From Bacillota bacterium (GTDB taxonomy: Bacteria > Bacillota > Clostridia > Christensenellales > CAG-138), in the NCBI GenBank assembly GCA_023458355.1, contig JAEWZS010000082.1, positions 1 to 46,385 of the forward strand: 46,385 nucleotides of DNA. The letters are read 5' to 3'. The notes under the pieces are model-generated. The model did not search any database, was not told the DNA's origin, and saw only the letters and a list, made by a program, of their open reading frames with translations. The stretch's first letter is position 1; each line of letters begins with the position of its first letter. Of the stretch, positions 1-46,385 are shown piece by piece. Position numbers and translations under genes: made by a program.

Positions 1-1640
1 TCGGCATGGTTGCGCAAAGCGGCTATTTAAACATCGCGGTAGCCAACAGCGCGCGCGATCTTGGGTTCAGCCTCATGGTATCCACCGGTAATGAAATGGT
101 TGTGGACAGCACCGAGGTAATGGAGTACATGCTCGATGACCCGAATACCGATGTGATCATGGCCTTCATCGAGCAGATCCGCCGCCCTGATGCATTTAAA
201 GCCGTTGCGCTTCGAGCTATGGAACTTCATAAACCAATCGTGCTCATTAAGGTAGGCCGCTCGGAAATGGCGCAGCGCGCGACGACCGCACACACCGGTG
301 CACTTGCCGGTTCCGATGCCATTCAAGACAAGCTGTTCCAAAAGCTTGGTGTCATCCGTGTGGATGATTTTGACGAGATGTTTGAAACAGCTGAGCTTTT
401 ATCCAAGCTTAAAGGGAAGCTGCCCAAGGGGAACGGCATTTTTGCAGTTACGCTTTCAGGCGGAGTTATCAGCCTTATGGCGGACGTGGGCGAAAACATG
501 AGCCTGCGTTTTCCACAATGGTCTCAGACGGGTATGGCTGAGGTGCAAGAACAGCTCATGACATTCTCCCACATTGCAAACCCATTGGATGCCTGGGGTT
601 CGGGCCGCATCGAAGACACGTATGCCCCCTGCCTCTCTATCGCGGCTGCTGAAAAGGAATGCGATTTTCTCCTTGTGGTGCAAGACGTACCTGCCGGCAT
701 GGCCGATTCTCAGGTGCAGCAATACGCTATTGTCGCAAACGCCACCGCGGAAGCGGCACGTTTGTCGGGCAAGCCGACGGCACTTCTCACCAACATTTCA
801 ACAGGCGTTCACCCCGATATCCAAGCCATTCTTGACAGTGCAAACGTACCAACGCTTCGGGGAACTCGCGCCGGGCTCAAAGCCATCGACAACACAATTC
901 GCTACGCAGACGCCCTTATGGCACCTGCCTATGTAGAAAACACGAAGAAACACTCTCTTAAATTATCGCCTTCCCTCGGGAAAGCTCTCACCGAGTACCA
1001 AAGCAAGAAGGTGCTCGAAGACTTTTCTATCTCCTGTACGAGGGAAATTCTTGCCCCAGATCCGGATGCGTGCGCAGCTGCAGCGCGGGAAATCGGTTAT
1101 CCCGTTGTGCTTAAGGTAATGTCGCCGCAGATTTTACATAAAACCGAGGCCAAGGTGATTGCCGTTGGCCTTAAGGATGAAGCCGAGGTACGTGAGGCCT
1201 ATCCGCGTTTAATGGAAAATGCCCTACGCTTCGCGCGAAACGCTCAAATCGAAGGCATGCTGGTTCAGGAAATGGCGAGAAAACCTGTTGCCGAGGTGAT
1301 TATAGGCATTACACGCGATCCGCAGTTTGGGCCCGCCGTGGTTTACGGTACAGGCGGCATACTGGTAGAGGTGCTTAAAGACAGCACCTTAGGCATTCCG
1401 CCTCTGACCGAAGAGGAAGCCCTTAAAATGATCCGATCCACCAAGGGTTACCGCTTGCTGACGGGCTTCCGCGGCCGTGAAAAGGCGGATGTGCAAGCGC
1501 TCGCAAAAACACTGGTTCAAGTAGGCCGTTTGGCGGCCGAATGTGGGGATGAAGTCGCAGCGCTCGATATTAACCCTCTTCTCGTATATGAGGAAGGCAT
1601 GGGAGTGCTTGCGGTAGATGCCCTTTTGGAATTGCGGTAA
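1..1640 (+). CDS. ADP-forming acyl-CoA synthetase (acetate--CoA ligase family, fused alpha/beta); 5' end cut by the window edge
   Basis: The reading frame of ORF 6..1640 stays open to position 1. It has a succinyl-CoA-synthetase-like CoA-ligase part (TAHTGALAGSD) followed by a C-terminal ATP-grasp part (YPVVLKVMSPQILHKTE ... DINPLLV). The stop lies 23 nt before iorA. Confidence 0.85.
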   Translation, partial: GMVAQSGYLNIAVANSARDLGFSLMVSTGNEMVVDSTEVMEYMLDDPNTDVIMAFIEQIRRPDAFKAVALRAMELHKPIVLIKVGRSEMAQRATTAHTGALAGSDAIQDKLFQKLGVIRVDDFDEMFETAELLSKLKGKLPKGNGIFAVTLSGGVISLMADVGENMSLRFPQWSQTGMAEVQEQLMTFSHIANPLDAWGSGRIEDTYAPCLSIAAAEKECDFLLVVQDVPAGMADSQVQQYAIVANATAEAARLSGKPTALLTNISTGVHPDIQAILDSANVPTLRGTRAGLKAIDNTIRYADALMAPAYVENTKKHSLKLSPSLGKALTEYQSKKVLEDFSISCTREILAPDPDACAAAAREIGYPVVLKVMSPQILHKTEAKVIAVGLKDEAEVREAYPRLMENALRFARNAQIEGMLVQEMARKPVAEVIIGITRDPQFGPAVVYGTGGILVEVLKDSTLGIPPLTEEEALKMIRSTKGYRLLTGFRGREKADVQALAKTLVQVGRLAAECGDEVAALDINPLLVYEEGMGVLAVDALLELR

Positions 1641-1663
1641 GGGTACCGAATAAAACATAACAG

Positions 1664-3463
1664 ATGGAGGAATTTTCCTTGAAACAATTATTGTCTGGTA
1701 ACGAAGCGATTGCACGGGGCGCATATGAAGCCGGCGTGCAGGTGGTTACCGGTTATCCTGGGACACCGAGCTCCGAAATCGTAGAAACAGTCGCCTCCTT
1801 ATATGGCGACGAGGTTTATGTGGAATGGTCGACCAATGAAAAGGTAGCGATGGACGCTGCAGCCGGTGCTGCATACAGCGGAAAACGTGCCATGGTCACC
1901 ACCAAGCAGGTCGGCATGAATGTGCTGATGGACTCTATGCTTTACACCGTTTACACCGGCGTCGAGGCCGGGCTTGTAGTGGTTACGGCCGACGACCCGG
2001 GCCTGTTCAGCTCGCAAAACGAGCAGGACAACCGTTGGTATTCGCGCCTTGCAAAAATCCCCACGTTTGAGCCCGCCGATAGCCAAGAAACGAAAGATTT
2101 CATCAAACTGGCTTTTGAGCTGTCCGAAAAGTTCGATACCTCTACGCTGCTTAGAAGCGTTATGCGTATTTCACACTGCAAGAGCGTTGTAGAAACCGCT
2201 CCGCGCGTAGAAAACCCGCTTAAGCTCGAAAAATTTCCACGCAACATCCCGAAATACAACTGCACGGCGATGTATGCAAAGATCATGCACCAAGAGCTCG
2301 AAGAGAAAATCAAAAAGATCGCCGAATATGCTGAAACCATGGATATCAACCGCATCGAGTGGGGTGACAGGTCTTTGGGCATCATCACAAGCGGCATCGT
2401 GTACCAATACGTCAAAGAAGTGTTCCCCAATGCTTCTGTACTCAAGCTTGGCATGACATATCCGCTTCCCCAAAATCTCATTAAAACCTTTGCACAGGGT
2501 GTAGACAAGGTACTTGTGGTAGAGGAATTGGATCCTGTACTCGAAGAGCAAATTAAGTCCATGGGCGTAGAAGTAACCGGTAAGGAACTCTTCCCTCCGT
2601 TCTTCGAATTGCTGCCCGATCGCTTGATGGATATCGCCCTCAAAAACGGTTTGCTCACAAGCGATACGCGCGAAAAGACGGAGCCCGCAGCAAAACTGCC
2701 CGAACGCTCCCCCGTTCTTTGCGCAGGTTGCCCGCACCGTTCCACGTACACTGTATTAGCTAAGTTAGGATTGCCGGTTGCCGGTGATATCGGCTGCTAC
2801 AACCTCGGCGCACAGCCTCCGTTCCACGCGCAGCACACCATGGGAGCTATGGGCGCAAGTATCGGCGTTCTGCACGGCATGTCCATCGCCGGGCTTCCGG
2901 AAAACCGTGTCTGCACCATCGGCGATTCAACATTTTTCCATTCAGGGCTTTCGCCGCTGGCCAATATGGTACATAATGAAAGCCGCGGTGTTGTTATTCT
3001 CATGGATAACTACACAACGGCCATGACCGGCCACCAGGACCATCCGGGTACAGATTATAAGGTGCTGCGTACCAACAAGGCTCGCAAAATCGCAATCGAA
3101 CCCCTGGTACGCGCACTCGGCGTAGAGATGGTGAAAAGCGTTGATGCATTCAATCTCAAAGAGGTTGAAGAAGGCCTTAAGGAGTGCCTTGCGTTCGACG
3201 GCCCGTCGGTATTGATCACAAAAGGCGCTTGCGTCCAAATCAATAAAACTGCAAGCCCAATCTACCACGTCAAAACAGATACCTGCATCGCCTGCCATAA
3301 GTGCTTCCAGGTAGGCTGCCCCGCCATTATGGTATCCGATGAAGAAAACCCCAAGACACATAAAAAGAAATGCCGCATCGATCCTACCTTGTGTAACGGC
3401 TGCGGGATATGCTCTCAGGTCTGCCCCACAAAGGCGATCTCGAGGAAGGAGGATGCGCAATGA
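1664..3463 (+). CDS. iorA: Indolepyruvate:ferredoxin oxidoreductase, alpha subunit (2-oxoacid:ferredoxin oxidoreductase, TPP and 2x[4Fe-4S])
   Basis: The N-terminus LKQLLSGNEAIARGAYEAGVQVVTGYPGTPSSEI is IorA-typical. A TPP-binding GDSTFFHSG motif is present. The C-terminus carries two ferredoxin Cys clusters (CIACHKCFQVGCP, CNGCGICSQVCP). The ATG at 1664 has no SD. The in-frame TTG at 1679 sits 7 nt after GGAGGA (1666-1671) and may be the true start. Confidence 0.9.
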   Translation: MEEFSLKQLLSGNEAIARGAYEAGVQVVTGYPGTPSSEIVETVASLYGDEVYVEWSTNEKVAMDAAAGAAYSGKRAMVTTKQVGMNVLMDSMLYTVYTGVEAGLVVVTADDPGLFSSQNEQDNRWYSRLAKIPTFEPADSQETKDFIKLAFELSEKFDTSTLLRSVMRISHCKSVVETAPRVENPLKLEKFPRNIPKYNCTAMYAKIMHQELEEKIKKIAEYAETMDINRIEWGDRSLGIITSGIVYQYVKEVFPNASVLKLGMTYPLPQNLIKTFAQGVDKVLVVEELDPVLEEQIKSMGVEVTGKELFPPFFELLPDRLMDIALKNGLLTSDTREKTEPAAKLPERSPVLCAGCPHRSTYTVLAKLGLPVAGDIGCYNLGAQPPFHAQHTMGAMGASIGVLHGMSIAGLPENRVCTIGDSTFFHSGLSPLANMVHNESRGVVILMDNYTTAMTGHQDHPGTDYKVLRTNKARKIAIEPLVRALGVEMVKSVDAFNLKEVEEGLKECLAFDGPSVLITKGACVQINKTASPIYHVKTDTCIACHKCFQVGCPAIMVSDEENPKTHKKKCRIDPTLCNGCGICSQVCPTKAISRKEDAQ

Positions 3464-4044
3464 AAAACAGCGTTAATTTCTTAATCGTCGGCGTAGGCGG
3501 CCAGGGTACCATTCTTGTGAGCGATATTCTGTCTGAGGTCGGCATGCTTTCAGGGCTTGATGCCAAAAAATCCGATATTATGGGTCTCGCCATCCGCGGC
3601 GGAAGCGTTTCGAGCCATGTCCGCTGGGCGAAGCGCGTTGGGTCGCCTATGAACATGATAGGCACGGTAGATTATCTCATGGCTTCCGAGCCTCTTGAAG
3701 CGCTTCGCGCGACAGAGTATTTAAAAAAGGAAAGCACTGTCATCTACAACGAATACCCCCTGCAACCGATGCTTGTGAGCACGGGCAAGGCGGAGTATCC
3801 CGATAACGACACAATAAACGAGATGCTTTCTAAGGTATCTACCAAGGTCATCCATTACGATGCTACCAAAAAAGCACAAGAAATCGGCAACGTGAAGGTT
3901 ATGAACATCGTGCTTCTCGGTACATTGTCCAAAATGTTCCCCGAAATAGGGCCTGATGTATGGGAAACGGCTATCCGTAACCATGTTCCTTCAAAATTGC
4001 AGGAGCTTAACATTAAGGCCTTCCATGTTGGAAGGGAGATGTAA
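3460..4044 (+). CDS. iorB: Indolepyruvate:ferredoxin oxidoreductase, beta subunit
   Basis: MKNSVNFLIVGVGGQGTILVSDIL is the typical IorB/OFOR-gamma-like N-terminus. The ATG at 3460 overlaps the iorA TGA (ATGA), and the GGAAGGAGG RBS lies inside the iorA end. The ORF-track start at 3409 is probably too long. Confidence 0.9.
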   Translation: MKNSVNFLIVGVGGQGTILVSDILSEVGMLSGLDAKKSDIMGLAIRGGSVSSHVRWAKRVGSPMNMIGTVDYLMASEPLEALRATEYLKKESTVIYNEYPLQPMLVSTGKAEYPDNDTINEMLSKVSTKVIHYDATKKAQEIGNVKVMNIVLLGTLSKMFPEIGPDVWETAIRNHVPSKLQELNIKAFHVGREM

Positions 4045-4051
4045 TATAATA

Positions 4052-4792
4052 ATGAAGATAATGGTCATCAACCCGAACTCTTCTGTCACCATGACTGAGC
4101 ACCTTGGAAAGGTACTCAATCAGATTAAGAACAGCGGCACGGAGCTAAGTGTTGTATGCCCTAAGGGCGGTCCTCAGGCGATTGAAAGCGCCTATGACGA
4201 AGCTCTGTGTGTCCCCGGTGTACTTAAGCTTGTTGAAAAGGCAAACACTGAAGGCTACGACGCCATCATCATCGCCTGCTTCAGCGACCCGGGCCTTGAG
4301 GCTTGCAGGGAGATTTCAAACATTCTCGTAACGGGCATTGAGGAAATCGGCCTCCATGTTGCAGCCATGATGGGTGCTAAGTTCACCATTCTCACCATGA
4401 ACCGCGAGCGTGTGCCGGCCAAAGAAAAGGAAGGCCGCCGTTATAAGCTCGAACACAGCATGGCATCTGTTCGCCCGCTTGGCATGAGTGTTGCTGAAAC
4501 GGACAGCGAGCCCGATCGGGCACGTGAGAGGATTCGCAGCTTAGCAAAGCAGGCCGCAGAGGAAGACGGAGCCGAAGTTATCGTTCTTGGCTGCGCCGGA
4601 ATGGCCGGTTATGCCGAGGGTATCACCGAGGAGCTGGGCATCACTGTGATCGACCCCTCCTCCGTAGCGCTCAAGGTGACCGAGGCGCTTGTGGCGGCAA
4701 ATGTAAGTCATGCAAAATGTGCCTTCTATGCCATCCCGCCCAGCATTCGCCGCGCAGCTGAGAATAATAAAGACTGCAGCCTTTGTGGCTGA
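4052..4792 (+). CDS. Asp/Glu/hydantoin racemase family protein (hydantoin or allantoin racemase-like)
   Basis: MKIMVINPNSS is the N-terminus. Two catalytic-Cys motifs typical of HyuE/HpxA-type racemases are present (IIIACFSDPGLEA and VIVLGCAGMAGYA). The ATG at 4052 is preceded by GGAAGGGAG and lies only 7 nt after the iorB stop. Confidence 0.85.
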   Translation: MKIMVINPNSSVTMTEHLGKVLNQIKNSGTELSVVCPKGGPQAIESAYDEALCVPGVLKLVEKANTEGYDAIIIACFSDPGLEACREISNILVTGIEEIGLHVAAMMGAKFTILTMNRERVPAKEKEGRRYKLEHSMASVRPLGMSVAETDSEPDRARERIRSLAKQAAEEDGAEVIVLGCAGMAGYAEGITEELGITVIDPSSVALKVTEALVAANVSHAKCAFYAIPPSIRRAAENNKDCSLCG

Positions 4793-4806
4793 AGGAGTAG
4801 CGCAAG

Positions 4807-5601
4807 TTGAACAAAAAACCGGACAAGTCGGAGGTCGCATCGCTCGATAAGGCGATACAAATACTCCAATACCTTACACAGCTCGATAAAGACATCAGTC
4901 TTAAAGACCTGTCAGCCGGGGTGAACATGCCAAAGGCAACGCTCATCCGCCTGCTCACCACCATGAAACGTCATGGTTTAATTCAGCAGGATGTGGCAAC
5001 GAAAAATTACCGTCTTGGTTGGGCGCTCATCTATATGGGCACGGCGGCCTCCCGCTTGTTCGATTTACCAAAGATTATCCACCCGTACCTGGAACGATTG
5101 TCGCGCGAATCCGGAGAAAGTGCTTCGCTCGTGCAGTTTCAACGCGATTCTGCGGTATATGTTGACCAGGTTTCCTGTACCAATCTTATCCGAAGCGGGC
5201 TTGGTGTAGGTGCACAACTGCAAATACACCTTTCCGCTGCCGGAAAAATTCTTATAAGCGATATGCCTGATGAGGCTATCAGGAAGTTTATAAAGCGCAA
5301 CCCGCTTATAAAGCGTACCGAAAAGACCATCACCAGTGAGGAAGCATTCCTTCGCGAAATCCATAGTGTACGCGAAAACGGCTATGCGCTTGACGATGAG
5401 GAAGGTGAAATCGGAGGGCGCTGCATCGCAGCTCCTATAAAGGATTGGAACGACAACATACTTGCTTCCATTTCCATCACCGGCCCATCAAGCCGCGTTC
5501 ATAAAGAAACCATGCCAAGGCTAATCGAGCTTGTGTGCGAAGTTGCCAGCATGGCTTCTGACGAGCTTAAATGCGGCAGTCGTCAAAATACAACGAATTA
5601 G
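4807..5601 (+). CDS. IclR-family transcriptional regulator
   Basis: N-terminal wHTH (SLDKAIQILQYL ... LSAGVNMPKATLIRLLTTM) plus a C-terminal IclR effector domain (GYALDDEEGEIGGRCIAAPI). The TTG start at 4807 lies 9 nt after AAGGAG (4792-4797). Confidence 0.85.
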   Translation: MNKKPDKSEVASLDKAIQILQYLTQLDKDISLKDLSAGVNMPKATLIRLLTTMKRHGLIQQDVATKNYRLGWALIYMGTAASRLFDLPKIIHPYLERLSRESGESASLVQFQRDSAVYVDQVSCTNLIRSGLGVGAQLQIHLSAAGKILISDMPDEAIRKFIKRNPLIKRTEKTITSEEAFLREIHSVRENGYALDDEEGEIGGRCIAAPIKDWNDNILASISITGPSSRVHKETMPRLIELVCEVASMASDELKCGSRQNTTN

Positions 5602-5639
5602 AGTGCAAACCTTCATATTATATAAGGAGAAGTTTTCCA

Positions 5640-6566
5640 ATGGATTTCAAAGGCCTGGATATTTTAAACGGCTATCAGTTTACCAACCAACAGCTCAACC
5701 ACATTATGAACACCGCTGCGCAGTATGAAAAGCGCGTCAAGGAGGGTGAGGTCATCCGCGACCTCGAAGGCCTTGTCGTTGCGACACTCTTCTTTGAGCC
5801 GTCCACGCGCACACGTCTATCCTTTGAAGCGGCTATCAATCGCACGGGTGCTAAGGTCATCAGCATGGCTGATGCCAAGGCATCCTCTTCTGCAAAAGGC
5901 GAAACCATGCAGGATACCATCAGAACAATAGACGGTTATGTGGATGCCATCGTCATGCGTCACCCGGAAAAGGGCTCCGCGAAAGAAGCGGCTGATATTG
6001 CCGAGCATCCGGTCATCAATGGCGGCGACGGTGCGGGCCAGCATCCCACACAGGCGCTTTTAGACATCTATACAATGCGCAAGGAGAAAGGCCACATCGG
6101 AGGCCAGACGATTACCTTCTTGGGTGATCTTAAATACGGCCGCACGGTGCACTCTTTAGGTTACCTCATGCAGCAGCTCGGTAACAAAATGATATTCGCC
6201 TCCCCCGATACGCTGAAAATGCCCGAAGAGATTACAAGCGACCTTCGTTCCCGCAGTGCTGACATCACGGAAACAAGCGACGTGCGCGAGGCTCTCTCCC
6301 AATCGGACTTTGTATATGTTACCCGTGTGCAGCGCGAACGTTTTTCTGACATTGCAGAGTATGAACAGTGCAAGGGCAGCTACATAATAAACCGTGAGCT
6401 TTTAAAGGCGGCAAAGCCTGCAATCACAATTTTGCATCCCCTGCCCCGTGTCGATGAAATCGCAACGGATGTAGACGACTATGAAGGTGCCGCCTATTTC
6501 CGCCAGGCCCATAACGGCATGTACCTGCGCATGGCGCTTCTAGGCCTTGTAACAGGCAGGGTATAA
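5640..6566 (+). CDS. pyrB: Aspartate carbamoyltransferase catalytic-chain-like protein (ATCase/OTCase superfamily)
   Basis: Carbamoyl-P motifs STRTR and HPTQ are present. Aspartate-site motifs GDLKYGRTVHS, TRVQRERF and HPLPR are also present; HPLPR is the ATCase signature, not the OTCase HCLP. The ATG at 5640 follows AAGGAGAAG. No pyrI lies next to it. Confidence 0.85.
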   Translation: MDFKGLDILNGYQFTNQQLNHIMNTAAQYEKRVKEGEVIRDLEGLVVATLFFEPSTRTRLSFEAAINRTGAKVISMADAKASSSAKGETMQDTIRTIDGYVDAIVMRHPEKGSAKEAADIAEHPVINGGDGAGQHPTQALLDIYTMRKEKGHIGGQTITFLGDLKYGRTVHSLGYLMQQLGNKMIFASPDTLKMPEEITSDLRSRSADITETSDVREALSQSDFVYVTRVQRERFSDIAEYEQCKGSYIINRELLKAAKPAITILHPLPRVDEIATDVDDYEGAAYFRQAHNGMYLRMALLGLVTGRV

Positions 6567-6581
6567 AGAAAAATAACGTTT

Positions 6582-6642
6582 GCCGGGCAGCGGGGTTTGC
6601 GTGTTCGTCATCCCCGACGCAGGGCAGGTTTCGCTGCTTGGC
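6582..6642 (+). promoter_or_regulatory. Structured intercistronic RNA element (long imperfect stem-loop, possible attenuator, terminator or processing site)
   Basis: The outer arms GCCGGGCAGCG (6582-6592) and CGCTGCTTGGC (6632-6642) can pair over 11 bp including 2 G-U. They enclose inner GGGG/CCCC and TGCGT/ACGCA pairings and are followed by ATTTATTA. The element lies in the 142-nt gap between two otherwise tightly packed genes. Confidence 0.3.
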
Positions 6643-6708
6643 ATTTATTAAAGGCCGTTGTTTACACATACGGCCGCTAAAATTACCATTCAAGGAGGCA
6701 ATTTTCGT

Positions 6709-8106
6709 ATGTTGTGGGACCATGTTGTAAAGGGTGGAATGCTTGTAAGCGCAAGCGACGTATATGAGGCAGATATTTATATAAAAGACGGTAAAATTGC
6801 AGCAGTCACCAAGGAAGACCTGGGTGAAGCGCGTGAGACGACTGATGCGCGAGGCAAATATGTTTTACCCGGCTTTATTGATACACACGCTCACTCCCGT
6901 GACGGTTTTAAAGGTGCGCACCAAAAGGAGGATTTTTTCCATTCCTCGCGTGCAGGTGCCGTGAGCGGAATCACCACCATTTATGAAATGCCCAACTGCA
7001 ACCCTGCTATTTACAATGTGGACCGCATGAACGACCTGATTGAATGCATCACACCCAAGGCGCATGTGGACTTCGGCATTTGGGGCCTATGCCTTGGCGA
7101 TCTCAACAACCACGAACTTAAAGCTTTGGCTGACGCCGGCGTCGTAGGTTTTAAATTTTTCTGGGGATATGCCATTGACGCTAAGGAATACCAGCTTATC
7201 TACAACTTCCGCGAAGGCATGACGGATGTAATTCCCCCGCTAGATGAAGGACAAATCTATAAAATATTCCGTGAGGTAGCAAAGACAGGTAAAATGGTCG
7301 GCATACACGCGGAAAATTTTGATATCATCAATGTTTTGACCAAAGAAGTCATGGAAAGCGGCGATACGAGCTATGCGGCCATGCTGCGTTCCCGCCCGTC
7401 ATTTTCGGAAACCACCATCATCGAAACGGCGATTTCCATTGCAAAGGAGCTCGGGACGCACCTCCATATTTTGCATCTTGCAGCAGGCGACGGCGTAGAC
7501 CTTATCCGCGATGCGCAAGCAAAAGGTATAAACGTGACGGGAGAAACCTGCCCGCAATACCTTGCGCTTACCGATGAGGATGCGGCTCAACTTGGCGCCA
7601 TGATCAAAGGCTATCCCCCCGTACGTACCAAGTATGACCAGGATAAGCTTTGGAATGGCCTTTTAGACGGTACGCTTTCCTTTGTTTGCTCCGACCACGC
7701 CCCTCACATGGAAGCCGAAAAGAAGCGCAGCCTCTGGGAAGCACCCGCAGGCGGAGCAACCATTGAAACCATGAGCCTTGTGTTAATCGACGCGGTGAAT
7801 AGAGGCAAAATATCCATCAACAAGCTTGTAGAGATTTTGAGCGAGCAGCCTGCGCGCATGTTTAACACATATCCCGAGAAAGGATCCCTCCTGCCCGGAA
7901 CGGATGCGGATATTGTTGTGTTGGATATGGAGCAGGAATTCGTGTTCCATCAGGAGCAAATGCAGTCTCGCACCAAGCTCTCGCCCTATGACAAGCGTAC
8001 ATTCAAGGGTAAACCCGTTAAGACAATTCTGCGCGGGCATACCATGGCGGAAAACGGTGCCATCGTGAGCGAGCCTTACGGTAAGTTTATCCGTCCCAAA
8101 AAATAA
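6709..8106 (+). CDS. Cyclic amidohydrolase (dihydroorotase / allantoinase / hydantoinase family), 465 aa
   Basis: Metal ligands are present: DTHAHS (HxH), GFKFF (carboxylated Lys), GIHAEN, HILHL and SDHAPH. The SDHAPHMEAEKK segment resembles type-I dihydroorotase TDHAPH..EEK. The length and the insertion after the KFF strand resemble allantoinase/hydantoinase. The ATG at 6709 follows AAGGAGG (6692-6698). Confidence 0.85.
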   Translation: MLWDHVVKGGMLVSASDVYEADIYIKDGKIAAVTKEDLGEARETTDARGKYVLPGFIDTHAHSRDGFKGAHQKEDFFHSSRAGAVSGITTIYEMPNCNPAIYNVDRMNDLIECITPKAHVDFGIWGLCLGDLNNHELKALADAGVVGFKFFWGYAIDAKEYQLIYNFREGMTDVIPPLDEGQIYKIFREVAKTGKMVGIHAENFDIINVLTKEVMESGDTSYAAMLRSRPSFSETTIIETAISIAKELGTHLHILHLAAGDGVDLIRDAQAKGINVTGETCPQYLALTDEDAAQLGAMIKGYPPVRTKYDQDKLWNGLLDGTLSFVCSDHAPHMEAEKKRSLWEAPAGGATIETMSLVLIDAVNRGKISINKLVEILSEQPARMFNTYPEKGSLLPGTDADIVVLDMEQEFVFHQEQMQSRTKLSPYDKRTFKGKPVKTILRGHTMAENGAIVSEPYGKFIRPKK

Positions 8107-8115
8107 AGCCTTTCT

Positions 8116-8135
8116 GCGTACCTTTATAGGTACGC
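8116..8135 (+). terminator. Perfect 8-bp hairpin after the amidohydrolase gene (weak or partial terminator)
   Basis: GCGTACCT-TTAT-AGGTACGC lies 10 nt after the stop. The downstream tail TCCGCTTATTG is only moderately T-rich. Confidence 0.3.
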
Positions 8136-8258
8136 TCCGCTTATTGTAGAAGTATCATTTTACAGCCTTGTACAGCAAGGTTTAAAAAAGTTGCAGCAAA
8201 GGGAACAAAATATCCCTGATGCTGCGAAAAAACATACAACATGAAGGGGGTATATATC

Positions 8259-9539
8259 ATGAAAGCATACTCTGAGATGTCAGCCGTCGAGCTTGACAGG
8301 GAATATCAAAAGGAAAAGGCTGCGTTTGACAGCTTCAAATCCAGGGGCATGAACCTCAACATGGCGCGCGGCAAGCCGGGCAAAGCGCAGCTTGACCTCG
8401 TTATGGATATGCTCACGAACCTAAAAACACCCGAGGACTGTATGGACGGCAACATCGATGCGCGTAACTACGGCACGCCGATGGGACTCCCCTGTGCGCG
8501 TACGTTCTGGGCCGATCTTCTCGGTGTAAAATATGAGCAGGTTTTTGCTGCGGGCAGCTCCAGCCTTACCCTTATGTACGATGTCATATCAAAGGCGTAT
8601 ACACATGGACTTTTAAACAGCGAAAAACCATGGAGCAAGCTTGATAAGGTAAAGTTCCTCTGTCCTTCGCCCGGTTACGACAGACATTTCCGTATTTGCC
8701 AAACCTTCGGCATGGAGATGATATACGTCCCCATGAATGAAGAAGGCCCGGATATGGATGTTGTGGAAGAACTTATCAAGGACGAAAGCGTTAAGGGTAT
8801 TTGGTGTGTGCCGAAGTACTCAAACCCCGGCGGCGTTGTTTTCTCCGACGCTGTGATACACCGCATGGCGGCCATGAAGCCTAGAGCAAAAGACTTTGTC
8901 ATTATGTGGGATAACGCGTATTGCGTGCATGAATTTGAAGGCGATTTCGTACCCTTTGAGGATATTCTTACGCTATGTGAGCAAAACGGCAACCCGGATA
9001 TGGTCGTGGAATTCGCCTCTACGTCGAAAATCACGCTCCCCGGTGCAGGCATTGCAACCATGGTTATGAGCAAAGCGAATATGGATTATATGATGAAGCT
9101 TATCGACGTGCAGAGCATCAGCTATGACAAAATGAACCAGCTTCGCCATGTTAGATTCCTTAAGAACAAAGAGGGCGTTCTCGAGCTTATGAAAAAGCAT
9201 GCTGAGGTTTTAAAGCCGAAGTTTGACACCGTGCTCGACGCCTTTGAACAAGAGATTAAGCCGCTTGGTTTTGCTTCGTGGAACCGTCCAAAGGGTGGGT
9301 ACTTCGTATGCTTGTTCACCATGGAAGGCACAGCAAAGCGTGCGCTGAAGCTCTGCGAGGAGGCAGGCATCGTAATGACGCCGGCCGGCGCAACCTTCCC
9401 GTATAACAACGACCCGCACGACAGCAACGTACGCGTCGCACCAACGCTGCCGTCACTCGAGGAGCTCAAATCCGCCATGGAAGGGATCTGCATCTGCTTA
9501 AAGCTTGCAGCGCTCGAGAAACTCCTCAAGAAAGCGTAA
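8259..9539 (+). CDS. PLP-dependent aminotransferase, class I/II fold (putative aspartate-aminotransferase-type family)
   Basis: The N-terminus MKAYSEMSAVELDREYQKEKAAFDSFKSRGMNLNMARGKPGKAQLDL, together with the FASTSKITLPGAGIA Lys motif, matches the approximately 420-aa clostridial putative Asp aminotransferase family as I remember it. The ATG at 8259 follows GAAGGGGG. Confidence 0.8.
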   Translation: MKAYSEMSAVELDREYQKEKAAFDSFKSRGMNLNMARGKPGKAQLDLVMDMLTNLKTPEDCMDGNIDARNYGTPMGLPCARTFWADLLGVKYEQVFAAGSSSLTLMYDVISKAYTHGLLNSEKPWSKLDKVKFLCPSPGYDRHFRICQTFGMEMIYVPMNEEGPDMDVVEELIKDESVKGIWCVPKYSNPGGVVFSDAVIHRMAAMKPRAKDFVIMWDNAYCVHEFEGDFVPFEDILTLCEQNGNPDMVVEFASTSKITLPGAGIATMVMSKANMDYMMKLIDVQSISYDKMNQLRHVRFLKNKEGVLELMKKHAEVLKPKFDTVLDAFEQEIKPLGFASWNRPKGGYFVCLFTMEGTAKRALKLCEEAGIVMTPAGATFPYNNDPHDSNVRVAPTLPSLEELKSAMEGICICLKLAALEKLLKKA

Positions 9540-9592
9540 AATCAATTTCGTTGCGGATGCTTCCTCCTGCATTCTAAACGATTCGGTACAAA

Positions 9593-9620
9593 GAGCCCGC
9601 CAAGAAGGCGGGCTTTTTGC
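9593..9620. terminator. Rho-independent terminator shared by convergent genes
   Basis: GAGCCCGCC-AAGAA-GGCGGGCT followed by TTTTTG. The A-containing left flank allows use from the minus strand as well. Confidence 0.7.
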
Positions 9621-9684
9621 GTTGATTATACCGCTCCAGGTAATGCTTTACCAAAATGCTTTTGTTTTACATAAGCTAACAGAA

Positions 9685-10791
9685 TTAACCGCCATTTTGC
9701 AAATCCCGCATGAGCCGAGCGCCCATGACCGTTGCAGGGATTTTGTAGTCCGGCGCAAGGTTTGAAAGAATCACGACGCCGATTTGGTTTTCTTTATCAA
9801 AGGCAATATAGCTGTTATAGTTACCGGTACCCCCATTGTGCCATAAAATGCCGTTTTCTGTATCTATCATCCACCCAAGCCCTGCGCAGTCCATTCTTAT
9901 GCCCAAGCTCTCATAGGCAACATCAGTTGCATTAATTCTCTCTGTCTCTTCATGCCCCAAGTTAAGATACGGTAATGCGTCTGACATATGGAGATTTACA
10001 TACGCAAGCATATCGCTAATTGTAGATTCCAGCGCGCCTGCAGGGAGATACCCGTCATCTATTTCCCAGTCCCAATATCGCTTAAGTTCCCCCGCCCCAT
10101 CGGTTATTTTTGTGTTCCTTAGCTGCAATTCGGACCTTATAAAATCTTCAATCACATCTTTGTACGTGCCTCCGTAAACCTTAGATAGCGCATTTCCCAA
10201 GATAGACAGCCCGAAGTTTGAATATTCAAAGGGATAGGCTTTGTCTTCAAGATTATTCTCTTTGGCTTGCTCTATAAGCCTCTCAATGCTTATGCCATAG
10301 AAAGAATTACGCCCGGAGAAAAAGTTTGAAGCCATCTGCCAATCAAAATAATGTGCTTTATACCCGGAAGTATGTGTGGCGAGTTTTTTAAATGTAGGAT
10401 AGTAATTTTGCTGCGGTAAAGAAAGATATGCACCGACAGAATCGTTTAACTTCAACTTTCCTTCATAGATTGCTTTACACAATAAAGATGTAGTGAAGGT
10501 TTTCGTTGCAGAGCCGATTTCGTAGATGTACTCGTGCTGCGGCAATATAGTACCGTTTTTCCCGTAAACCGTATAACGCATTTGTCCGTCTTGTATAATG
10601 CCTACCGTTATGACTGCCTCTTTGTTCTCATCGGTCGTAAACGCAAGCATTTCTTCAAAACGCATACCGGGGATAAGGCTCATGCGATAGGAGCCGTATG
10701 CTGCATAGACACCTACACCAAGTACGATGATCATAACAAGTGCAACTGCAAGTAGGATGATTTTCTTCTTTCCCAATTTAGCTTTTTTCAT
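9685..10791 (-). CDS. Membrane-anchored serine hydrolase (beta-lactamase / PBP4*-like family)
   Basis: N-terminal Lys-rich segment plus a TM helix (KKIILLAVALVMIIVLGVGVYAAY), and the SxxK active-site motif in EIGSATKTFTT. Confidence 0.8.
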   Translation of the reverse strand: MKKAKLGKKKIILLAVALVMIIVLGVGVYAAYGSYRMSLIPGMRFEEMLAFTTDENKEAVITVGIIQDGQMRYTVYGKNGTILPQHEYIYEIGSATKTFTTSLLCKAIYEGKLKLNDSVGAYLSLPQQNYYPTFKKLATHTSGYKAHYFDWQMASNFFSGRNSFYGISIERLIEQAKENNLEDKAYPFEYSNFGLSILGNALSKVYGGTYKDVIEDFIRSELQLRNTKITDGAGELKRYWDWEIDDGYLPAGALESTISDMLAYVNLHMSDALPYLNLGHEETERINATDVAYESLGIRMDCAGLGWMIDTENGILWHNGGTGNYNSYIAFDKENQIGVVILSNLAPDYKIPATVMGARLMRDLQNGG

Positions 10792-10890
10792 AGCTTCTCC
10801 CTAATTCGTTATTACCCCTGTTGCGATATAGACAGATTCTATCATATCTTAAGCAAGGTCTAAAAGGAACTAGCATATTCGTAGAAATAC

Positions 10891-10917
10891 AGCAAAAGAA
10901 CCCGCGCGTGCGGGTCC
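10891..10917 (-). terminator. Rho-independent terminator after the GH1 gene
   Basis: On the minus strand: ACCCGC-ACGC-GCGGGT followed by TCTTTTGCT. Confidence 0.55.
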
Positions 10918-10934
10918 TTTAGTTATATAAGCTT

Positions 10935-12284
10935 TTATAGGTTCTCCCCGTTGCTCCGAATCACTTCAGCATACCATTTTGCAGAATCCTTTAAGATTCT
11001 TTGTTGGGTCGCGTAATCCACATACACCATGCCGAAGCGCTCGCTATAACCGGCAGCCCATTCGAAATTGTCTAAAAAGCTCCAATGGAGATAGCCTTTT
11101 ACCGGCACGCCGGCATCGATGCTCTTTTTCAGTTCCTTTAGATAACGGTGCAAAAAATCGATTCGGTCCGGGTCATGTACTTCGCCGTCTAAAAAGATGC
11201 GGTCGTTGCAGGATTGGCCGTTTTCTGTTATGTACATTGAGAGCCCGTAGCGACGATGTAAAAACATCGGTCCGTAATGCATTACCTCAGGTGTGACGCG
11301 CCACTTTATTGCAGTTAGGGGAAATCCCTCAGGGTACTTAACGATCGCGCCGCTTTCATCCGTACCTTCGCCCTGGTATACGTTTATACCGATGAAATCG
11401 GGCACTTCAAAAAGATCCAAATCGCTTTGCGGCAGTAAAGAAAGCGATTCCTTTAAGAAATCGGGTGCGCTTTCGTCATAGCGGCGGAAGATACAGCTAT
11501 CGAGGAAGGAATTGAACGTAAACGCCCAAGAGCCTTTTGAAAGGTCAAACGTGGTATGATACGAAGCATCCGTCGCCTCAGGCGTATCCGTAAGCGGATA
11601 GCATAGTCTTCCGCATGGCACTACGCCAATTTGAATGGGTATGGAGGTATTTTGACGAAGGGCTTTTGAAGCAATACCATGTGCAAGTACGAGGTTTTGC
11701 ATGCACGCCGCTTGATCGCGCTCAGAAAGCTTGAGCCCGGGTGCATGGATGCCGTTGCCGTAACCAAGCGCAACGATGCAAGCAGGCTCGTTGATTGTCA
11801 TATAGGTTTTTACGCGTCCGTTAAAGCGCTTGGCAAGCACAGCCGCATATTCTCCGAAGGCGACCGCAGTATCGCGATTAAGCCAACCACCCTTTCTTTG
11901 TAAAGCGCTCGGGAGATCCCAATGGTACAGCGTAACCCACGGCTCAATATTTCGCTTTAAGAGCGCATCTATAAGCCGGTCATAATAAGCAAGACCCGCT
12001 TCGTTAACCTCTCCGGTGCCCTGTGGCATAATGCGCGGCCAGCTTACAGAAAAGCGATAAGCCTGCATGTTGGTTTGCTGCATCAGCAGAACGTCTTCCT
12101 CGTAGCGGTGGTAACTGTCGCAGGCAACATCGCCCGTGTCATCGTTTATAACATGCCCTTTCCCTTTATCATGGCAAAAATCGTCCCAAATGCTCGGACC
12201 CTTTCCGTCTTTGTCCCATGCACCTTCGCATTGGTAGGATGCGCATGCCGTGCCCCACAAAAAACCTTTGGGAAATCCGCTCAT
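10935..12284 (-). CDS. GH1 beta-glucosidase
   Basis: FLWGTACASYQCEGAW N-terminus, acid/base TINEP and nucleophile YITENG motifs. The ATG overlaps the stop of the upstream GH94 gene (4-nt overlap, 12281-12284). Confidence 0.9.
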   Translation of the reverse strand: MSGFPKGFLWGTACASYQCEGAWDKDGKGPSIWDDFCHDKGKGHVINDDTGDVACDSYHRYEEDVLLMQQTNMQAYRFSVSWPRIMPQGTGEVNEAGLAYYDRLIDALLKRNIEPWVTLYHWDLPSALQRKGGWLNRDTAVAFGEYAAVLAKRFNGRVKTYMTINEPACIVALGYGNGIHAPGLKLSERDQAACMQNLVLAHGIASKALRQNTSIPIQIGVVPCGRLCYPLTDTPEATDASYHTTFDLSKGSWAFTFNSFLDSCIFRRYDESAPDFLKESLSLLPQSDLDLFEVPDFIGINVYQGEGTDESGAIVKYPEGFPLTAIKWRVTPEVMHYGPMFLHRRYGLSMYITENGQSCNDRIFLDGEVHDPDRIDFLHRYLKELKKSIDAGVPVKGYLHWSFLDNFEWAAGYSERFGMVYVDYATQQRILKDSAKWYAEVIRSNGENL

Positions 12285-14701
12285 ACCGTTACCTCCACCT
12301 CTATGGTTGCTTTTGTTGGATCATAAGGAATTACATCGCCTAAAAGCTCTTCGCCGTTCGCTTTGAGGGAATAGACCCCTGTCTTTTTTATTTTGATGCG
12401 GTAGTTTGCACCCCTATAGACACGCTCAATCGTAAGCTCGTTAAGCTCTTTTGGCAGGCATGGTCGGATTTTGAGTCCATCAAGCGTTGGCTTTACACCC
12501 AATATATACTGGCTTATATTTACAAACGTCCACGCTGCCGTACCCGTGAGCCAGCTATTTTTTGCTTCGCCCTCACTATAAGAGCTTCGGCCTGCCACCG
12601 TCTGTGCGTAGACATACGGCTCGGTACGCCGTATCTCGCTCTTTTCCTCAAGGTACGAGGGACAAGTGCGTTTATAAAAATCAAATGCGTTGTCTCCGTT
12701 ATCAAGCGCTGTTTCCGCAATGCTCACCCAAGGGTTGTTGTGGCAGAAAACGGAGCCGTTTTCTTTATAGCCGGGAGGGTAACTCGTGATTTCACCAAGC
12801 TCCTTACGGTATTTTGTATAGCAAGGCGTTAGAAGTTCCACACCGAAATCGCCCATCAGCCTTTCACGAACGGAATCGAGCGCGCAACGTGCTTTGCCGT
12901 CGTGTAGGCCTATACCCGCCATCACGCACATACCTTGGGGTTCAATAAATATCTGCCCTTCCTCACAGGTTTTGCTCCCAACAACATTCCCGAATGCATC
13001 ATAGGCGCGCAAAAACCACGAGCCGTCCCAAGCATTTTCATAGATTGCGCGTTGCATGTTGGCAACCTCTATTTTTACCACCTTTGCTTCGCCGTTTTGC
13101 CCAAATCTTTCAAGCAACTCCGCATATTTTGCGGCATATTTCACGAACATACCGGCAATAAATACGCTTTCGGCAACGCCGCTTTCGAAGTTGGCGGTGG
13201 TCTGGAAGCTCTCCCCCGGTTCCTCCGAAAAGCAGTTTAGATTTAAACAATCGTTCCAGTCTGCACGTCCGATTAGCGGCAGTCCGTGTGGTCCGATGTT
13301 TCGTACGGTGAAAAACACGCTGCGCCTGAGATGCTCAAAAAGCGGCTTTTCGCTGCCGGGCTTATTATCAAACGGCGTGGGCACATCGAGGATGGAAAAG
13401 TCCCCCGTTTCGGCAATGTAGGCAAAGGTGCAAGCAACAAGCCACAGCGGGTCGTCGTTAAAGCCTGTACCTACGTCATTGTTGCCGCGCTTATTTAGCG
13501 GCTGATATTGGTGGTAGGTACTTCCGTCTTCTTTTTGGATGCTTGCGATATCGATGATACGCGCCCTCGCACGCTCAGGAACAAGGTGTACAAAGCCCAA
13601 TAGGTCCTGACAGCTGTCGCGAAATCCCATCCCCCGCCCCGTGCCGCTCTCAAAGTAGCTGGCGCTGCGGCTGATGTTAAATGTAACCATGCATTGATAC
13701 TGGTTCCAGATATTCACCATACGGTCAAGCCGCTCGTCGCCGCTTTTTACGGTATAGCGCGTGAGAAGGCCATCCCAGTAAGCGGCAAGAACGTTTAGCG
13801 CATGTTGTACAGCGTCGGGCTTAGAGAATTTTTCGAGTACGCGTTTGGCGTTATACTTTTGTATGATGTTTGGAGCGGTGAATTTCTGCTCTTTTTCGTT
13901 CTCGCCATAGCCCAGCACGAAAATGAACGTCTTTTCCTCGCCCGGTAAAAGCATATCGTCCATGCGAAGCGCTGCAATGGGTGCCCAGCCGTGTGCAACT
14001 GTGGAGAAACTCGTACCCTTCTCTACGGTCTCAGGCGCTTTATAATCCCCAAATTGCCCCAGGAATGCATCGCGCACGGTATCAAAGCCCGAAATTGACG
14101 CGTTAACTCCGTAGTAGGCGTAATGGTTGCGACGCTCGCGGTATTCCGTCGTATGGTAGACAGCGTTACCCTCTATCTCCACTTCGCCGATGTTGAAATT
14201 GCGCTGAAAATTGGTTGCATCGTCCACGGCATTCCATAAGCACCATTCTACCGCGCCGTAGAGCTTAAAAGATTTGGGCTTATCCGATGCGTTCTTAAGC
14301 GTAAGCTTTTGCACCTCTGCGTTTTCGCCCATGGGTACTAAAAGCGTCAGCTCCGCCTGAAGGCTGTCTTTTTCGCTCTCAAACACTGTGTAGCCCATGC
14401 CATGCCTGCATGTATATTTGTCAAGCGGCGTGTCACAAGGGTGGAAGGTAGGGCTCCAAGCGTGCTTCCCATCTTCCTTTACATAAAAAAATCTGCCACC
14501 AACATCTGCGGGTACGCTGTTGTAGCGGTAGCGGATGAGCCTAAGCATTTTTGCATCGCGGTAAAAACAATACCCACCGCCCGTGTTGGATACGAGGGAG
14601 AAAAAAGACTCGCTCCCCAAGTAGTTAATCCACGGAAGCGGGGTAGCGGGCGTATGAATCACATACTCCCGTCTTGCATCGTCGAAATGGCCGAACTTCA
14701 T
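12281..14701 (-). CDS. GH94 disaccharide phosphorylase, cellobiose-phosphorylase-like
   Basis: MKFGHFDDARREYVIHTPATPLPWINYLGSESFFSLVSNTGGGYCFYRDA is near-collinear with the known cellobiose phosphorylase N-terminus. I placed the start at the ATG at 14701 (M23 of the track ORF), with GGAG 9 nt upstream. Confidence 0.9.
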   Translation of the reverse strand: MKFGHFDDARREYVIHTPATPLPWINYLGSESFFSLVSNTGGGYCFYRDAKMLRLIRYRYNSVPADVGGRFFYVKEDGKHAWSPTFHPCDTPLDKYTCRHGMGYTVFESEKDSLQAELTLLVPMGENAEVQKLTLKNASDKPKSFKLYGAVEWCLWNAVDDATNFQRNFNIGEVEIEGNAVYHTTEYRERRNHYAYYGVNASISGFDTVRDAFLGQFGDYKAPETVEKGTSFSTVAHGWAPIAALRMDDMLLPGEEKTFIFVLGYGENEKEQKFTAPNIIQKYNAKRVLEKFSKPDAVQHALNVLAAYWDGLLTRYTVKSGDERLDRMVNIWNQYQCMVTFNISRSASYFESGTGRGMGFRDSCQDLLGFVHLVPERARARIIDIASIQKEDGSTYHQYQPLNKRGNNDVGTGFNDDPLWLVACTFAYIAETGDFSILDVPTPFDNKPGSEKPLFEHLRRSVFFTVRNIGPHGLPLIGRADWNDCLNLNCFSEEPGESFQTTANFESGVAESVFIAGMFVKYAAKYAELLERFGQNGEAKVVKIEVANMQRAIYENAWDGSWFLRAYDAFGNVVGSKTCEEGQIFIEPQGMCVMAGIGLHDGKARCALDSVRERLMGDFGVELLTPCYTKYRKELGEITSYPPGYKENGSVFCHNNPWVSIAETALDNGDNAFDFYKRTCPSYLEEKSEIRRTEPYVYAQTVAGRSSYSEGEAKNSWLTGTAAWTFVNISQYILGVKPTLDGLKIRPCLPKELNELTIERVYRGANYRIKIKKTGVYSLKANGEELLGDVIPYDPTKATIEVEVTV

Positions 14702-14720
14702 TGTATATTGCTCCGTTTTC

Positions 14721-14760
14721 AAAAAATAGAAAGGCCGCGTAAGGAGGTGCGCGGCCTTTC
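14721..14760 (-). terminator. Strong GC-rich hairpin with a U-tract between GH3 and GH94 (intra-locus terminator or stabiliser)
   Basis: On the minus strand: GAAAGGCCGCGC-ACCTCCTTA-CGCGGCCTTTC followed by TATTTTTTG. It lies in the 70-nt gap 14702-14771. Confidence 0.65.
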
Positions 14761-14771
14761 TTTTCAAGCCG

Positions 14772-17042
14772 CTATGCCCTATTGATTCGCTCGAGCAAAG
14801 CGTTTAACTGATCATCGATGTCGTCGCCTCCGCCAAAGCTGCGTGCAGCGCGAAGCGGCATATACTTTAGCATCGCCTCCGCCATGTCGGCGGAAATGGC
14901 GGATCGCGCAACATCTGTTTCCTCTTTGTTCGGTCCGAACATAGAGGTAACGGCATCGAGTATGGGATTTATTTCAGCTTTCGCACGCGGGTCGCGAAGG
15001 ATATCCAAGAATATGCTGTCAAGCGTATACTTGACGGGTATAAGCACATCGGAGCTTACGTTTACAGTTGTGCTAAGCCTTATGTCGCGTGAGGAGGAAC
15101 CTATAAGAATATCGAATTCACCGCTTTCCACATACCAATCGTGAATGGTCGTATTCCAATACGCAAACGCGCGCTTTGTAAGCGTGAATTCGGCGGTTTT
15201 GGTTTCTCCGGGGTTAAGTGCAAGCTTTTGAAAGCCTTTAAGCTCCTTCACGGGGCGAATGGCTTCGCTGACCTTATCGGCAACGTAAAGCTGCACTACC
15301 TCTTTACCAAACACATTGCCGGTATTTTTCACATCCACGGTTACATGAACGGTCTCGTTTTCGTCAAAAGCAACCTTATTCACCTTAAGGTTTGAATAGG
15401 CAAAGCTCGTATACGATAGTCCGTGGCCAAACGGGAACAGAACTTCCATCTTTTTTTTATCGTAATAACGGTAGCCTACAAATACGCCCTCCCGGTATTC
15501 GACGGTGTCCCCTTCCCCACCAAAAAACAGGCATGAGGGATTGTCTTCAAGCTTTATGGGGAATGTTTCGGGAAGCTTGCCGCTCGGGTTTGTGTCGCCC
15601 AGCAATATCTTTACTGTTGCCGTTCCCACGGCCTGACCGCCCAAGTATGCCTCGAGTACGGCCTTAACGTCGTCGATCCATGGCATTTCTACCGGTGAGC
15701 CGTTATGGAGCACAACCACAGTATTGGGGTTTGCCTTGCTGACGCGGCGAATTAATTCGTTTTGGCATTCCGGCAGGCGCATATGAACTCTATCATAGCC
15801 CTCTGACTCATACGAATCCGGCAGCCCCGCAAACACCACCGCCACGCGCACCTTTTTAGCGAGCGCTTCGGCTTCGCTTAATTGTTCCTCAGTGGCAGAA
15901 TCAGTCAAAATGTCGAAGCCTTTGGCATAAGAGATATCGCTATACTCCTTTGCCGCTTCGAGTGCACTTGTCGTTTTAAAGCAGTTGATGTGTGAGCTGC
16001 CGCCGCCCTGAAAACGCGGGGTTGATGCAAATTCGCCGATAAAAGCGATTTTATCGGTCTTTTTAAGCGGTAAAAGTTCGCCCTCATTTTTTAGGAGCAC
16101 CATGCATTCGGCTGCGATTTTCGCGCTTAGCGCATGCTGCATCTCTTTATCCCATTCTGTGCCCGGTTTATAGTTTTCCGAATACCTGAATACGATGTTG
16201 AGGATGTTCTCCACCGCCGTATCGAGCGTGTTTTCGTTGAGGTTTCCCAGTTTTACGGCCTGCACGATTCTTTGGTCGTTCACGCCGTTTGAAGAGGGCA
16301 TTTCAAGGTCCATCCCCGCTTCAATGCCCCGTACGCGGTCGCTCACAGCACCCCAGTCGCTTACCACAAAGCCGTCAAAACCCCACTCTTTTCGCAGTAG
16401 TTCGGTAAGGTAAAGCCTAGATTCGGTGGCATAAACGCCATTGTTGCGGTTGTAGCTCGCCATAATCGTCCATGGCTTAGCTTCCTTTACGGCAGTCTCA
16501 AATGCCGCAAGGTAAATTTCGCGCATCGTGCGCTCATCTATCACGGAACTCCCTGACATACGCCTGTGTTCCTGGTTGTTGGCAGCATAGTGTTTCACAC
16601 TTACGCCTACGTTATGGCTCTGTACGCCCTTGATATACGCTGCCGCTTCTTTGCCCGCAAGGTACGGGTCTTCGGAAAGATACTCGAAATTGCGGCCGCA
16701 AAGCGGCGAGCGCTTGATATTGATGGCGGGGCCGAGAACGACCGCGAGCTTTTCAGCTTCACAGGAGGTGCCTAAAGCATCACCAAGCGTATGGAAAAGT
16801 TCTGTGTCAAACGACGCGGCCATAGCGCTCCCTGCCGGGAAGCAAACGGCCTTGATGCTTTCGTTCATCGCGAGGTGATCGGCGCGTTCGTCCTGCTTAC
16901 GCAACCCATGCGGTCCGTCACTCACCATGACAGAGGGTATATGTAGGCGCTCTATGGGTTTTGTGTGCCAGAAATCTATGCCGGAGCAAAGCGACGCCTT
17001 TTCTTCAAGCGTCATCTGTGCGATTAGGTTTTTGACATCCAT
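14772..17042 (-). CDS. bglX: GH3 beta-glucosidase with a C-terminal Fn3-like domain
   Basis: MDVKNLIAQMTLEEKASLCSG start, GPHGLRKQ motif, nucleophile region VVSDWGA, and a 756-aa three-domain length. Confidence 0.9.
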   Translation of the reverse strand: MDVKNLIAQMTLEEKASLCSGIDFWHTKPIERLHIPSVMVSDGPHGLRKQDERADHLAMNESIKAVCFPAGSAMAASFDTELFHTLGDALGTSCEAEKLAVVLGPAINIKRSPLCGRNFEYLSEDPYLAGKEAAAYIKGVQSHNVGVSVKHYAANNQEHRRMSGSSVIDERTMREIYLAAFETAVKEAKPWTIMASYNRNNGVYATESRLYLTELLRKEWGFDGFVVSDWGAVSDRVRGIEAGMDLEMPSSNGVNDQRIVQAVKLGNLNENTLDTAVENILNIVFRYSENYKPGTEWDKEMQHALSAKIAAECMVLLKNEGELLPLKKTDKIAFIGEFASTPRFQGGGSSHINCFKTTSALEAAKEYSDISYAKGFDILTDSATEEQLSEAEALAKKVRVAVVFAGLPDSYESEGYDRVHMRLPECQNELIRRVSKANPNTVVVLHNGSPVEMPWIDDVKAVLEAYLGGQAVGTATVKILLGDTNPSGKLPETFPIKLEDNPSCLFFGGEGDTVEYREGVFVGYRYYDKKKMEVLFPFGHGLSYTSFAYSNLKVNKVAFDENETVHVTVDVKNTGNVFGKEVVQLYVADKVSEAIRPVKELKGFQKLALNPGETKTAEFTLTKRAFAYWNTTIHDWYVESGEFDILIGSSSRDIRLSTTVNVSSDVLIPVKYTLDSIFLDILRDPRAKAEINPILDAVTSMFGPNKEETDVARSAISADMAEAMLKYMPLRAARSFGGGDDIDDQLNALLERINRA

Positions 17043-17065
17043 TGCTTTCTCTCCTTTAACGCGGT

Positions 17066-17902
17066 TTAGACCGTAGAAAGGTCCCAGGGCTCGTAAATTT
17101 TTGGCACGTCGTTGATGAGGCGCTTTGTGTATTCCGCCTTCGGGTGGAGTATCACTTCATCCGCAGTACCGGACTCCACAAACTTACCGCGCTCCATAAT
17201 ATACACGGAGTCAGAAATGTAGTAAGCAAGGCCAATGTCGTGTGTTATAAATATAATCGTCATGCCGATCTCATCGCGAAGCTGCAAAAGCATATCGAGT
17301 ATGGTTGCGCGCGAGCAGGCATCGATCATGGAAGTGGGCTCATCCGCTAAGAGGATTTTAGGCCGAAGCAAGAATACGCGCGCAATCATGAGGCGCTGCA
17401 TCTGTCCGCCCGACAGTTCAAACGGGTACTTATTGGTAAGCTCCGCAAACTTTAAGTTTACAAAGCAGCACGCCTCGGTCATCATCTCCACCTTTTTTTC
17501 GTAGGGAAGGTGACGGCCGCCGCGCATATGGATGCAATCCAACAGTACCGAGTCAATTTTATGAAAAACGTTATAGGACGAAAAAGGATCTTGGAATATG
17601 GCTTGTATGTTTTTCCAGTATTCCTTTCGTTTTGCCTGCGTGCTGATGTCGCGTTTTTTGCCTTGGAAATAGATATCACCCTCGGTGACGCTCGTAAGCC
17701 CCAAGAGCATTTTAGCAAGCGTTGTCTTACCCGAACCGCTTTCCCCTACGATGGAAATAAGCTCTCCCTCGCGGAAGCAAAAATTCACATGGTCAACTGC
17801 AAGGTTGCTTTTTTTACCTATGCCATAGACTTTCGTAACGCCTTCGCCGCTTAAGCAGAGCGGGCAACTTTCTACATCGATACGCTGTGCACACTTACTC
17901 AT
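17066..17902 (-). CDS. ABC transporter ATP-binding protein (Opp/Dpp family, OppF-like)
   Basis: Walker [10 protein letters not shown], signature LSGGQMQR and Walker [10 protein letters not shown]. There is an 8-nt overlap with the upstream ATPase gene. Confidence 0.9.
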
Positions 17903-18902
17903 TCTCGTATACCTCCCTCAGCTTATCAACGCCAATGATGCAGCGGTAAGCCCGGCCGTCGCCAAATTGCGTATACGATATGTTCGATACCATGCATTCG
18001 GGCTTCACATACTTGCAGCGCTCTGCGAATCTGCACCCAAACGGCGGCTTTTTGAGGTTTGGAGGCGTGCCTGGTATTGCGGCGAGCTTTACATCGCGCG
18101 TACCCTCCTCGGGGACGATAATGGAGCCCATAAGCCCCTTGGAGTACGGGTGTATGGGATCAAACACCATTTCCTTGGCTGTGCCCTGCTCCACGATTTG
18201 CCCTGCGTACATCACCATGATATCGTCGGTAACATTATAAAGAAGCGGCAGCTCATGGGTGATGAATATCATGGACTTGATGAAGCCCTTTTCCATAAGG
18301 TCGCGCAGCATTTTAATGACCATCTTTTGGCTTGTTACGTCGAGTGCACTCGACGGTTCGTCGGCGATGAGTACCTTGGGTTTTAAGATGGTGGAAATGG
18401 CGATTACGGTGCGCTGCTTCATGCCGCCCGATAACTCCACAGGAAAGCGGTAAAGCACGCTCTCGGGAAGTCCGAGTACTTTGAAGCGATCCTTAGCGAG
18501 CTCCAATATTTCTTTTTTTGTGGTTTTCGGCTGGTGCGCAAGTATCACATCCTCCACAAAGTGGAGGATCTTGCGTGTGGGGTTGAGCGCATTCATGGCC
18601 GCCTGCGGTATATAGGCTATTTCCGTGCCGAGAACGGATTTGCGTACGTCGTCCGGTTTCATGGCGGTAATGATCTTACCGTCCACAATGATTTCACCTT
18701 TGATGTAATGGAGCGGTGCAAAATAGTAACCCATGAGGCTCAATGCAAGCGTCGATTTACCGCAGCCGCTCTCGCCCGCAATCCCAAGTGATTTACCCTC
18801 CTCGATTTTGAGGGAGACGCCGTCTACGGCATAGATGTCCTCGTGGAAGCGGGTGATGTATTTGGTGGAGAGGTCTTTTACCTCAAGTAGTACGTTTCCC
18901 AT
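17895..18902 (-). CDS. ABC transporter ATP-binding protein (Opp/Dpp family, OppD-like, with a C-terminal oligopeptide-type extension)
   Basis: Walker [10 protein letters not shown], signature LSGGMKQR and Walker [12 protein letters not shown]. The C-terminal HPYSKGL ... [11 protein letters not shown] matches the Opp-type C-terminal domain. Confidence 0.9.
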
Positions 18903-18912
18903 AACCGGCCTC

Positions 18913-20163
18913 CTAATCTCGAAGCGTTGGGTTGAACACCTGATCGAGTCCGGTATTCATAAGGTTTAAAGAGAAGCTTATAAGCGCGATTACGATTAAC
19001 GCAGGCAGATATGCCCACCAAGAGCCGTTGAGATGTGCTGTATAAAGCATTGCCCAGTTCATCATGATGCCGAGAGTTGGCTCAGCGGTTGTCTTGGACC
19101 CGAGGCCGATCATCGAAAGAGAGGCCTCGGCAAGAATCGCTGAGCTTATTTGCAGAATAAACGCCATCACCACATACGAGGCGATGTAGGGAAGAATATC
19201 CGTAAATATGATGCGCATAAGGCTGTGGCCTGAAATCTTCGACAGATTCACGTGTTCTCGGTTTCGAAGCGAAATAACCTGCGAACGTACGGAACGTGCC
19301 GTCCATACCCATGCAGTTACACCAATCACGATTGCAACGGTGGACGGACCGCGTTGATCCTGACTTATGCTATAGGAAATCAGCAGCAACAGCACAAAGT
19401 TTGGAATAACCGTGAACAGGTTGATGATGAACATGATAATGTCGTCGCAAAGGCCACCGACGTAGCCGGCAAGAAGCCCCAGCATGAGCCCGATAAAGGT
19501 TGCAATTGCGCCTGCGATAAGGCCGATACGGAGCGACGTGCCGGTAGCAGATACAAGCTCTTTGAGCACATCGCGCCCGAAACTCTCCGTACCGAGCGGC
19601 AGGACCTTCACGTTTGCGACATCCTTTGTGTTCACATAGTCCGTGTTGACGATGGTTTCATGTTCGATACTCTCGCCCGTTTCCTCATCGTATTCGGCTA
19701 TGATAAGCGTAGCTCCGCGCTTGGCACTCTCGAGGGAGTTGTTTAGGCGCATATAATAGTTTCTCAATGCCTTGGTCATGCCCGCAGGCCTTTGGGAGAC
19801 GTCATAATTTTGCCACCAAAGGGCGAGGAGCGTATCCGTATCCGAAGGATCGACATCCTCCACATAAATGCCGATCACCTTTAGATAATCAAGCATGGCG
19901 ACACGATCCTCTTCCTTGAGGATCTTATCAATACGTTTTTCATCGGCACCGCTTAGCTTTATGGTCACCTTCTCAGCGTCAACAGCATCGTATAAGGATA
20001 CATAAATGCCGGGCTTTAGGAAGGAGCCGAGGCCTATCATCTCAAGCGGGTCACCGGGGTTGATAAGCGGATACACAACAAGCGTAAGTAATAGCGCCGT
20101 CATAATGATAAAACCGACCAGGAATTTCGGGGAACGGAATGCCTGTTTATATGTGTTTTTCAT
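18913..20163 (-). CDS. ABC transporter permease (OppC/DppC-like) with a large extracytoplasmic insertion
   Basis: The BPD-transporter core includes [10 protein letters not shown] (EAA-type loop). At 416 aa it is longer than the usual ~300 aa, because of a ~165-aa hydrophilic segment after TM1. Confidence 0.85.
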
Positions 20164-20177
20164 AAATTCCGCCCTCC

Positions 20178-21182
20178 TTAATCAAATTGCGCTGCTTTAA
20201 CGCGCGGATCAATAAACCCGTAAATGATATCGATGGCAGTTGTAGCGAGAAGCACCATAATTGTGATAATAAGCGTTGTGGCGCTTAAAAGCGGATAGTC
20301 GTTCATGGTTACGGCACTTAGCATGGCAGAGCCTAAGCCCGGGTAACTGAACACGATTTCGGCGATAAGCGCGCCGCCGACCATCGTGCCTATGGAAAGC
20401 GCCAGCCCCGTCACCTGCGGCAGCATAGCGTTGCGGAACACATAACCAACGATTTTACGATCCTTGATGCCGAGGAAACGGCTGTATTTCACATAATCCG
20501 CGTTAAGCTCGTAAATAGACATGGAACGCATACCGATTGCCTGCCCGCCGATGGAAATCACAACGATCGACAAAAATGGCAGCCAGTAATGTTCCAGCAC
20601 GGATTTGATAAATTTCATGGAAAATTCAGGAATTAAATCGAAACCGTAGCCGCCGGATGTCGGCGCTACCTTAAGGCCTATGGCAAAAACCACCAACAAT
20701 ATAATAGCCATACCAAAGGCGGGTATGCCGCTAACGAGCAGGCATACGGGCATAATGAGCTTGTCGAAGCCTTTACGAATGTAAGCAGCAAGTGCGCCCA
20801 GGACATTGCCTACGATCCAGCCCACAATAATAGCCGGAAACTGCAAGGCGATTGTCCACCAAATAGAACTTGCGATGATATCAGAAACAGGACGCGGATA
20901 TTGGCTGAAAGATACGCCGAAATCGACTTTCAGCATGTTTTGGAAGTAGATAATTGCCTGCTCATACATTGGCTTATCGGTGCCGAATTTGCGAGCATAT
21001 TCTTCATAAATGTGCTTAGTGGCGTTCGCGTCGGATATGCCGCGTGCGGTCTTTGACATAATGACCGCCACAGGATCACCCGGCAGCAGTCGCGGCAGAA
21101 TAAAGTTAAGAAGCACCGCGATCACGAATGTAAGCACAAACCAAATCAGCTTCTTGCCGAAATATTTGCGATAACCTTTCAT
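20178..21182 (-). CDS. ABC transporter permease (OppB/DppB-like)
   Basis: [37 protein letters not shown] is the classical OppB N-terminus. The start at 21182 follows GGGGGTGA. The track start at 21212 is probably too long. Confidence 0.85.
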
Positions 21183-21260
21183 TGTTTCACCCCCGAATGA
21201 AGAAACAGCCATGTTTCTTACATGTATTGTCGAAACATGGCTGTTTCTCTTTCATACCTG

Positions 21261-23150
21261 TTAGCCTACAAGCTGAAGATCATAGAGAGCAGCGATGCCA
21301 TAACCATCGGTGCAATCCATCGGCGGGATGTTCCTGCCGTCGCCGGATTCGGGGTAGTTCGTCCAGACAGATTCGTTCACAGCGTGGAATTTGTCAGGGC
21401 GATACATGAGCGAGAACGAGGGTACGTCGGTGAGGTAAATCTCGACTGCTTCGGTGTAGTACGCCTTCAGCTGCGCGGGATCGCTCTCAAGAGGAATCAG
21501 CTTGACGAGCTCGTCAATGCGGGGGTTGGAGTAATGACCCCAGTTGCCGCTCCAGTTGTTTTCAACACCGTTGAACTCGGAGCTCATAAGCATACGCATA
21601 CGGCCCCAGGGCTGCGACGGGGTAGCGGAGTCGGTCCACATCATGAAGATGTCATAGTCGGACTGCGAAGCAGAGGTGACAACAGTCTGGTACACGCTCC
21701 ACTCGGGGAACTCGGTCACGATCTCAATGCCGATCTTTTCACCGGCAGCAGCTACGATTTCCATAGCAGCCTGCCAGTCGGTCCAGCCGTTCGGGCAGCA
21801 GGCATTGTAGGAAAGCTTCGTGCCGTCGATCTCGCGGTATCCGTCGCCGTCGGCATCCACGATACCCGCCGCCTCGAGAATCGCCTTGGCGCCTTCGATG
21901 TCATTGCCGGCCCACTGTAGGTTCTTGGCGGCGATGGCTGCTTTATCATACTGTGCCTGCTCACCATCGGTCGGATTCATGAGGGAACGCGGCACCTGTT
22001 GGAATGTCGGGCTCTGGCCGGTCATGGCGTTGGTGTTGATAGCATCATAATCTACCGCCATGGCAATGGCCTTACGTACGGCTGCGTTGTCAAGGCCGAA
22101 GGAGCTCATGTTAAACCAAGCTGTCGGCATATTGACGCAGACGCCATAGGGAGGTTCATCGAGATAAGTGGAGATGGGCAGACCGTCCTTCTCCCACATG
22201 TCCTGAATGTTGGAAATGAACTGCTGGCAAACGTCAACCTCGCCCGCAGCAAACGCCACCTGACCGGCGGGGTTATCGGCATAGATGCTATGGCAGAGGT
22301 ACTTCGGTACAGGCAGCTTGCCCCACATGGAGGCATCCTGTCCCCAGTAGTTGTCATCGCGAACGAACACGACCTTCTGGTCGTCGGAATAGAACTTGGT
22401 GTACGGGCCGGACCATACAACGTCGTCGCCGGGATCCTGCTTGATGGTGTCAGCGGTGTTGCGGGCTTCAAGGGTTTCAAGCCATGCTTTCTGGATGATG
22501 TAAGCCTGCACGATGAAGCATTCGAGCTGCAGGGGGTTCGTGGGCTTGCCCTCTTCATTAAGCGTGGAGGTGATGACAACGGTAGAAGCATCAGTCGCCT
22601 CTACGGACGCAATGTACGGGCCGTAGCCGGTGCCCATGGAGTTCGCATACTTAACGCCGCATGCCCAGGTATAAGCTACGTCATCGGCGGTGATGGGGGT
22701 GCCATCACTCCACTTCGCAGCAGCCTTGATTTTAACGGTCATCTGGGTCTTGTCGGCATTCCAGACGGGGTCGCCGTCCGCGATAAGCGGGGTCTTAGAG
22801 CCGTCAAGCATGTTGTACATGTACAGGGTCTCGAACATGACGATGCGGCTGCCGCCTGCCGAGTCAGCAAGCGCCATGGCGTTGTTGTTGTCGTTGCTCA
22901 GCGGGTTCCAGCCAACTACTGCGCCCCACTGCTGGCCTGCAAAATACAACGTCTCGTTACGGGGAAGTTCGCCGCCCGGCGTTACCACTTCTGCCGTGGG
23001 CTCGGTCGGCGCCTCGGATACGGGCGCCTCAGTCGCAGGTGCCTGCGTGGGCTCGGTCGTTGCGGTCGGCGTACAGGCTGTGAGCATAACGCCCATCACC
23101 ATGACAACCGCCAGAACGAGCGCCAGGAATTTCCAAGAGCGATTTTTCAT
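21261..23150 (-). CDS. Lipoprotein solute-binding protein, family 5 (Opp/Dpp-type)
   Basis: [26 protein letters not shown] has a lipobox (LTAC), followed by a Thr/Pro/Ala/Glu linker and a ~580-aa SBP_bac_5-like body. The ATG at 23150 follows AGGAGG. Confidence 0.85.
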
Positions 23151-23240
23151 GTCTATTCCTCCTGTTTGATGTTTTATCGTTATGGCCGCGAGTGCGGTCC
23201 ATAGCACAAAAGAAATCCGGGAAAGACTTGAACTTGAAAA

Positions 23241-24266
23241 TTAAAGTTGTTTAACCGTTTCCCCTTCGAGTACCGTGCCAGGTATGAACACATGCGAAGG
23301 TATATCACCCTTGGGGGATTTCATCGCTTGTACGAGCATCTGTGCGGCTACAATACCGAGCTTTTCTGTATCCTGTTTAAGGGTAGTCAACCTTGGGCGG
23401 AATACCTGTGAAAGGTAGATGCCGTCATAACCGACAACGCTTATATCGTCAGGGATTGTAAGCCCGTTGGCTTCAATTTCATTCATGCCGCCTATGAAGG
23501 CGAAATCGTCGGGATAGAGTATGCAGGTAGGTCTGTTGGAAAGCTGAAGAAGCTCGCGCGTTGCAGCTGCACTCGCGGGCGGTTCGTGGAATATCGCCTC
23601 TTTTATGTACTCGTCCGGCACATCAATTTTGAGCTCCTCGCAGGTCTTATAAAAGCTTGCAAGGCGGTATTTGGTGACTGCAACACTTTGCTGGCCGGTG
23701 ATGAATGCAATCTTTCTATGTCCTTTGTTGTAAATATGGTGAATCAAATCGTGCATGCACTGCACGTTGTCGGAGAGCACCGCACTTTTAAAGCTGTATA
23801 CATGATCGATGGTAACGATAGGAAGGTCGCTGTCCATAAGCTCCATGACTTGCGGATCCGAAAAATCGACACCGGCGACAAGCACACCGTCGCAGTTGCG
23901 GTAGCGGCAATGTTCGAGATATGTCATGGATGTGCCGCCGATGTTGCGTGTGATGAAAGTAAAATCGTAGCCGTTCGCTTCCGCCTCATGCTGGAAGCTG
24001 CCGATAACCTGCGCAAAAAACTCATGCGCAAGCCCGCCGATGAGGTTGCCGTGCTTGCCGCTTTCGGCCAGCAAAATGCCGATGTTAAAAGAGCGGTTGG
24101 TTTTCAGCGCTCGTGCTGCCGCATTGGGGAAGTATCCCATTTTTTTAGCAGTATCGCGTATACGCTTTGCGGTTTCGGCACCGATATCGGAGGCGTTGTT
24201 GAGCGCCTTGCTGACCGATGCGACAGATACGCCGCAGACTTCCGCAATTTGTTTAATGGTTGCCAT
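23241..24266 (-). CDS. LacI-family transcriptional regulator
   Basis: MATIKQIAEVCGVSVASVSKALN HTH plus a periplasmic-binding-protein-like sugar-binding core. The ATG at 24266 has GGGG 9 nt upstream. The alternative ATG at 24275 has no spacer to it. Confidence 0.9.
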   Translation of the reverse strand: MATIKQIAEVCGVSVASVSKALNNASDIGAETAKRIRDTAKKMGYFPNAAARALKTNRSFNIGILLAESGKHGNLIGGLAHEFFAQVIGSFQHEAEANGYDFTFITRNIGGTSMTYLEHCRYRNCDGVLVAGVDFSDPQVMELMDSDLPIVTIDHVYSFKSAVLSDNVQCMHDLIHHIYNKGHRKIAFITGQQSVAVTKYRLASFYKTCEELKIDVPDEYIKEAIFHEPPASAAATRELLQLSNRPTCILYPDDFAFIGGMNEIEANGLTIPDDISVVGYDGIYLSQVFRPRLTTLKQDTEKLGIVAAQMLVQAMKSPKGDIPSHVFIPGTVLEGETVKQL

Positions 24267-24316
24267 GGTAAACATCCCCGATTACATCAAAAATGCGGCT
24301 CACGCCGAAATATCCG

Positions 24317-24334
24317 CAGTAAAACGTTTTCGTG
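24317..24334. promoter_or_regulatory. Operator-like palindrome 1 (LacI-family or cre-like)
   Basis: CAGTAAAACGTTTTCGTG has a perfect 10-bp palindrome core, AAAACGTTTT. It shares the 12-mer AAACGTTTTCGT with site 2. Confidence 0.45.
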
Positions 24335-24452
24335 AAAATTCCCGAATTTTTCCCATGTTTTTCGAATGTTACAAATGGTAATTTTAGCGATTGGACTTTA
24401 TAAAAACCTGACAGACCGAAAGGTCTCGAGGGAAAATGATTCTGCTTAATCT

Positions 24453-24470
24453 TACTTAAACGTTTTCGTA
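24453..24470. promoter_or_regulatory. Operator-like palindrome 2
   Basis: TACTTAAACGTTTTCGTA is an 18-bp imperfect palindrome (14/18) with the same 12-mer AAACGTTTTCGT. A third inverted half-site, ACGAAAACG, is at 24635-24643. Confidence 0.45.
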
Positions 24471-24573
24471 ATTGACACCTTTATTATATTTTTGAAAACC
24501 GCGCTTGTCAAGTACATAGAATATATTTTTTCTTTTTTTTGTAAAAGTCTCCATACTACCGAGTACCGAGCCG

Positions 24574-24602
24574 TTGACAATAAACGTACGGAACCTTAGT
24601 AT
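24574..24602 (+). promoter_or_regulatory. Sigma-A-type promoter candidate for the GH2 gene
   Basis: TTGACA (24574-24579), a 17-nt spacer, then TAGTAT (24597-24602). The half-site ACGAAAACG lies between it and the RBS AGGAGGG (24651-24657). Confidence 0.4.
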
Positions 24603-24662
24603 GAAAGTATCGTCTGTCTATTTCTTCCACATCTACGAAAACGAATGAGCAGGAGGGCTACT

Positions 24663-27089
24663 ATGCTTAATCAATCCCTCAACGGTGCATGGACATTTGT
24701 GAATAACGGTATAAACGAACGCATGGATGCGCTTGTTCCGGGCTCCGTATACGCCGATCTATTAAGGCTAAACCGTATGAAAGACCCTTTCTGGCGCGAT
24801 AACGAAACGGAAGCGCTCGCACTTATGGAAAGCGATTATACCTACTCTCGAAGCTTTTTTGTCGGTAAAGCACTTTTAAACTGTGCTTGCGTGTATCTAA
24901 GGTGCGAAGGGCTTGATACGCTTGCCATGGTTCACATAAACGGCAGTTTAATCGGCAAAGCCGACAACATGCATCGCATATGGGAATGGGATATAAAGCC
25001 GTTTTTGAAGGAGGGGGAAAATACGATTGATATCGATTTCTCCTCCCCCACGCGTTATATTAAGGAGGCCTATAAAGAAAGCCGCGCTGACGGCACGTCC
25101 GATGCGATGACGGGTTTCCCGCTCCTTCGCAAGGCACACTGCATGTTCGGTTGGGACTGGGGCCCGCGCCTGCCGGATATGGGTATTTGGCGTAACATTT
25201 CCCTTATCGGTGTGGAAAAAGTACGCATTCAAAACGTGCATGTCCGTCAAAAACACGAAAACGGAACCGTATTACTACACATACAAACCGCTTTGGAGCA
25301 TATGCAGGAAGCGGATTTTCAAATACGCACAACCGTGATCGCACCTGACGGTACAACGTTTGAGGCAGCCGGAGAAAATGTAGATTTCCTGCTGCTGCAT
25401 CCCATGCTCTGGTGGCCAAACGGCTTGGGTAAGCATCCGCTCTACACAGTTCGCGTCGGTGTTTACGAAAACGATAAACCACTTGACTTTTGGGAGAAAC
25501 GAATAGGCCTTCGCACGCTCACGGTGCATATTGAAAAGGACGAATGGGGCGAGTGTTTCTGCCATAGGGTGAACGATGTGGATGTATTTGCAATGGGAGC
25601 CGATTACATCCCTCAGGATAACATACTTTCGCGTGTGACGCCCGAGCGCACACGCGTCTTATTACAAGATGCCGCAAACTTTCATTTCAACACCATACGC
25701 GTATGGGGCGGCGGATATTATCCCGATGATTTCTTTTACGATATCTGCGATGAGCTAGGGCTTCTCGTATGGCAGGATTTCATGTTCGCCTGTGCGGTAT
25801 ATAACCTGACGGAACCTTTTGAAGAAAGCATACGTGCTGAGGTCGTCGATAACGTGCGGCGATTAAGGCACCATGCCTCACTGGCTCTGTGGTGCGGCAA
25901 TAATGAAATGGAACAGTTCGTCGCTGAAGGGCTATGGGTATCTCACCCGCGGCAAAAAGCGGACTACGTTAAAATGTACGTGTATATCTTCCCGAACATT
26001 CTAAAAAAACAAGACCCGGATACATTTTATTGGCCTGCAAGCCCTTCCTCCGGAGGAAGCTTCGATAAGCCCAACGACCCTGATCGCGGAGATGTGCATT
26101 ATTGGGAGGTATGGCACGGAGGACTTCCTTTTACCGATTACCGCAACCACCTGTTCCGTTACGTTTCGGAGTTCGGCTTTCAATCCTTCCCCTCTTTAAA
26201 AACCATCGAGAGCTTCACGCTCCCCGAGGATAGAAATGTGTTTTCCTATGTGATGGAAAAGCACCAGAGAAATGCCTCCGCCAATGGTAAAATCGTAGGA
26301 TATCTGGCGCAGATGTACCTTTACCCGCAAAACCTCGACACACTTTCCTACGCCTCGCAGCTTTTACAGGCGCAAGCCATGCAGTACGGTGTGGAGCACT
26401 GGCGGCGCAACCGCGGCCGCTGTATGGGTGCTGTCATCTGGCAACTCAACGACTGCTGGCCCGTGGCAAGCTGGTCGTCTATCGACTATTACGGGCGTTT
26501 GAAAGCACTCCATTACTACGCAGGACGTTTCTTCGCACCCGTGCTCCTCTCCTGCTGTGAGGAAGGCATCCTATCGCAAAACACCAACCTAAATGCGGAG
26601 CCTTTTGCCCTTAAAAAAAGCGCTAAGCTCAATGTGAGCAACGAAACGCTAACGCCGTTTGACGGAATTGTGCGTTGGTCGCTTCGACGAAACGATGCAA
26701 GCGTTCTTCAAGAAGGTATGTTTGAAGTAAATGTGCCCGCAATGAACGCTATGTGGCTTGACGAGCAGGACTTTTCATATGCGGATACTTATGGATGCTA
26801 TTATAGTTACTCCCTCGAGCAAAACGGAAAGCTCGTCAGCTCCGGCAGCGTATTGTTCTGCCCGCCCAAGCATTTTCGCTTCCTTGACCCAATGCTTGAA
26901 GCGCGTGTTGAAGGCGATACAATCATCGTTAACGCCGCAGCCTATGCCCGATCGGTTGAGATCGTGTGCGATGGAGATGTTGTTCTAAGCGACAACTTCT
27001 TTGACATGGACGGCGGCGAACGCCGCGTCCGCATCCTTCGCGGTAAGCCCGACAAGGTACAAGCAAGGAGCGTGTTCGATATACGGTAA
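24663..27089 (+). CDS. GH2 beta-mannosidase
   Basis: LNGAWTF ... VPGSVYADLLRLNRMKDPFWRDNE N-terminus, WQDFMFAC, acid/base region WCGNNE and nucleophile region VSEFGFQSFP. These are beta-mannosidase-type GH2 motifs. The ATG at 24663 lies 5 nt after AGGAGGG. Confidence 0.9.
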   Translation: MLNQSLNGAWTFVNNGINERMDALVPGSVYADLLRLNRMKDPFWRDNETEALALMESDYTYSRSFFVGKALLNCACVYLRCEGLDTLAMVHINGSLIGKADNMHRIWEWDIKPFLKEGENTIDIDFSSPTRYIKEAYKESRADGTSDAMTGFPLLRKAHCMFGWDWGPRLPDMGIWRNISLIGVEKVRIQNVHVRQKHENGTVLLHIQTALEHMQEADFQIRTTVIAPDGTTFEAAGENVDFLLLHPMLWWPNGLGKHPLYTVRVGVYENDKPLDFWEKRIGLRTLTVHIEKDEWGECFCHRVNDVDVFAMGADYIPQDNILSRVTPERTRVLLQDAANFHFNTIRVWGGGYYPDDFFYDICDELGLLVWQDFMFACAVYNLTEPFEESIRAEVVDNVRRLRHHASLALWCGNNEMEQFVAEGLWVSHPRQKADYVKMYVYIFPNILKKQDPDTFYWPASPSSGGSFDKPNDPDRGDVHYWEVWHGGLPFTDYRNHLFRYVSEFGFQSFPSLKTIESFTLPEDRNVFSYVMEKHQRNASANGKIVGYLAQMYLYPQNLDTLSYASQLLQAQAMQYGVEHWRRNRGRCMGAVIWQLNDCWPVASWSSIDYYGRLKALHYYAGRFFAPVLLSCCEEGILSQNTNLNAEPFALKKSAKLNVSNETLTPFDGIVRWSLRRNDASVLQEGMFEVNVPAMNAMWLDEQDFSYADTYGCYYSYSLEQNGKLVSSGSVLFCPPKHFRFLDPMLEARVEGDTIIVNAAAYARSVEIVCDGDVVLSDNFFDMDGGERRVRILRGKPDKVQARSVFDIR

Positions 27090-27209
27090 TGCTTCGCGTT
27101 TCACGTTTTTTTAAAATGCTTCACTTTTCCCCTTACAGGTACGACTGATATAGCCCCCGGCGACAAGTAAGGTTGACACTATTCTTCCTTATAGTAAGGG
27201 ATGGTGATC

Positions 27210-27431
27210 ATGAGAACTTTAAAGAGTAAGGTTCACCGCCTTTCTTATGGCGGATTTGACCCCAATGCATCCGCACGGGAGAACGCAGATCGTTACAATA
27301 CTTACCGCCGCACGAGCGGCGGCGGTGGAGACGGGAAAAACAGCGGAAACGGCAAAGGCGGCTTCGCGCTCGTTCTAATACTTATACTTCTGCTGTTAGC
27401 GTTTTTGAACATGTGCGTTTCAAACAGATAA
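27210..27431 (+). CDS. Small hypothetical tail-anchored membrane protein (~73 aa)
   Basis: It has a Gly/Asn/Lys-rich low-complexity middle (SGGGGDGKNSGNGKGG) and a C-terminal TM helix (FALVLILILLLLAFLNMCV). AAGGGA lies upstream and a strong terminator lies directly downstream. No family was recognised. Confidence 0.4.
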   Translation: MRTLKSKVHRLSYGGFDPNASARENADRYNTYRRTSGGGGDGKNSGNGKGGFALVLILILLLLAFLNMCVSNR

Positions 27432-27439
27432 TCTAAGGC

Positions 27440-27480
27440 AAAAAACAGGAGCGATCCAACAGATCGCTCCTGTAATTTTT
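27440..27480. terminator. Bidirectional rho-independent terminator
   Basis: An 11-bp perfect stem CAGGAGCGATC-CAACA-GATCGCTCCTG, flanked by AAAAAA on the left and TAATTTTT on the right. It sits between convergent genes. Confidence 0.75.
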
Positions 27481-28157
27481 CAGTCATCCGTTAACGTACC
27501 GCTTCCGCTTATGGGGATTGCCTCTCCCAAATAGGTGGGCAGCGGTGTAAAAACTGTCATCGCGAAATCCTTTATGCGGGCGAAAAACTCACGAAAGTCA
27601 TTATAAGCTTCATTGTTGTAGATCCGAGGTGACGACGGAACACCATATGCGTCAAGGCCGAGCGATCTTGCCACATAAACTGCTCGATAAAGATGGAATT
27701 CCTGCGTAACAATTACGATTCTTTTCGCTTGAAAGACATCCCTTGCGCGGTACATGGATTCATACGTCGAAAAACCTGCGTGATCCATAAATACATGCTC
27801 CTCTTGAATGCCCTGATTCACTGCATACTGCTTCATATGATTTACTTCGTCGTACCCCGGTGTGCCATGGTCGCCGCTCATCAAAATCCTGTCTGAAACC
27901 CCTGCCTCATATAGGCTGATACCCTGTAGCACACGATCCTCCAGCATTGCAGATAGATTTCCGTTTTTCCTTACCTTTGCGCCCAATACTAAAATGCAGT
28001 CGGCATCAATATTTTCAACGTCCTGTGGCGAAAGTATATAAGGCCTCGATACTCCTATAACAATCCCGTTTATGATAAACGGAGATAAAATAATTAGAAG
28101 CAGCAAGAGTAAAATGACGACCATGCGCTTTTTGCTTTTAGATTTTTGCTTTTTCAT
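27480..28157 (-). CDS. SanA / YdcF (DUF218) family envelope protein
   Basis: MKKQKSKSKKRMVVILLLLLLIILSPFIINGIV membrane anchor, then DADCILVLGAKV ... ILMSGDHGTPGYDEVNHMK ... IVTQEFHLYRAVY, the typical SanA layout. The start was taken at the ATG at 28157. Confidence 0.8.
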   Translation of the reverse strand: MKKQKSKSKKRMVVILLLLLLIILSPFIINGIVIGVSRPYILSPQDVENIDADCILVLGAKVRKNGNLSAMLEDRVLQGISLYEAGVSDRILMSGDHGTPGYDEVNHMKQYAVNQGIQEEHVFMDHAGFSTYESMYRARDVFQAKRIVIVTQEFHLYRAVYVARSLGLDAYGVPSSPRIYNNEAYNDFREFFARIKDFAMTVFTPLPTYLGEAIPISGSGTLTDD

Positions 28158-28229
28158 ACATGCGTTACGGTAAAAGCGAACCACCCCACCCCTACGGGGC
28201 ACCCCTCCAAGGAGGGGAATATTCTGCTC

Positions 28230-29066
28230 CTACCTCTCCTCCGCATAGAAATGCCCACATAAATCGGGAAAAGGTCGCATGGGGACTGTGTACGAGAAAA
28301 TCTCCGTGCTATCATCAATTTGCAAACAGTCTACCCAGTATTCGGGGAATGTCAAATAGCCTTTTTCCTTCATATCCGTTGCTGTTGTGACGCCGACATA
28401 GCGCCAATGCCAGGGTTCAAAGTAAAAGCCCGTTATAGCTTCCTTCCCCTCGGGGTAGCTTAAAATGAAACCGTATGTATGCGCGTTTTGCATAAGCCAC
28501 GCATATTCTGCGGTTTTTTCGTATTCGTAATTACGAAGAAGCGTATGCGTCCTGTCCTTAAGCCTTAGGTCAAATGCTAGTCCTGTCTGGTGCTCGGAAT
28601 GACCCGGCCATGCATTCCACATATCAAAAGGATCGTCATTGGGTTTGTTAATGCGGTAACCGCTCTTAATGAATGCACAAAGACCGTCTTTTCCCATCGC
28701 GCGCGCCATTTTTAAAAACGCGACATAGCAATCCAAGCGGAGTGTTACACCCGGCATGGCGTATGCTTCGTTAACAGCAACAAGTGCTCTGGGCTCATAG
28801 CCCTCAGGGAGTGCAAAATGCTTGCTTAGGTACACACATAAGTTCTTAGGATCTTTTACGACATCCGCATTAATATAATTCTCTTCGTAAAGCTTCAGCT
28901 CGAGCACAAGCCGGCGCTCGTAGACTGTAAGCTCCGGATGCTCAGCCACATATTGTGCATACTGCTCCAGATAATCGGGCGGATTTGATATGTGCGCATA
29001 GGCATTTGCGAGCGGCGCTAATAGAACGGCAGCAGCCGCCGCTATTAGCATTAACGTTTTCTTCAT
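28230..29066 (-). CDS. Secreted D-alanyl-D-alanine carboxypeptidase family protein (peptidase M15B, VanY-like)
   Basis: Signal peptide MKKTLMLIAAAAAVLLAPLANAYA. Zn and active-site motifs SGYR, GHSEHQTGLAFDL and EPWHWRYVG are present. Confidence 0.85.
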   Translation of the reverse strand: MKKTLMLIAAAAAVLLAPLANAYAHISNPPDYLEQYAQYVAEHPELTVYERRLVLELKLYEENYINADVVKDPKNLCVYLSKHFALPEGYEPRALVAVNEAYAMPGVTLRLDCYVAFLKMARAMGKDGLCAFIKSGYRINKPNDDPFDMWNAWPGHSEHQTGLAFDLRLKDRTHTLLRNYEYEKTAEYAWLMQNAHTYGFILSYPEGKEAITGFYFEPWHWRYVGVTTATDMKEKGYLTFPEYWVDCLQIDDSTEIFSYTVPMRPFPDLCGHFYAEER

Positions 29067-29083
29067 GTTTGTTTCCCTAAAGT

Positions 29084-30286
29084 TTACTTCTCCGAGAGCA
29101 TAGCGCGGATGATATCGTGGCGCTTTTTCATATCGTCGCTCTTGGAAGCTTTGATAAGGTTCTTATAGCGCTCAAGTGCCATATCGATGATGCCGTCCCA
29201 CGGTACGGCAATGGTTTTTTTGGCGGCTGCACCAAGGGCTTTTAAGCGATCTACATCATGCATATTTTTTAAAAGCACATCGGCAAGGTCTTGTGACGAG
29301 TCCTCGGCTAGAAGGCCGTTTTCACCGTCTGTTACTACCTCCGCTGCACAGCTGCCGCGCGTCAAAACGCTCGGTGTCTCCATGGCGGCCGCCTCGCGCA
29401 GCACCATCGGAGCGTTATCGTAAATGGAGGGAAACACAAAAACCGATGCCCGTTGGTAAAGTCCGTCAAGGAGCGCTGTTTCTTTAAGGTGGCCGGTAAA
29501 TACAGTACTTTCTGTAAGGCCCAATTCCAGCACTTTCGCGCGGATATCCTCCTCGTCAGGGCCCTGCCCTGCAAGTACAAGCCAAAAATCCTCACCGCGT
29601 GACTTTAAAATCGCCGCAGCCTCCAGGATGCGCAAAATATTCTTCTTCCAGTTAATCTGCCCGACGAACAAAAGCACAGGCTTGCCGTCTCCGAGTTGGA
29701 AGCGTTCATTAACGAGCTTTAGGTCTTCTGCACGGCAGTCTCTTATTTCTGTGCCGTTTGGCATCACATGCACTTCGCCCTTAAAGCCGTAATCATGCAG
29801 AACATCCGCTGAAGACTGGCTCACTGCCCATACCTCATCGCAGCGCGAGTAAAAATCCACAACATAGCGCACGCCAAGTGTAGCGAGCACTTTGCCTGTG
29901 CCCTTATAGAAATCGTCGTAATACTTGGAATGGAATGTGCCAACAATCGGTATGTCGCGTTTCATAGCAACGCGAAGCGCCTCTTGCCCCGCCGTGAAAG
30001 GATCATGTGCATGCACAATGTCAAGAGGTACATAGCGCATCCTTTCGAAATAATGCCTGTCGAGCAACGCGATACCCGCACGGTATTGCGGAGAGCCGGG
30101 TACGGTAACACCCGAGAAATCCACGATCTCAAAAGGGAACCTGCCGCGATAGCCCGTATCGTTGGCGGGCGTTATCACATAGCAATCGTGACCCTTAAGC
30201 GATAATGTAACGGCATAGTTATAGACGACGCGTCCTACGCCGTCTACGATTGGGAGAAATGAATCTGAAAATTCACCTATGTTCAA
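29084..30286 (-). CDS. GT4-family (GT-B fold) glycosyltransferase
   Basis: The N-terminus EFSDSFLPIVDGVGRVV and the C-terminal FVFPSIYDNAPMVLREAAAMETPSV (E-x7-E region) are typical of GT4 retaining transferases. Confidence 0.85.
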   Translation of the reverse strand: MNIGEFSDSFLPIVDGVGRVVYNYAVTLSLKGHDCYVITPANDTGYRGRFPFEIVDFSGVTVPGSPQYRAGIALLDRHYFERMRYVPLDIVHAHDPFTAGQEALRVAMKRDIPIVGTFHSKYYDDFYKGTGKVLATLGVRYVVDFYSRCDEVWAVSQSSADVLHDYGFKGEVHVMPNGTEIRDCRAEDLKLVNERFQLGDGKPVLLFVGQINWKKNILRILEAAAILKSRGEDFWLVLAGQGPDEEDIRAKVLELGLTESTVFTGHLKETALLDGLYQRASVFVFPSIYDNAPMVLREAAAMETPSVLTRGSCAAEVVTDGENGLLAEDSSQDLADVLLKNMHDVDRLKALGAAAKKTIAVPWDGIIDMALERYKNLIKASKSDDMKKRHDIIRAMLSEK

Positions 30287-30392
30287 GGCATTTCCTCCTC
30301 TAAAGAGGTCAACTCTATCTATCTTATTTTATCCGTATGTTACCCTTTACACAAGTACCCAAGGCTTATTTGACCATAAGTTTACATCTATG

Positions 30393-31667
30393 TCAAAAGT
30401 CACCGCCGTGTACCTTTACTTTGCAAAAGGGCGTGTAAATTAAAAAATGTCCGACTTGAACAAGCTTCGCATAAAGTTCATCCGTACTGCCGTTTACAAA
30501 ACCGCCCACTTTTAAAAAAGGCTTGCGTCGTACCAAAAGTAAACGTTTGTCGAGCGTTTTTACACCACGTATGGTGTTCACAATTCTGTTTTTCACTTTG
30601 TCGTGTTTATCGTCTGTCGAACCGTTGTACGGCTCTTGCACAAGAACGTCGTTTTCCCCTATCAGCTTGCCGCTTACGGCAGCTGCACCGACTCTACAAA
30701 GCTGTTCCAATAGTGCATCGAGCCAATAAGCGTATACGATTTCCGCTTGCTCATCCATAAACAAAAGTGCATCGCATCGTATTTTTTTAGCAGCAGCATT
30801 GCGTGCTAAATCAGGGTTAAGACCGTTACAGTCTATAACATACACCGCACCGTTTTTTTCAAGCAGGTGTAAATAGGTTTTAAGAGGCTCCATAAGAGGT
30901 ATTGTAACAACGACCGCGATACGGTAATTGTCATAAACGGTATTTTCTTCCAAGCTTTCAAGGAATCTTCGAAGCGCAGCAAGGTGACCGGAAGCGACGA
31001 TGATCACGGCAACGAGAGGGTTCTTTTTCGGTGCTGCCGCAATGCGAAAGCTCCCCTCATACATGCCTTTTGCTACAAATCCCTCCATGCGTTTTTCTTT
31101 TAGGTATGCTTCAATAAACGATCTGCCTAAACGAAAATCCACATCTCCCAAGTGTACGCGGCGCGAATAAAGCGTTTTTTCTATATGCACGATAGAACTG
31201 CTCTTTGCGGCACAAAAAAGAGCGTATTGATACTCGCCGTTTGCATAGTTTTTCTCTACTTCACTACAGCTTTCGTCTATCTCGCGCCGCACTGCCAAAG
31301 GTCGGCCTATACAGTTGTAGCTCAGAAGCGTTATGGGGTTGAACGTGGGCTTACCATATGGTGCATGATGCACGTTGTCAAAGCCCATCACATCCTCATC
31401 GGCAAAAAGCATATCCGGCCAATTGTTTTCTAATGTGGCATCCGCAAGGCAAGTCAGTGCGTCCGGCGTAAGCGTATCTCCCTCGGAAATGTACAAAATA
31501 TAATCGTACGTCTCTCCTTTTGGGTCGTGCCCGAACGCAAAATTACGGTACGTCTGTGCATCAAGCGATTCGGTGGTACGTAAAAGTAAGCCCTTGTTCT
31601 CACTTTTCGTGTCGAGTGCAACAAAAAAGCGCGGCGGGAACTTCATTTCTTCCGTACTCTTTCCCAT
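30393..31667 (-). CDS. Glycosyltransferase-like protein with two GT-A (GT2-like) halves
   Basis: The first half has ESLDAQTYRNFAF ... YISEGDTL (GT2-style SxxxQTYxN and acidic motif). The second half has VAVIIVASGH ... LLFMDEQAEI. The assignment rests on motif resemblance only. Confidence 0.6.
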   Translation of the reverse strand: MGKSTEEMKFPPRFFVALDTKSENKGLLLRTTESLDAQTYRNFAFGHDPKGETYDYILYISEGDTLTPDALTCLADATLENNWPDMLFADEDVMGFDNVHHAPYGKPTFNPITLLSYNCIGRPLAVRREIDESCSEVEKNYANGEYQYALFCAAKSSSIVHIEKTLYSRRVHLGDVDFRLGRSFIEAYLKEKRMEGFVAKGMYEGSFRIAAAPKKNPLVAVIIVASGHLAALRRFLESLEENTVYDNYRIAVVVTIPLMEPLKTYLHLLEKNGAVYVIDCNGLNPDLARNAAAKKIRCDALLFMDEQAEIVYAYWLDALLEQLCRVGAAAVSGKLIGENDVLVQEPYNGSTDDKHDKVKNRIVNTIRGVKTLDKRLLLVRRKPFLKVGGFVNGSTDELYAKLVQVGHFLIYTPFCKVKVHGGDF

Positions 31668-31765
31668 GAATTGGATTGTTGCCGAAAAAGATGGATTCTA
31701 AGCTGATGGTATAATTCACGGGATTATCAAGGGGCGTACCCCGTGACATTCTTCCGGTTTCGGGG

Positions 31766-31798
31766 TTAAAAAGCAGGCGGCCCTGTTAAGACCGCCTG
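31766..31798 (-). terminator. Rho-independent terminator after the surface-protein gene
   Basis: On the minus strand: CAGGCGG-(11-nt loop)-CCGCCTG followed by CTTTTTAA. Confidence 0.6.
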
Positions 31799-31817
31799 AA
31801 TGCTTTGTGCGTTGTGG

Positions 31818-34800
31818 TTATGTGCGCTTGGATTTGCTTTGGCGCATGAGCCATAGGGCGCTTAAGAGTATGCTCATGGAAATGAAAGCAAACCCAATGG
31901 AGGCGGCGGAATCGCCCGTTTTGGGAACTTCCACAATTCCATAGAGCGGTGTATACGGTATTTTCCCCTTTACCAGCATGAAGGGGGAAAGCTCGGCCAA
32001 GGGGCCAAAGCTTACAATGCCGCGCGCGTCCGCCGTGGCAAAAAAGTATTCAAAGGTGCCGTCTGCTTTTTTATGCACCAACGTAAAGCTTTGCCCCGCG
32101 TATTGCGCACCGAGATCAAAGGTAAGGCTCATATCCTTGCCCGCAGGCTTTTTGCCGCTTTTTAGGGAAACATCATAGATGCGCACAATATCGGCTTCAT
32201 CGGCCAGCTTGAAGAAGGCGTTGTAATCACCGCCTTTTGTGAGCGCGGGAGTAAGCAGTAGTTCGCCTTGGCTTAGCCCGCTGCCGCTGAGCCAAATGGT
32301 CGCTTTGGGCTGCGAGGGGTCATTGTAGATTGTAGCGGCTGCGGGCGGAGTATTAGAGCCGCCGCCATTGGAGCCGTCATTGCCAGAGGGTGCCTCATTC
32401 GTTGTGATGTTGAGCGCCGAGCTGACGGTGCCGGGCAGCGCGGTGGCGGTGGCCTTAATCCTGGTCACAAAGCTGTATGCAGTGCTGCTGCTCAGGCTGG
32501 AAAACAGGTTGCTGTTCTGCCAAGTTGCACCGCCATCCTTGGAATATTCATAGCCCGGCATAGCGGTCAGCGTCACGCTATTATAGGTCTTGCTTCCCAG
32601 CGTCGGGGCGTTGGAGGCCACCGGAGCGGCGATGGTGATGACGGTGTGTTCATTTGCCGTTTTGTCCTTTTGGCGAACCTTGACTGTGCCAGCGGCAAAG
32701 GTCAGTCCGGTGGTATTTCCCGCCGCGCAGTCCTGCCATGTGCCGCCGCCGTCCAGACTGTACTGCATATTGACAGTCGTGCAGGTGATCGTCCCGGCGG
32801 CCACGTTACAGCCCACGCCGGTCAAATTAAGAGAGCCCCACGCCGCGGTGAGCACTGGGTAGCCGCCGTTTACGGGGCTGCCTGCGCTGTCGGCCTGCCA
32901 TGTGTTGTAGTCGGCACTTGCTTTATCATTGACCCAGCCGTTCAGGGCGTTCAGCAGGGTATCGGCATAGCTTGCGAGGGTTTGCTCAGCTTCAAACTGC
33001 ACCGCCGTCCCCGCCGTCAGCGTAGTTTTATCGCCGCCAACTGTGCCGCAGCCGGTGATTATTGTGGGTACCGAACCCCACACGTTTCCAATTCCTTTAT
33101 TTGCCGTGCCGTTTAAATAATAGCAATTCTTGACGGTGGCGGTACCGTTGTTCCCGCTGCGGCCAACCACGCCGCCCGCATAGCTGTTACTGGCGTTTGC
33201 CGCCGTTACACTGCCGATGCTGTAACAGTTGACGACGTTACTTTGATAGTTATCACCTGCAATGCCACCGGCATAAGCATAGGAGTCGCCCGTGCCTGAT
33301 GCGGTCGCGCGGATGCTGCCGGTGTTAAAGCAGTTGGTGATGACGGTTGCTGAACTTGCGATGCCCACAAGTCCTCCGGCACAGGCAGTGGTATTGTAAT
33401 CCGGCCCGATGCTCGTCGCGGTGACGTCTGTGTGGCTGCAACAGTTGGCGATGGTACTCCTCGCTGCGTACCCCACAAGCGCGCCGCCATAGCTGCCCTC
33501 CGAGCTGTTGCTGATCTGGACACTGCCCGAAAGGCAGAGGTTCTTGATTGTCGCTTTGGATGTGTGATTGAACAGACCGGCATAGGAATCAGCGCTTGCC
33601 GTCAGCCCTGTGATGCTGTGCCCCTGCCCGTCAAAGGTGCCGGTGAAATAGGGGATGGAGTCGCCTACCGGCGTCCATTTGAAGCCGCTCACATCCACAT
33701 TGTTTGCCAGCAGGATGGTGTAGTCTAGGTAATCTGTGCCACTCGCCGACCAGAAGGCCGCGCCCTTGTTGGTTTTGATGGTAAGGATTTTACTGGTGCT
33801 ATCCAGTACATAGTCCGTGCCGTGGGCTGCGTCTGTCGCATACGCTGCCGCCGTGGGAAGGGGTGAGGTTCCGATGGTATAGTTCACCGCCTCAGAGGTG
33901 GCAGGGGTGTTGTAAATAGAGCCATAATATTCAGCGGTTAGGGAATAGGTTCCCGTGCCGGGAGGCGTCCAGGAAAATATAGCCACGCCAGCGGCGTTTA
34001 GGGCTGCATTGCCGAAGGGCGCTCCTCCGTTTTTAAACATAATTGCCTGCCCGCTGACACCGGGGCCCGGGAAAAAGCCCGTGAGGGTTGCGGTCAAGGT
34101 GACGGGTTTTCCCGCAGTTTGCTGATTTTCGGGCGTTGTTGCCAGCGTAAGCGTAGTCGTGTTGCCGACTACGTTAAGCGTCACTTCGTTGGAGTAAATT
34201 GTGCCGCCCGAATATGTTGCGTAATAGCGCAGCTTATAGGTGCTTCCGGTTTCGGGTGAAAGCACTCCAAACAACCAATTTGACCAATCGCTAGAGTTAG
34301 TGCCGAATTCAACGCATTGCTGCCAGCCTTCCGCTGTAATCGTCGCCTCGTTAGGCGTGATGGTTGGCCTGTAGCTGTCAAGGTCGCTCACCATATAATT
34401 ATGCCCCGCTATAAAGGAAATGGAATCGGAAATCGCCAGCGTGCCGATGACAGGTTGAGACAGAGATGCCGGGGCAATTTGCACAAACTTATAGGTGTTA
34501 CCCACTCCATAAACACTCGTATCGGTGACGTTGACGGAAGCTGCGTCTGCGCCTGATTTATCCGCCGAGGCAGTCGCCGTATGCCCTGAGGCGGTCGGCG
34601 CAACGAATACGCCGCTGACGTTCGTGAAATAAAGTGCGCTTGTGTTTCCTGTGGCGGTAACGGTGGAGGCGGAAATCGTGGTAGAAGGGGCATATGAGGC
34701 GCTTATGCCATAGCTACCGTATTCGCCGTTCCCACCATTTGCGGTAACAGTGGAGTTCTCAATGGAAAGAGAGCCGTTATAAACCTGTATGCCACGGCTA

Positions 34801-35417
34801 AATTGCTTCGTGTTTCCGGCGTTGGCGGTAACGGTGGCGTTTTTAATAGAAAGAGGGCCACTGCTAGCGTTAATGCCGATGCATGGGTTGTTTGAACTCC
34901 CTGAAATCCCTGTAGAGTTGCCCGTCGTAGCCGTTACCGTGCAATTCTCGATTGCCACTCCTTTCGCCCCATAAATGCAAATGTTGTACTGTTCGGACGA
35001 AAAGGGGATGCTGACGGAAAGACTGCTGCCCGCCGTGCCTTTAATGCTCACATTGCGAGCGTAAATCCCGGCCACACCCTTCGCGGAAATTGCACCACTG
35101 CTGATGGTAATGGTGTTGCTCCCGACAAGGTTAATATTCAGATCGCAGGACTCGCCTTGGAAACTTGAAATGGCAGTATTAAGGTAGTCGTACGTTTTTG
35201 TAATAGTCGCGCCGTTTAGCGTCAGGGTGTTGCTATTCGCATCATAAGTGACGATGCCGTCGATGCCGTCGCCTGTCACGTTGCCTGCGTTATCGCTTGT
35301 GACTTCGGTCGAACCCACCCATATGCCGTAGCTTACCGGACTCGCCAACGCCACCGTGGGCAGCAGGGCCAGCACCATGCACACCGAAAGCAGAATACCT
35401 GAAATTCTTTTTCTCAT
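31818..35417 (-). CDS. Large cell-wall-anchored surface protein (beta-helix-like repeats, GLUG motifs, Ig/Fn3-like domains, LPXTG-like sorting signal)
   Basis: Signal peptide MRKRISGILLSVCMVLALLPTVALA. Repeated xxTVTAxxGN segments follow (NCTVTATTGN, NATVTANAGN, NSTVTANGGN, ASTVTATGN). There are four GLUG-type motifs (YGGALVG, CAGGLVG, YAGGIAG, YAGGVVG). The C-terminus has VPKTGD, a hydrophobic stretch and an RQSKSKRT tail. Confidence 0.85.
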   Translation of the reverse strand: MRKRISGILLSVCMVLALLPTVALASPVSYGIWVGSTEVTSDNAGNVTGDGIDGIVTYDANSNTLTLNGATITKTYDYLNTAISSFQGESCDLNINLVGSNTITISSGAISAKGVAGIYARNVSIKGTAGSSLSVSIPFSSEQYNICIYGAKGVAIENCTVTATTGNSTGISGSSNNPCIGINASSGPLSIKNATVTANAGNTKQFSRGIQVYNGSLSIENSTVTANGGNGEYGSYGISASYAPSTTISASTVTATGNTSALYFTNVSGVFVAPTASGHTATASADKSGADAASVNVTDTSVYGVGNTYKFVQIAPASLSQPVIGTLAISDSISFIAGHNYMVSDLDSYRPTITPNEATITAEGWQQCVEFGTNSSDWSNWLFGVLSPETGSTYKLRYYATYSGGTIYSNEVTLNVVGNTTTLTLATTPENQQTAGKPVTLTATLTGFFPGPGVSGQAIMFKNGGAPFGNAALNAAGVAIFSWTPPGTGTYSLTAEYYGSIYNTPATSEAVNYTIGTSPLPTAAAYATDAAHGTDYVLDSTSKILTIKTNKGAAFWSASGTDYLDYTILLANNVDVSGFKWTPVGDSIPYFTGTFDGQGHSITGLTASADSYAGLFNHTSKATIKNLCLSGSVQISNSSEGSYGGALVGYAARSTIANCCSHTDVTATSIGPDYNTTACAGGLVGIASSATVITNCFNTGSIRATASGTGDSYAYAGGIAGDNYQSNVVNCYSIGSVTAANASNSYAGGVVGRSGNNGTATVKNCYYLNGTANKGIGNVWGSVPTIITGCGTVGGDKTTLTAGTAVQFEAEQTLASYADTLLNALNGWVNDKASADYNTWQADSAGSPVNGGYPVLTAAWGSLNLTGVGCNVAAGTITCTTVNMQYSLDGGGTWQDCAAGNTTGLTFAAGTVKVRQKDKTANEHTVITIAAPVASNAPTLGSKTYNSVTLTAMPGYEYSKDGGATWQNSNLFSSLSSSTAYSFVTRIKATATALPGTVSSALNITTNEAPSGNDGSNGGGSNTPPAAATIYNDPSQPKATIWLSGSGLSQGELLLTPALTKGGDYNAFFKLADEADIVRIYDVSLKSGKKPAGKDMSLTFDLGAQYAGQSFTLVHKKADGTFEYFFATADARGIVSFGPLAELSPFMLVKGKIPYTPLYGIVEVPKTGDSAASIGFAFISMSILLSALWLMRQSKSKRT

Positions 35418-35435
35418 GTTATTTTTATCCTCACA

Positions 35436-35654
35436 TTATAATACTTTTTTCGGCCAGTAGCATACGCCCACATCTAAGGAACGGGGCTTGTCCAAATGAA
35501 AATCGGCACATCGGCAATACCAGCATTGCCGTAAGCCCTCCGGTGCACCGGCTCTCGGCTCAAAAGCCGGACAAGCCTGTTTGGGCCACACATTGCCTTG
35601 CGCATTGGGAGCAGAAAGAGGCGTATCTTCCTGCCTGCGCCGAGGATTTTCCAT
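35436..35654 (-). CDS. Possible small Cys-rich protein (72 aa), function unknown
   Basis: The ATG at 35654 lies 9 nt after GGAAGGAG. The product is MENPRRRQEDTPL ... RQCWYCRCADFHLDKPRSLDVGVCYWPKKVL (a CxxCxC ... C pattern). The stop lies 18 nt before the surface-protein ATG. The longer track version (to 35786) overlaps the phosphoesterase gene and is unlikely. No family was recognised. Confidence 0.3.
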   Translation of the reverse strand: MENPRRRQEDTPLSAPNAQGNVWPKQACPAFEPRAGAPEGLRQCWYCRCADFHLDKPRSLDVGVCYWPKKVL

Positions 35655-35715
35655 GCGATCACGCTCCTTCCGGCGAGGACACATTGGCGACAGGGCTTTC
35701 CTCAGAGGTAAGTTC

Positions 35716-37041
35716 CTATTTTCCTCCGCCGACGCTTGCGGCAATATCGGCCACGGAGCCGTTTTCCTCATACTTGTACAGCCCAACAGCGGTCTTTTCG
35801 CCCGTGGTTATGACAGCAAATGTACGCGTGGCTTCGGGATGGTCAGCGTTATGGTCGATCCATGTGCCCTCATTGATATAATATTTTCCGTTATCCATGG
35901 CATAATATGAGGGTACATGCGTATGGCCGAATACGACCACCTCCGCGTTTTCATTGGGATCATCCAGATACTGTACCCTTGCCTGCTGGGCAAAATACGC
36001 CCAGTCCAAGGTTCCCGCAACCGCCTCAAGGAAGCTGTTTTGGAACTTGACCTTGTTGATCGTTTGGCGCTCCGCCCATGTGCGCTGTATGTTTTTAAAC
36101 AGCACAGGCGCGGATATCATACCGTCCGCCTGCTGTGCGGGGTAGAAGTCCAAATAGGTATAGGCATCATCAAAGCCCGCGATGCGCATATCGAATATTT
36201 TTTCCTCAAGGCCTTCGTTGGGCGTCATGCGCTCGGATACGGTTTTGAGGATCATATAATACATATAGGCACCGTATTGATCCGCATTGGATTTATCCGG
36301 CACATTTGTGATCACCGGCAAATCCTTTTCGACCTGCGGCTTTCCTTCGAGCACCCACGTTGCCGCATAGCGGGCATAGAAATAACCGGCGGGGAAAATG
36401 GTATCGTCATTGCCGCAAAGCTCCGCGTTTGTGACCGTATCCGGCGCGGAAAACACATCATAACGGTGGCCGTGCTCGATTACGATCTCGTTTCTGTCGC
36501 CCGTGTAATAAACGCCGAGGCCTTGAGTATCCCGCGCTTGAACAAGGTTGGGGATCGCTTCTTGCAGGATATCCGCAGCGAGCGTCATATCATGGTTGCC
36601 GGGTATGTAAACAAGCTTGATGCCGCTTTTTATCACATTGTTAAGCTCATCGAAAACGGTTTGATTGGTGGCGATCGCGTCTTTATAAAACTGCGCTATA
36701 TCCGTGTAGACGGGGTAATAGACCGGCAAAAACCAATCGTCCAGAAAATCGCCGTTGATCACCAGCTCCCGCACATCCGCGGTGCTTTGCAAGCGGCGCA
36801 AAAACTCGATAAAAAACGGACGGTTTTCGAGCGTTTCGGTATAGCGGTCGTCGATGCCGAGGTGGACATCGCTTACGACGACGATTTTATTGCGCGTGCT
36901 CCCCGCCTCCCACAAAGCGGGTGCAGCATTCGGCGCGCTTGTAGCAGGTGTGCCGCCCTTTTGCGTGCACCCTAAAAGCAGCAGTGCAGCCGAGAGCACC
37001 ATGCAGGCTACGAGCAGCAGCGAGAGAACTCTTGTTTTCAT
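35716..37041 (-). CDS. Lipoprotein metallophosphoesterase (calcineurin-like phosphoesterase family)
   Basis: MKTRVLSLLLVACMVLSAALLLLGC has a lipobox (LLGC). Metallophosphatase motifs are VVVSDVHLG, NGDFLDDW, IPGNHD, EHGHRYD and VVFGHTHVP. The ATG at 37041 follows GGAGGA. Confidence 0.85.
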   Translation of the reverse strand: MKTRVLSLLLVACMVLSAALLLLGCTQKGGTPATSAPNAAPALWEAGSTRNKIVVVSDVHLGIDDRYTETLENRPFFIEFLRRLQSTADVRELVINGDFLDDWFLPVYYPVYTDIAQFYKDAIATNQTVFDELNNVIKSGIKLVYIPGNHDMTLAADILQEAIPNLVQARDTQGLGVYYTGDRNEIVIEHGHRYDVFSAPDTVTNAELCGNDDTIFPAGYFYARYAATWVLEGKPQVEKDLPVITNVPDKSNADQYGAYMYYMILKTVSERMTPNEGLEEKIFDMRIAGFDDAYTYLDFYPAQQADGMISAPVLFKNIQRTWAERQTINKVKFQNSFLEAVAGTLDWAYFAQQARVQYLDDPNENAEVVVFGHTHVPSYYAMDNGKYYINEGTWIDHNADHPEATRTFAVITTGEKTAVGLYKYEENGSVADIAASVGGGK

Positions 37042-37104
37042 AGGTATTTCCTCCGATAGGGCAAGATTTTTTGCAAATTTTCGCATTGAGGATAACCTAT
37101 GAAA

Positions 37105-37139
37105 GCAAAAAAATGAGCCTTTACACTTAAAAGACTCAT
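37105..37139 (-). terminator. Terminator-like hairpin after the histidine kinase gene
   Basis: Minus-strand RNA: AUGAGUC-(13-nt loop)-GGCUCAU followed by UUUUUUGC. The loop is exactly one copy of the 13-bp direct repeat listed next. Confidence 0.45.
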
Positions 37140-37153
37140 TTTTACACTTAAAA
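37120..37153. repeat. Two perfect 13-bp direct repeats phased at 21 bp (LytTR-operator-like geometry)
   Basis: TTTACACTTAAAA occurs at 37120-37132 and again at 37141-37153, an offset of exactly 21 bp. The core ACACTTAAA matches the AgrA-type 9-mer ACAGTTAAG at 7 of 9 positions, with the canonical 12-bp spacer. Confidence 0.45.
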
Positions 37154-37201
37154 ACAGCAATTTAAACAAAATATTCTCTTGACAGAGAAAAACGCCTTTT
37201 T

Positions 37202-38485
37202 TTACACCAGCAAACGGACGCGGAAAGAGCCGTTTTCTACTTTGTACAGAAGCTCGCCATCGTATTTCTTTGCAAACGCAATGACGCTTTTACTGCCTAA
37301 GCCGTGTCCATCCTCAAAAGCGACGGGATAGCCGGTTTCATCAAAAGCGATTCCTTGCGCGCAGGGGTTTTCTATTCCCAAAAGCAAGCGCCCCATATTG
37401 CGGCAAACAAAATGGATGATCGGCTTGCCGTCCGATAGCTTCAAGCAAGCTTGGATCGCGTTTTCCAAAAGGTTTGATACCACCATGGAGAGCTCCAAAG
37501 AATCCACAGTCAATTCTTTTGGGATATCCAGTTCTATCTTTGTGGAAATGCCCGCCTGCTCCGCAAGCTTTACATAGTGGCAAACGGCGGCGTTGACGGC
37601 AAGGTTTTCGCAGTAGACCCTGCCGCTATGATGCGTCATTTGGTTTTGATTTTGCAGCAAAGCGGCGGCATCGCCGACCTTCCCTTGTTCCAAAAGCTCT
37701 AAAAGCACATTGTTGAAATGGCGGCGGTCGTGCGCGGCACGGCTGTTTTGCGCCGAAGCCTCCTCCATAAGATTTAGCCGTTCCGCCATGCTTCTTGCGG
37801 CCAATTGCAGATACTCCTGCTCCGCCTGCATCTTCCTTGTTTCCTCGCGCATGGCGTATTGCTTTGTTATGGTTTTGAGCGAATGGATGATGGAAATATA
37901 GATCGACAAGCCTAAAAGTATGAGAAACATAAGCGGCACATAGTGCTCGCTCAGCATATCCCGAATATCGCCTCCGAAAAGATACCTCAAAAAGCAAGCC
38001 AAAAGCGCGGCAACGGGCAGTATATAGATATGCCAATAATCCAGCACGTTTTTATACAGCTTTGATACCCGCTTGTAAAACACGGCAATGACGAAAGAAA
38101 AGAGAATCAAGCGCAAAAGTATATTGCCATAGACCGGCCACGGGAAAATATCGGAAAATATATAGCTTAAAAACACCACCACGATAAAGATGTTCAGCAT
38201 GGTAATATAGCTGAAGCACCATTGCATGATCTTATCGGCAAAAAGAGGCTTGAGGGCGATCCCGATCACCAAGTTCATGGCAAGGTCAACATAAAATACG
38301 GCGGTATAGTTCTCCGTCAGATAAAAAAAGTAATTCGCGCCGACGTTCCCCACCAGTATGACGGCTGTCGCAAAAACATACACAAGCTTGTTTTTGTATT
38401 TTGGTGTTGCCATGACGGAGATCAAGAGTATGAGCATGACATCGGTGATGACAGAGCGCAAAACGTTTGGGAAAAGTAAGTTCAT
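37202..38485 (-). CDS. Sensor histidine kinase, AgrC/ComD-like (HPK10, GHKL ATPase), polytopic N-terminus
   Basis: About 6-7 N-terminal TM helices. The H-box is AAHDRRHFNNVL, the N-box VVSNLLENAIQA and the G-box GHGLGSKSV. The ATG overlaps the stop of the response-regulator gene (ATGA, 38482-38485). Confidence 0.85.
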   Translation of the reverse strand: MNLLFPNVLRSVITDVMLILLISVMATPKYKNKLVYVFATAVILVGNVGANYFFYLTENYTAVFYVDLAMNLVIGIALKPLFADKIMQWCFSYITMLNIFIVVVFLSYIFSDIFPWPVYGNILLRLILFSFVIAVFYKRVSKLYKNVLDYWHIYILPVAALLACFLRYLFGGDIRDMLSEHYVPLMFLILLGLSIYISIIHSLKTITKQYAMREETRKMQAEQEYLQLAARSMAERLNLMEEASAQNSRAAHDRRHFNNVLLELLEQGKVGDAAALLQNQNQMTHHSGRVYCENLAVNAAVCHYVKLAEQAGISTKIELDIPKELTVDSLELSMVVSNLLENAIQACLKLSDGKPIIHFVCRNMGRLLLGIENPCAQGIAFDETGYPVAFEDGHGLGSKSVIAFAKKYDGELLYKVENGSFRVRLLV

Positions 38486-39219
38486 GCCCGCGCCTCCTTT
38501 GCCATCAGATAGTCCATATACGCATCGCGCACCGCAGGGTATTGCTTGGCCGCAATGGGAACGACCTTCCCGCCGCGCAAAGTAAAGCTATCCTTTGTAA
38601 AGTGTTCCACCCGCCGCATATTGATAAGATACGAGGTGTGGCATTGCAAAATATACGCGGCCTTTTGTAGGGGCAAGCTATAGTCCGCAAAGCTTTCCCG
38701 TATGGTGCGGCTTATTACCTCCTCACCGTCGGCCATGGTGAAAATGACGGCATGATTGCGATACTCGCAGCAAAGGATATCCGAAAGCTTGAGCACTCTC
38801 AAGCTCTCAGCGGTTTTAGCGGTAAAGGTCTGCGCCTCGGACAAGTCTATTTTCGAGATGGCAAAAGCGAGGGTAGAAAACAATTGCTGTTTATCGACGG
38901 GCTTGATCAAGTAGTTGACGGGGCTTGCGGCGTAGGCCTGCAAAGCAAATTGAGGCTCTGTGGTGGCGTATATGATCTGCGCCTCGCGGTCGAAGCGGCG
39001 AATTTCTTTGCCAAGCTCGATGCCGCTGACCATGGGCATGACGATATCCAATATGTAAAGATGAAAGCTTTCGGTTTGGCAGGCTTCAAGAAGCTTGTCA
39101 GGGTGGGAAAACTGCTTAAGCTCCGCGTCCAAGCCGCACGATTTTATATATTCGCCCGCCATCGCTTCTAAAACGGCAAGCTCATTAGGCATATCATCAC
39201 AAATGGCAATACGGAGCAT
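38482..39219 (-). CDS. LytTR-family response regulator (AgrA-like)
   Basis: Receiver domain MLRIAICDDMP ... LYILDIVMP, then a C-terminal LytTR DNA-binding domain (CHTSYLINMRRVEHF ... GGKVVPIAAKQYPAVRDAY). The start was taken at the ATG at 39219, 9 nt after GGAAAGG. Confidence 0.85.
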   Translation of the reverse strand: MLRIAICDDMPNELAVLEAMAGEYIKSCGLDAELKQFSHPDKLLEACQTESFHLYILDIVMPMVSGIELGKEIRRFDREAQIIYATTEPQFALQAYAASPVNYLIKPVDKQQLFSTLAFAISKIDLSEAQTFTAKTAESLRVLKLSDILCCEYRNHAVIFTMADGEEVISRTIRESFADYSLPLQKAAYILQCHTSYLINMRRVEHFTKDSFTLRGGKVVPIAAKQYPAVRDAYMDYLMAKEARA

Positions 39220-39251
39220 GACAGGCATCCTTTCCGTAAGATGTTTTGAAA

Positions 39252-39280
39252 ATTCTACCACGCGCCGCGAAACTTGTCGA
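39252..39280 (-). promoter_or_regulatory. Sigma-A-type promoter candidate for the two-component operon
   Basis: On the minus strand: TCGACA, a 17-nt spacer, then TAGAAT preceded by TGG (extended -10). It lies ~30 nt upstream of the RBS. Confidence 0.4.
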
Positions 39281-39462
39281 GTTAAGAGACGGCTGCGCGC
39301 CGAGCAGAAAAAGGCAACACGCTAAACGGCAAGCAATGCGAGTGTCAATACACTCGCTAATTTTCTGCGTTTTGTCTTGCGGCAAAACTGCAAAAAATCG
39401 TGCTTGTTGGGGCTAGCCCAAAACCCTTGCGACCTCAGGCCAACTTGGCCAGAAGTGAAGTC

Positions 39463-39500
39463 AATAAAAAACAAGCGCATCATCCTTTCGGATAACACGC
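39463..39500 (-). terminator. Rho-independent terminator downstream of the aro operon
   Basis: Minus-strand RNA: GCGUGUUAUCC-GAAA-GGAUGAUGCGC (11 bp including G-U pairs, GNRA loop), followed by UUGUUUUUUAUU. Confidence 0.65.
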
Positions 39501-39588
39501 CCGCTTCTTAGTCATCCTGCTTGGCAGCTCCCCGTATTGTTCGTGCTGTCTTATGGAGGACTACCTCAGGTCACTTTTTTGAAACGAG

Positions 39589-40344
39589 CTATTCCCCACA
39601 ATAATCAATGAGCATCTGCATCGCGTCCGGCGTATCCGGATCAATTATTAAATCCGCAGCGTTTAAATACGTCTCGCGGCGCTCGTAATACAATTTTTCA
39701 ATATCCGCCTTGCCGTGCTTTAAAAGCGGTCTGCCGGAGATATCCTGTTTATATAGCTCCTCAAGGGACTTGTCGAGGAATACGATGCGGCCGCTGCCCT
39801 TCATCACATCAAAGTTACCGGGGATAGTAAGTATCCCGCCGCCGGTTGCCACGATGCTGTATCCGCGTATAGCAGCGCGTTTTGCCATGATTGCCTCAAG
39901 CCGACGAAACTCCTGTTCACCATGCTCAAAGAATATCTCCGGAATGCTTTTCCCTGCCTCGGTTTCGACCATCTCATCAGTATCTAAAATATTTTTGCTG
40001 ACGAGATGCGCAACTTTCCTGGCGATTTTAGATTTGCCGGAGCCGGGCATACCCACAAAATACACATTGAGCGCGCGCCGCTGTTCCCTTTTGGACGCAC
40101 GGAGCACACTAAGCATGATCGACTGCATATAATCGAGGTTCTCGGGATTTTCTACATGCTGCTTGTAAAGCTCAAACAGCTCACGCTCGCGTGCAGGGTC
40201 GTAAACGGGCAATCCGTTTTCGCGTTTGATCCCGCCCATGTTACGCACCAACTCCATGCGTTTTTCCACAAGTGATATCATATCCGCGTCGATTTTTTCA
40301 ATCTCCTGCCGAAGTTCCTTCATGAAGCATAAACCCCGTTCCAT
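39589..40344 (-). CDS. aroK: Bifunctional chorismate mutase (AroQ-type) / shikimate kinase
   Basis: The N-terminal AroQ helix bundle is LRQEIEKIDADMISLVEKRMELVRNMGGIKRENGLPVYDPARERE. The shikimate kinase P-loop NVYFVGMPGSGKSKIARKVA and LDTDEMVE follow. The ATG at 40344 shares one nt with the aroC TGA. An alternative ATG is at 40323. Confidence 0.8.
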   Translation of the reverse strand: MERGLCFMKELRQEIEKIDADMISLVEKRMELVRNMGGIKRENGLPVYDPARERELFELYKQHVENPENLDYMQSIMLSVLRASKREQRRALNVYFVGMPGSGKSKIARKVAHLVSKNILDTDEMVETEAGKSIPEIFFEHGEQEFRRLEAIMAKRAAIRGYSIVATGGGILTIPGNFDVMKGSGRIVFLDKSLEELYKQDISGRPLLKHGKADIEKLYYERRETYLNAADLIIDPDTPDAMQMLIDYCGE

Positions 40345-41414
40345 CAACTACCTCCAAATGCGTCCAAGAGGGCAAGGCAAACAGCGGCTTCCACCGCAAT
40401 AAGCCCCCTTGGCAAAATACAGGCGTCATGCCTGCCCACATGGCGTAAAGTTTCTATTTCCATCGTAGTCAGGTTCACACTTTGCTGCGCTTTTGCTATG
40501 GTCGGGACGGGCCTAAACGCCGTGCGGACGATGAGAGGCATTCCGTTTGCCATACCGCCGTTGATGCCGCCGCTATGGTTCGTAAGCGTTTTCACCGTAT
40601 CGTTTTCAACATAAAATCCGTCATTTACTTCGCTCCCCTTAGCTTTAGAAAATGCGAAGCCCGCGCCAAACTCCACACCTTTCACGGCGGGCACGCTAAA
40701 CAAAAGCGAAGCGATTGAGCTTTCAAGCGACTGAAAAAAAGGCTCGCCAAGGCCTACAGGAAGCCCCACTGCAGCACATTCTGCAGCGCAGCCCAAAGAG
40801 TCATTATCCTCACGTGCTAAAGTAAGCGCATGCTCCATTTTTTCGCGTATATCGCTATTGAGTAGAGGAAAGTAAGGGTCAAGTGCAGTTAACTGCGCCG
40901 CATTCACATATATGGGGTCAAAATTCTCGTCTGATACGCCACCGATCATAAGCACATGTGCTTTGACGGTAACGCCCTTATCTATAAGGTATTGACGCGC
41001 CACCGCTCCTGAAAAAACAAGAGGAAGCGTCATGCGACCGGAGAACATGCCGCCCCCGCGCGGATCGTTAAAGCCATTGTATTTTGTTGATGCAGCATAA
41101 TCCGCATGAGAAGGACGAGGTACTTGCGGGTAAGGGTATTCTTCCTGTCGCGCATCGATATTTTTAAATACGGCGCAAATCGGCGTGCCGTCCGTATATC
41201 CGTTATATACACCCGAAAGAAGCTCATAGCGATCAGGCTCTTTTCGCGCTGTACTCGGTTTATCCGCACGGGGTGCTCGGCGGCTCAACTCTTCGTCGAT
41301 TGCGCTAAAGTCAAGCTTAAGCCCGGGTTTTATATTGTCGAGTACACAGCCTAAGGCCGCGCCGTGCGACGTGCCGAACAAGGTAAGCTTAATGCGATTC
41401 CCCCATGTGTTCAT
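40344..41414 (-). CDS. aroC: Chorismate synthase
   Basis: MNTWGNRIKLTLFGTSHGAALGCVLDNIKPGL, RPSHADY and GRHDACI motifs. Confidence 0.9.
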   Translation of the reverse strand: MNTWGNRIKLTLFGTSHGAALGCVLDNIKPGLKLDFSAIDEELSRRAPRADKPSTARKEPDRYELLSGVYNGYTDGTPICAVFKNIDARQEEYPYPQVPRPSHADYAASTKYNGFNDPRGGGMFSGRMTLPLVFSGAVARQYLIDKGVTVKAHVLMIGGVSDENFDPIYVNAAQLTALDPYFPLLNSDIREKMEHALTLAREDNDSLGCAAECAAVGLPVGLGEPFFQSLESSIASLLFSVPAVKGVEFGAGFAFSKAKGSEVNDGFYVENDTVKTLTNHSGGINGGMANGMPLIVRTAFRPVPTIAKAQQSVNLTTMEIETLRHVGRHDACILPRGLIAVEAAVCLALLDAFGGS

Positions 41415-41432
41415 TTTACACCCCCAAATTGG

Positions 41433-42548
41433 TCAATCCGTGCCGCCCAATGCTTTAAGCGTTTCAAAAAAGCGCGGTGCGCTTTTTTTAACGGATTCGC
41501 TTCCCGTTAACCTTACCGGTTCATCGCAGATAGCCGCGGCAATAGAAAGCGCCATCGCTACACGGTGATCGTTGTGTGAATCCGCCTTGCCGCCCTTCAA
41601 GTGCCCCGTACCGCGCACAAGCAGACTGTCGTCCTCTTCCTCTAAATCCGCACCAAGCTTACTTAGCTCATTCGCCATAACGCTTAAACGGTCACTTTCC
41701 TTAAAGCGGAGCCTGCGCCCGCCCGTTATGCGCGTTACACCGGCTTTCGCGCAGGCGTTGACGGCAAGTGCCGGGAACACGTCAGGCATATCGCTAATAT
41801 CAATCTCATCCATATCAAGCGCATGTAAGACCTGCCTGTCACCCTGCAGTGAATTATAATTGAGGCCGTTGAGTTTCACATTTCCGCCTAAGCGGTTTGC
41901 AACGAGGAAGTTTGAAGCATACGTCCAATCCCCCTCTACATATAAATCGGTAGTTTTGTAGCTTTGGTTGCCCTTAATAAAAAAACCGTCGTCGCAAACC
42001 TCGGTAAAAACCTGAAATTGTGCCATGATATCGCGCGTCAGCTCCACATACGGGCGGGACTGCAGCTTTCCTTTCACATGCAAAAAACTGTCGCCTTCTA
42101 AAAGCGGCAAGGCAAAAAGCAGCCCCGATACAAACTGGGAACTGACGTCGCCGCGTATGTAATATTCACCCGGCATAAGATCGCCTGTGACGATGATCTC
42201 ATTCCCGTTTCTATATAGCTTTGCATCGAGCGACTCAGAATATGGCTCAATGGGACGTCCGACAAGGCTTCCTCCCATCAAAAACCGTCCTCCGCCATAC
42301 AGCAGTGAAAGCGGTATCAAAAGCCGCATCGTCGTTGCGCTCTCCCCTGCGTCCATAACCCTGCCAGCTTTTAGCGCAGTAAGGCAGCGCTTCGTGGCTG
42401 TTATATCTTCGCAATCTAAAACATGCTCAACGCGGCTGTTGCCTTCCGCCAAAAAAGCACAGATGAGTGCCCTGTGTGAAACGCTTTTGGACGGTATAGC
42501 ATCCGTTTCACCACGAAGCGGTCTATTGTAAATAATGCGCTCTATCAT
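41433..42548 (-). CDS. aroA: 3-phosphoshikimate 1-carboxyvinyltransferase (EPSP synthase), unusually compact (371 aa)
   Basis: Motifs: PSKSVSHRALI (Lys22 region), GESATTMRLL, DVSSQFVSGLL, LQGD, RFKESDRL and NDHRVAMA. The gene sits between aroB and aroC. There is a 4-nt overlap with the aroB stop. Confidence 0.8.
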   Translation of the reverse strand: MIERIIYNRPLRGETDAIPSKSVSHRALICAFLAEGNSRVEHVLDCEDITATKRCLTALKAGRVMDAGESATTMRLLIPLSLLYGGGRFLMGGSLVGRPIEPYSESLDAKLYRNGNEIIVTGDLMPGEYYIRGDVSSQFVSGLLFALPLLEGDSFLHVKGKLQSRPYVELTRDIMAQFQVFTEVCDDGFFIKGNQSYKTTDLYVEGDWTYASNFLVANRLGGNVKLNGLNYNSLQGDRQVLHALDMDEIDISDMPDVFPALAVNACAKAGVTRITGGRRLRFKESDRLSVMANELSKLGADLEEEDDSLLVRGTGHLKGGKADSHNDHRVAMALSIAAAICDEPVRLTGSESVKKSAPRFFETLKALGGTD

Positions 42549-43573
42549 AGACCAAGCTCCTCGCGCTTAAGCTTTTGCCGCACTGCGGTGCCGATTTTAT
42601 CTAAGAGCACTGCATCTATCATGTCGCCCTCGTTTTTTTTGTCGTACACGAGGTTTTTATAAACATCCTGTTTATTGCCATCGTACTTCACGGGCAGGTT
42701 GTAGGATTGAAGAAGTGCCGTAAGCCGTGCCGCGGTGCCGTTTTGCGTAATGCCTAGCTTTTCGCCCGTTTTCGTTATGGCGATCATGCCGATAGATACG
42801 GCTTCGCCGTGCCGCAAGGTATAGCCTGATGCGCTTTCCACCGCATGGCCCACGGTATGTCCGAAGTTTAAAAGCCTTCTTTCACCTCGATCAAACTCGT
42901 CAGCTTCAACGAGGGCGGCTTTAACTTGAAGCGCCATAAATATGGCTTCCTCGTCGCTCATATCGTCGTGCTCAAGACGGGAAAAAGCATCCGCTTCGCC
43001 TATGGCGGCACATTTAATCACTTCCGCATAGCCTGCACGGTATTCTCGCTTCGGGAGCGTCGTTACATAATCCGTATCGCAAATCACCAGACGCGGCTGA
43101 GAAAACGTGCCCACAAGGTTTTTTACATAAGGCAAATTGACCGCCGTTTTACCGCCGATCGAGCTATCTGCCATCGCAAGAATTGTCGTGGGCACCATAA
43201 CCAAAGGCAGGCCGCGCATGTACGTGGATGCGGCAAAGCCCGCCATATCCCCCACCACACCGCCGCCGAATGCGAGAACTACGTCCGTGCGGCTAAGCTC
43301 CCGCTTTGCCATTTCGGCATAGACTTTCATAAGCGTTTCGTGGTTTTTGTGTACCTCTCCTGCCGGAAATGCATGCATATATGCCGTTAAGCCCGCAATT
43401 CGAAGCAACTCTACAAGCGCGTTGCCGTGCAAATTAAGTACCGTTTCATCCATGACAACGAAAATTCGCGCGCCTTCAAAGCGCAGCCTAAGCTGCGCGG
43501 GAAGCTCTTGCATAATGCCGCTTCCCACGAGCACGTCATATGGCGTTGACGTATGTACCGTGAGCTGTTTCAC
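42545..43573 (-). CDS. aroB: 3-dehydroquinate synthase
   Basis: GGGVVGDMAGFAASTYMRGLPLVMVPTTILAMADSSIGGKTAVN and the HTVGHAVE metal site. The ATG overlaps the stop of the PPIase gene (43570-43573). Confidence 0.9.
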   Translation of the reverse strand: MKQLTVHTSTPYDVLVGSGIMQELPAQLRLRFEGARIFVVMDETVLNLHGNALVELLRIAGLTAYMHAFPAGEVHKNHETLMKVYAEMAKRELSRTDVVLAFGGGVVGDMAGFAASTYMRGLPLVMVPTTILAMADSSIGGKTAVNLPYVKNLVGTFSQPRLVICDTDYVTTLPKREYRAGYAEVIKCAAIGEADAFSRLEHDDMSDEEAIFMALQVKAALVEADEFDRGERRLLNFGHTVGHAVESASGYTLRHGEAVSIGMIAITKTGEKLGITQNGTAARLTALLQSYNLPVKYDGNKQDVYKNLVYDKKNEGDMIDAVLLDKIGTAVRQKLKREELGL

Positions 43574-44073
43574 GCTTTTTGAGGTGCCTCAAACGGAGGT
43601 TCATTTTCAAGTGTAATTTTATCGATTCGCACGTCAGCCTTGGGGCGGTCGGAATAATCGGTCGCAGCGGAAGCGATTTCATCCACGACCTCGATGCCCT
43701 CTACAACATGCCCGAAGGCAGCGTATTGACCGTCCAGATGCGGTGCATCCGCATGCATAATGAAAAACTGCGAGCCTGCGGAATCCTTATGTTGGGAGCG
43801 CGCCATGGAGATAACGCCGCGCTTATGAACGATTTTGTTCTCAACGCCGTTTGCCGTAAACTCGCCCTTAATTGAATAACCGGGTCCGCCCATACCGGAG
43901 CCTTGGGGGCAGCCGCCCTGTATCATGAAGCCCTTTATGACACGGTGAAACGTGAGCCCATTGTAATAACCGTTTTGCGCGAGGGTAAGGAAATTGTTGA
44001 CCGTATTGGGTGCTGAGGACCTGTCGAGCTCAAGTTTAATCTTCTTTCCGTTTTCCATTTCGATGATGACCAT
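43570..44073 (-). CDS. ppiB: Cyclophilin-type peptidyl-prolyl cis-trans isomerase
   Basis: FHRVIKGFMIQGGCPQGSGMGGPGY and GSQFFI motifs; 167 aa. Confidence 0.9.
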   Translation of the reverse strand: MVIIEMENGKKIKLELDRSSAPNTVNNFLTLAQNGYYNGLTFHRVIKGFMIQGGCPQGSGMGGPGYSIKGEFTANGVENKIVHKRGVISMARSQHKDSAGSQFFIMHADAPHLDGQYAAFGHVVEGIEVVDEIASAATDYSDRPKADVRIDKITLENEPPFEAPQKA

Positions 44074-44093
44074 ATTCTTCTCCTTACAGTTTA

Positions 44094-45305
44094 TTAATAA
44101 ATAAAGTTAATGGCGAGCGCGCCGTATACGTTAAATAGAATGCCCATGAGCGCGATGAACTTCTCATGTCGTTTTAGCTCCCATGCACCGTCCGCTATAA
44201 TATAAAGAAGCGCGTACGGCAGCATGTCCACGGTATAGCGTGCCCCAAACTGCCAGCCGCCCAAGGTTTTATGCGCACATAAAAGAACTATGTTAAGCGC
44301 TGTTGCAATAAGTAAAGAAATCTTAAAAGCGCTCATGCGCTTTTTTATACTGTCCTTCACAATGCGGATGAACATGAGTAAAAATAAGGGATTGGCGATA
44401 TAGAACATGAAACCGTCGAAATAGGTGAAACGAAGCCGCATGTCTACACTTAGCGTTACCGGGCGGAAAAACAGGTGAAATAGGTTTTGCGGCACATAGG
44501 AAAGCGAGAACTGACCCTCGGGCGATTCCAAAAATTCTATTAAATAGTTGTGCCCAAACTCGAGCGGGTTTTGGAAACGGATATAGTTGTACCACATGTA
44601 TGTGAAGGCGATAAAAGCCGGAATAATGAGACATTTGACCTGTTGCAGCGCGGTTTTTATAAAGTCCTTACCCGCTGACTTGTCGAACGAGTAAAAATAC
44701 ACAAACAACGGCAAAAACGCTACAACAGAAAACGGCCTACACCCAACCGCAAGTGCAGCAAGCGCATAGGCAAGCACACGCCTGCCCATAAGGGCTGCGT
44801 ACGCCATCCATGTGAGCAAAAGCAAATTGAGCGATTGTGCCTGAAACCATACCCCACCGTTTGTGCTCATCCAAAGCATGTTGCTGCCTAATACGTAGAA
44901 AAGTGCTAAGAAGCCGGACGACGCTGGGCTTGTACCTTGAAAGCGCAAAATCTTATAGGCGAGCGTTACGGTCAGCATGGCGTAAACGACCATCACAAGG
45001 TTATTGGGCGTATTCGCGCCAAACAAAAACGTGAGCGGCAGCATCACTACAGAGGGGAGCGGCGGGAAGGAAACAAACCAGTCGCCGTTATAAAAAGCAA
45101 GTTCGAGCCATTCGTAGTTTTGCCCCAAGCCTGCGCTGCCCTCTCGCCATGCAAGCGCCTGCAGCGTATAGCTATCCCAATCGGAATGCGCAAAAAAAGT
45201 ACCGCCCAACAGATCGTGCAGCAGTATGTAGCCAAACAGCATGAGAAGAAGCGTAAATAAAAGCTCAATCTCAAATTCATGCTTTTTCTTCAAAGGTATT
45301 TCCAT
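44094..45305 (-). CDS. Polytopic membrane protein, GT-C-fold glycosyltransferase-like (ArnT/PMT-like); function uncertain
   Basis: About 10-12 predicted TM helices. An acidic/aromatic motif sits in the first external loop (HSDWDSYTLQALAW ... YNGDWFVSFPPLPS). The assignment is by architecture only. Confidence 0.5.
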   Translation of the reverse strand: MEIPLKKKHEFEIELLFTLLLMLFGYILLHDLLGGTFFAHSDWDSYTLQALAWREGSAGLGQNYEWLELAFYNGDWFVSFPPLPSVVMLPLTFLFGANTPNNLVMVVYAMLTVTLAYKILRFQGTSPASSGFLALFYVLGSNMLWMSTNGGVWFQAQSLNLLLLTWMAYAALMGRRVLAYALAALAVGCRPFSVVAFLPLFVYFYSFDKSAGKDFIKTALQQVKCLIIPAFIAFTYMWYNYIRFQNPLEFGHNYLIEFLESPEGQFSLSYVPQNLFHLFFRPVTLSVDMRLRFTYFDGFMFYIANPLFLLMFIRIVKDSIKKRMSAFKISLLIATALNIVLLCAHKTLGGWQFGARYTVDMLPYALLYIIADGAWELKRHEKFIALMGILFNVYGALAINFIY

Positions 45306-45339
45306 GCCCTTATTCTACCACACGCGCTCAATTTGGCAA

Positions 45340-45515
45340 TGGTTTCCGCCTTGCGAGGGGCTTTACCGGCCTGTGCTTATCTGTCATTTCGAACGGCCTT
45401 CGGGCGGGAGACGCCCTACGCGTCCGGCGAAGCCGGAGCCCTTCGGGCCAAGGCCGTTGGCCTTGCGTTGTCACTAGCCTGCGGGCGTCGGAGCGAAGCG
45501 GAGTGAGAAATCCCC
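45340..45515. repeat. GC-rich, hairpin-dense non-coding island (possible copy of a dispersed REP-like element)
   Basis: It is a chain of short GC hairpins, several with TTCG or GAAG loops: GCC-TTCG-GGC, GACGC-CCTAC-GCGTC, CCGG-CGAAG-CCGG, GCCC-TTCG-GGC and GGCCAA-GGCCG-TTGGCC. Internal word repeats include GCCTTGCG x2 and CCTTCGGGC x2. ORFs through it have no plausible protein character. Confidence 0.3.
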
Positions 45516-45632
45516 AATATCGAGCTATACAAATATCGTGACTCAACCGCACTCACGTCCCTCTCTGTGCACGCATATGTGGAGTCCGTTTTCTAAGTAT
45601 TTACTTAAACCAAAGATTCTTAAGTGATCTTC

Positions 45633-45661
45633 TTTCCATCTATATTCACCCGTGCTATAAT
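45633..45661 (+). promoter_or_regulatory. Promoter candidate for the MFS gene (extended -10)
   Basis: TTTCCA, a 17-nt spacer, then TGCTATAAT (TGn plus a perfect TATAAT at 45656-45661). The GGGGAG RBS is at 45681-45686. Confidence 0.45.
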
Positions 45662-45691
45662 CTTGAAAGTATGTTGAATTGGGGAGTCTCT

Positions 45692-46385
45692 ATGCAGCCG
45701 AAGCTTTGGAACCGCAATTTTACGCTCGCCTTCATCGGCATGATTATCTCCGCCGCGGGAAGCGTTGGGCTTGGTGTCGCTTTCAGCGTCGTGGGTTTTT
45801 CGGAGACGCAATCCACAACTTTAAGCGCAGTTTTAGCGGCAGTCTTCATGGTGCCGCAGTTTGTGCTGCCGCTTGTGATAGGCCCCGTGATTGACAGGAG
45901 CAATCCCCTCAAAGTACTCGTGAAAAACGAAGTCATACTCGCGCTGATCTTTTTTTTGGCCGCGGTACTCATTTACCTTTGGGGGTTCAATTACATTCTC
46001 TACATGGTGTTTTGCGTGCTCATCAGCTCCTTTGGCGTGGTTTCGCAGCTCGCATCATCGAGCGTGATCCCCCAGATTATGGCGCGCGAAAACTATGTGC
46101 GCGGCAACGCAATTATAAACGTAATCTACCCGCTATGCAGCGTCGCCATAACACCTATCGCCATGAAGCTATTCGACGCTTACGGCATGCCGCTTATACT
46201 TGCTGCCTACGGCGTGACTAGCCTTATCGACGCAGCGCTTGAAAGCCGCATCAACGCAAAATTCGAATACATCGAGGCGGAAAAAACGAGCCTTAAAGAA
46301 TACGGCGAGGATCTTCGCGACGGCTTTCGCTATTTCATGAAGGACCCTGCCATACGATCGGTATTTCTGCTGTTTACCCTTGTGA
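45692..46385 (+). CDS. MFS transporter, 3' end cut by the window edge
   Basis: This gene is not in the ORF track because it has no stop in the window. I translated it by eye from the ATG at 45692: MQPKLWNRNFTLAFIGMIISAAGSVGLGVAFSVVGF ... VPQFVLPLVIGPVIDRSNP ... It has several hydrophobic helices, no stop through 46384, and the N-terminal pattern of MFS_3/EntS-like exporters. Confidence 0.75.
   Translation, partial: MQPKLWNRNFTLAFIGMIISAAGSVGLGVAFSVVGFSETQSTTLSAVLAAVFMVPQFVLPLVIGPVIDRSNPLKVLVKNEVILALIFFLAAVLIYLWGFNYILYMVFCVLISSFGVVSQLASSSVIPQIMARENYVRGNAIINVIYPLCSVAITPIAMKLFDAYGMPLILAAYGVTSLIDAALESRINAKFEYIEAEKTSLKEYGEDLRDGFRYFMKDPAIRSVFLLFTLV

What the first reader, a model, noticed from the sequence alone, without database searches (positions are those of the whole stretch)
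1..9620. Eight co-directional genes can be read as one linear hydantoin or N-carbamoyl-amino-acid fermentation route ending in substrate-level phosphorylation
Seen in the sequence:
- Every gene from the window edge to the terminator at 9593 is on the + strand.
- The gaps are 23, -4, 7, 14 and 38 nt, then two longer structured gaps.
- Family calls from motifs are: racemase with both HyuE/HpxA-type Cys motifs; cyclic amidohydrolase with the full DHOase/hydantoinase metal set; ATCase-type transcarbamylase; Asp-aminotransferase-like PLP enzyme; IorAB 2-oxoacid:ferredoxin oxidoreductase; ADP-forming acyl-CoA synthetase; IclR regulator.

Inference: used once each, these enzymes give a closed pathway.
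1. A D/L 5-substituted hydantoin (or dihydroorotate) is racemised.
2. The ring is opened to an N-carbamoyl-L-amino acid.
3. Phosphorolysis by the transcarbamylase running in reverse gives carbamoyl-P plus the amino acid.
4. Transamination gives the 2-oxo acid.
5. Oxidative decarboxylation gives the acyl-CoA.
6. The acyl-CoA synthetase yields ATP.

The conserved aspartate-site residues in the transcarbamylase point to N-carbamoyl-aspartate. That makes 5-carboxymethylhydantoin or dihydroorotate/orotate the likely feedstock. Established knowledge: Clostridium oroticum ferments orotate via dihydroorotate and carbamoyl-aspartate and has a carboxymethylhydantoinase activity, so the chemistry has precedent. 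I am not aware of a described gene cluster coupling it to transcarbamylase phosphorolysis, IOR and ACS. An aromatic hydantoin feedstock (IOR specificity) is the alternative.
Basis: partly seen in the sequence, partly recalled or inferred. Interest (0 to 1): 0.7.

Follow-up and report, generated by a model that had tools for sequence, protein, structure and literature searches.

The report
Probable catabolic aspartate carbamoyltransferase gene cluster
Eight same-strand genes in an uncultured gut-type Clostridia bacterium join a widespread "2-oxoacid to acyl-CoA to ATP plus racemase" module to an aspartate carbamoyltransferase/dihydroorotase-like/aspartate aminotransferase module, and in many relatives that second module sits directly behind carbamate kinase, so it probably breaks down carbamoyl-aspartate (from orotate or dihydroorotate) for energy rather than making pyrimidines.

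Summary
All eight genes, the gaps, the terminator and the family calls are as described, except that the racemase precedes IclR.

The locus is two conserved modules:
- **ACS-IorA-IorB-racemase-IclR.** It recurs in about 50 metagenome contigs, usually with an aminotransferase, and stands alone in one related genome.
- **ATCase-amidohydrolase-AAT.** Its orthologues in 21 other species lie directly behind carbamate kinase, often with ABC transporters and molybdenum hydroxylases.

Other findings:
- The ATCase keeps every catalytic and aspartate-binding motif.
- The amidohydrolase has the dihydroorotase carboxylate triad, which hydantoinases and allantoinase lack. Dihydroorotate is therefore favoured over carboxymethylhydantoin.
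- The same MAG carries a second ATCase next to dihydroorotate dehydrogenase B, so these are not the only pyrB.
- No carbamate kinase, carAB, pyrE/F, PyrI or PyrR element lies nearby.
- The two modules adjoin in at least four independent lineages.

Still unresolved: the IOR substrate, the racemase substrate, where carbamate kinase is encoded in this genome, and the anabolic rival (pyrB-pyrC-aspC). No description of a catabolic ATCase/carbamate kinase cluster turned up in the searched literature.

The parts
1..1640 (+). 3' two-thirds of a fused alpha-beta ADP-forming acyl-CoA synthetase (ACS). The N-terminus lies outside the window.
   Evidence: Pfam Succ_CoA_lig + ATP-grasp_5. Full-length orthologues are 717-720 aa and are the first gene of the cluster in L001 and L058. 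The closest solved relatives are ADP-forming 3-hydroxypropionate- and 4-hydroxybutyrate-CoA ligases and DddX.
1664..3463 (+). IorA, the alpha subunit of an indolepyruvate-type 2-oxoacid:ferredoxin oxidoreductase (TPP domain plus 2x[4Fe-4S])
   Evidence: TIGR03336 scores 674.8 against a cutoff of 650.9, with POR_N, TPP_enzyme_C and Fer4 domains. It is 57-96% identical in about 45 related loci, always between ACS and IorB.
3460..4044 (+). IorB, the beta subunit. It overlaps IorA by 4 nt.
   Evidence: PF01558. The best NCBIfam hits are IorB models but below their cutoffs, 202 against 230.
4052..4792 (+). HyuE/HpxA-type (hydantoin/allantoin) racemase-family protein
   Evidence: PF01177. The best solved match is Klebsiella HpxA, 3qvj, 153 bits. 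Both catalytic Cys align with those mutated in 3qvk. It follows IorB directly in 48 of 60 related loci of at least 6 kb.
4807..5601 (+). IclR-family transcription regulator, the last gene of the ACS-IOR-racemase module
   Evidence: HTH_IclR + IclR_C. A 50% identical orthologue ends the stand-alone module in L059. IclR follows the racemase in 22 loci.
5640..6566 (+). Aspartate carbamoyltransferase catalytic chain with no PyrI partner. Proposed to run phosphorolytically.
   Evidence: TIGR00670 scores 353.6 against 237. The best solved match is P. abyssi ATCase, 322 bits. The motifs STRTR, KGE, RHP, HPTQ, KYGRTVHS, TRVQRERF and HPLPRVDEI are essentially invariant in the family. Orthologues are preceded by carbamate kinase in 21 species.
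6567..6708 (+). Structured spacer: a long hairpin of about 25 bp, then a second hairpin and the RBS
   Evidence: MFE -51.5 kcal/mol, z = -3.4. It is conserved in L001 and L058 and absent from the CK-linked clusters, which have 40-80 nt spacers.
6709..8106 (+). Long-form dihydroorotase-type cyclic amidohydrolase (465 aa)
   Evidence: All metal ligands are present, plus the DHOase carboxylate triad HxHxR / MPN / DHAPH. The triad is shared with a canonical PyrC. It is absent from L-hydantoinase 1gkr, D-hydantoinase, allantoinase 3hm7 and an ErtD-like hydantoinase. pyrC_multi scores 284 against 279; allantoinase scores 350.7 against a cutoff of 357.9. It is 70-77% identical to the amidohydrolases of the CK-ATCase clusters.
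8107..8258 (+). Structured spacer with four hairpins. The likely aminotransferase start is ATG 8259, behind GAAGGGGG.
   Evidence: MFE -45.5 kcal/mol, z = -6.2; sequence.
8259..9539 (+). Aspartate aminotransferase type Ic (Rv3722c-like)
   Evidence: NF053594 scores 592 against 435; PF12897. Orthologues accompany the ATCase/amidohydrolase pair in 15 loci.
9589..9619 (+). Intrinsic terminator that ends the cluster
   Evidence: A 13-bp GC-rich stem followed by a U run. The next genes are on the opposite strand and unrelated: a beta-lactamase-like gene and GH1.

Best explanation
The locus is a catabolic composite of two conserved modules transcribed in one direction.

**Module 2 (ATCase, DHOase-type amidohydrolase, aspartate aminotransferase)** degrades a cyclic ureide of aspartate.
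- The amidohydrolase opens the ring. The substrate is most likely L-dihydroorotate, made from orotate by the PyrK/PyrD reductase. That reductase is encoded beside a second ATCase copy elsewhere in the same genome.
- The product is N-carbamoyl-L-aspartate.
- The ATCase, with no regulatory chain, cleaves it with phosphate to aspartate plus carbamoyl phosphate.
- Carbamate kinase turns the carbamoyl phosphate into ATP, CO2 and NH3. This kinase is adjacent in most relatives but is encoded elsewhere in this genome.
- The aminotransferase converts aspartate to oxaloacetate.

**Module 1 (ACS, IorAB, hydantoin-racemase-like protein, IclR)** is a widespread unit for converting an amino acid through a 2-oxoacid to an acyl-CoA and then ATP. 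It is repeatedly placed next to this ATCase. It probably oxidises the keto acid produced, either oxaloacetate or pyruvate formed from it, or a co-fermented amino acid. That would yield a second ATP and reduced ferredoxin.

**Shown here:** gene families, active-site conservation, module conservation, carbamate kinase linkage in orthologous loci, and a second ATCase copy with DHODH.

**Inferred:** the direction of the ATCase reaction, the identity of the ring substrate, the substrates of IOR, ACS and the racemase, and co-transcription.
For: - Carbamate kinase (arcC equivalog 412-433 bits against a cutoff of 358) lies immediately upstream of ATCase orthologues that are 71-89% identical (69% over the truncated L040 copy). 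This holds in 21 GTDB species representatives, usually as CK-ATCase-amidohydrolase with 40-70 nt gaps.
- These clusters carry LysR, GntR or IclR regulators, Liv-type ABC or TRAP/SDF importers, and a conserved molybdenum hydroxylase (75-89% identical across 8 lineages; 49-50% in two Spirochaete loci).
- No carAB, pyrE or pyrF lies within 10 kb of ATCase in any Clostridial locus. No pyrI was seen among the called or annotated genes of these loci, though it was not searched for specifically. There is no PyrR RNA element.
- Two or three near-identical ATCase copies occur per genome. L009 and L010 are in the same MAG. L013 and L015 are on one contig. Several contigs break inside the ATCase 3' end.
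- The cluster in L008 holds AAT, amidohydrolase, CK, ATCase, LysR, PyrK, PyrD and an SDF transporter together.
- ATCase motifs are invariant, and the DHOase triad is present.
- The two modules adjoin in independent lineages and in different arrangements: the window/L001/L058; L032/L033/L068-78; L071/L072; L103; and L065, where the racemase lies near CK.
- Precedent: the YgeW carbamoyltransferase with YqeA carbamate kinase yields ATP in the gut 2,8-dioxopurine pathway, and there too the kinase is sometimes encoded elsewhere (bioRxiv 10.1101/2025.04.24.650524).
Against: - No carbamate kinase lies in the 46-kb window, nor upstream in L001 or L058.
- The ATCase family also occurs alone or as ATCase-amidohydrolase in housekeeping context (L061, L062).
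- It also occurs as ATCase-PyrK-PyrD-amidohydrolase (L003). Both arrangements look anabolic.
- In the ATCase tree, copies group by lineage rather than by genomic context, so no distinct catabolic clade exists.
- CK + AAT + ATCase + DHOase + DHODH is also exactly the anabolic route to orotate, if carbamate kinase supplied the carbamoyl phosphate.
- The ATCase equilibrium favours synthesis (established knowledge).
- The racemase has no role in an orotate-to-L-dihydroorotate route.
- No 2-oxoacid:ferredoxin oxidoreductase acting on oxaloacetate is known.
- I could not search the whole genome for canonical pyrBI, pyrC or carAB.
Confidence: 0.52

Rival explanations
1. **Anabolic reading.** Positions 5640-9539 are the organism's biosynthetic pyrB-pyrC-aspC, making dihydroorotate from oxaloacetate. 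They merely lie downstream of an unrelated amino-acid fermentation module (ACS-IorAB-Rac-IclR). In relatives, carbamate kinase would supply carbamoyl phosphate cheaply from ambient CO2 and NH3.
For: - ATCase and the DHOase-type enzyme have fully intact biosynthetic active sites, and both pass pyrB/pyrC models.
- Family members sit in housekeeping context (L061, L062).
- Some lie in a pyrB-pyrK-pyrD-pyrC-like order (L003).
- The ATCase phylogeny follows lineage, not context.
- The first module exists on its own (L059).
- L026 continues AAT-purA-purB.
Against: - There are two or three ATCase copies per genome.
- There is no PyrR element and no carAB, pyrE or pyrF anywhere nearby; no pyrI was seen in the called genes of these loci, though it was not specifically searched for.
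- Substrate-type regulators, importers and Mo-hydroxylases lie in the same clusters.
- The ATCase is co-oriented 38 nt behind IclR.
- The ATCase adjoins the ACS-IOR-Rac module repeatedly in four independent lineages.
- ATCase is 76% identical between Lachnospiraceae and Oscillospiraceae, which suggests a mobile accessory gene.
Confidence: 0.25
2. **The first reader's exact route.** D/L-5-carboxymethylhydantoin is racemised by the HyuE-like enzyme and opened by the amidohydrolase acting as a carboxymethylhydantoinase. It is then phosphorolysed by ATCase, transaminated, and the keto acid is oxidised by IOR and ACS. This gives one linear pathway that uses every gene once.
For: - The racemase is HyuE/HpxA-type with both catalytic Cys.
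- The amidohydrolase's best solved relative overall is an L-hydantoinase.
- In metagenomes, racemase orthologues sit next to a hydantoinase-like and carbamoylase-like pair (L122) and next to aminotransferase-ACS-IOR. So a design running from hydantoin through an amino acid and keto acid to acyl-CoA and ATP is real.
- Many related clusters carry two Mo-hydroxylases, which could make a hydantoin from an imidazole such as imidazole-4-acetate. This last step is inference only.
Against: - The amidohydrolase carries the DHOase Arg/Asn/His triad, which the ErtD-like hydantoinase, L-hydantoinase and allantoinase all lack.
- Most CK-ATCase-amidohydrolase clusters have no racemase.
- The racemase travels with IOR/ACS even where no ATCase or amidohydrolase is near.
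- PyrK/PyrD linkage points to orotate or dihydroorotate.
- No natural source of carboxymethylhydantoin was established.
Confidence: 0.13
3. **Redox-coupled (Stickland-like) pairing.** Module 1 oxidises a separate amino acid (branched-chain, aromatic or glutamate), giving ATP and reduced ferredoxin. Orotate reduction, followed by the ATCase/carbamate kinase branch, serves as the electron sink and a second ATP source. The modules would be co-located for co-regulation, not because one feeds the other.
For: - In most loci the aminotransferase of module 1 is BCAT-like or class I rather than an aspartate aminotransferase.
- The IOR generates reduced ferredoxin.
- Class 1B DHODH (PyrK/PyrD) genes accompany the second ATCase copy.
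- The modules are separable yet repeatedly adjacent.
Against: - No PyrK/PyrD is visible in L072 or L103, where ATCase follows the module.
- No experimental precedent is known.
- It does not explain the racemase.
Confidence: 0.07
4. **Aromatic 5-substituted hydantoin feedstock.** Benzyl- or indolylmethyl-hydantoin is processed through an N-carbamoyl aromatic amino acid.
For: IorA passes the indolepyruvate oxidoreductase equivalog, 674.8 against 650.9. The racemase is hydantoin-type.
Against: - The transcarbamylase keeps every aspartate-binding residue. It is 87-89% identical to copies linked to dihydroorotate dehydrogenase.
- The aminotransferase is an aspartate aminotransferase type Ic.
- The amidohydrolase has a carboxylate-binding triad.
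Confidence: 0.03

Closest known systems
2,8-dioxopurine (anaerobic uric acid) pathway of gut bacteria: SsnA/HyuA ring opening, YgeW carbamoyltransferase, YqeA carbamate kinase (bioRxiv 10.1101/2025.04.24.650524)
   Same: Cyclic amidohydrolases open a ureide ring. A transcarbamylase cleaves the ureido group phosphorolytically, and carbamate kinase makes ATP. Molybdenum hydroxylases and M20 peptidases are in the clusters. Carbamate kinase is sometimes encoded elsewhere in the chromosome.
   Different: Here the transcarbamylase is a true ATCase, not the knotted YgeW (YgeW models score 36-42 bits). The amino product is aspartate, not diaminopropionate. An aspartate aminotransferase and an IOR/ACS module are attached.
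Arginine deiminase, agmatine deiminase and oxalurate pathways (catabolic OTCase, PTCase or OXTCase with carbamate kinase)
   Same: The same energy-conserving logic: a ureido compound plus Pi gives carbamoyl phosphate, which gives ATP (established knowledge; the reviews PMC6022934 and PMC4581275 were listed but not read).
   Different: The substrate would be N-carbamoyl-aspartate. I did not find a catabolic role for ATCase in the searched literature.
Orotate fermentation of Clostridium oroticum (Lieberman and Kornberg, 1950s): orotate to dihydroorotate to ureidosuccinate to aspartate + CO2 + NH3, plus a 5-carboxymethylhydantoinase
   Same: The same intermediates. A class 1B DHODH (PyrK/PyrD) acts as orotate reductase. 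A DHOase-type ring opening occurs and aspartate is the product (from my own knowledge, not from a paper read here).
   Different: The classical last step is a hydrolytic ureidosuccinase that yields no ATP. Here an ATCase, with carbamate kinase in relatives, would conserve the energy. The genes of the classical pathway were never assigned, as far as I could find.
De novo pyrimidine operons (pyrB-pyrC-carAB-pyrK-pyrD-pyrF-pyrE), as seen in L047, Saccharibacillus
   Same: ATCase, DHOase and DHODH 1B homologues with intact active sites.
   Different: The window ATCase is only 37% identical to the Bacilli PyrB and the amidohydrolase only about 30% identical to its PyrC. There is no carAB, pyrE/F, pyrI or PyrR element. 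Regulators, importers, carbamate kinase, Mo-hydroxylases and IOR/ACS are present instead.
Hydantoin utilisation (Hyu) and ergothioneine ErtD/ErtE systems: hydantoin racemase, hydantoinase, N-carbamoyl-L-amino-acid amidohydrolase
   Same: A HyuE/HpxA-type racemase with two Cys. In L122 its orthologue follows an ErtD-like hydantoinase and an ErtE-like carbamoylase.
   Different: In the window the decarbamoylating enzyme is a transcarbamylase, not an M20 carbamoylase. The amidohydrolase has DHOase residues rather than ErtD or hydantoinase residues.
Archaeal and clostridial amino-acid fermentation modules (aminotransferase, IOR/VOR/KGOR, ADP-forming acyl-CoA synthetase)
   Same: An aminotransferase with IorAB and an ADP-forming ACS gives one ATP per amino acid (established knowledge; architecture shown).
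   Different: It is fixed to a hydantoin-racemase-family gene in about 50 loci and recurrently to ATCase or another transcarbamylase. I did not find this combination described.

Membership tests
Aspartate carbamoyltransferase (PyrB catalytic chain) | Score above the curated cutoff of the pyrB equivalog models | tested here: met
   TIGR00670 scores 353.6 against 236.95; NF002032 scores 324.6 against 263.
Aspartate carbamoyltransferase (PyrB catalytic chain) | Carbamoyl-phosphate and aspartate binding residues (E. coli S52-T55, K84, R105, H134, Q137, R167, R229, Q231, L267) | tested here: met
   The motifs STRTR, AKGE, MRHP, QHPTQ, KYGRTVHS, TRVQRERF and HPLPRVDEI are present in the window protein. 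STRTR is identical in all 36 family members and the other motifs in 30-35 of them; the variants keep the listed catalytic residues except at the His after R105.
Anabolic pyrimidine operon | Linkage to carAB, pyrE, pyrF or pyrI, or a PyrR attenuator | tested here: not met
   No CarA, CarB, PyrE or PyrF homologue lies within 10 kb in any Clostridial locus. No Rfam hit in the window or in 8 loci. No pyrI appears among the genes called or annotated in the loci examined; it was not searched for specifically. The whole genome could not be searched.
Catabolic transcarbamylase / carbamate kinase module (ADI-like) | Carbamate kinase gene adjacent to the transcarbamylase | tested here: not met
   Not met in the window or in L001/L058. 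Met in orthologous loci of 21 other species, with arcC above its cutoff.
Catabolic transcarbamylase / carbamate kinase module (ADI-like) | Phosphorolytic activity on the ureido substrate, coupled to ATP formation | not testable with these tools
   Needs an enzyme assay.
Dihydroorotase (type I, long form) | Binuclear metal ligands (HxH, carbamylated Lys, His, His, Asp) | tested here: met
   DTHAHS, GFKFF, IHAEN, HILHL and SDHAPH are conserved across the family.
Dihydroorotase (type I, long form) | Substrate carboxylate triad Arg/Asn/His (E. coli R20, N44, H254, from my own knowledge) | tested here: met
   HxHSR, EMPN and DHAPH are present. They are shared with the canonical PyrC of L047. They are absent from 1gkr, 1nfg, 3hm7 and the ErtD-like protein.
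Dihydroorotase (type I, long form) | Score above the cutoff of DHOase equivalog models | tested here: inconclusive
   Only the subfamily_domain model pyrC_multi is passed (284 against 279). All equivalog DHOase models are far below their cutoffs.
Allantoinase (AllB) | TIGR03178 above its cutoff, with allantoinase active-site pattern | tested here: not met
   350.7 against a cutoff of 357.85. Allantoinase 3hm7 reads HVHFNEPG / MPLN / SDHSPS at the triad positions.
L-hydantoinase / ErtD hydantoin-5-propionate amidohydrolase | Membership by HMM and by active-site pattern | tested here: not met
   ErtD models score 292-295 against cutoffs of 600-650. The best solved relative is L-hydantoinase 1gkr at 289 bits, but its triad positions differ.
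Hydantoin/allantoin racemase (HyuE/HpxA) | PF01177 fold with the two catalytic cysteines | tested here: met
   PF01177 scores 177.6 bits. The Cys in IIACFSDPG and in VLGCAGM align with HpxA C79 and C184.
Hydantoin/allantoin racemase (HyuE/HpxA) | Racemisation of a 5-substituted hydantoin | not testable with these tools
   Context only. An orthologue follows a hydantoinase-like and carbamoylase-like pair in L122, but most orthologues follow IorB.
Indolepyruvate:ferredoxin oxidoreductase (IorAB) | Both subunits above the equivalog cutoffs | tested here: inconclusive
   IorA scores 674.8 against 650.9, which is met. IorB scores 202 against 230, which is not met. Substrate is untestable here.
Aspartate aminotransferase type Ic (Rv3722c) | NF053594 above its cutoff | tested here: met
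   592.3 against 435.

The most novel reading that the evidence does not exclude
Aspartate carbamoyltransferase, the textbook biosynthetic enzyme, is used in reverse as the energy-conserving step of a widespread and so far undescribed anaerobic pathway found in gut, rumen and sediment Clostridia and in Spirochaetes. In this reading the pathway degrades orotate or dihydroorotate to aspartate plus ATP through carbamate kinase. Another heterocycle, prepared by dedicated molybdenum hydroxylases, may also feed in (for example imidazole-4-acetate converted to hydantoin-5-acetate). The pathway is wired to a second undescribed conserved module, aminotransferase-ACS-IorAB-hydantoin-racemase, which harvests a further ATP from the amino acid released.
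Probability: 0.4. Interest if true: 0.78.

Novelty: new variant of a known kind. Interest (0 to 1): 0.63.

Why it matters
- If the ATCase runs phosphorolytically with carbamate kinase, this would assign genes to anaerobic orotate/ureidosuccinate fermentation. That chemistry has been known since the 1950s without genes.
- It would add aspartate to the short list of transcarbamylase/carbamate kinase ATP-yielding systems (ornithine, putrescine, oxamate, and the YgeW substrate).
- It would show that genes auto-annotated as pyrB and pyrC in many gut and rumen Clostridia are catabolic. That changes metabolic reconstructions of pyrimidine auxotrophy and of nitrogen and ATP budgets in these uncultured lineages.
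- Orotate is abundant in ruminant milk.
- The strongly conserved aminotransferase-ACS-IorAB-racemase module, and the Mo-hydroxylases tied to CK-ATCase, are further undescribed units with testable substrates.

Tried and rejected
- **Exact look-up of the window IorA** in the contig index found nothing, so the window's own upstream flank could not be read. Relatives L001 and L058 were used instead.
- **Rfam** on the window and on 8 loci gave no pyr-related RNA. It found only a SAM and a purine riboswitch elsewhere.
- **Literature searches** covered orotate fermentation, carboxymethylhydantoin, catabolic ATCase with carbamate kinase, and imidazole-acetate with hydantoin and molybdenum. They found no description of such a cluster, only the analogous purine pathways.
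- **Allantoin reading rejected.** This proposed an HpxA-like racemase, an allantoinase-like amidohydrolase, IclR as AllR, and the ATCase as oxamate transcarbamylase. It fails because the transcarbamylase keeps all aspartate-binding residues, the aminotransferase is aspartate-type, and the allantoinase motif pattern differs.
- **N-carbamoyl-glutamate / hydantoin-5-propionate reading.** This would give glutamate, then 2-oxoglutarate, succinyl-CoA and ATP. It is attractive for the ErtD/ErtE-like loci. It is rejected for the window because the ATCase is 87-89% identical to DHODH-linked copies and the amidohydrolase lacks the ErtD pattern.
- **L060** first looked like a cross-phylum IclR-ATCase match. 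Its transcarbamylase is OTC-type and its IclR is only 27% identical.
- **Cluster-member names** gave no species link to Clostridium oroticum/Faecalicatena.
- **The ATCase and amidohydrolase trees** did not separate a catabolic clade from an anabolic one.
- **Not attempted:** structure prediction, because the sequence motifs were already informative.
- **Not possible:** a whole-genome search for canonical pyr, carAB or arcC genes.

Full report
**1. What is in the window**

Positions 1-9620 hold eight co-directional ORFs. Their gaps are 23, -4, 7, 14, 38, 142 and 134/152 nt. A strong intrinsic terminator lies at 9589-9619.

Pfam and NCBIfam confirm every family call:
- A fused ADP-forming acyl-CoA synthetase, cut by the window edge. 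It is 717-720 aa in relatives.
- IorA, which passes the IOR_alpha equivalog at 674.8 against 650.9.
- IorB, below its cutoffs.
- A PF01177 racemase. Its best solved relative is the Klebsiella allantoin racemase HpxA, and both catalytic cysteines are aligned.
- An IclR regulator.
- An ATCase catalytic chain, scoring 353.6 against 237.
- A 465-aa cyclic amidohydrolase.
- An aspartate aminotransferase of type Ic, scoring 592 against 435.

The order is ACS-IorA-IorB-racemase-IclR-ATCase-amidohydrolase-AAT. Both long spacers fold into stable hairpins, with z = -3.4 and -6.2.

The other 37 kb of the window was annotated except for three ORFs at 42545-45305. It encodes beta-glucoside/cellodextrin utilisation, cell-envelope proteins, a LytTR two-component system and shikimate genes. 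It has no carbamate kinase, pyr gene or Mo-hydroxylase. Rfam finds nothing.

**2. Whose genome, and is the arrangement conserved**

A 7-kb contig of the MAG 'Bacillota bacterium OH_CDB_62' is 98-100% identical at protein level (L009). The full eight-gene order recurs in two relatives, with 85-96% protein identity:
- MAG OH_HBB_203 (L001)
- a JGI metagenome contig (L058)

In both, ACS is the first gene. Upstream lie divergently transcribed genes:
- a PCC-domain protein
- a VOC-fold protein
- a second racemase-family protein
- a weakly BhcC-like PLP enzyme (136 bits against a cutoff of 690)
- a serine/threonine dehydratase-family PLP enzyme (PALP fold; BhcB is only a distant hit)
- a binding protein (seen in L058 only)

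So no carbamate kinase or dihydroorotate dehydrogenase lies just upstream.

**3. The ATCase-amidohydrolase-AAT part**

*The ATCase family.* Homologues of the ATCase are 75-95% identical across Christensenellaceae, Oscillospiraceae and Lachnospiraceae. A scan of one genome per species returned 49 loci, and I built a tblastn synteny table from them.

In 21 species the ATCase is directly preceded by a gene that passes the carbamate kinase equivalog, 412-433 bits against 358. It is usually followed by an amidohydrolase 70-77% identical to the window's.

The same clusters often carry:
- a LysR regulator
- a Liv-type ABC importer
- one or two three-subunit molybdenum hydroxylases. The large subunit is 75-89% identical across eight lineages and 49-50% in two Spirochaete loci.

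A variant arrangement places AAT and amidohydrolase divergently from CK-ATCase. In Oscillibacter (L008) this is followed by LysR, PyrK, PyrD and an SDF transporter.

*A second context.* ATCase-PyrK-PyrD occurs in the window's own MAG (L010, ATCase 89% identical to the window's). It also occurs in OH_HBB_203 (ATCase 87% identical) as GntR-ABC transporter-ATCase-PyrK-PyrD-SDF. That cluster begins 5.5 kb after the AAT of the eight-gene cluster on the same contig. The L010 PyrD passes the DHODH equivalog at 327 against 269.

Several MAGs have contigs that break inside the ATCase 3' end. One contig continues into amidohydrolase(-AAT) and another into PyrK-PyrD (L048/L049, L053/L055). Near-identical paralogues are therefore the rule.

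*Active sites.*
- The ATCase aligns best with the Pyrococcus abyssi, plant, human CAD and E. coli enzymes (322-250 bits). It aligns poorly with the Bacillus type, at 152 bits.
- Every catalytic and aspartate-binding motif is essentially invariant in the 36 family members.
- By whole-sequence score the amidohydrolase sits closest to an L-hydantoinase (1gkr, 289 bits) and almost reaches the allantoinase cutoff.
- At the three positions that bind the substrate carboxylate in dihydroorotases, it and all its relatives read R, N and H. These positions are the Arg after HxH, the Asn of MPN, and the second His of DHAPH; that assignment is from my own knowledge of E. coli R20/N44/H254.
- A canonical Bacilli PyrC reads the same. 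L-hydantoinase, D-hydantoinase, allantoinase and an ErtD-like hydantoin-5-propionate amidohydrolase do not.

I therefore read the amidohydrolase as a dihydroorotase-type enzyme. It interconverts a carboxylated cyclic ureide and N-carbamoyl-L-aspartate. L-dihydroorotate is more likely than 5-carboxymethylhydantoin.

*Catabolic or anabolic?*

For catabolism:
- Carbamate kinase is linked.
- Substrate-type regulators, importers and Mo-hydroxylases share the clusters.
- There are multiple ATCase copies.
- pyrI, carAB, pyrE/F and PyrR elements are absent from all loci.
- Identity across families is high, which suggests a mobile accessory gene.
- The best precedent is the gut 2,8-dioxopurine pathway. 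There cyclic amidohydrolases, the YgeW carbamoyltransferase and carbamate kinase were shown to make ATP, and some strains keep the kinase elsewhere in the chromosome.

For anabolism:
- The family also appears alone or as ATCase-amidohydrolase among housekeeping genes (L061/L062).
- It appears in a pyrB-pyrK-pyrD-pyrC-like order (L003).
- The ATCase tree groups copies by lineage, not by context.
- The amidohydrolase tree is a comb with no clean split.
- CK + AAT + ATCase + DHOase + DHODH is also the anabolic route to orotate, if carbamate kinase supplied the carbamoyl phosphate.

I could not search any whole genome for a canonical pyr/carAB set, so this rival keeps about a quarter of the probability.

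**4. The ACS-IorAB-racemase-IclR part**

I scanned metagenomes with an alignment of racemase homologues and made a second synteny table. The racemase, at 56-78% identity, is almost always the gene after IorB, which follows IorA and ACS. This holds for 48 of 60 loci of at least 6 kb, from sediments, groundwater and guts.

- An aminotransferase normally belongs to the unit. It is BCAT-like class IV in 16 loci and class I in others.
- IclR follows in 22 loci.
- In the genome that also holds the L016 CK-ATCase cluster, the module stands alone with a 50% identical IclR (L059).

It is therefore a module in its own right, and the racemase belongs to it by synteny.

Its neighbours vary but share a theme:
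- polar amino-acid ABC transporters
- RidA
- TRZ/ATZ/SsnA-like, DUF6282 or creatininase-type cyclic amidohydrolases
- in L122, an ErtD-like hydantoinase and an ErtE-like carbamoylase directly before the racemase

It combines a racemase, a ring-opening amidohydrolase, a decarbamoylating enzyme, an aminotransferase, IOR and ACS.

A true ATCase follows this module in independent lineages:
- the window group
- the human-gut L032/L033/L068-78 group, where aminotransferase-ACS-IorAB-Rac-GntR is convergent on CK-ATCase
- L071/L072, as Rac-IclR-ATCase (371 bits in L072)
- L103, as BCAT-ACS-IorAB-Rac-...-IclR-ATCase (342 bits)

In addition, carbamate kinase follows the racemase in L065. OTC-type transcarbamylases occupy the same position in L060 and L123.

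By a rough estimate of my own, chance adjacency within 10 kb in two or more of about 25 lineages has a probability of a few per cent at most. A functional link is therefore likely. What flows between the modules is not established.

**5. Mechanism proposed, and its weak points**

The route I favour (confidence 0.52):
1. Orotate is reduced by PyrK/PyrD, encoded in the second cluster.
2. L-dihydroorotate is opened by the amidohydrolase to N-carbamoyl-L-aspartate.
3. The ATCase cleaves this with phosphate to aspartate and carbamoyl phosphate.
4. A carbamate kinase encoded elsewhere makes ATP.
5. AAT makes oxaloacetate.
6. IOR/ACS oxidise oxaloacetate, pyruvate derived from it, or a co-fermented amino acid, giving a second ATP and reduced ferredoxin.

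Steps 3-6 are inference. The weak points:
- The racemase has no obvious job in an L-dihydroorotate route.
- The IOR substrate is unknown.
- No carbamate kinase is in view.

A 5-carboxymethylhydantoin route remains possible at about 0.13. It would gain weight if the Mo-hydroxylases of related clusters make that hydantoin, for example from imidazole-4-acetate. That is my speculation.

**6. Novelty**

Six full-text searches found no description of a catabolic ATCase/carbamate kinase cluster. They also found no description of the aminotransferase-ACS-IorAB-racemase module. The library is incomplete, so this is absence of evidence.

The logic is that of known transcarbamylase/carbamate kinase pathways. 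I therefore class it as a new variant of a known kind, not as categorically new.

Noticed in passing
L007, L016, L018, L021, L023, L028, L045, L048 (also L041 and L043, Spirochaetes): A conserved three-subunit molybdenum hydroxylase, often in two sets, with a Liv-type ABC importer, is tied to CK-ATCase-amidohydrolase. The large subunit is 75-89% identical among Clostridia and 49-50% in Spirochaetes. It scores 457 against the 780 cutoff of XdhA. Its substrate is unknown, and it suggests a heterocycle feeder into carbamoyl-aspartate.
   Followed up: partly
L048-L057 (contig ends): Many MAG contigs begin inside the last 20-45 codons of the ATCase gene. Pairs from one MAG continue into different neighbours (amidohydrolase against PyrK-PyrD). 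Near-identical ATCase paralogues appear to break assemblies, possibly through gene conversion.
   Followed up: partly
L130 1-11777: A metagenome contig carries this gene order: hydantoinase-like gene, racemase, class III omega-aminotransferase, ABC transporter, OTC-type transcarbamylase, PreA-like dihydropyrimidine dehydrogenase. It looks like a reductive pyrimidine pathway in which beta-ureidopropionate might be cleaved phosphorolytically.
   Followed up: no
L122 415-3774: An ErtD-like hydantoin-5-propionate amidohydrolase (538 bits, cutoff 650) and an ErtE-like carbamoylase are followed by the racemase orthologue. This is a hydantoinase/carbamoylase/racemase trio in an environmental anaerobe.
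   Followed up: partly
L049 8718-8815 (-): A purine riboswitch (51.5 bits against 37) lies upstream of a dihydropyrimidinase/HyuA-like amidohydrolase. It is about 6 kb from ATCase-PyrK-PyrD in Candidatus Pelethousia.
   Followed up: no
L001 1-3065, L058 1-4851, L059 1-5061 (just upstream of the window's cluster in relatives): A conserved divergent gene set: a serine/threonine dehydratase-family PALP enzyme (BhcB only a distant hit), a weakly BhcC-like fold-type III PLP enzyme (136 bits against a cutoff of 690), a second Asp/Glu racemase-family protein, a VOC-fold protein, a PCC-domain protein and a binding protein. If it acts on hydroxyaspartate, as the weak Bhc similarity hints, it would also end in oxaloacetate.
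   Followed up: partly
L026 (Vescimonas sanitatis MH37-1), 685-18363: In a cultured isolate the ATCase lies in one large cluster. It holds a second PyrK/DHO_dh-like pair, a UbiX-like flavoprotein, a Mo-hydroxylase trio, a TAXI-TRAP transporter, ATCase-PyrK-MatE-PyrD-AAT, and then purA and purB. This organism could be used for experiments.
   Followed up: partly
window 6567-6708 and 8107-8258: Hairpin-rich spacers are specific to the window-type cluster. The ATCase-amidohydrolase spacer is 142 nt here, against 40-80 nt in the CK-linked clusters, and it is conserved in L001 and L058. They may act as internal attenuators or mRNA stabilisers.
   Followed up: partly
window 9685-27089: A beta-glucan/cellodextrin utilisation locus on the opposite strand. 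It holds GH1 beta-glucosidase, GH94 phosphorylase, GH3, an Opp-type ABC transporter with a 648-aa binding protein, LacI, and a divergent GH2 beta-mannosidase-like gene. A serine beta-lactamase/PBP-like gene precedes it.
   Followed up: no
window 39589-40347 (-): A fused chorismate mutase (CM_2) and shikimate kinase ORF within a run of shikimate-pathway genes that also includes chorismate synthase and EPSP synthase.
   Followed up: no
window 31818-35417 (-): A 1199-aa ORF whose only recognised domain is Big_3_5, in the most GC-rich stretch of the window (0.574 at 32-34 kb). It is probably a surface protein.
   Followed up: no
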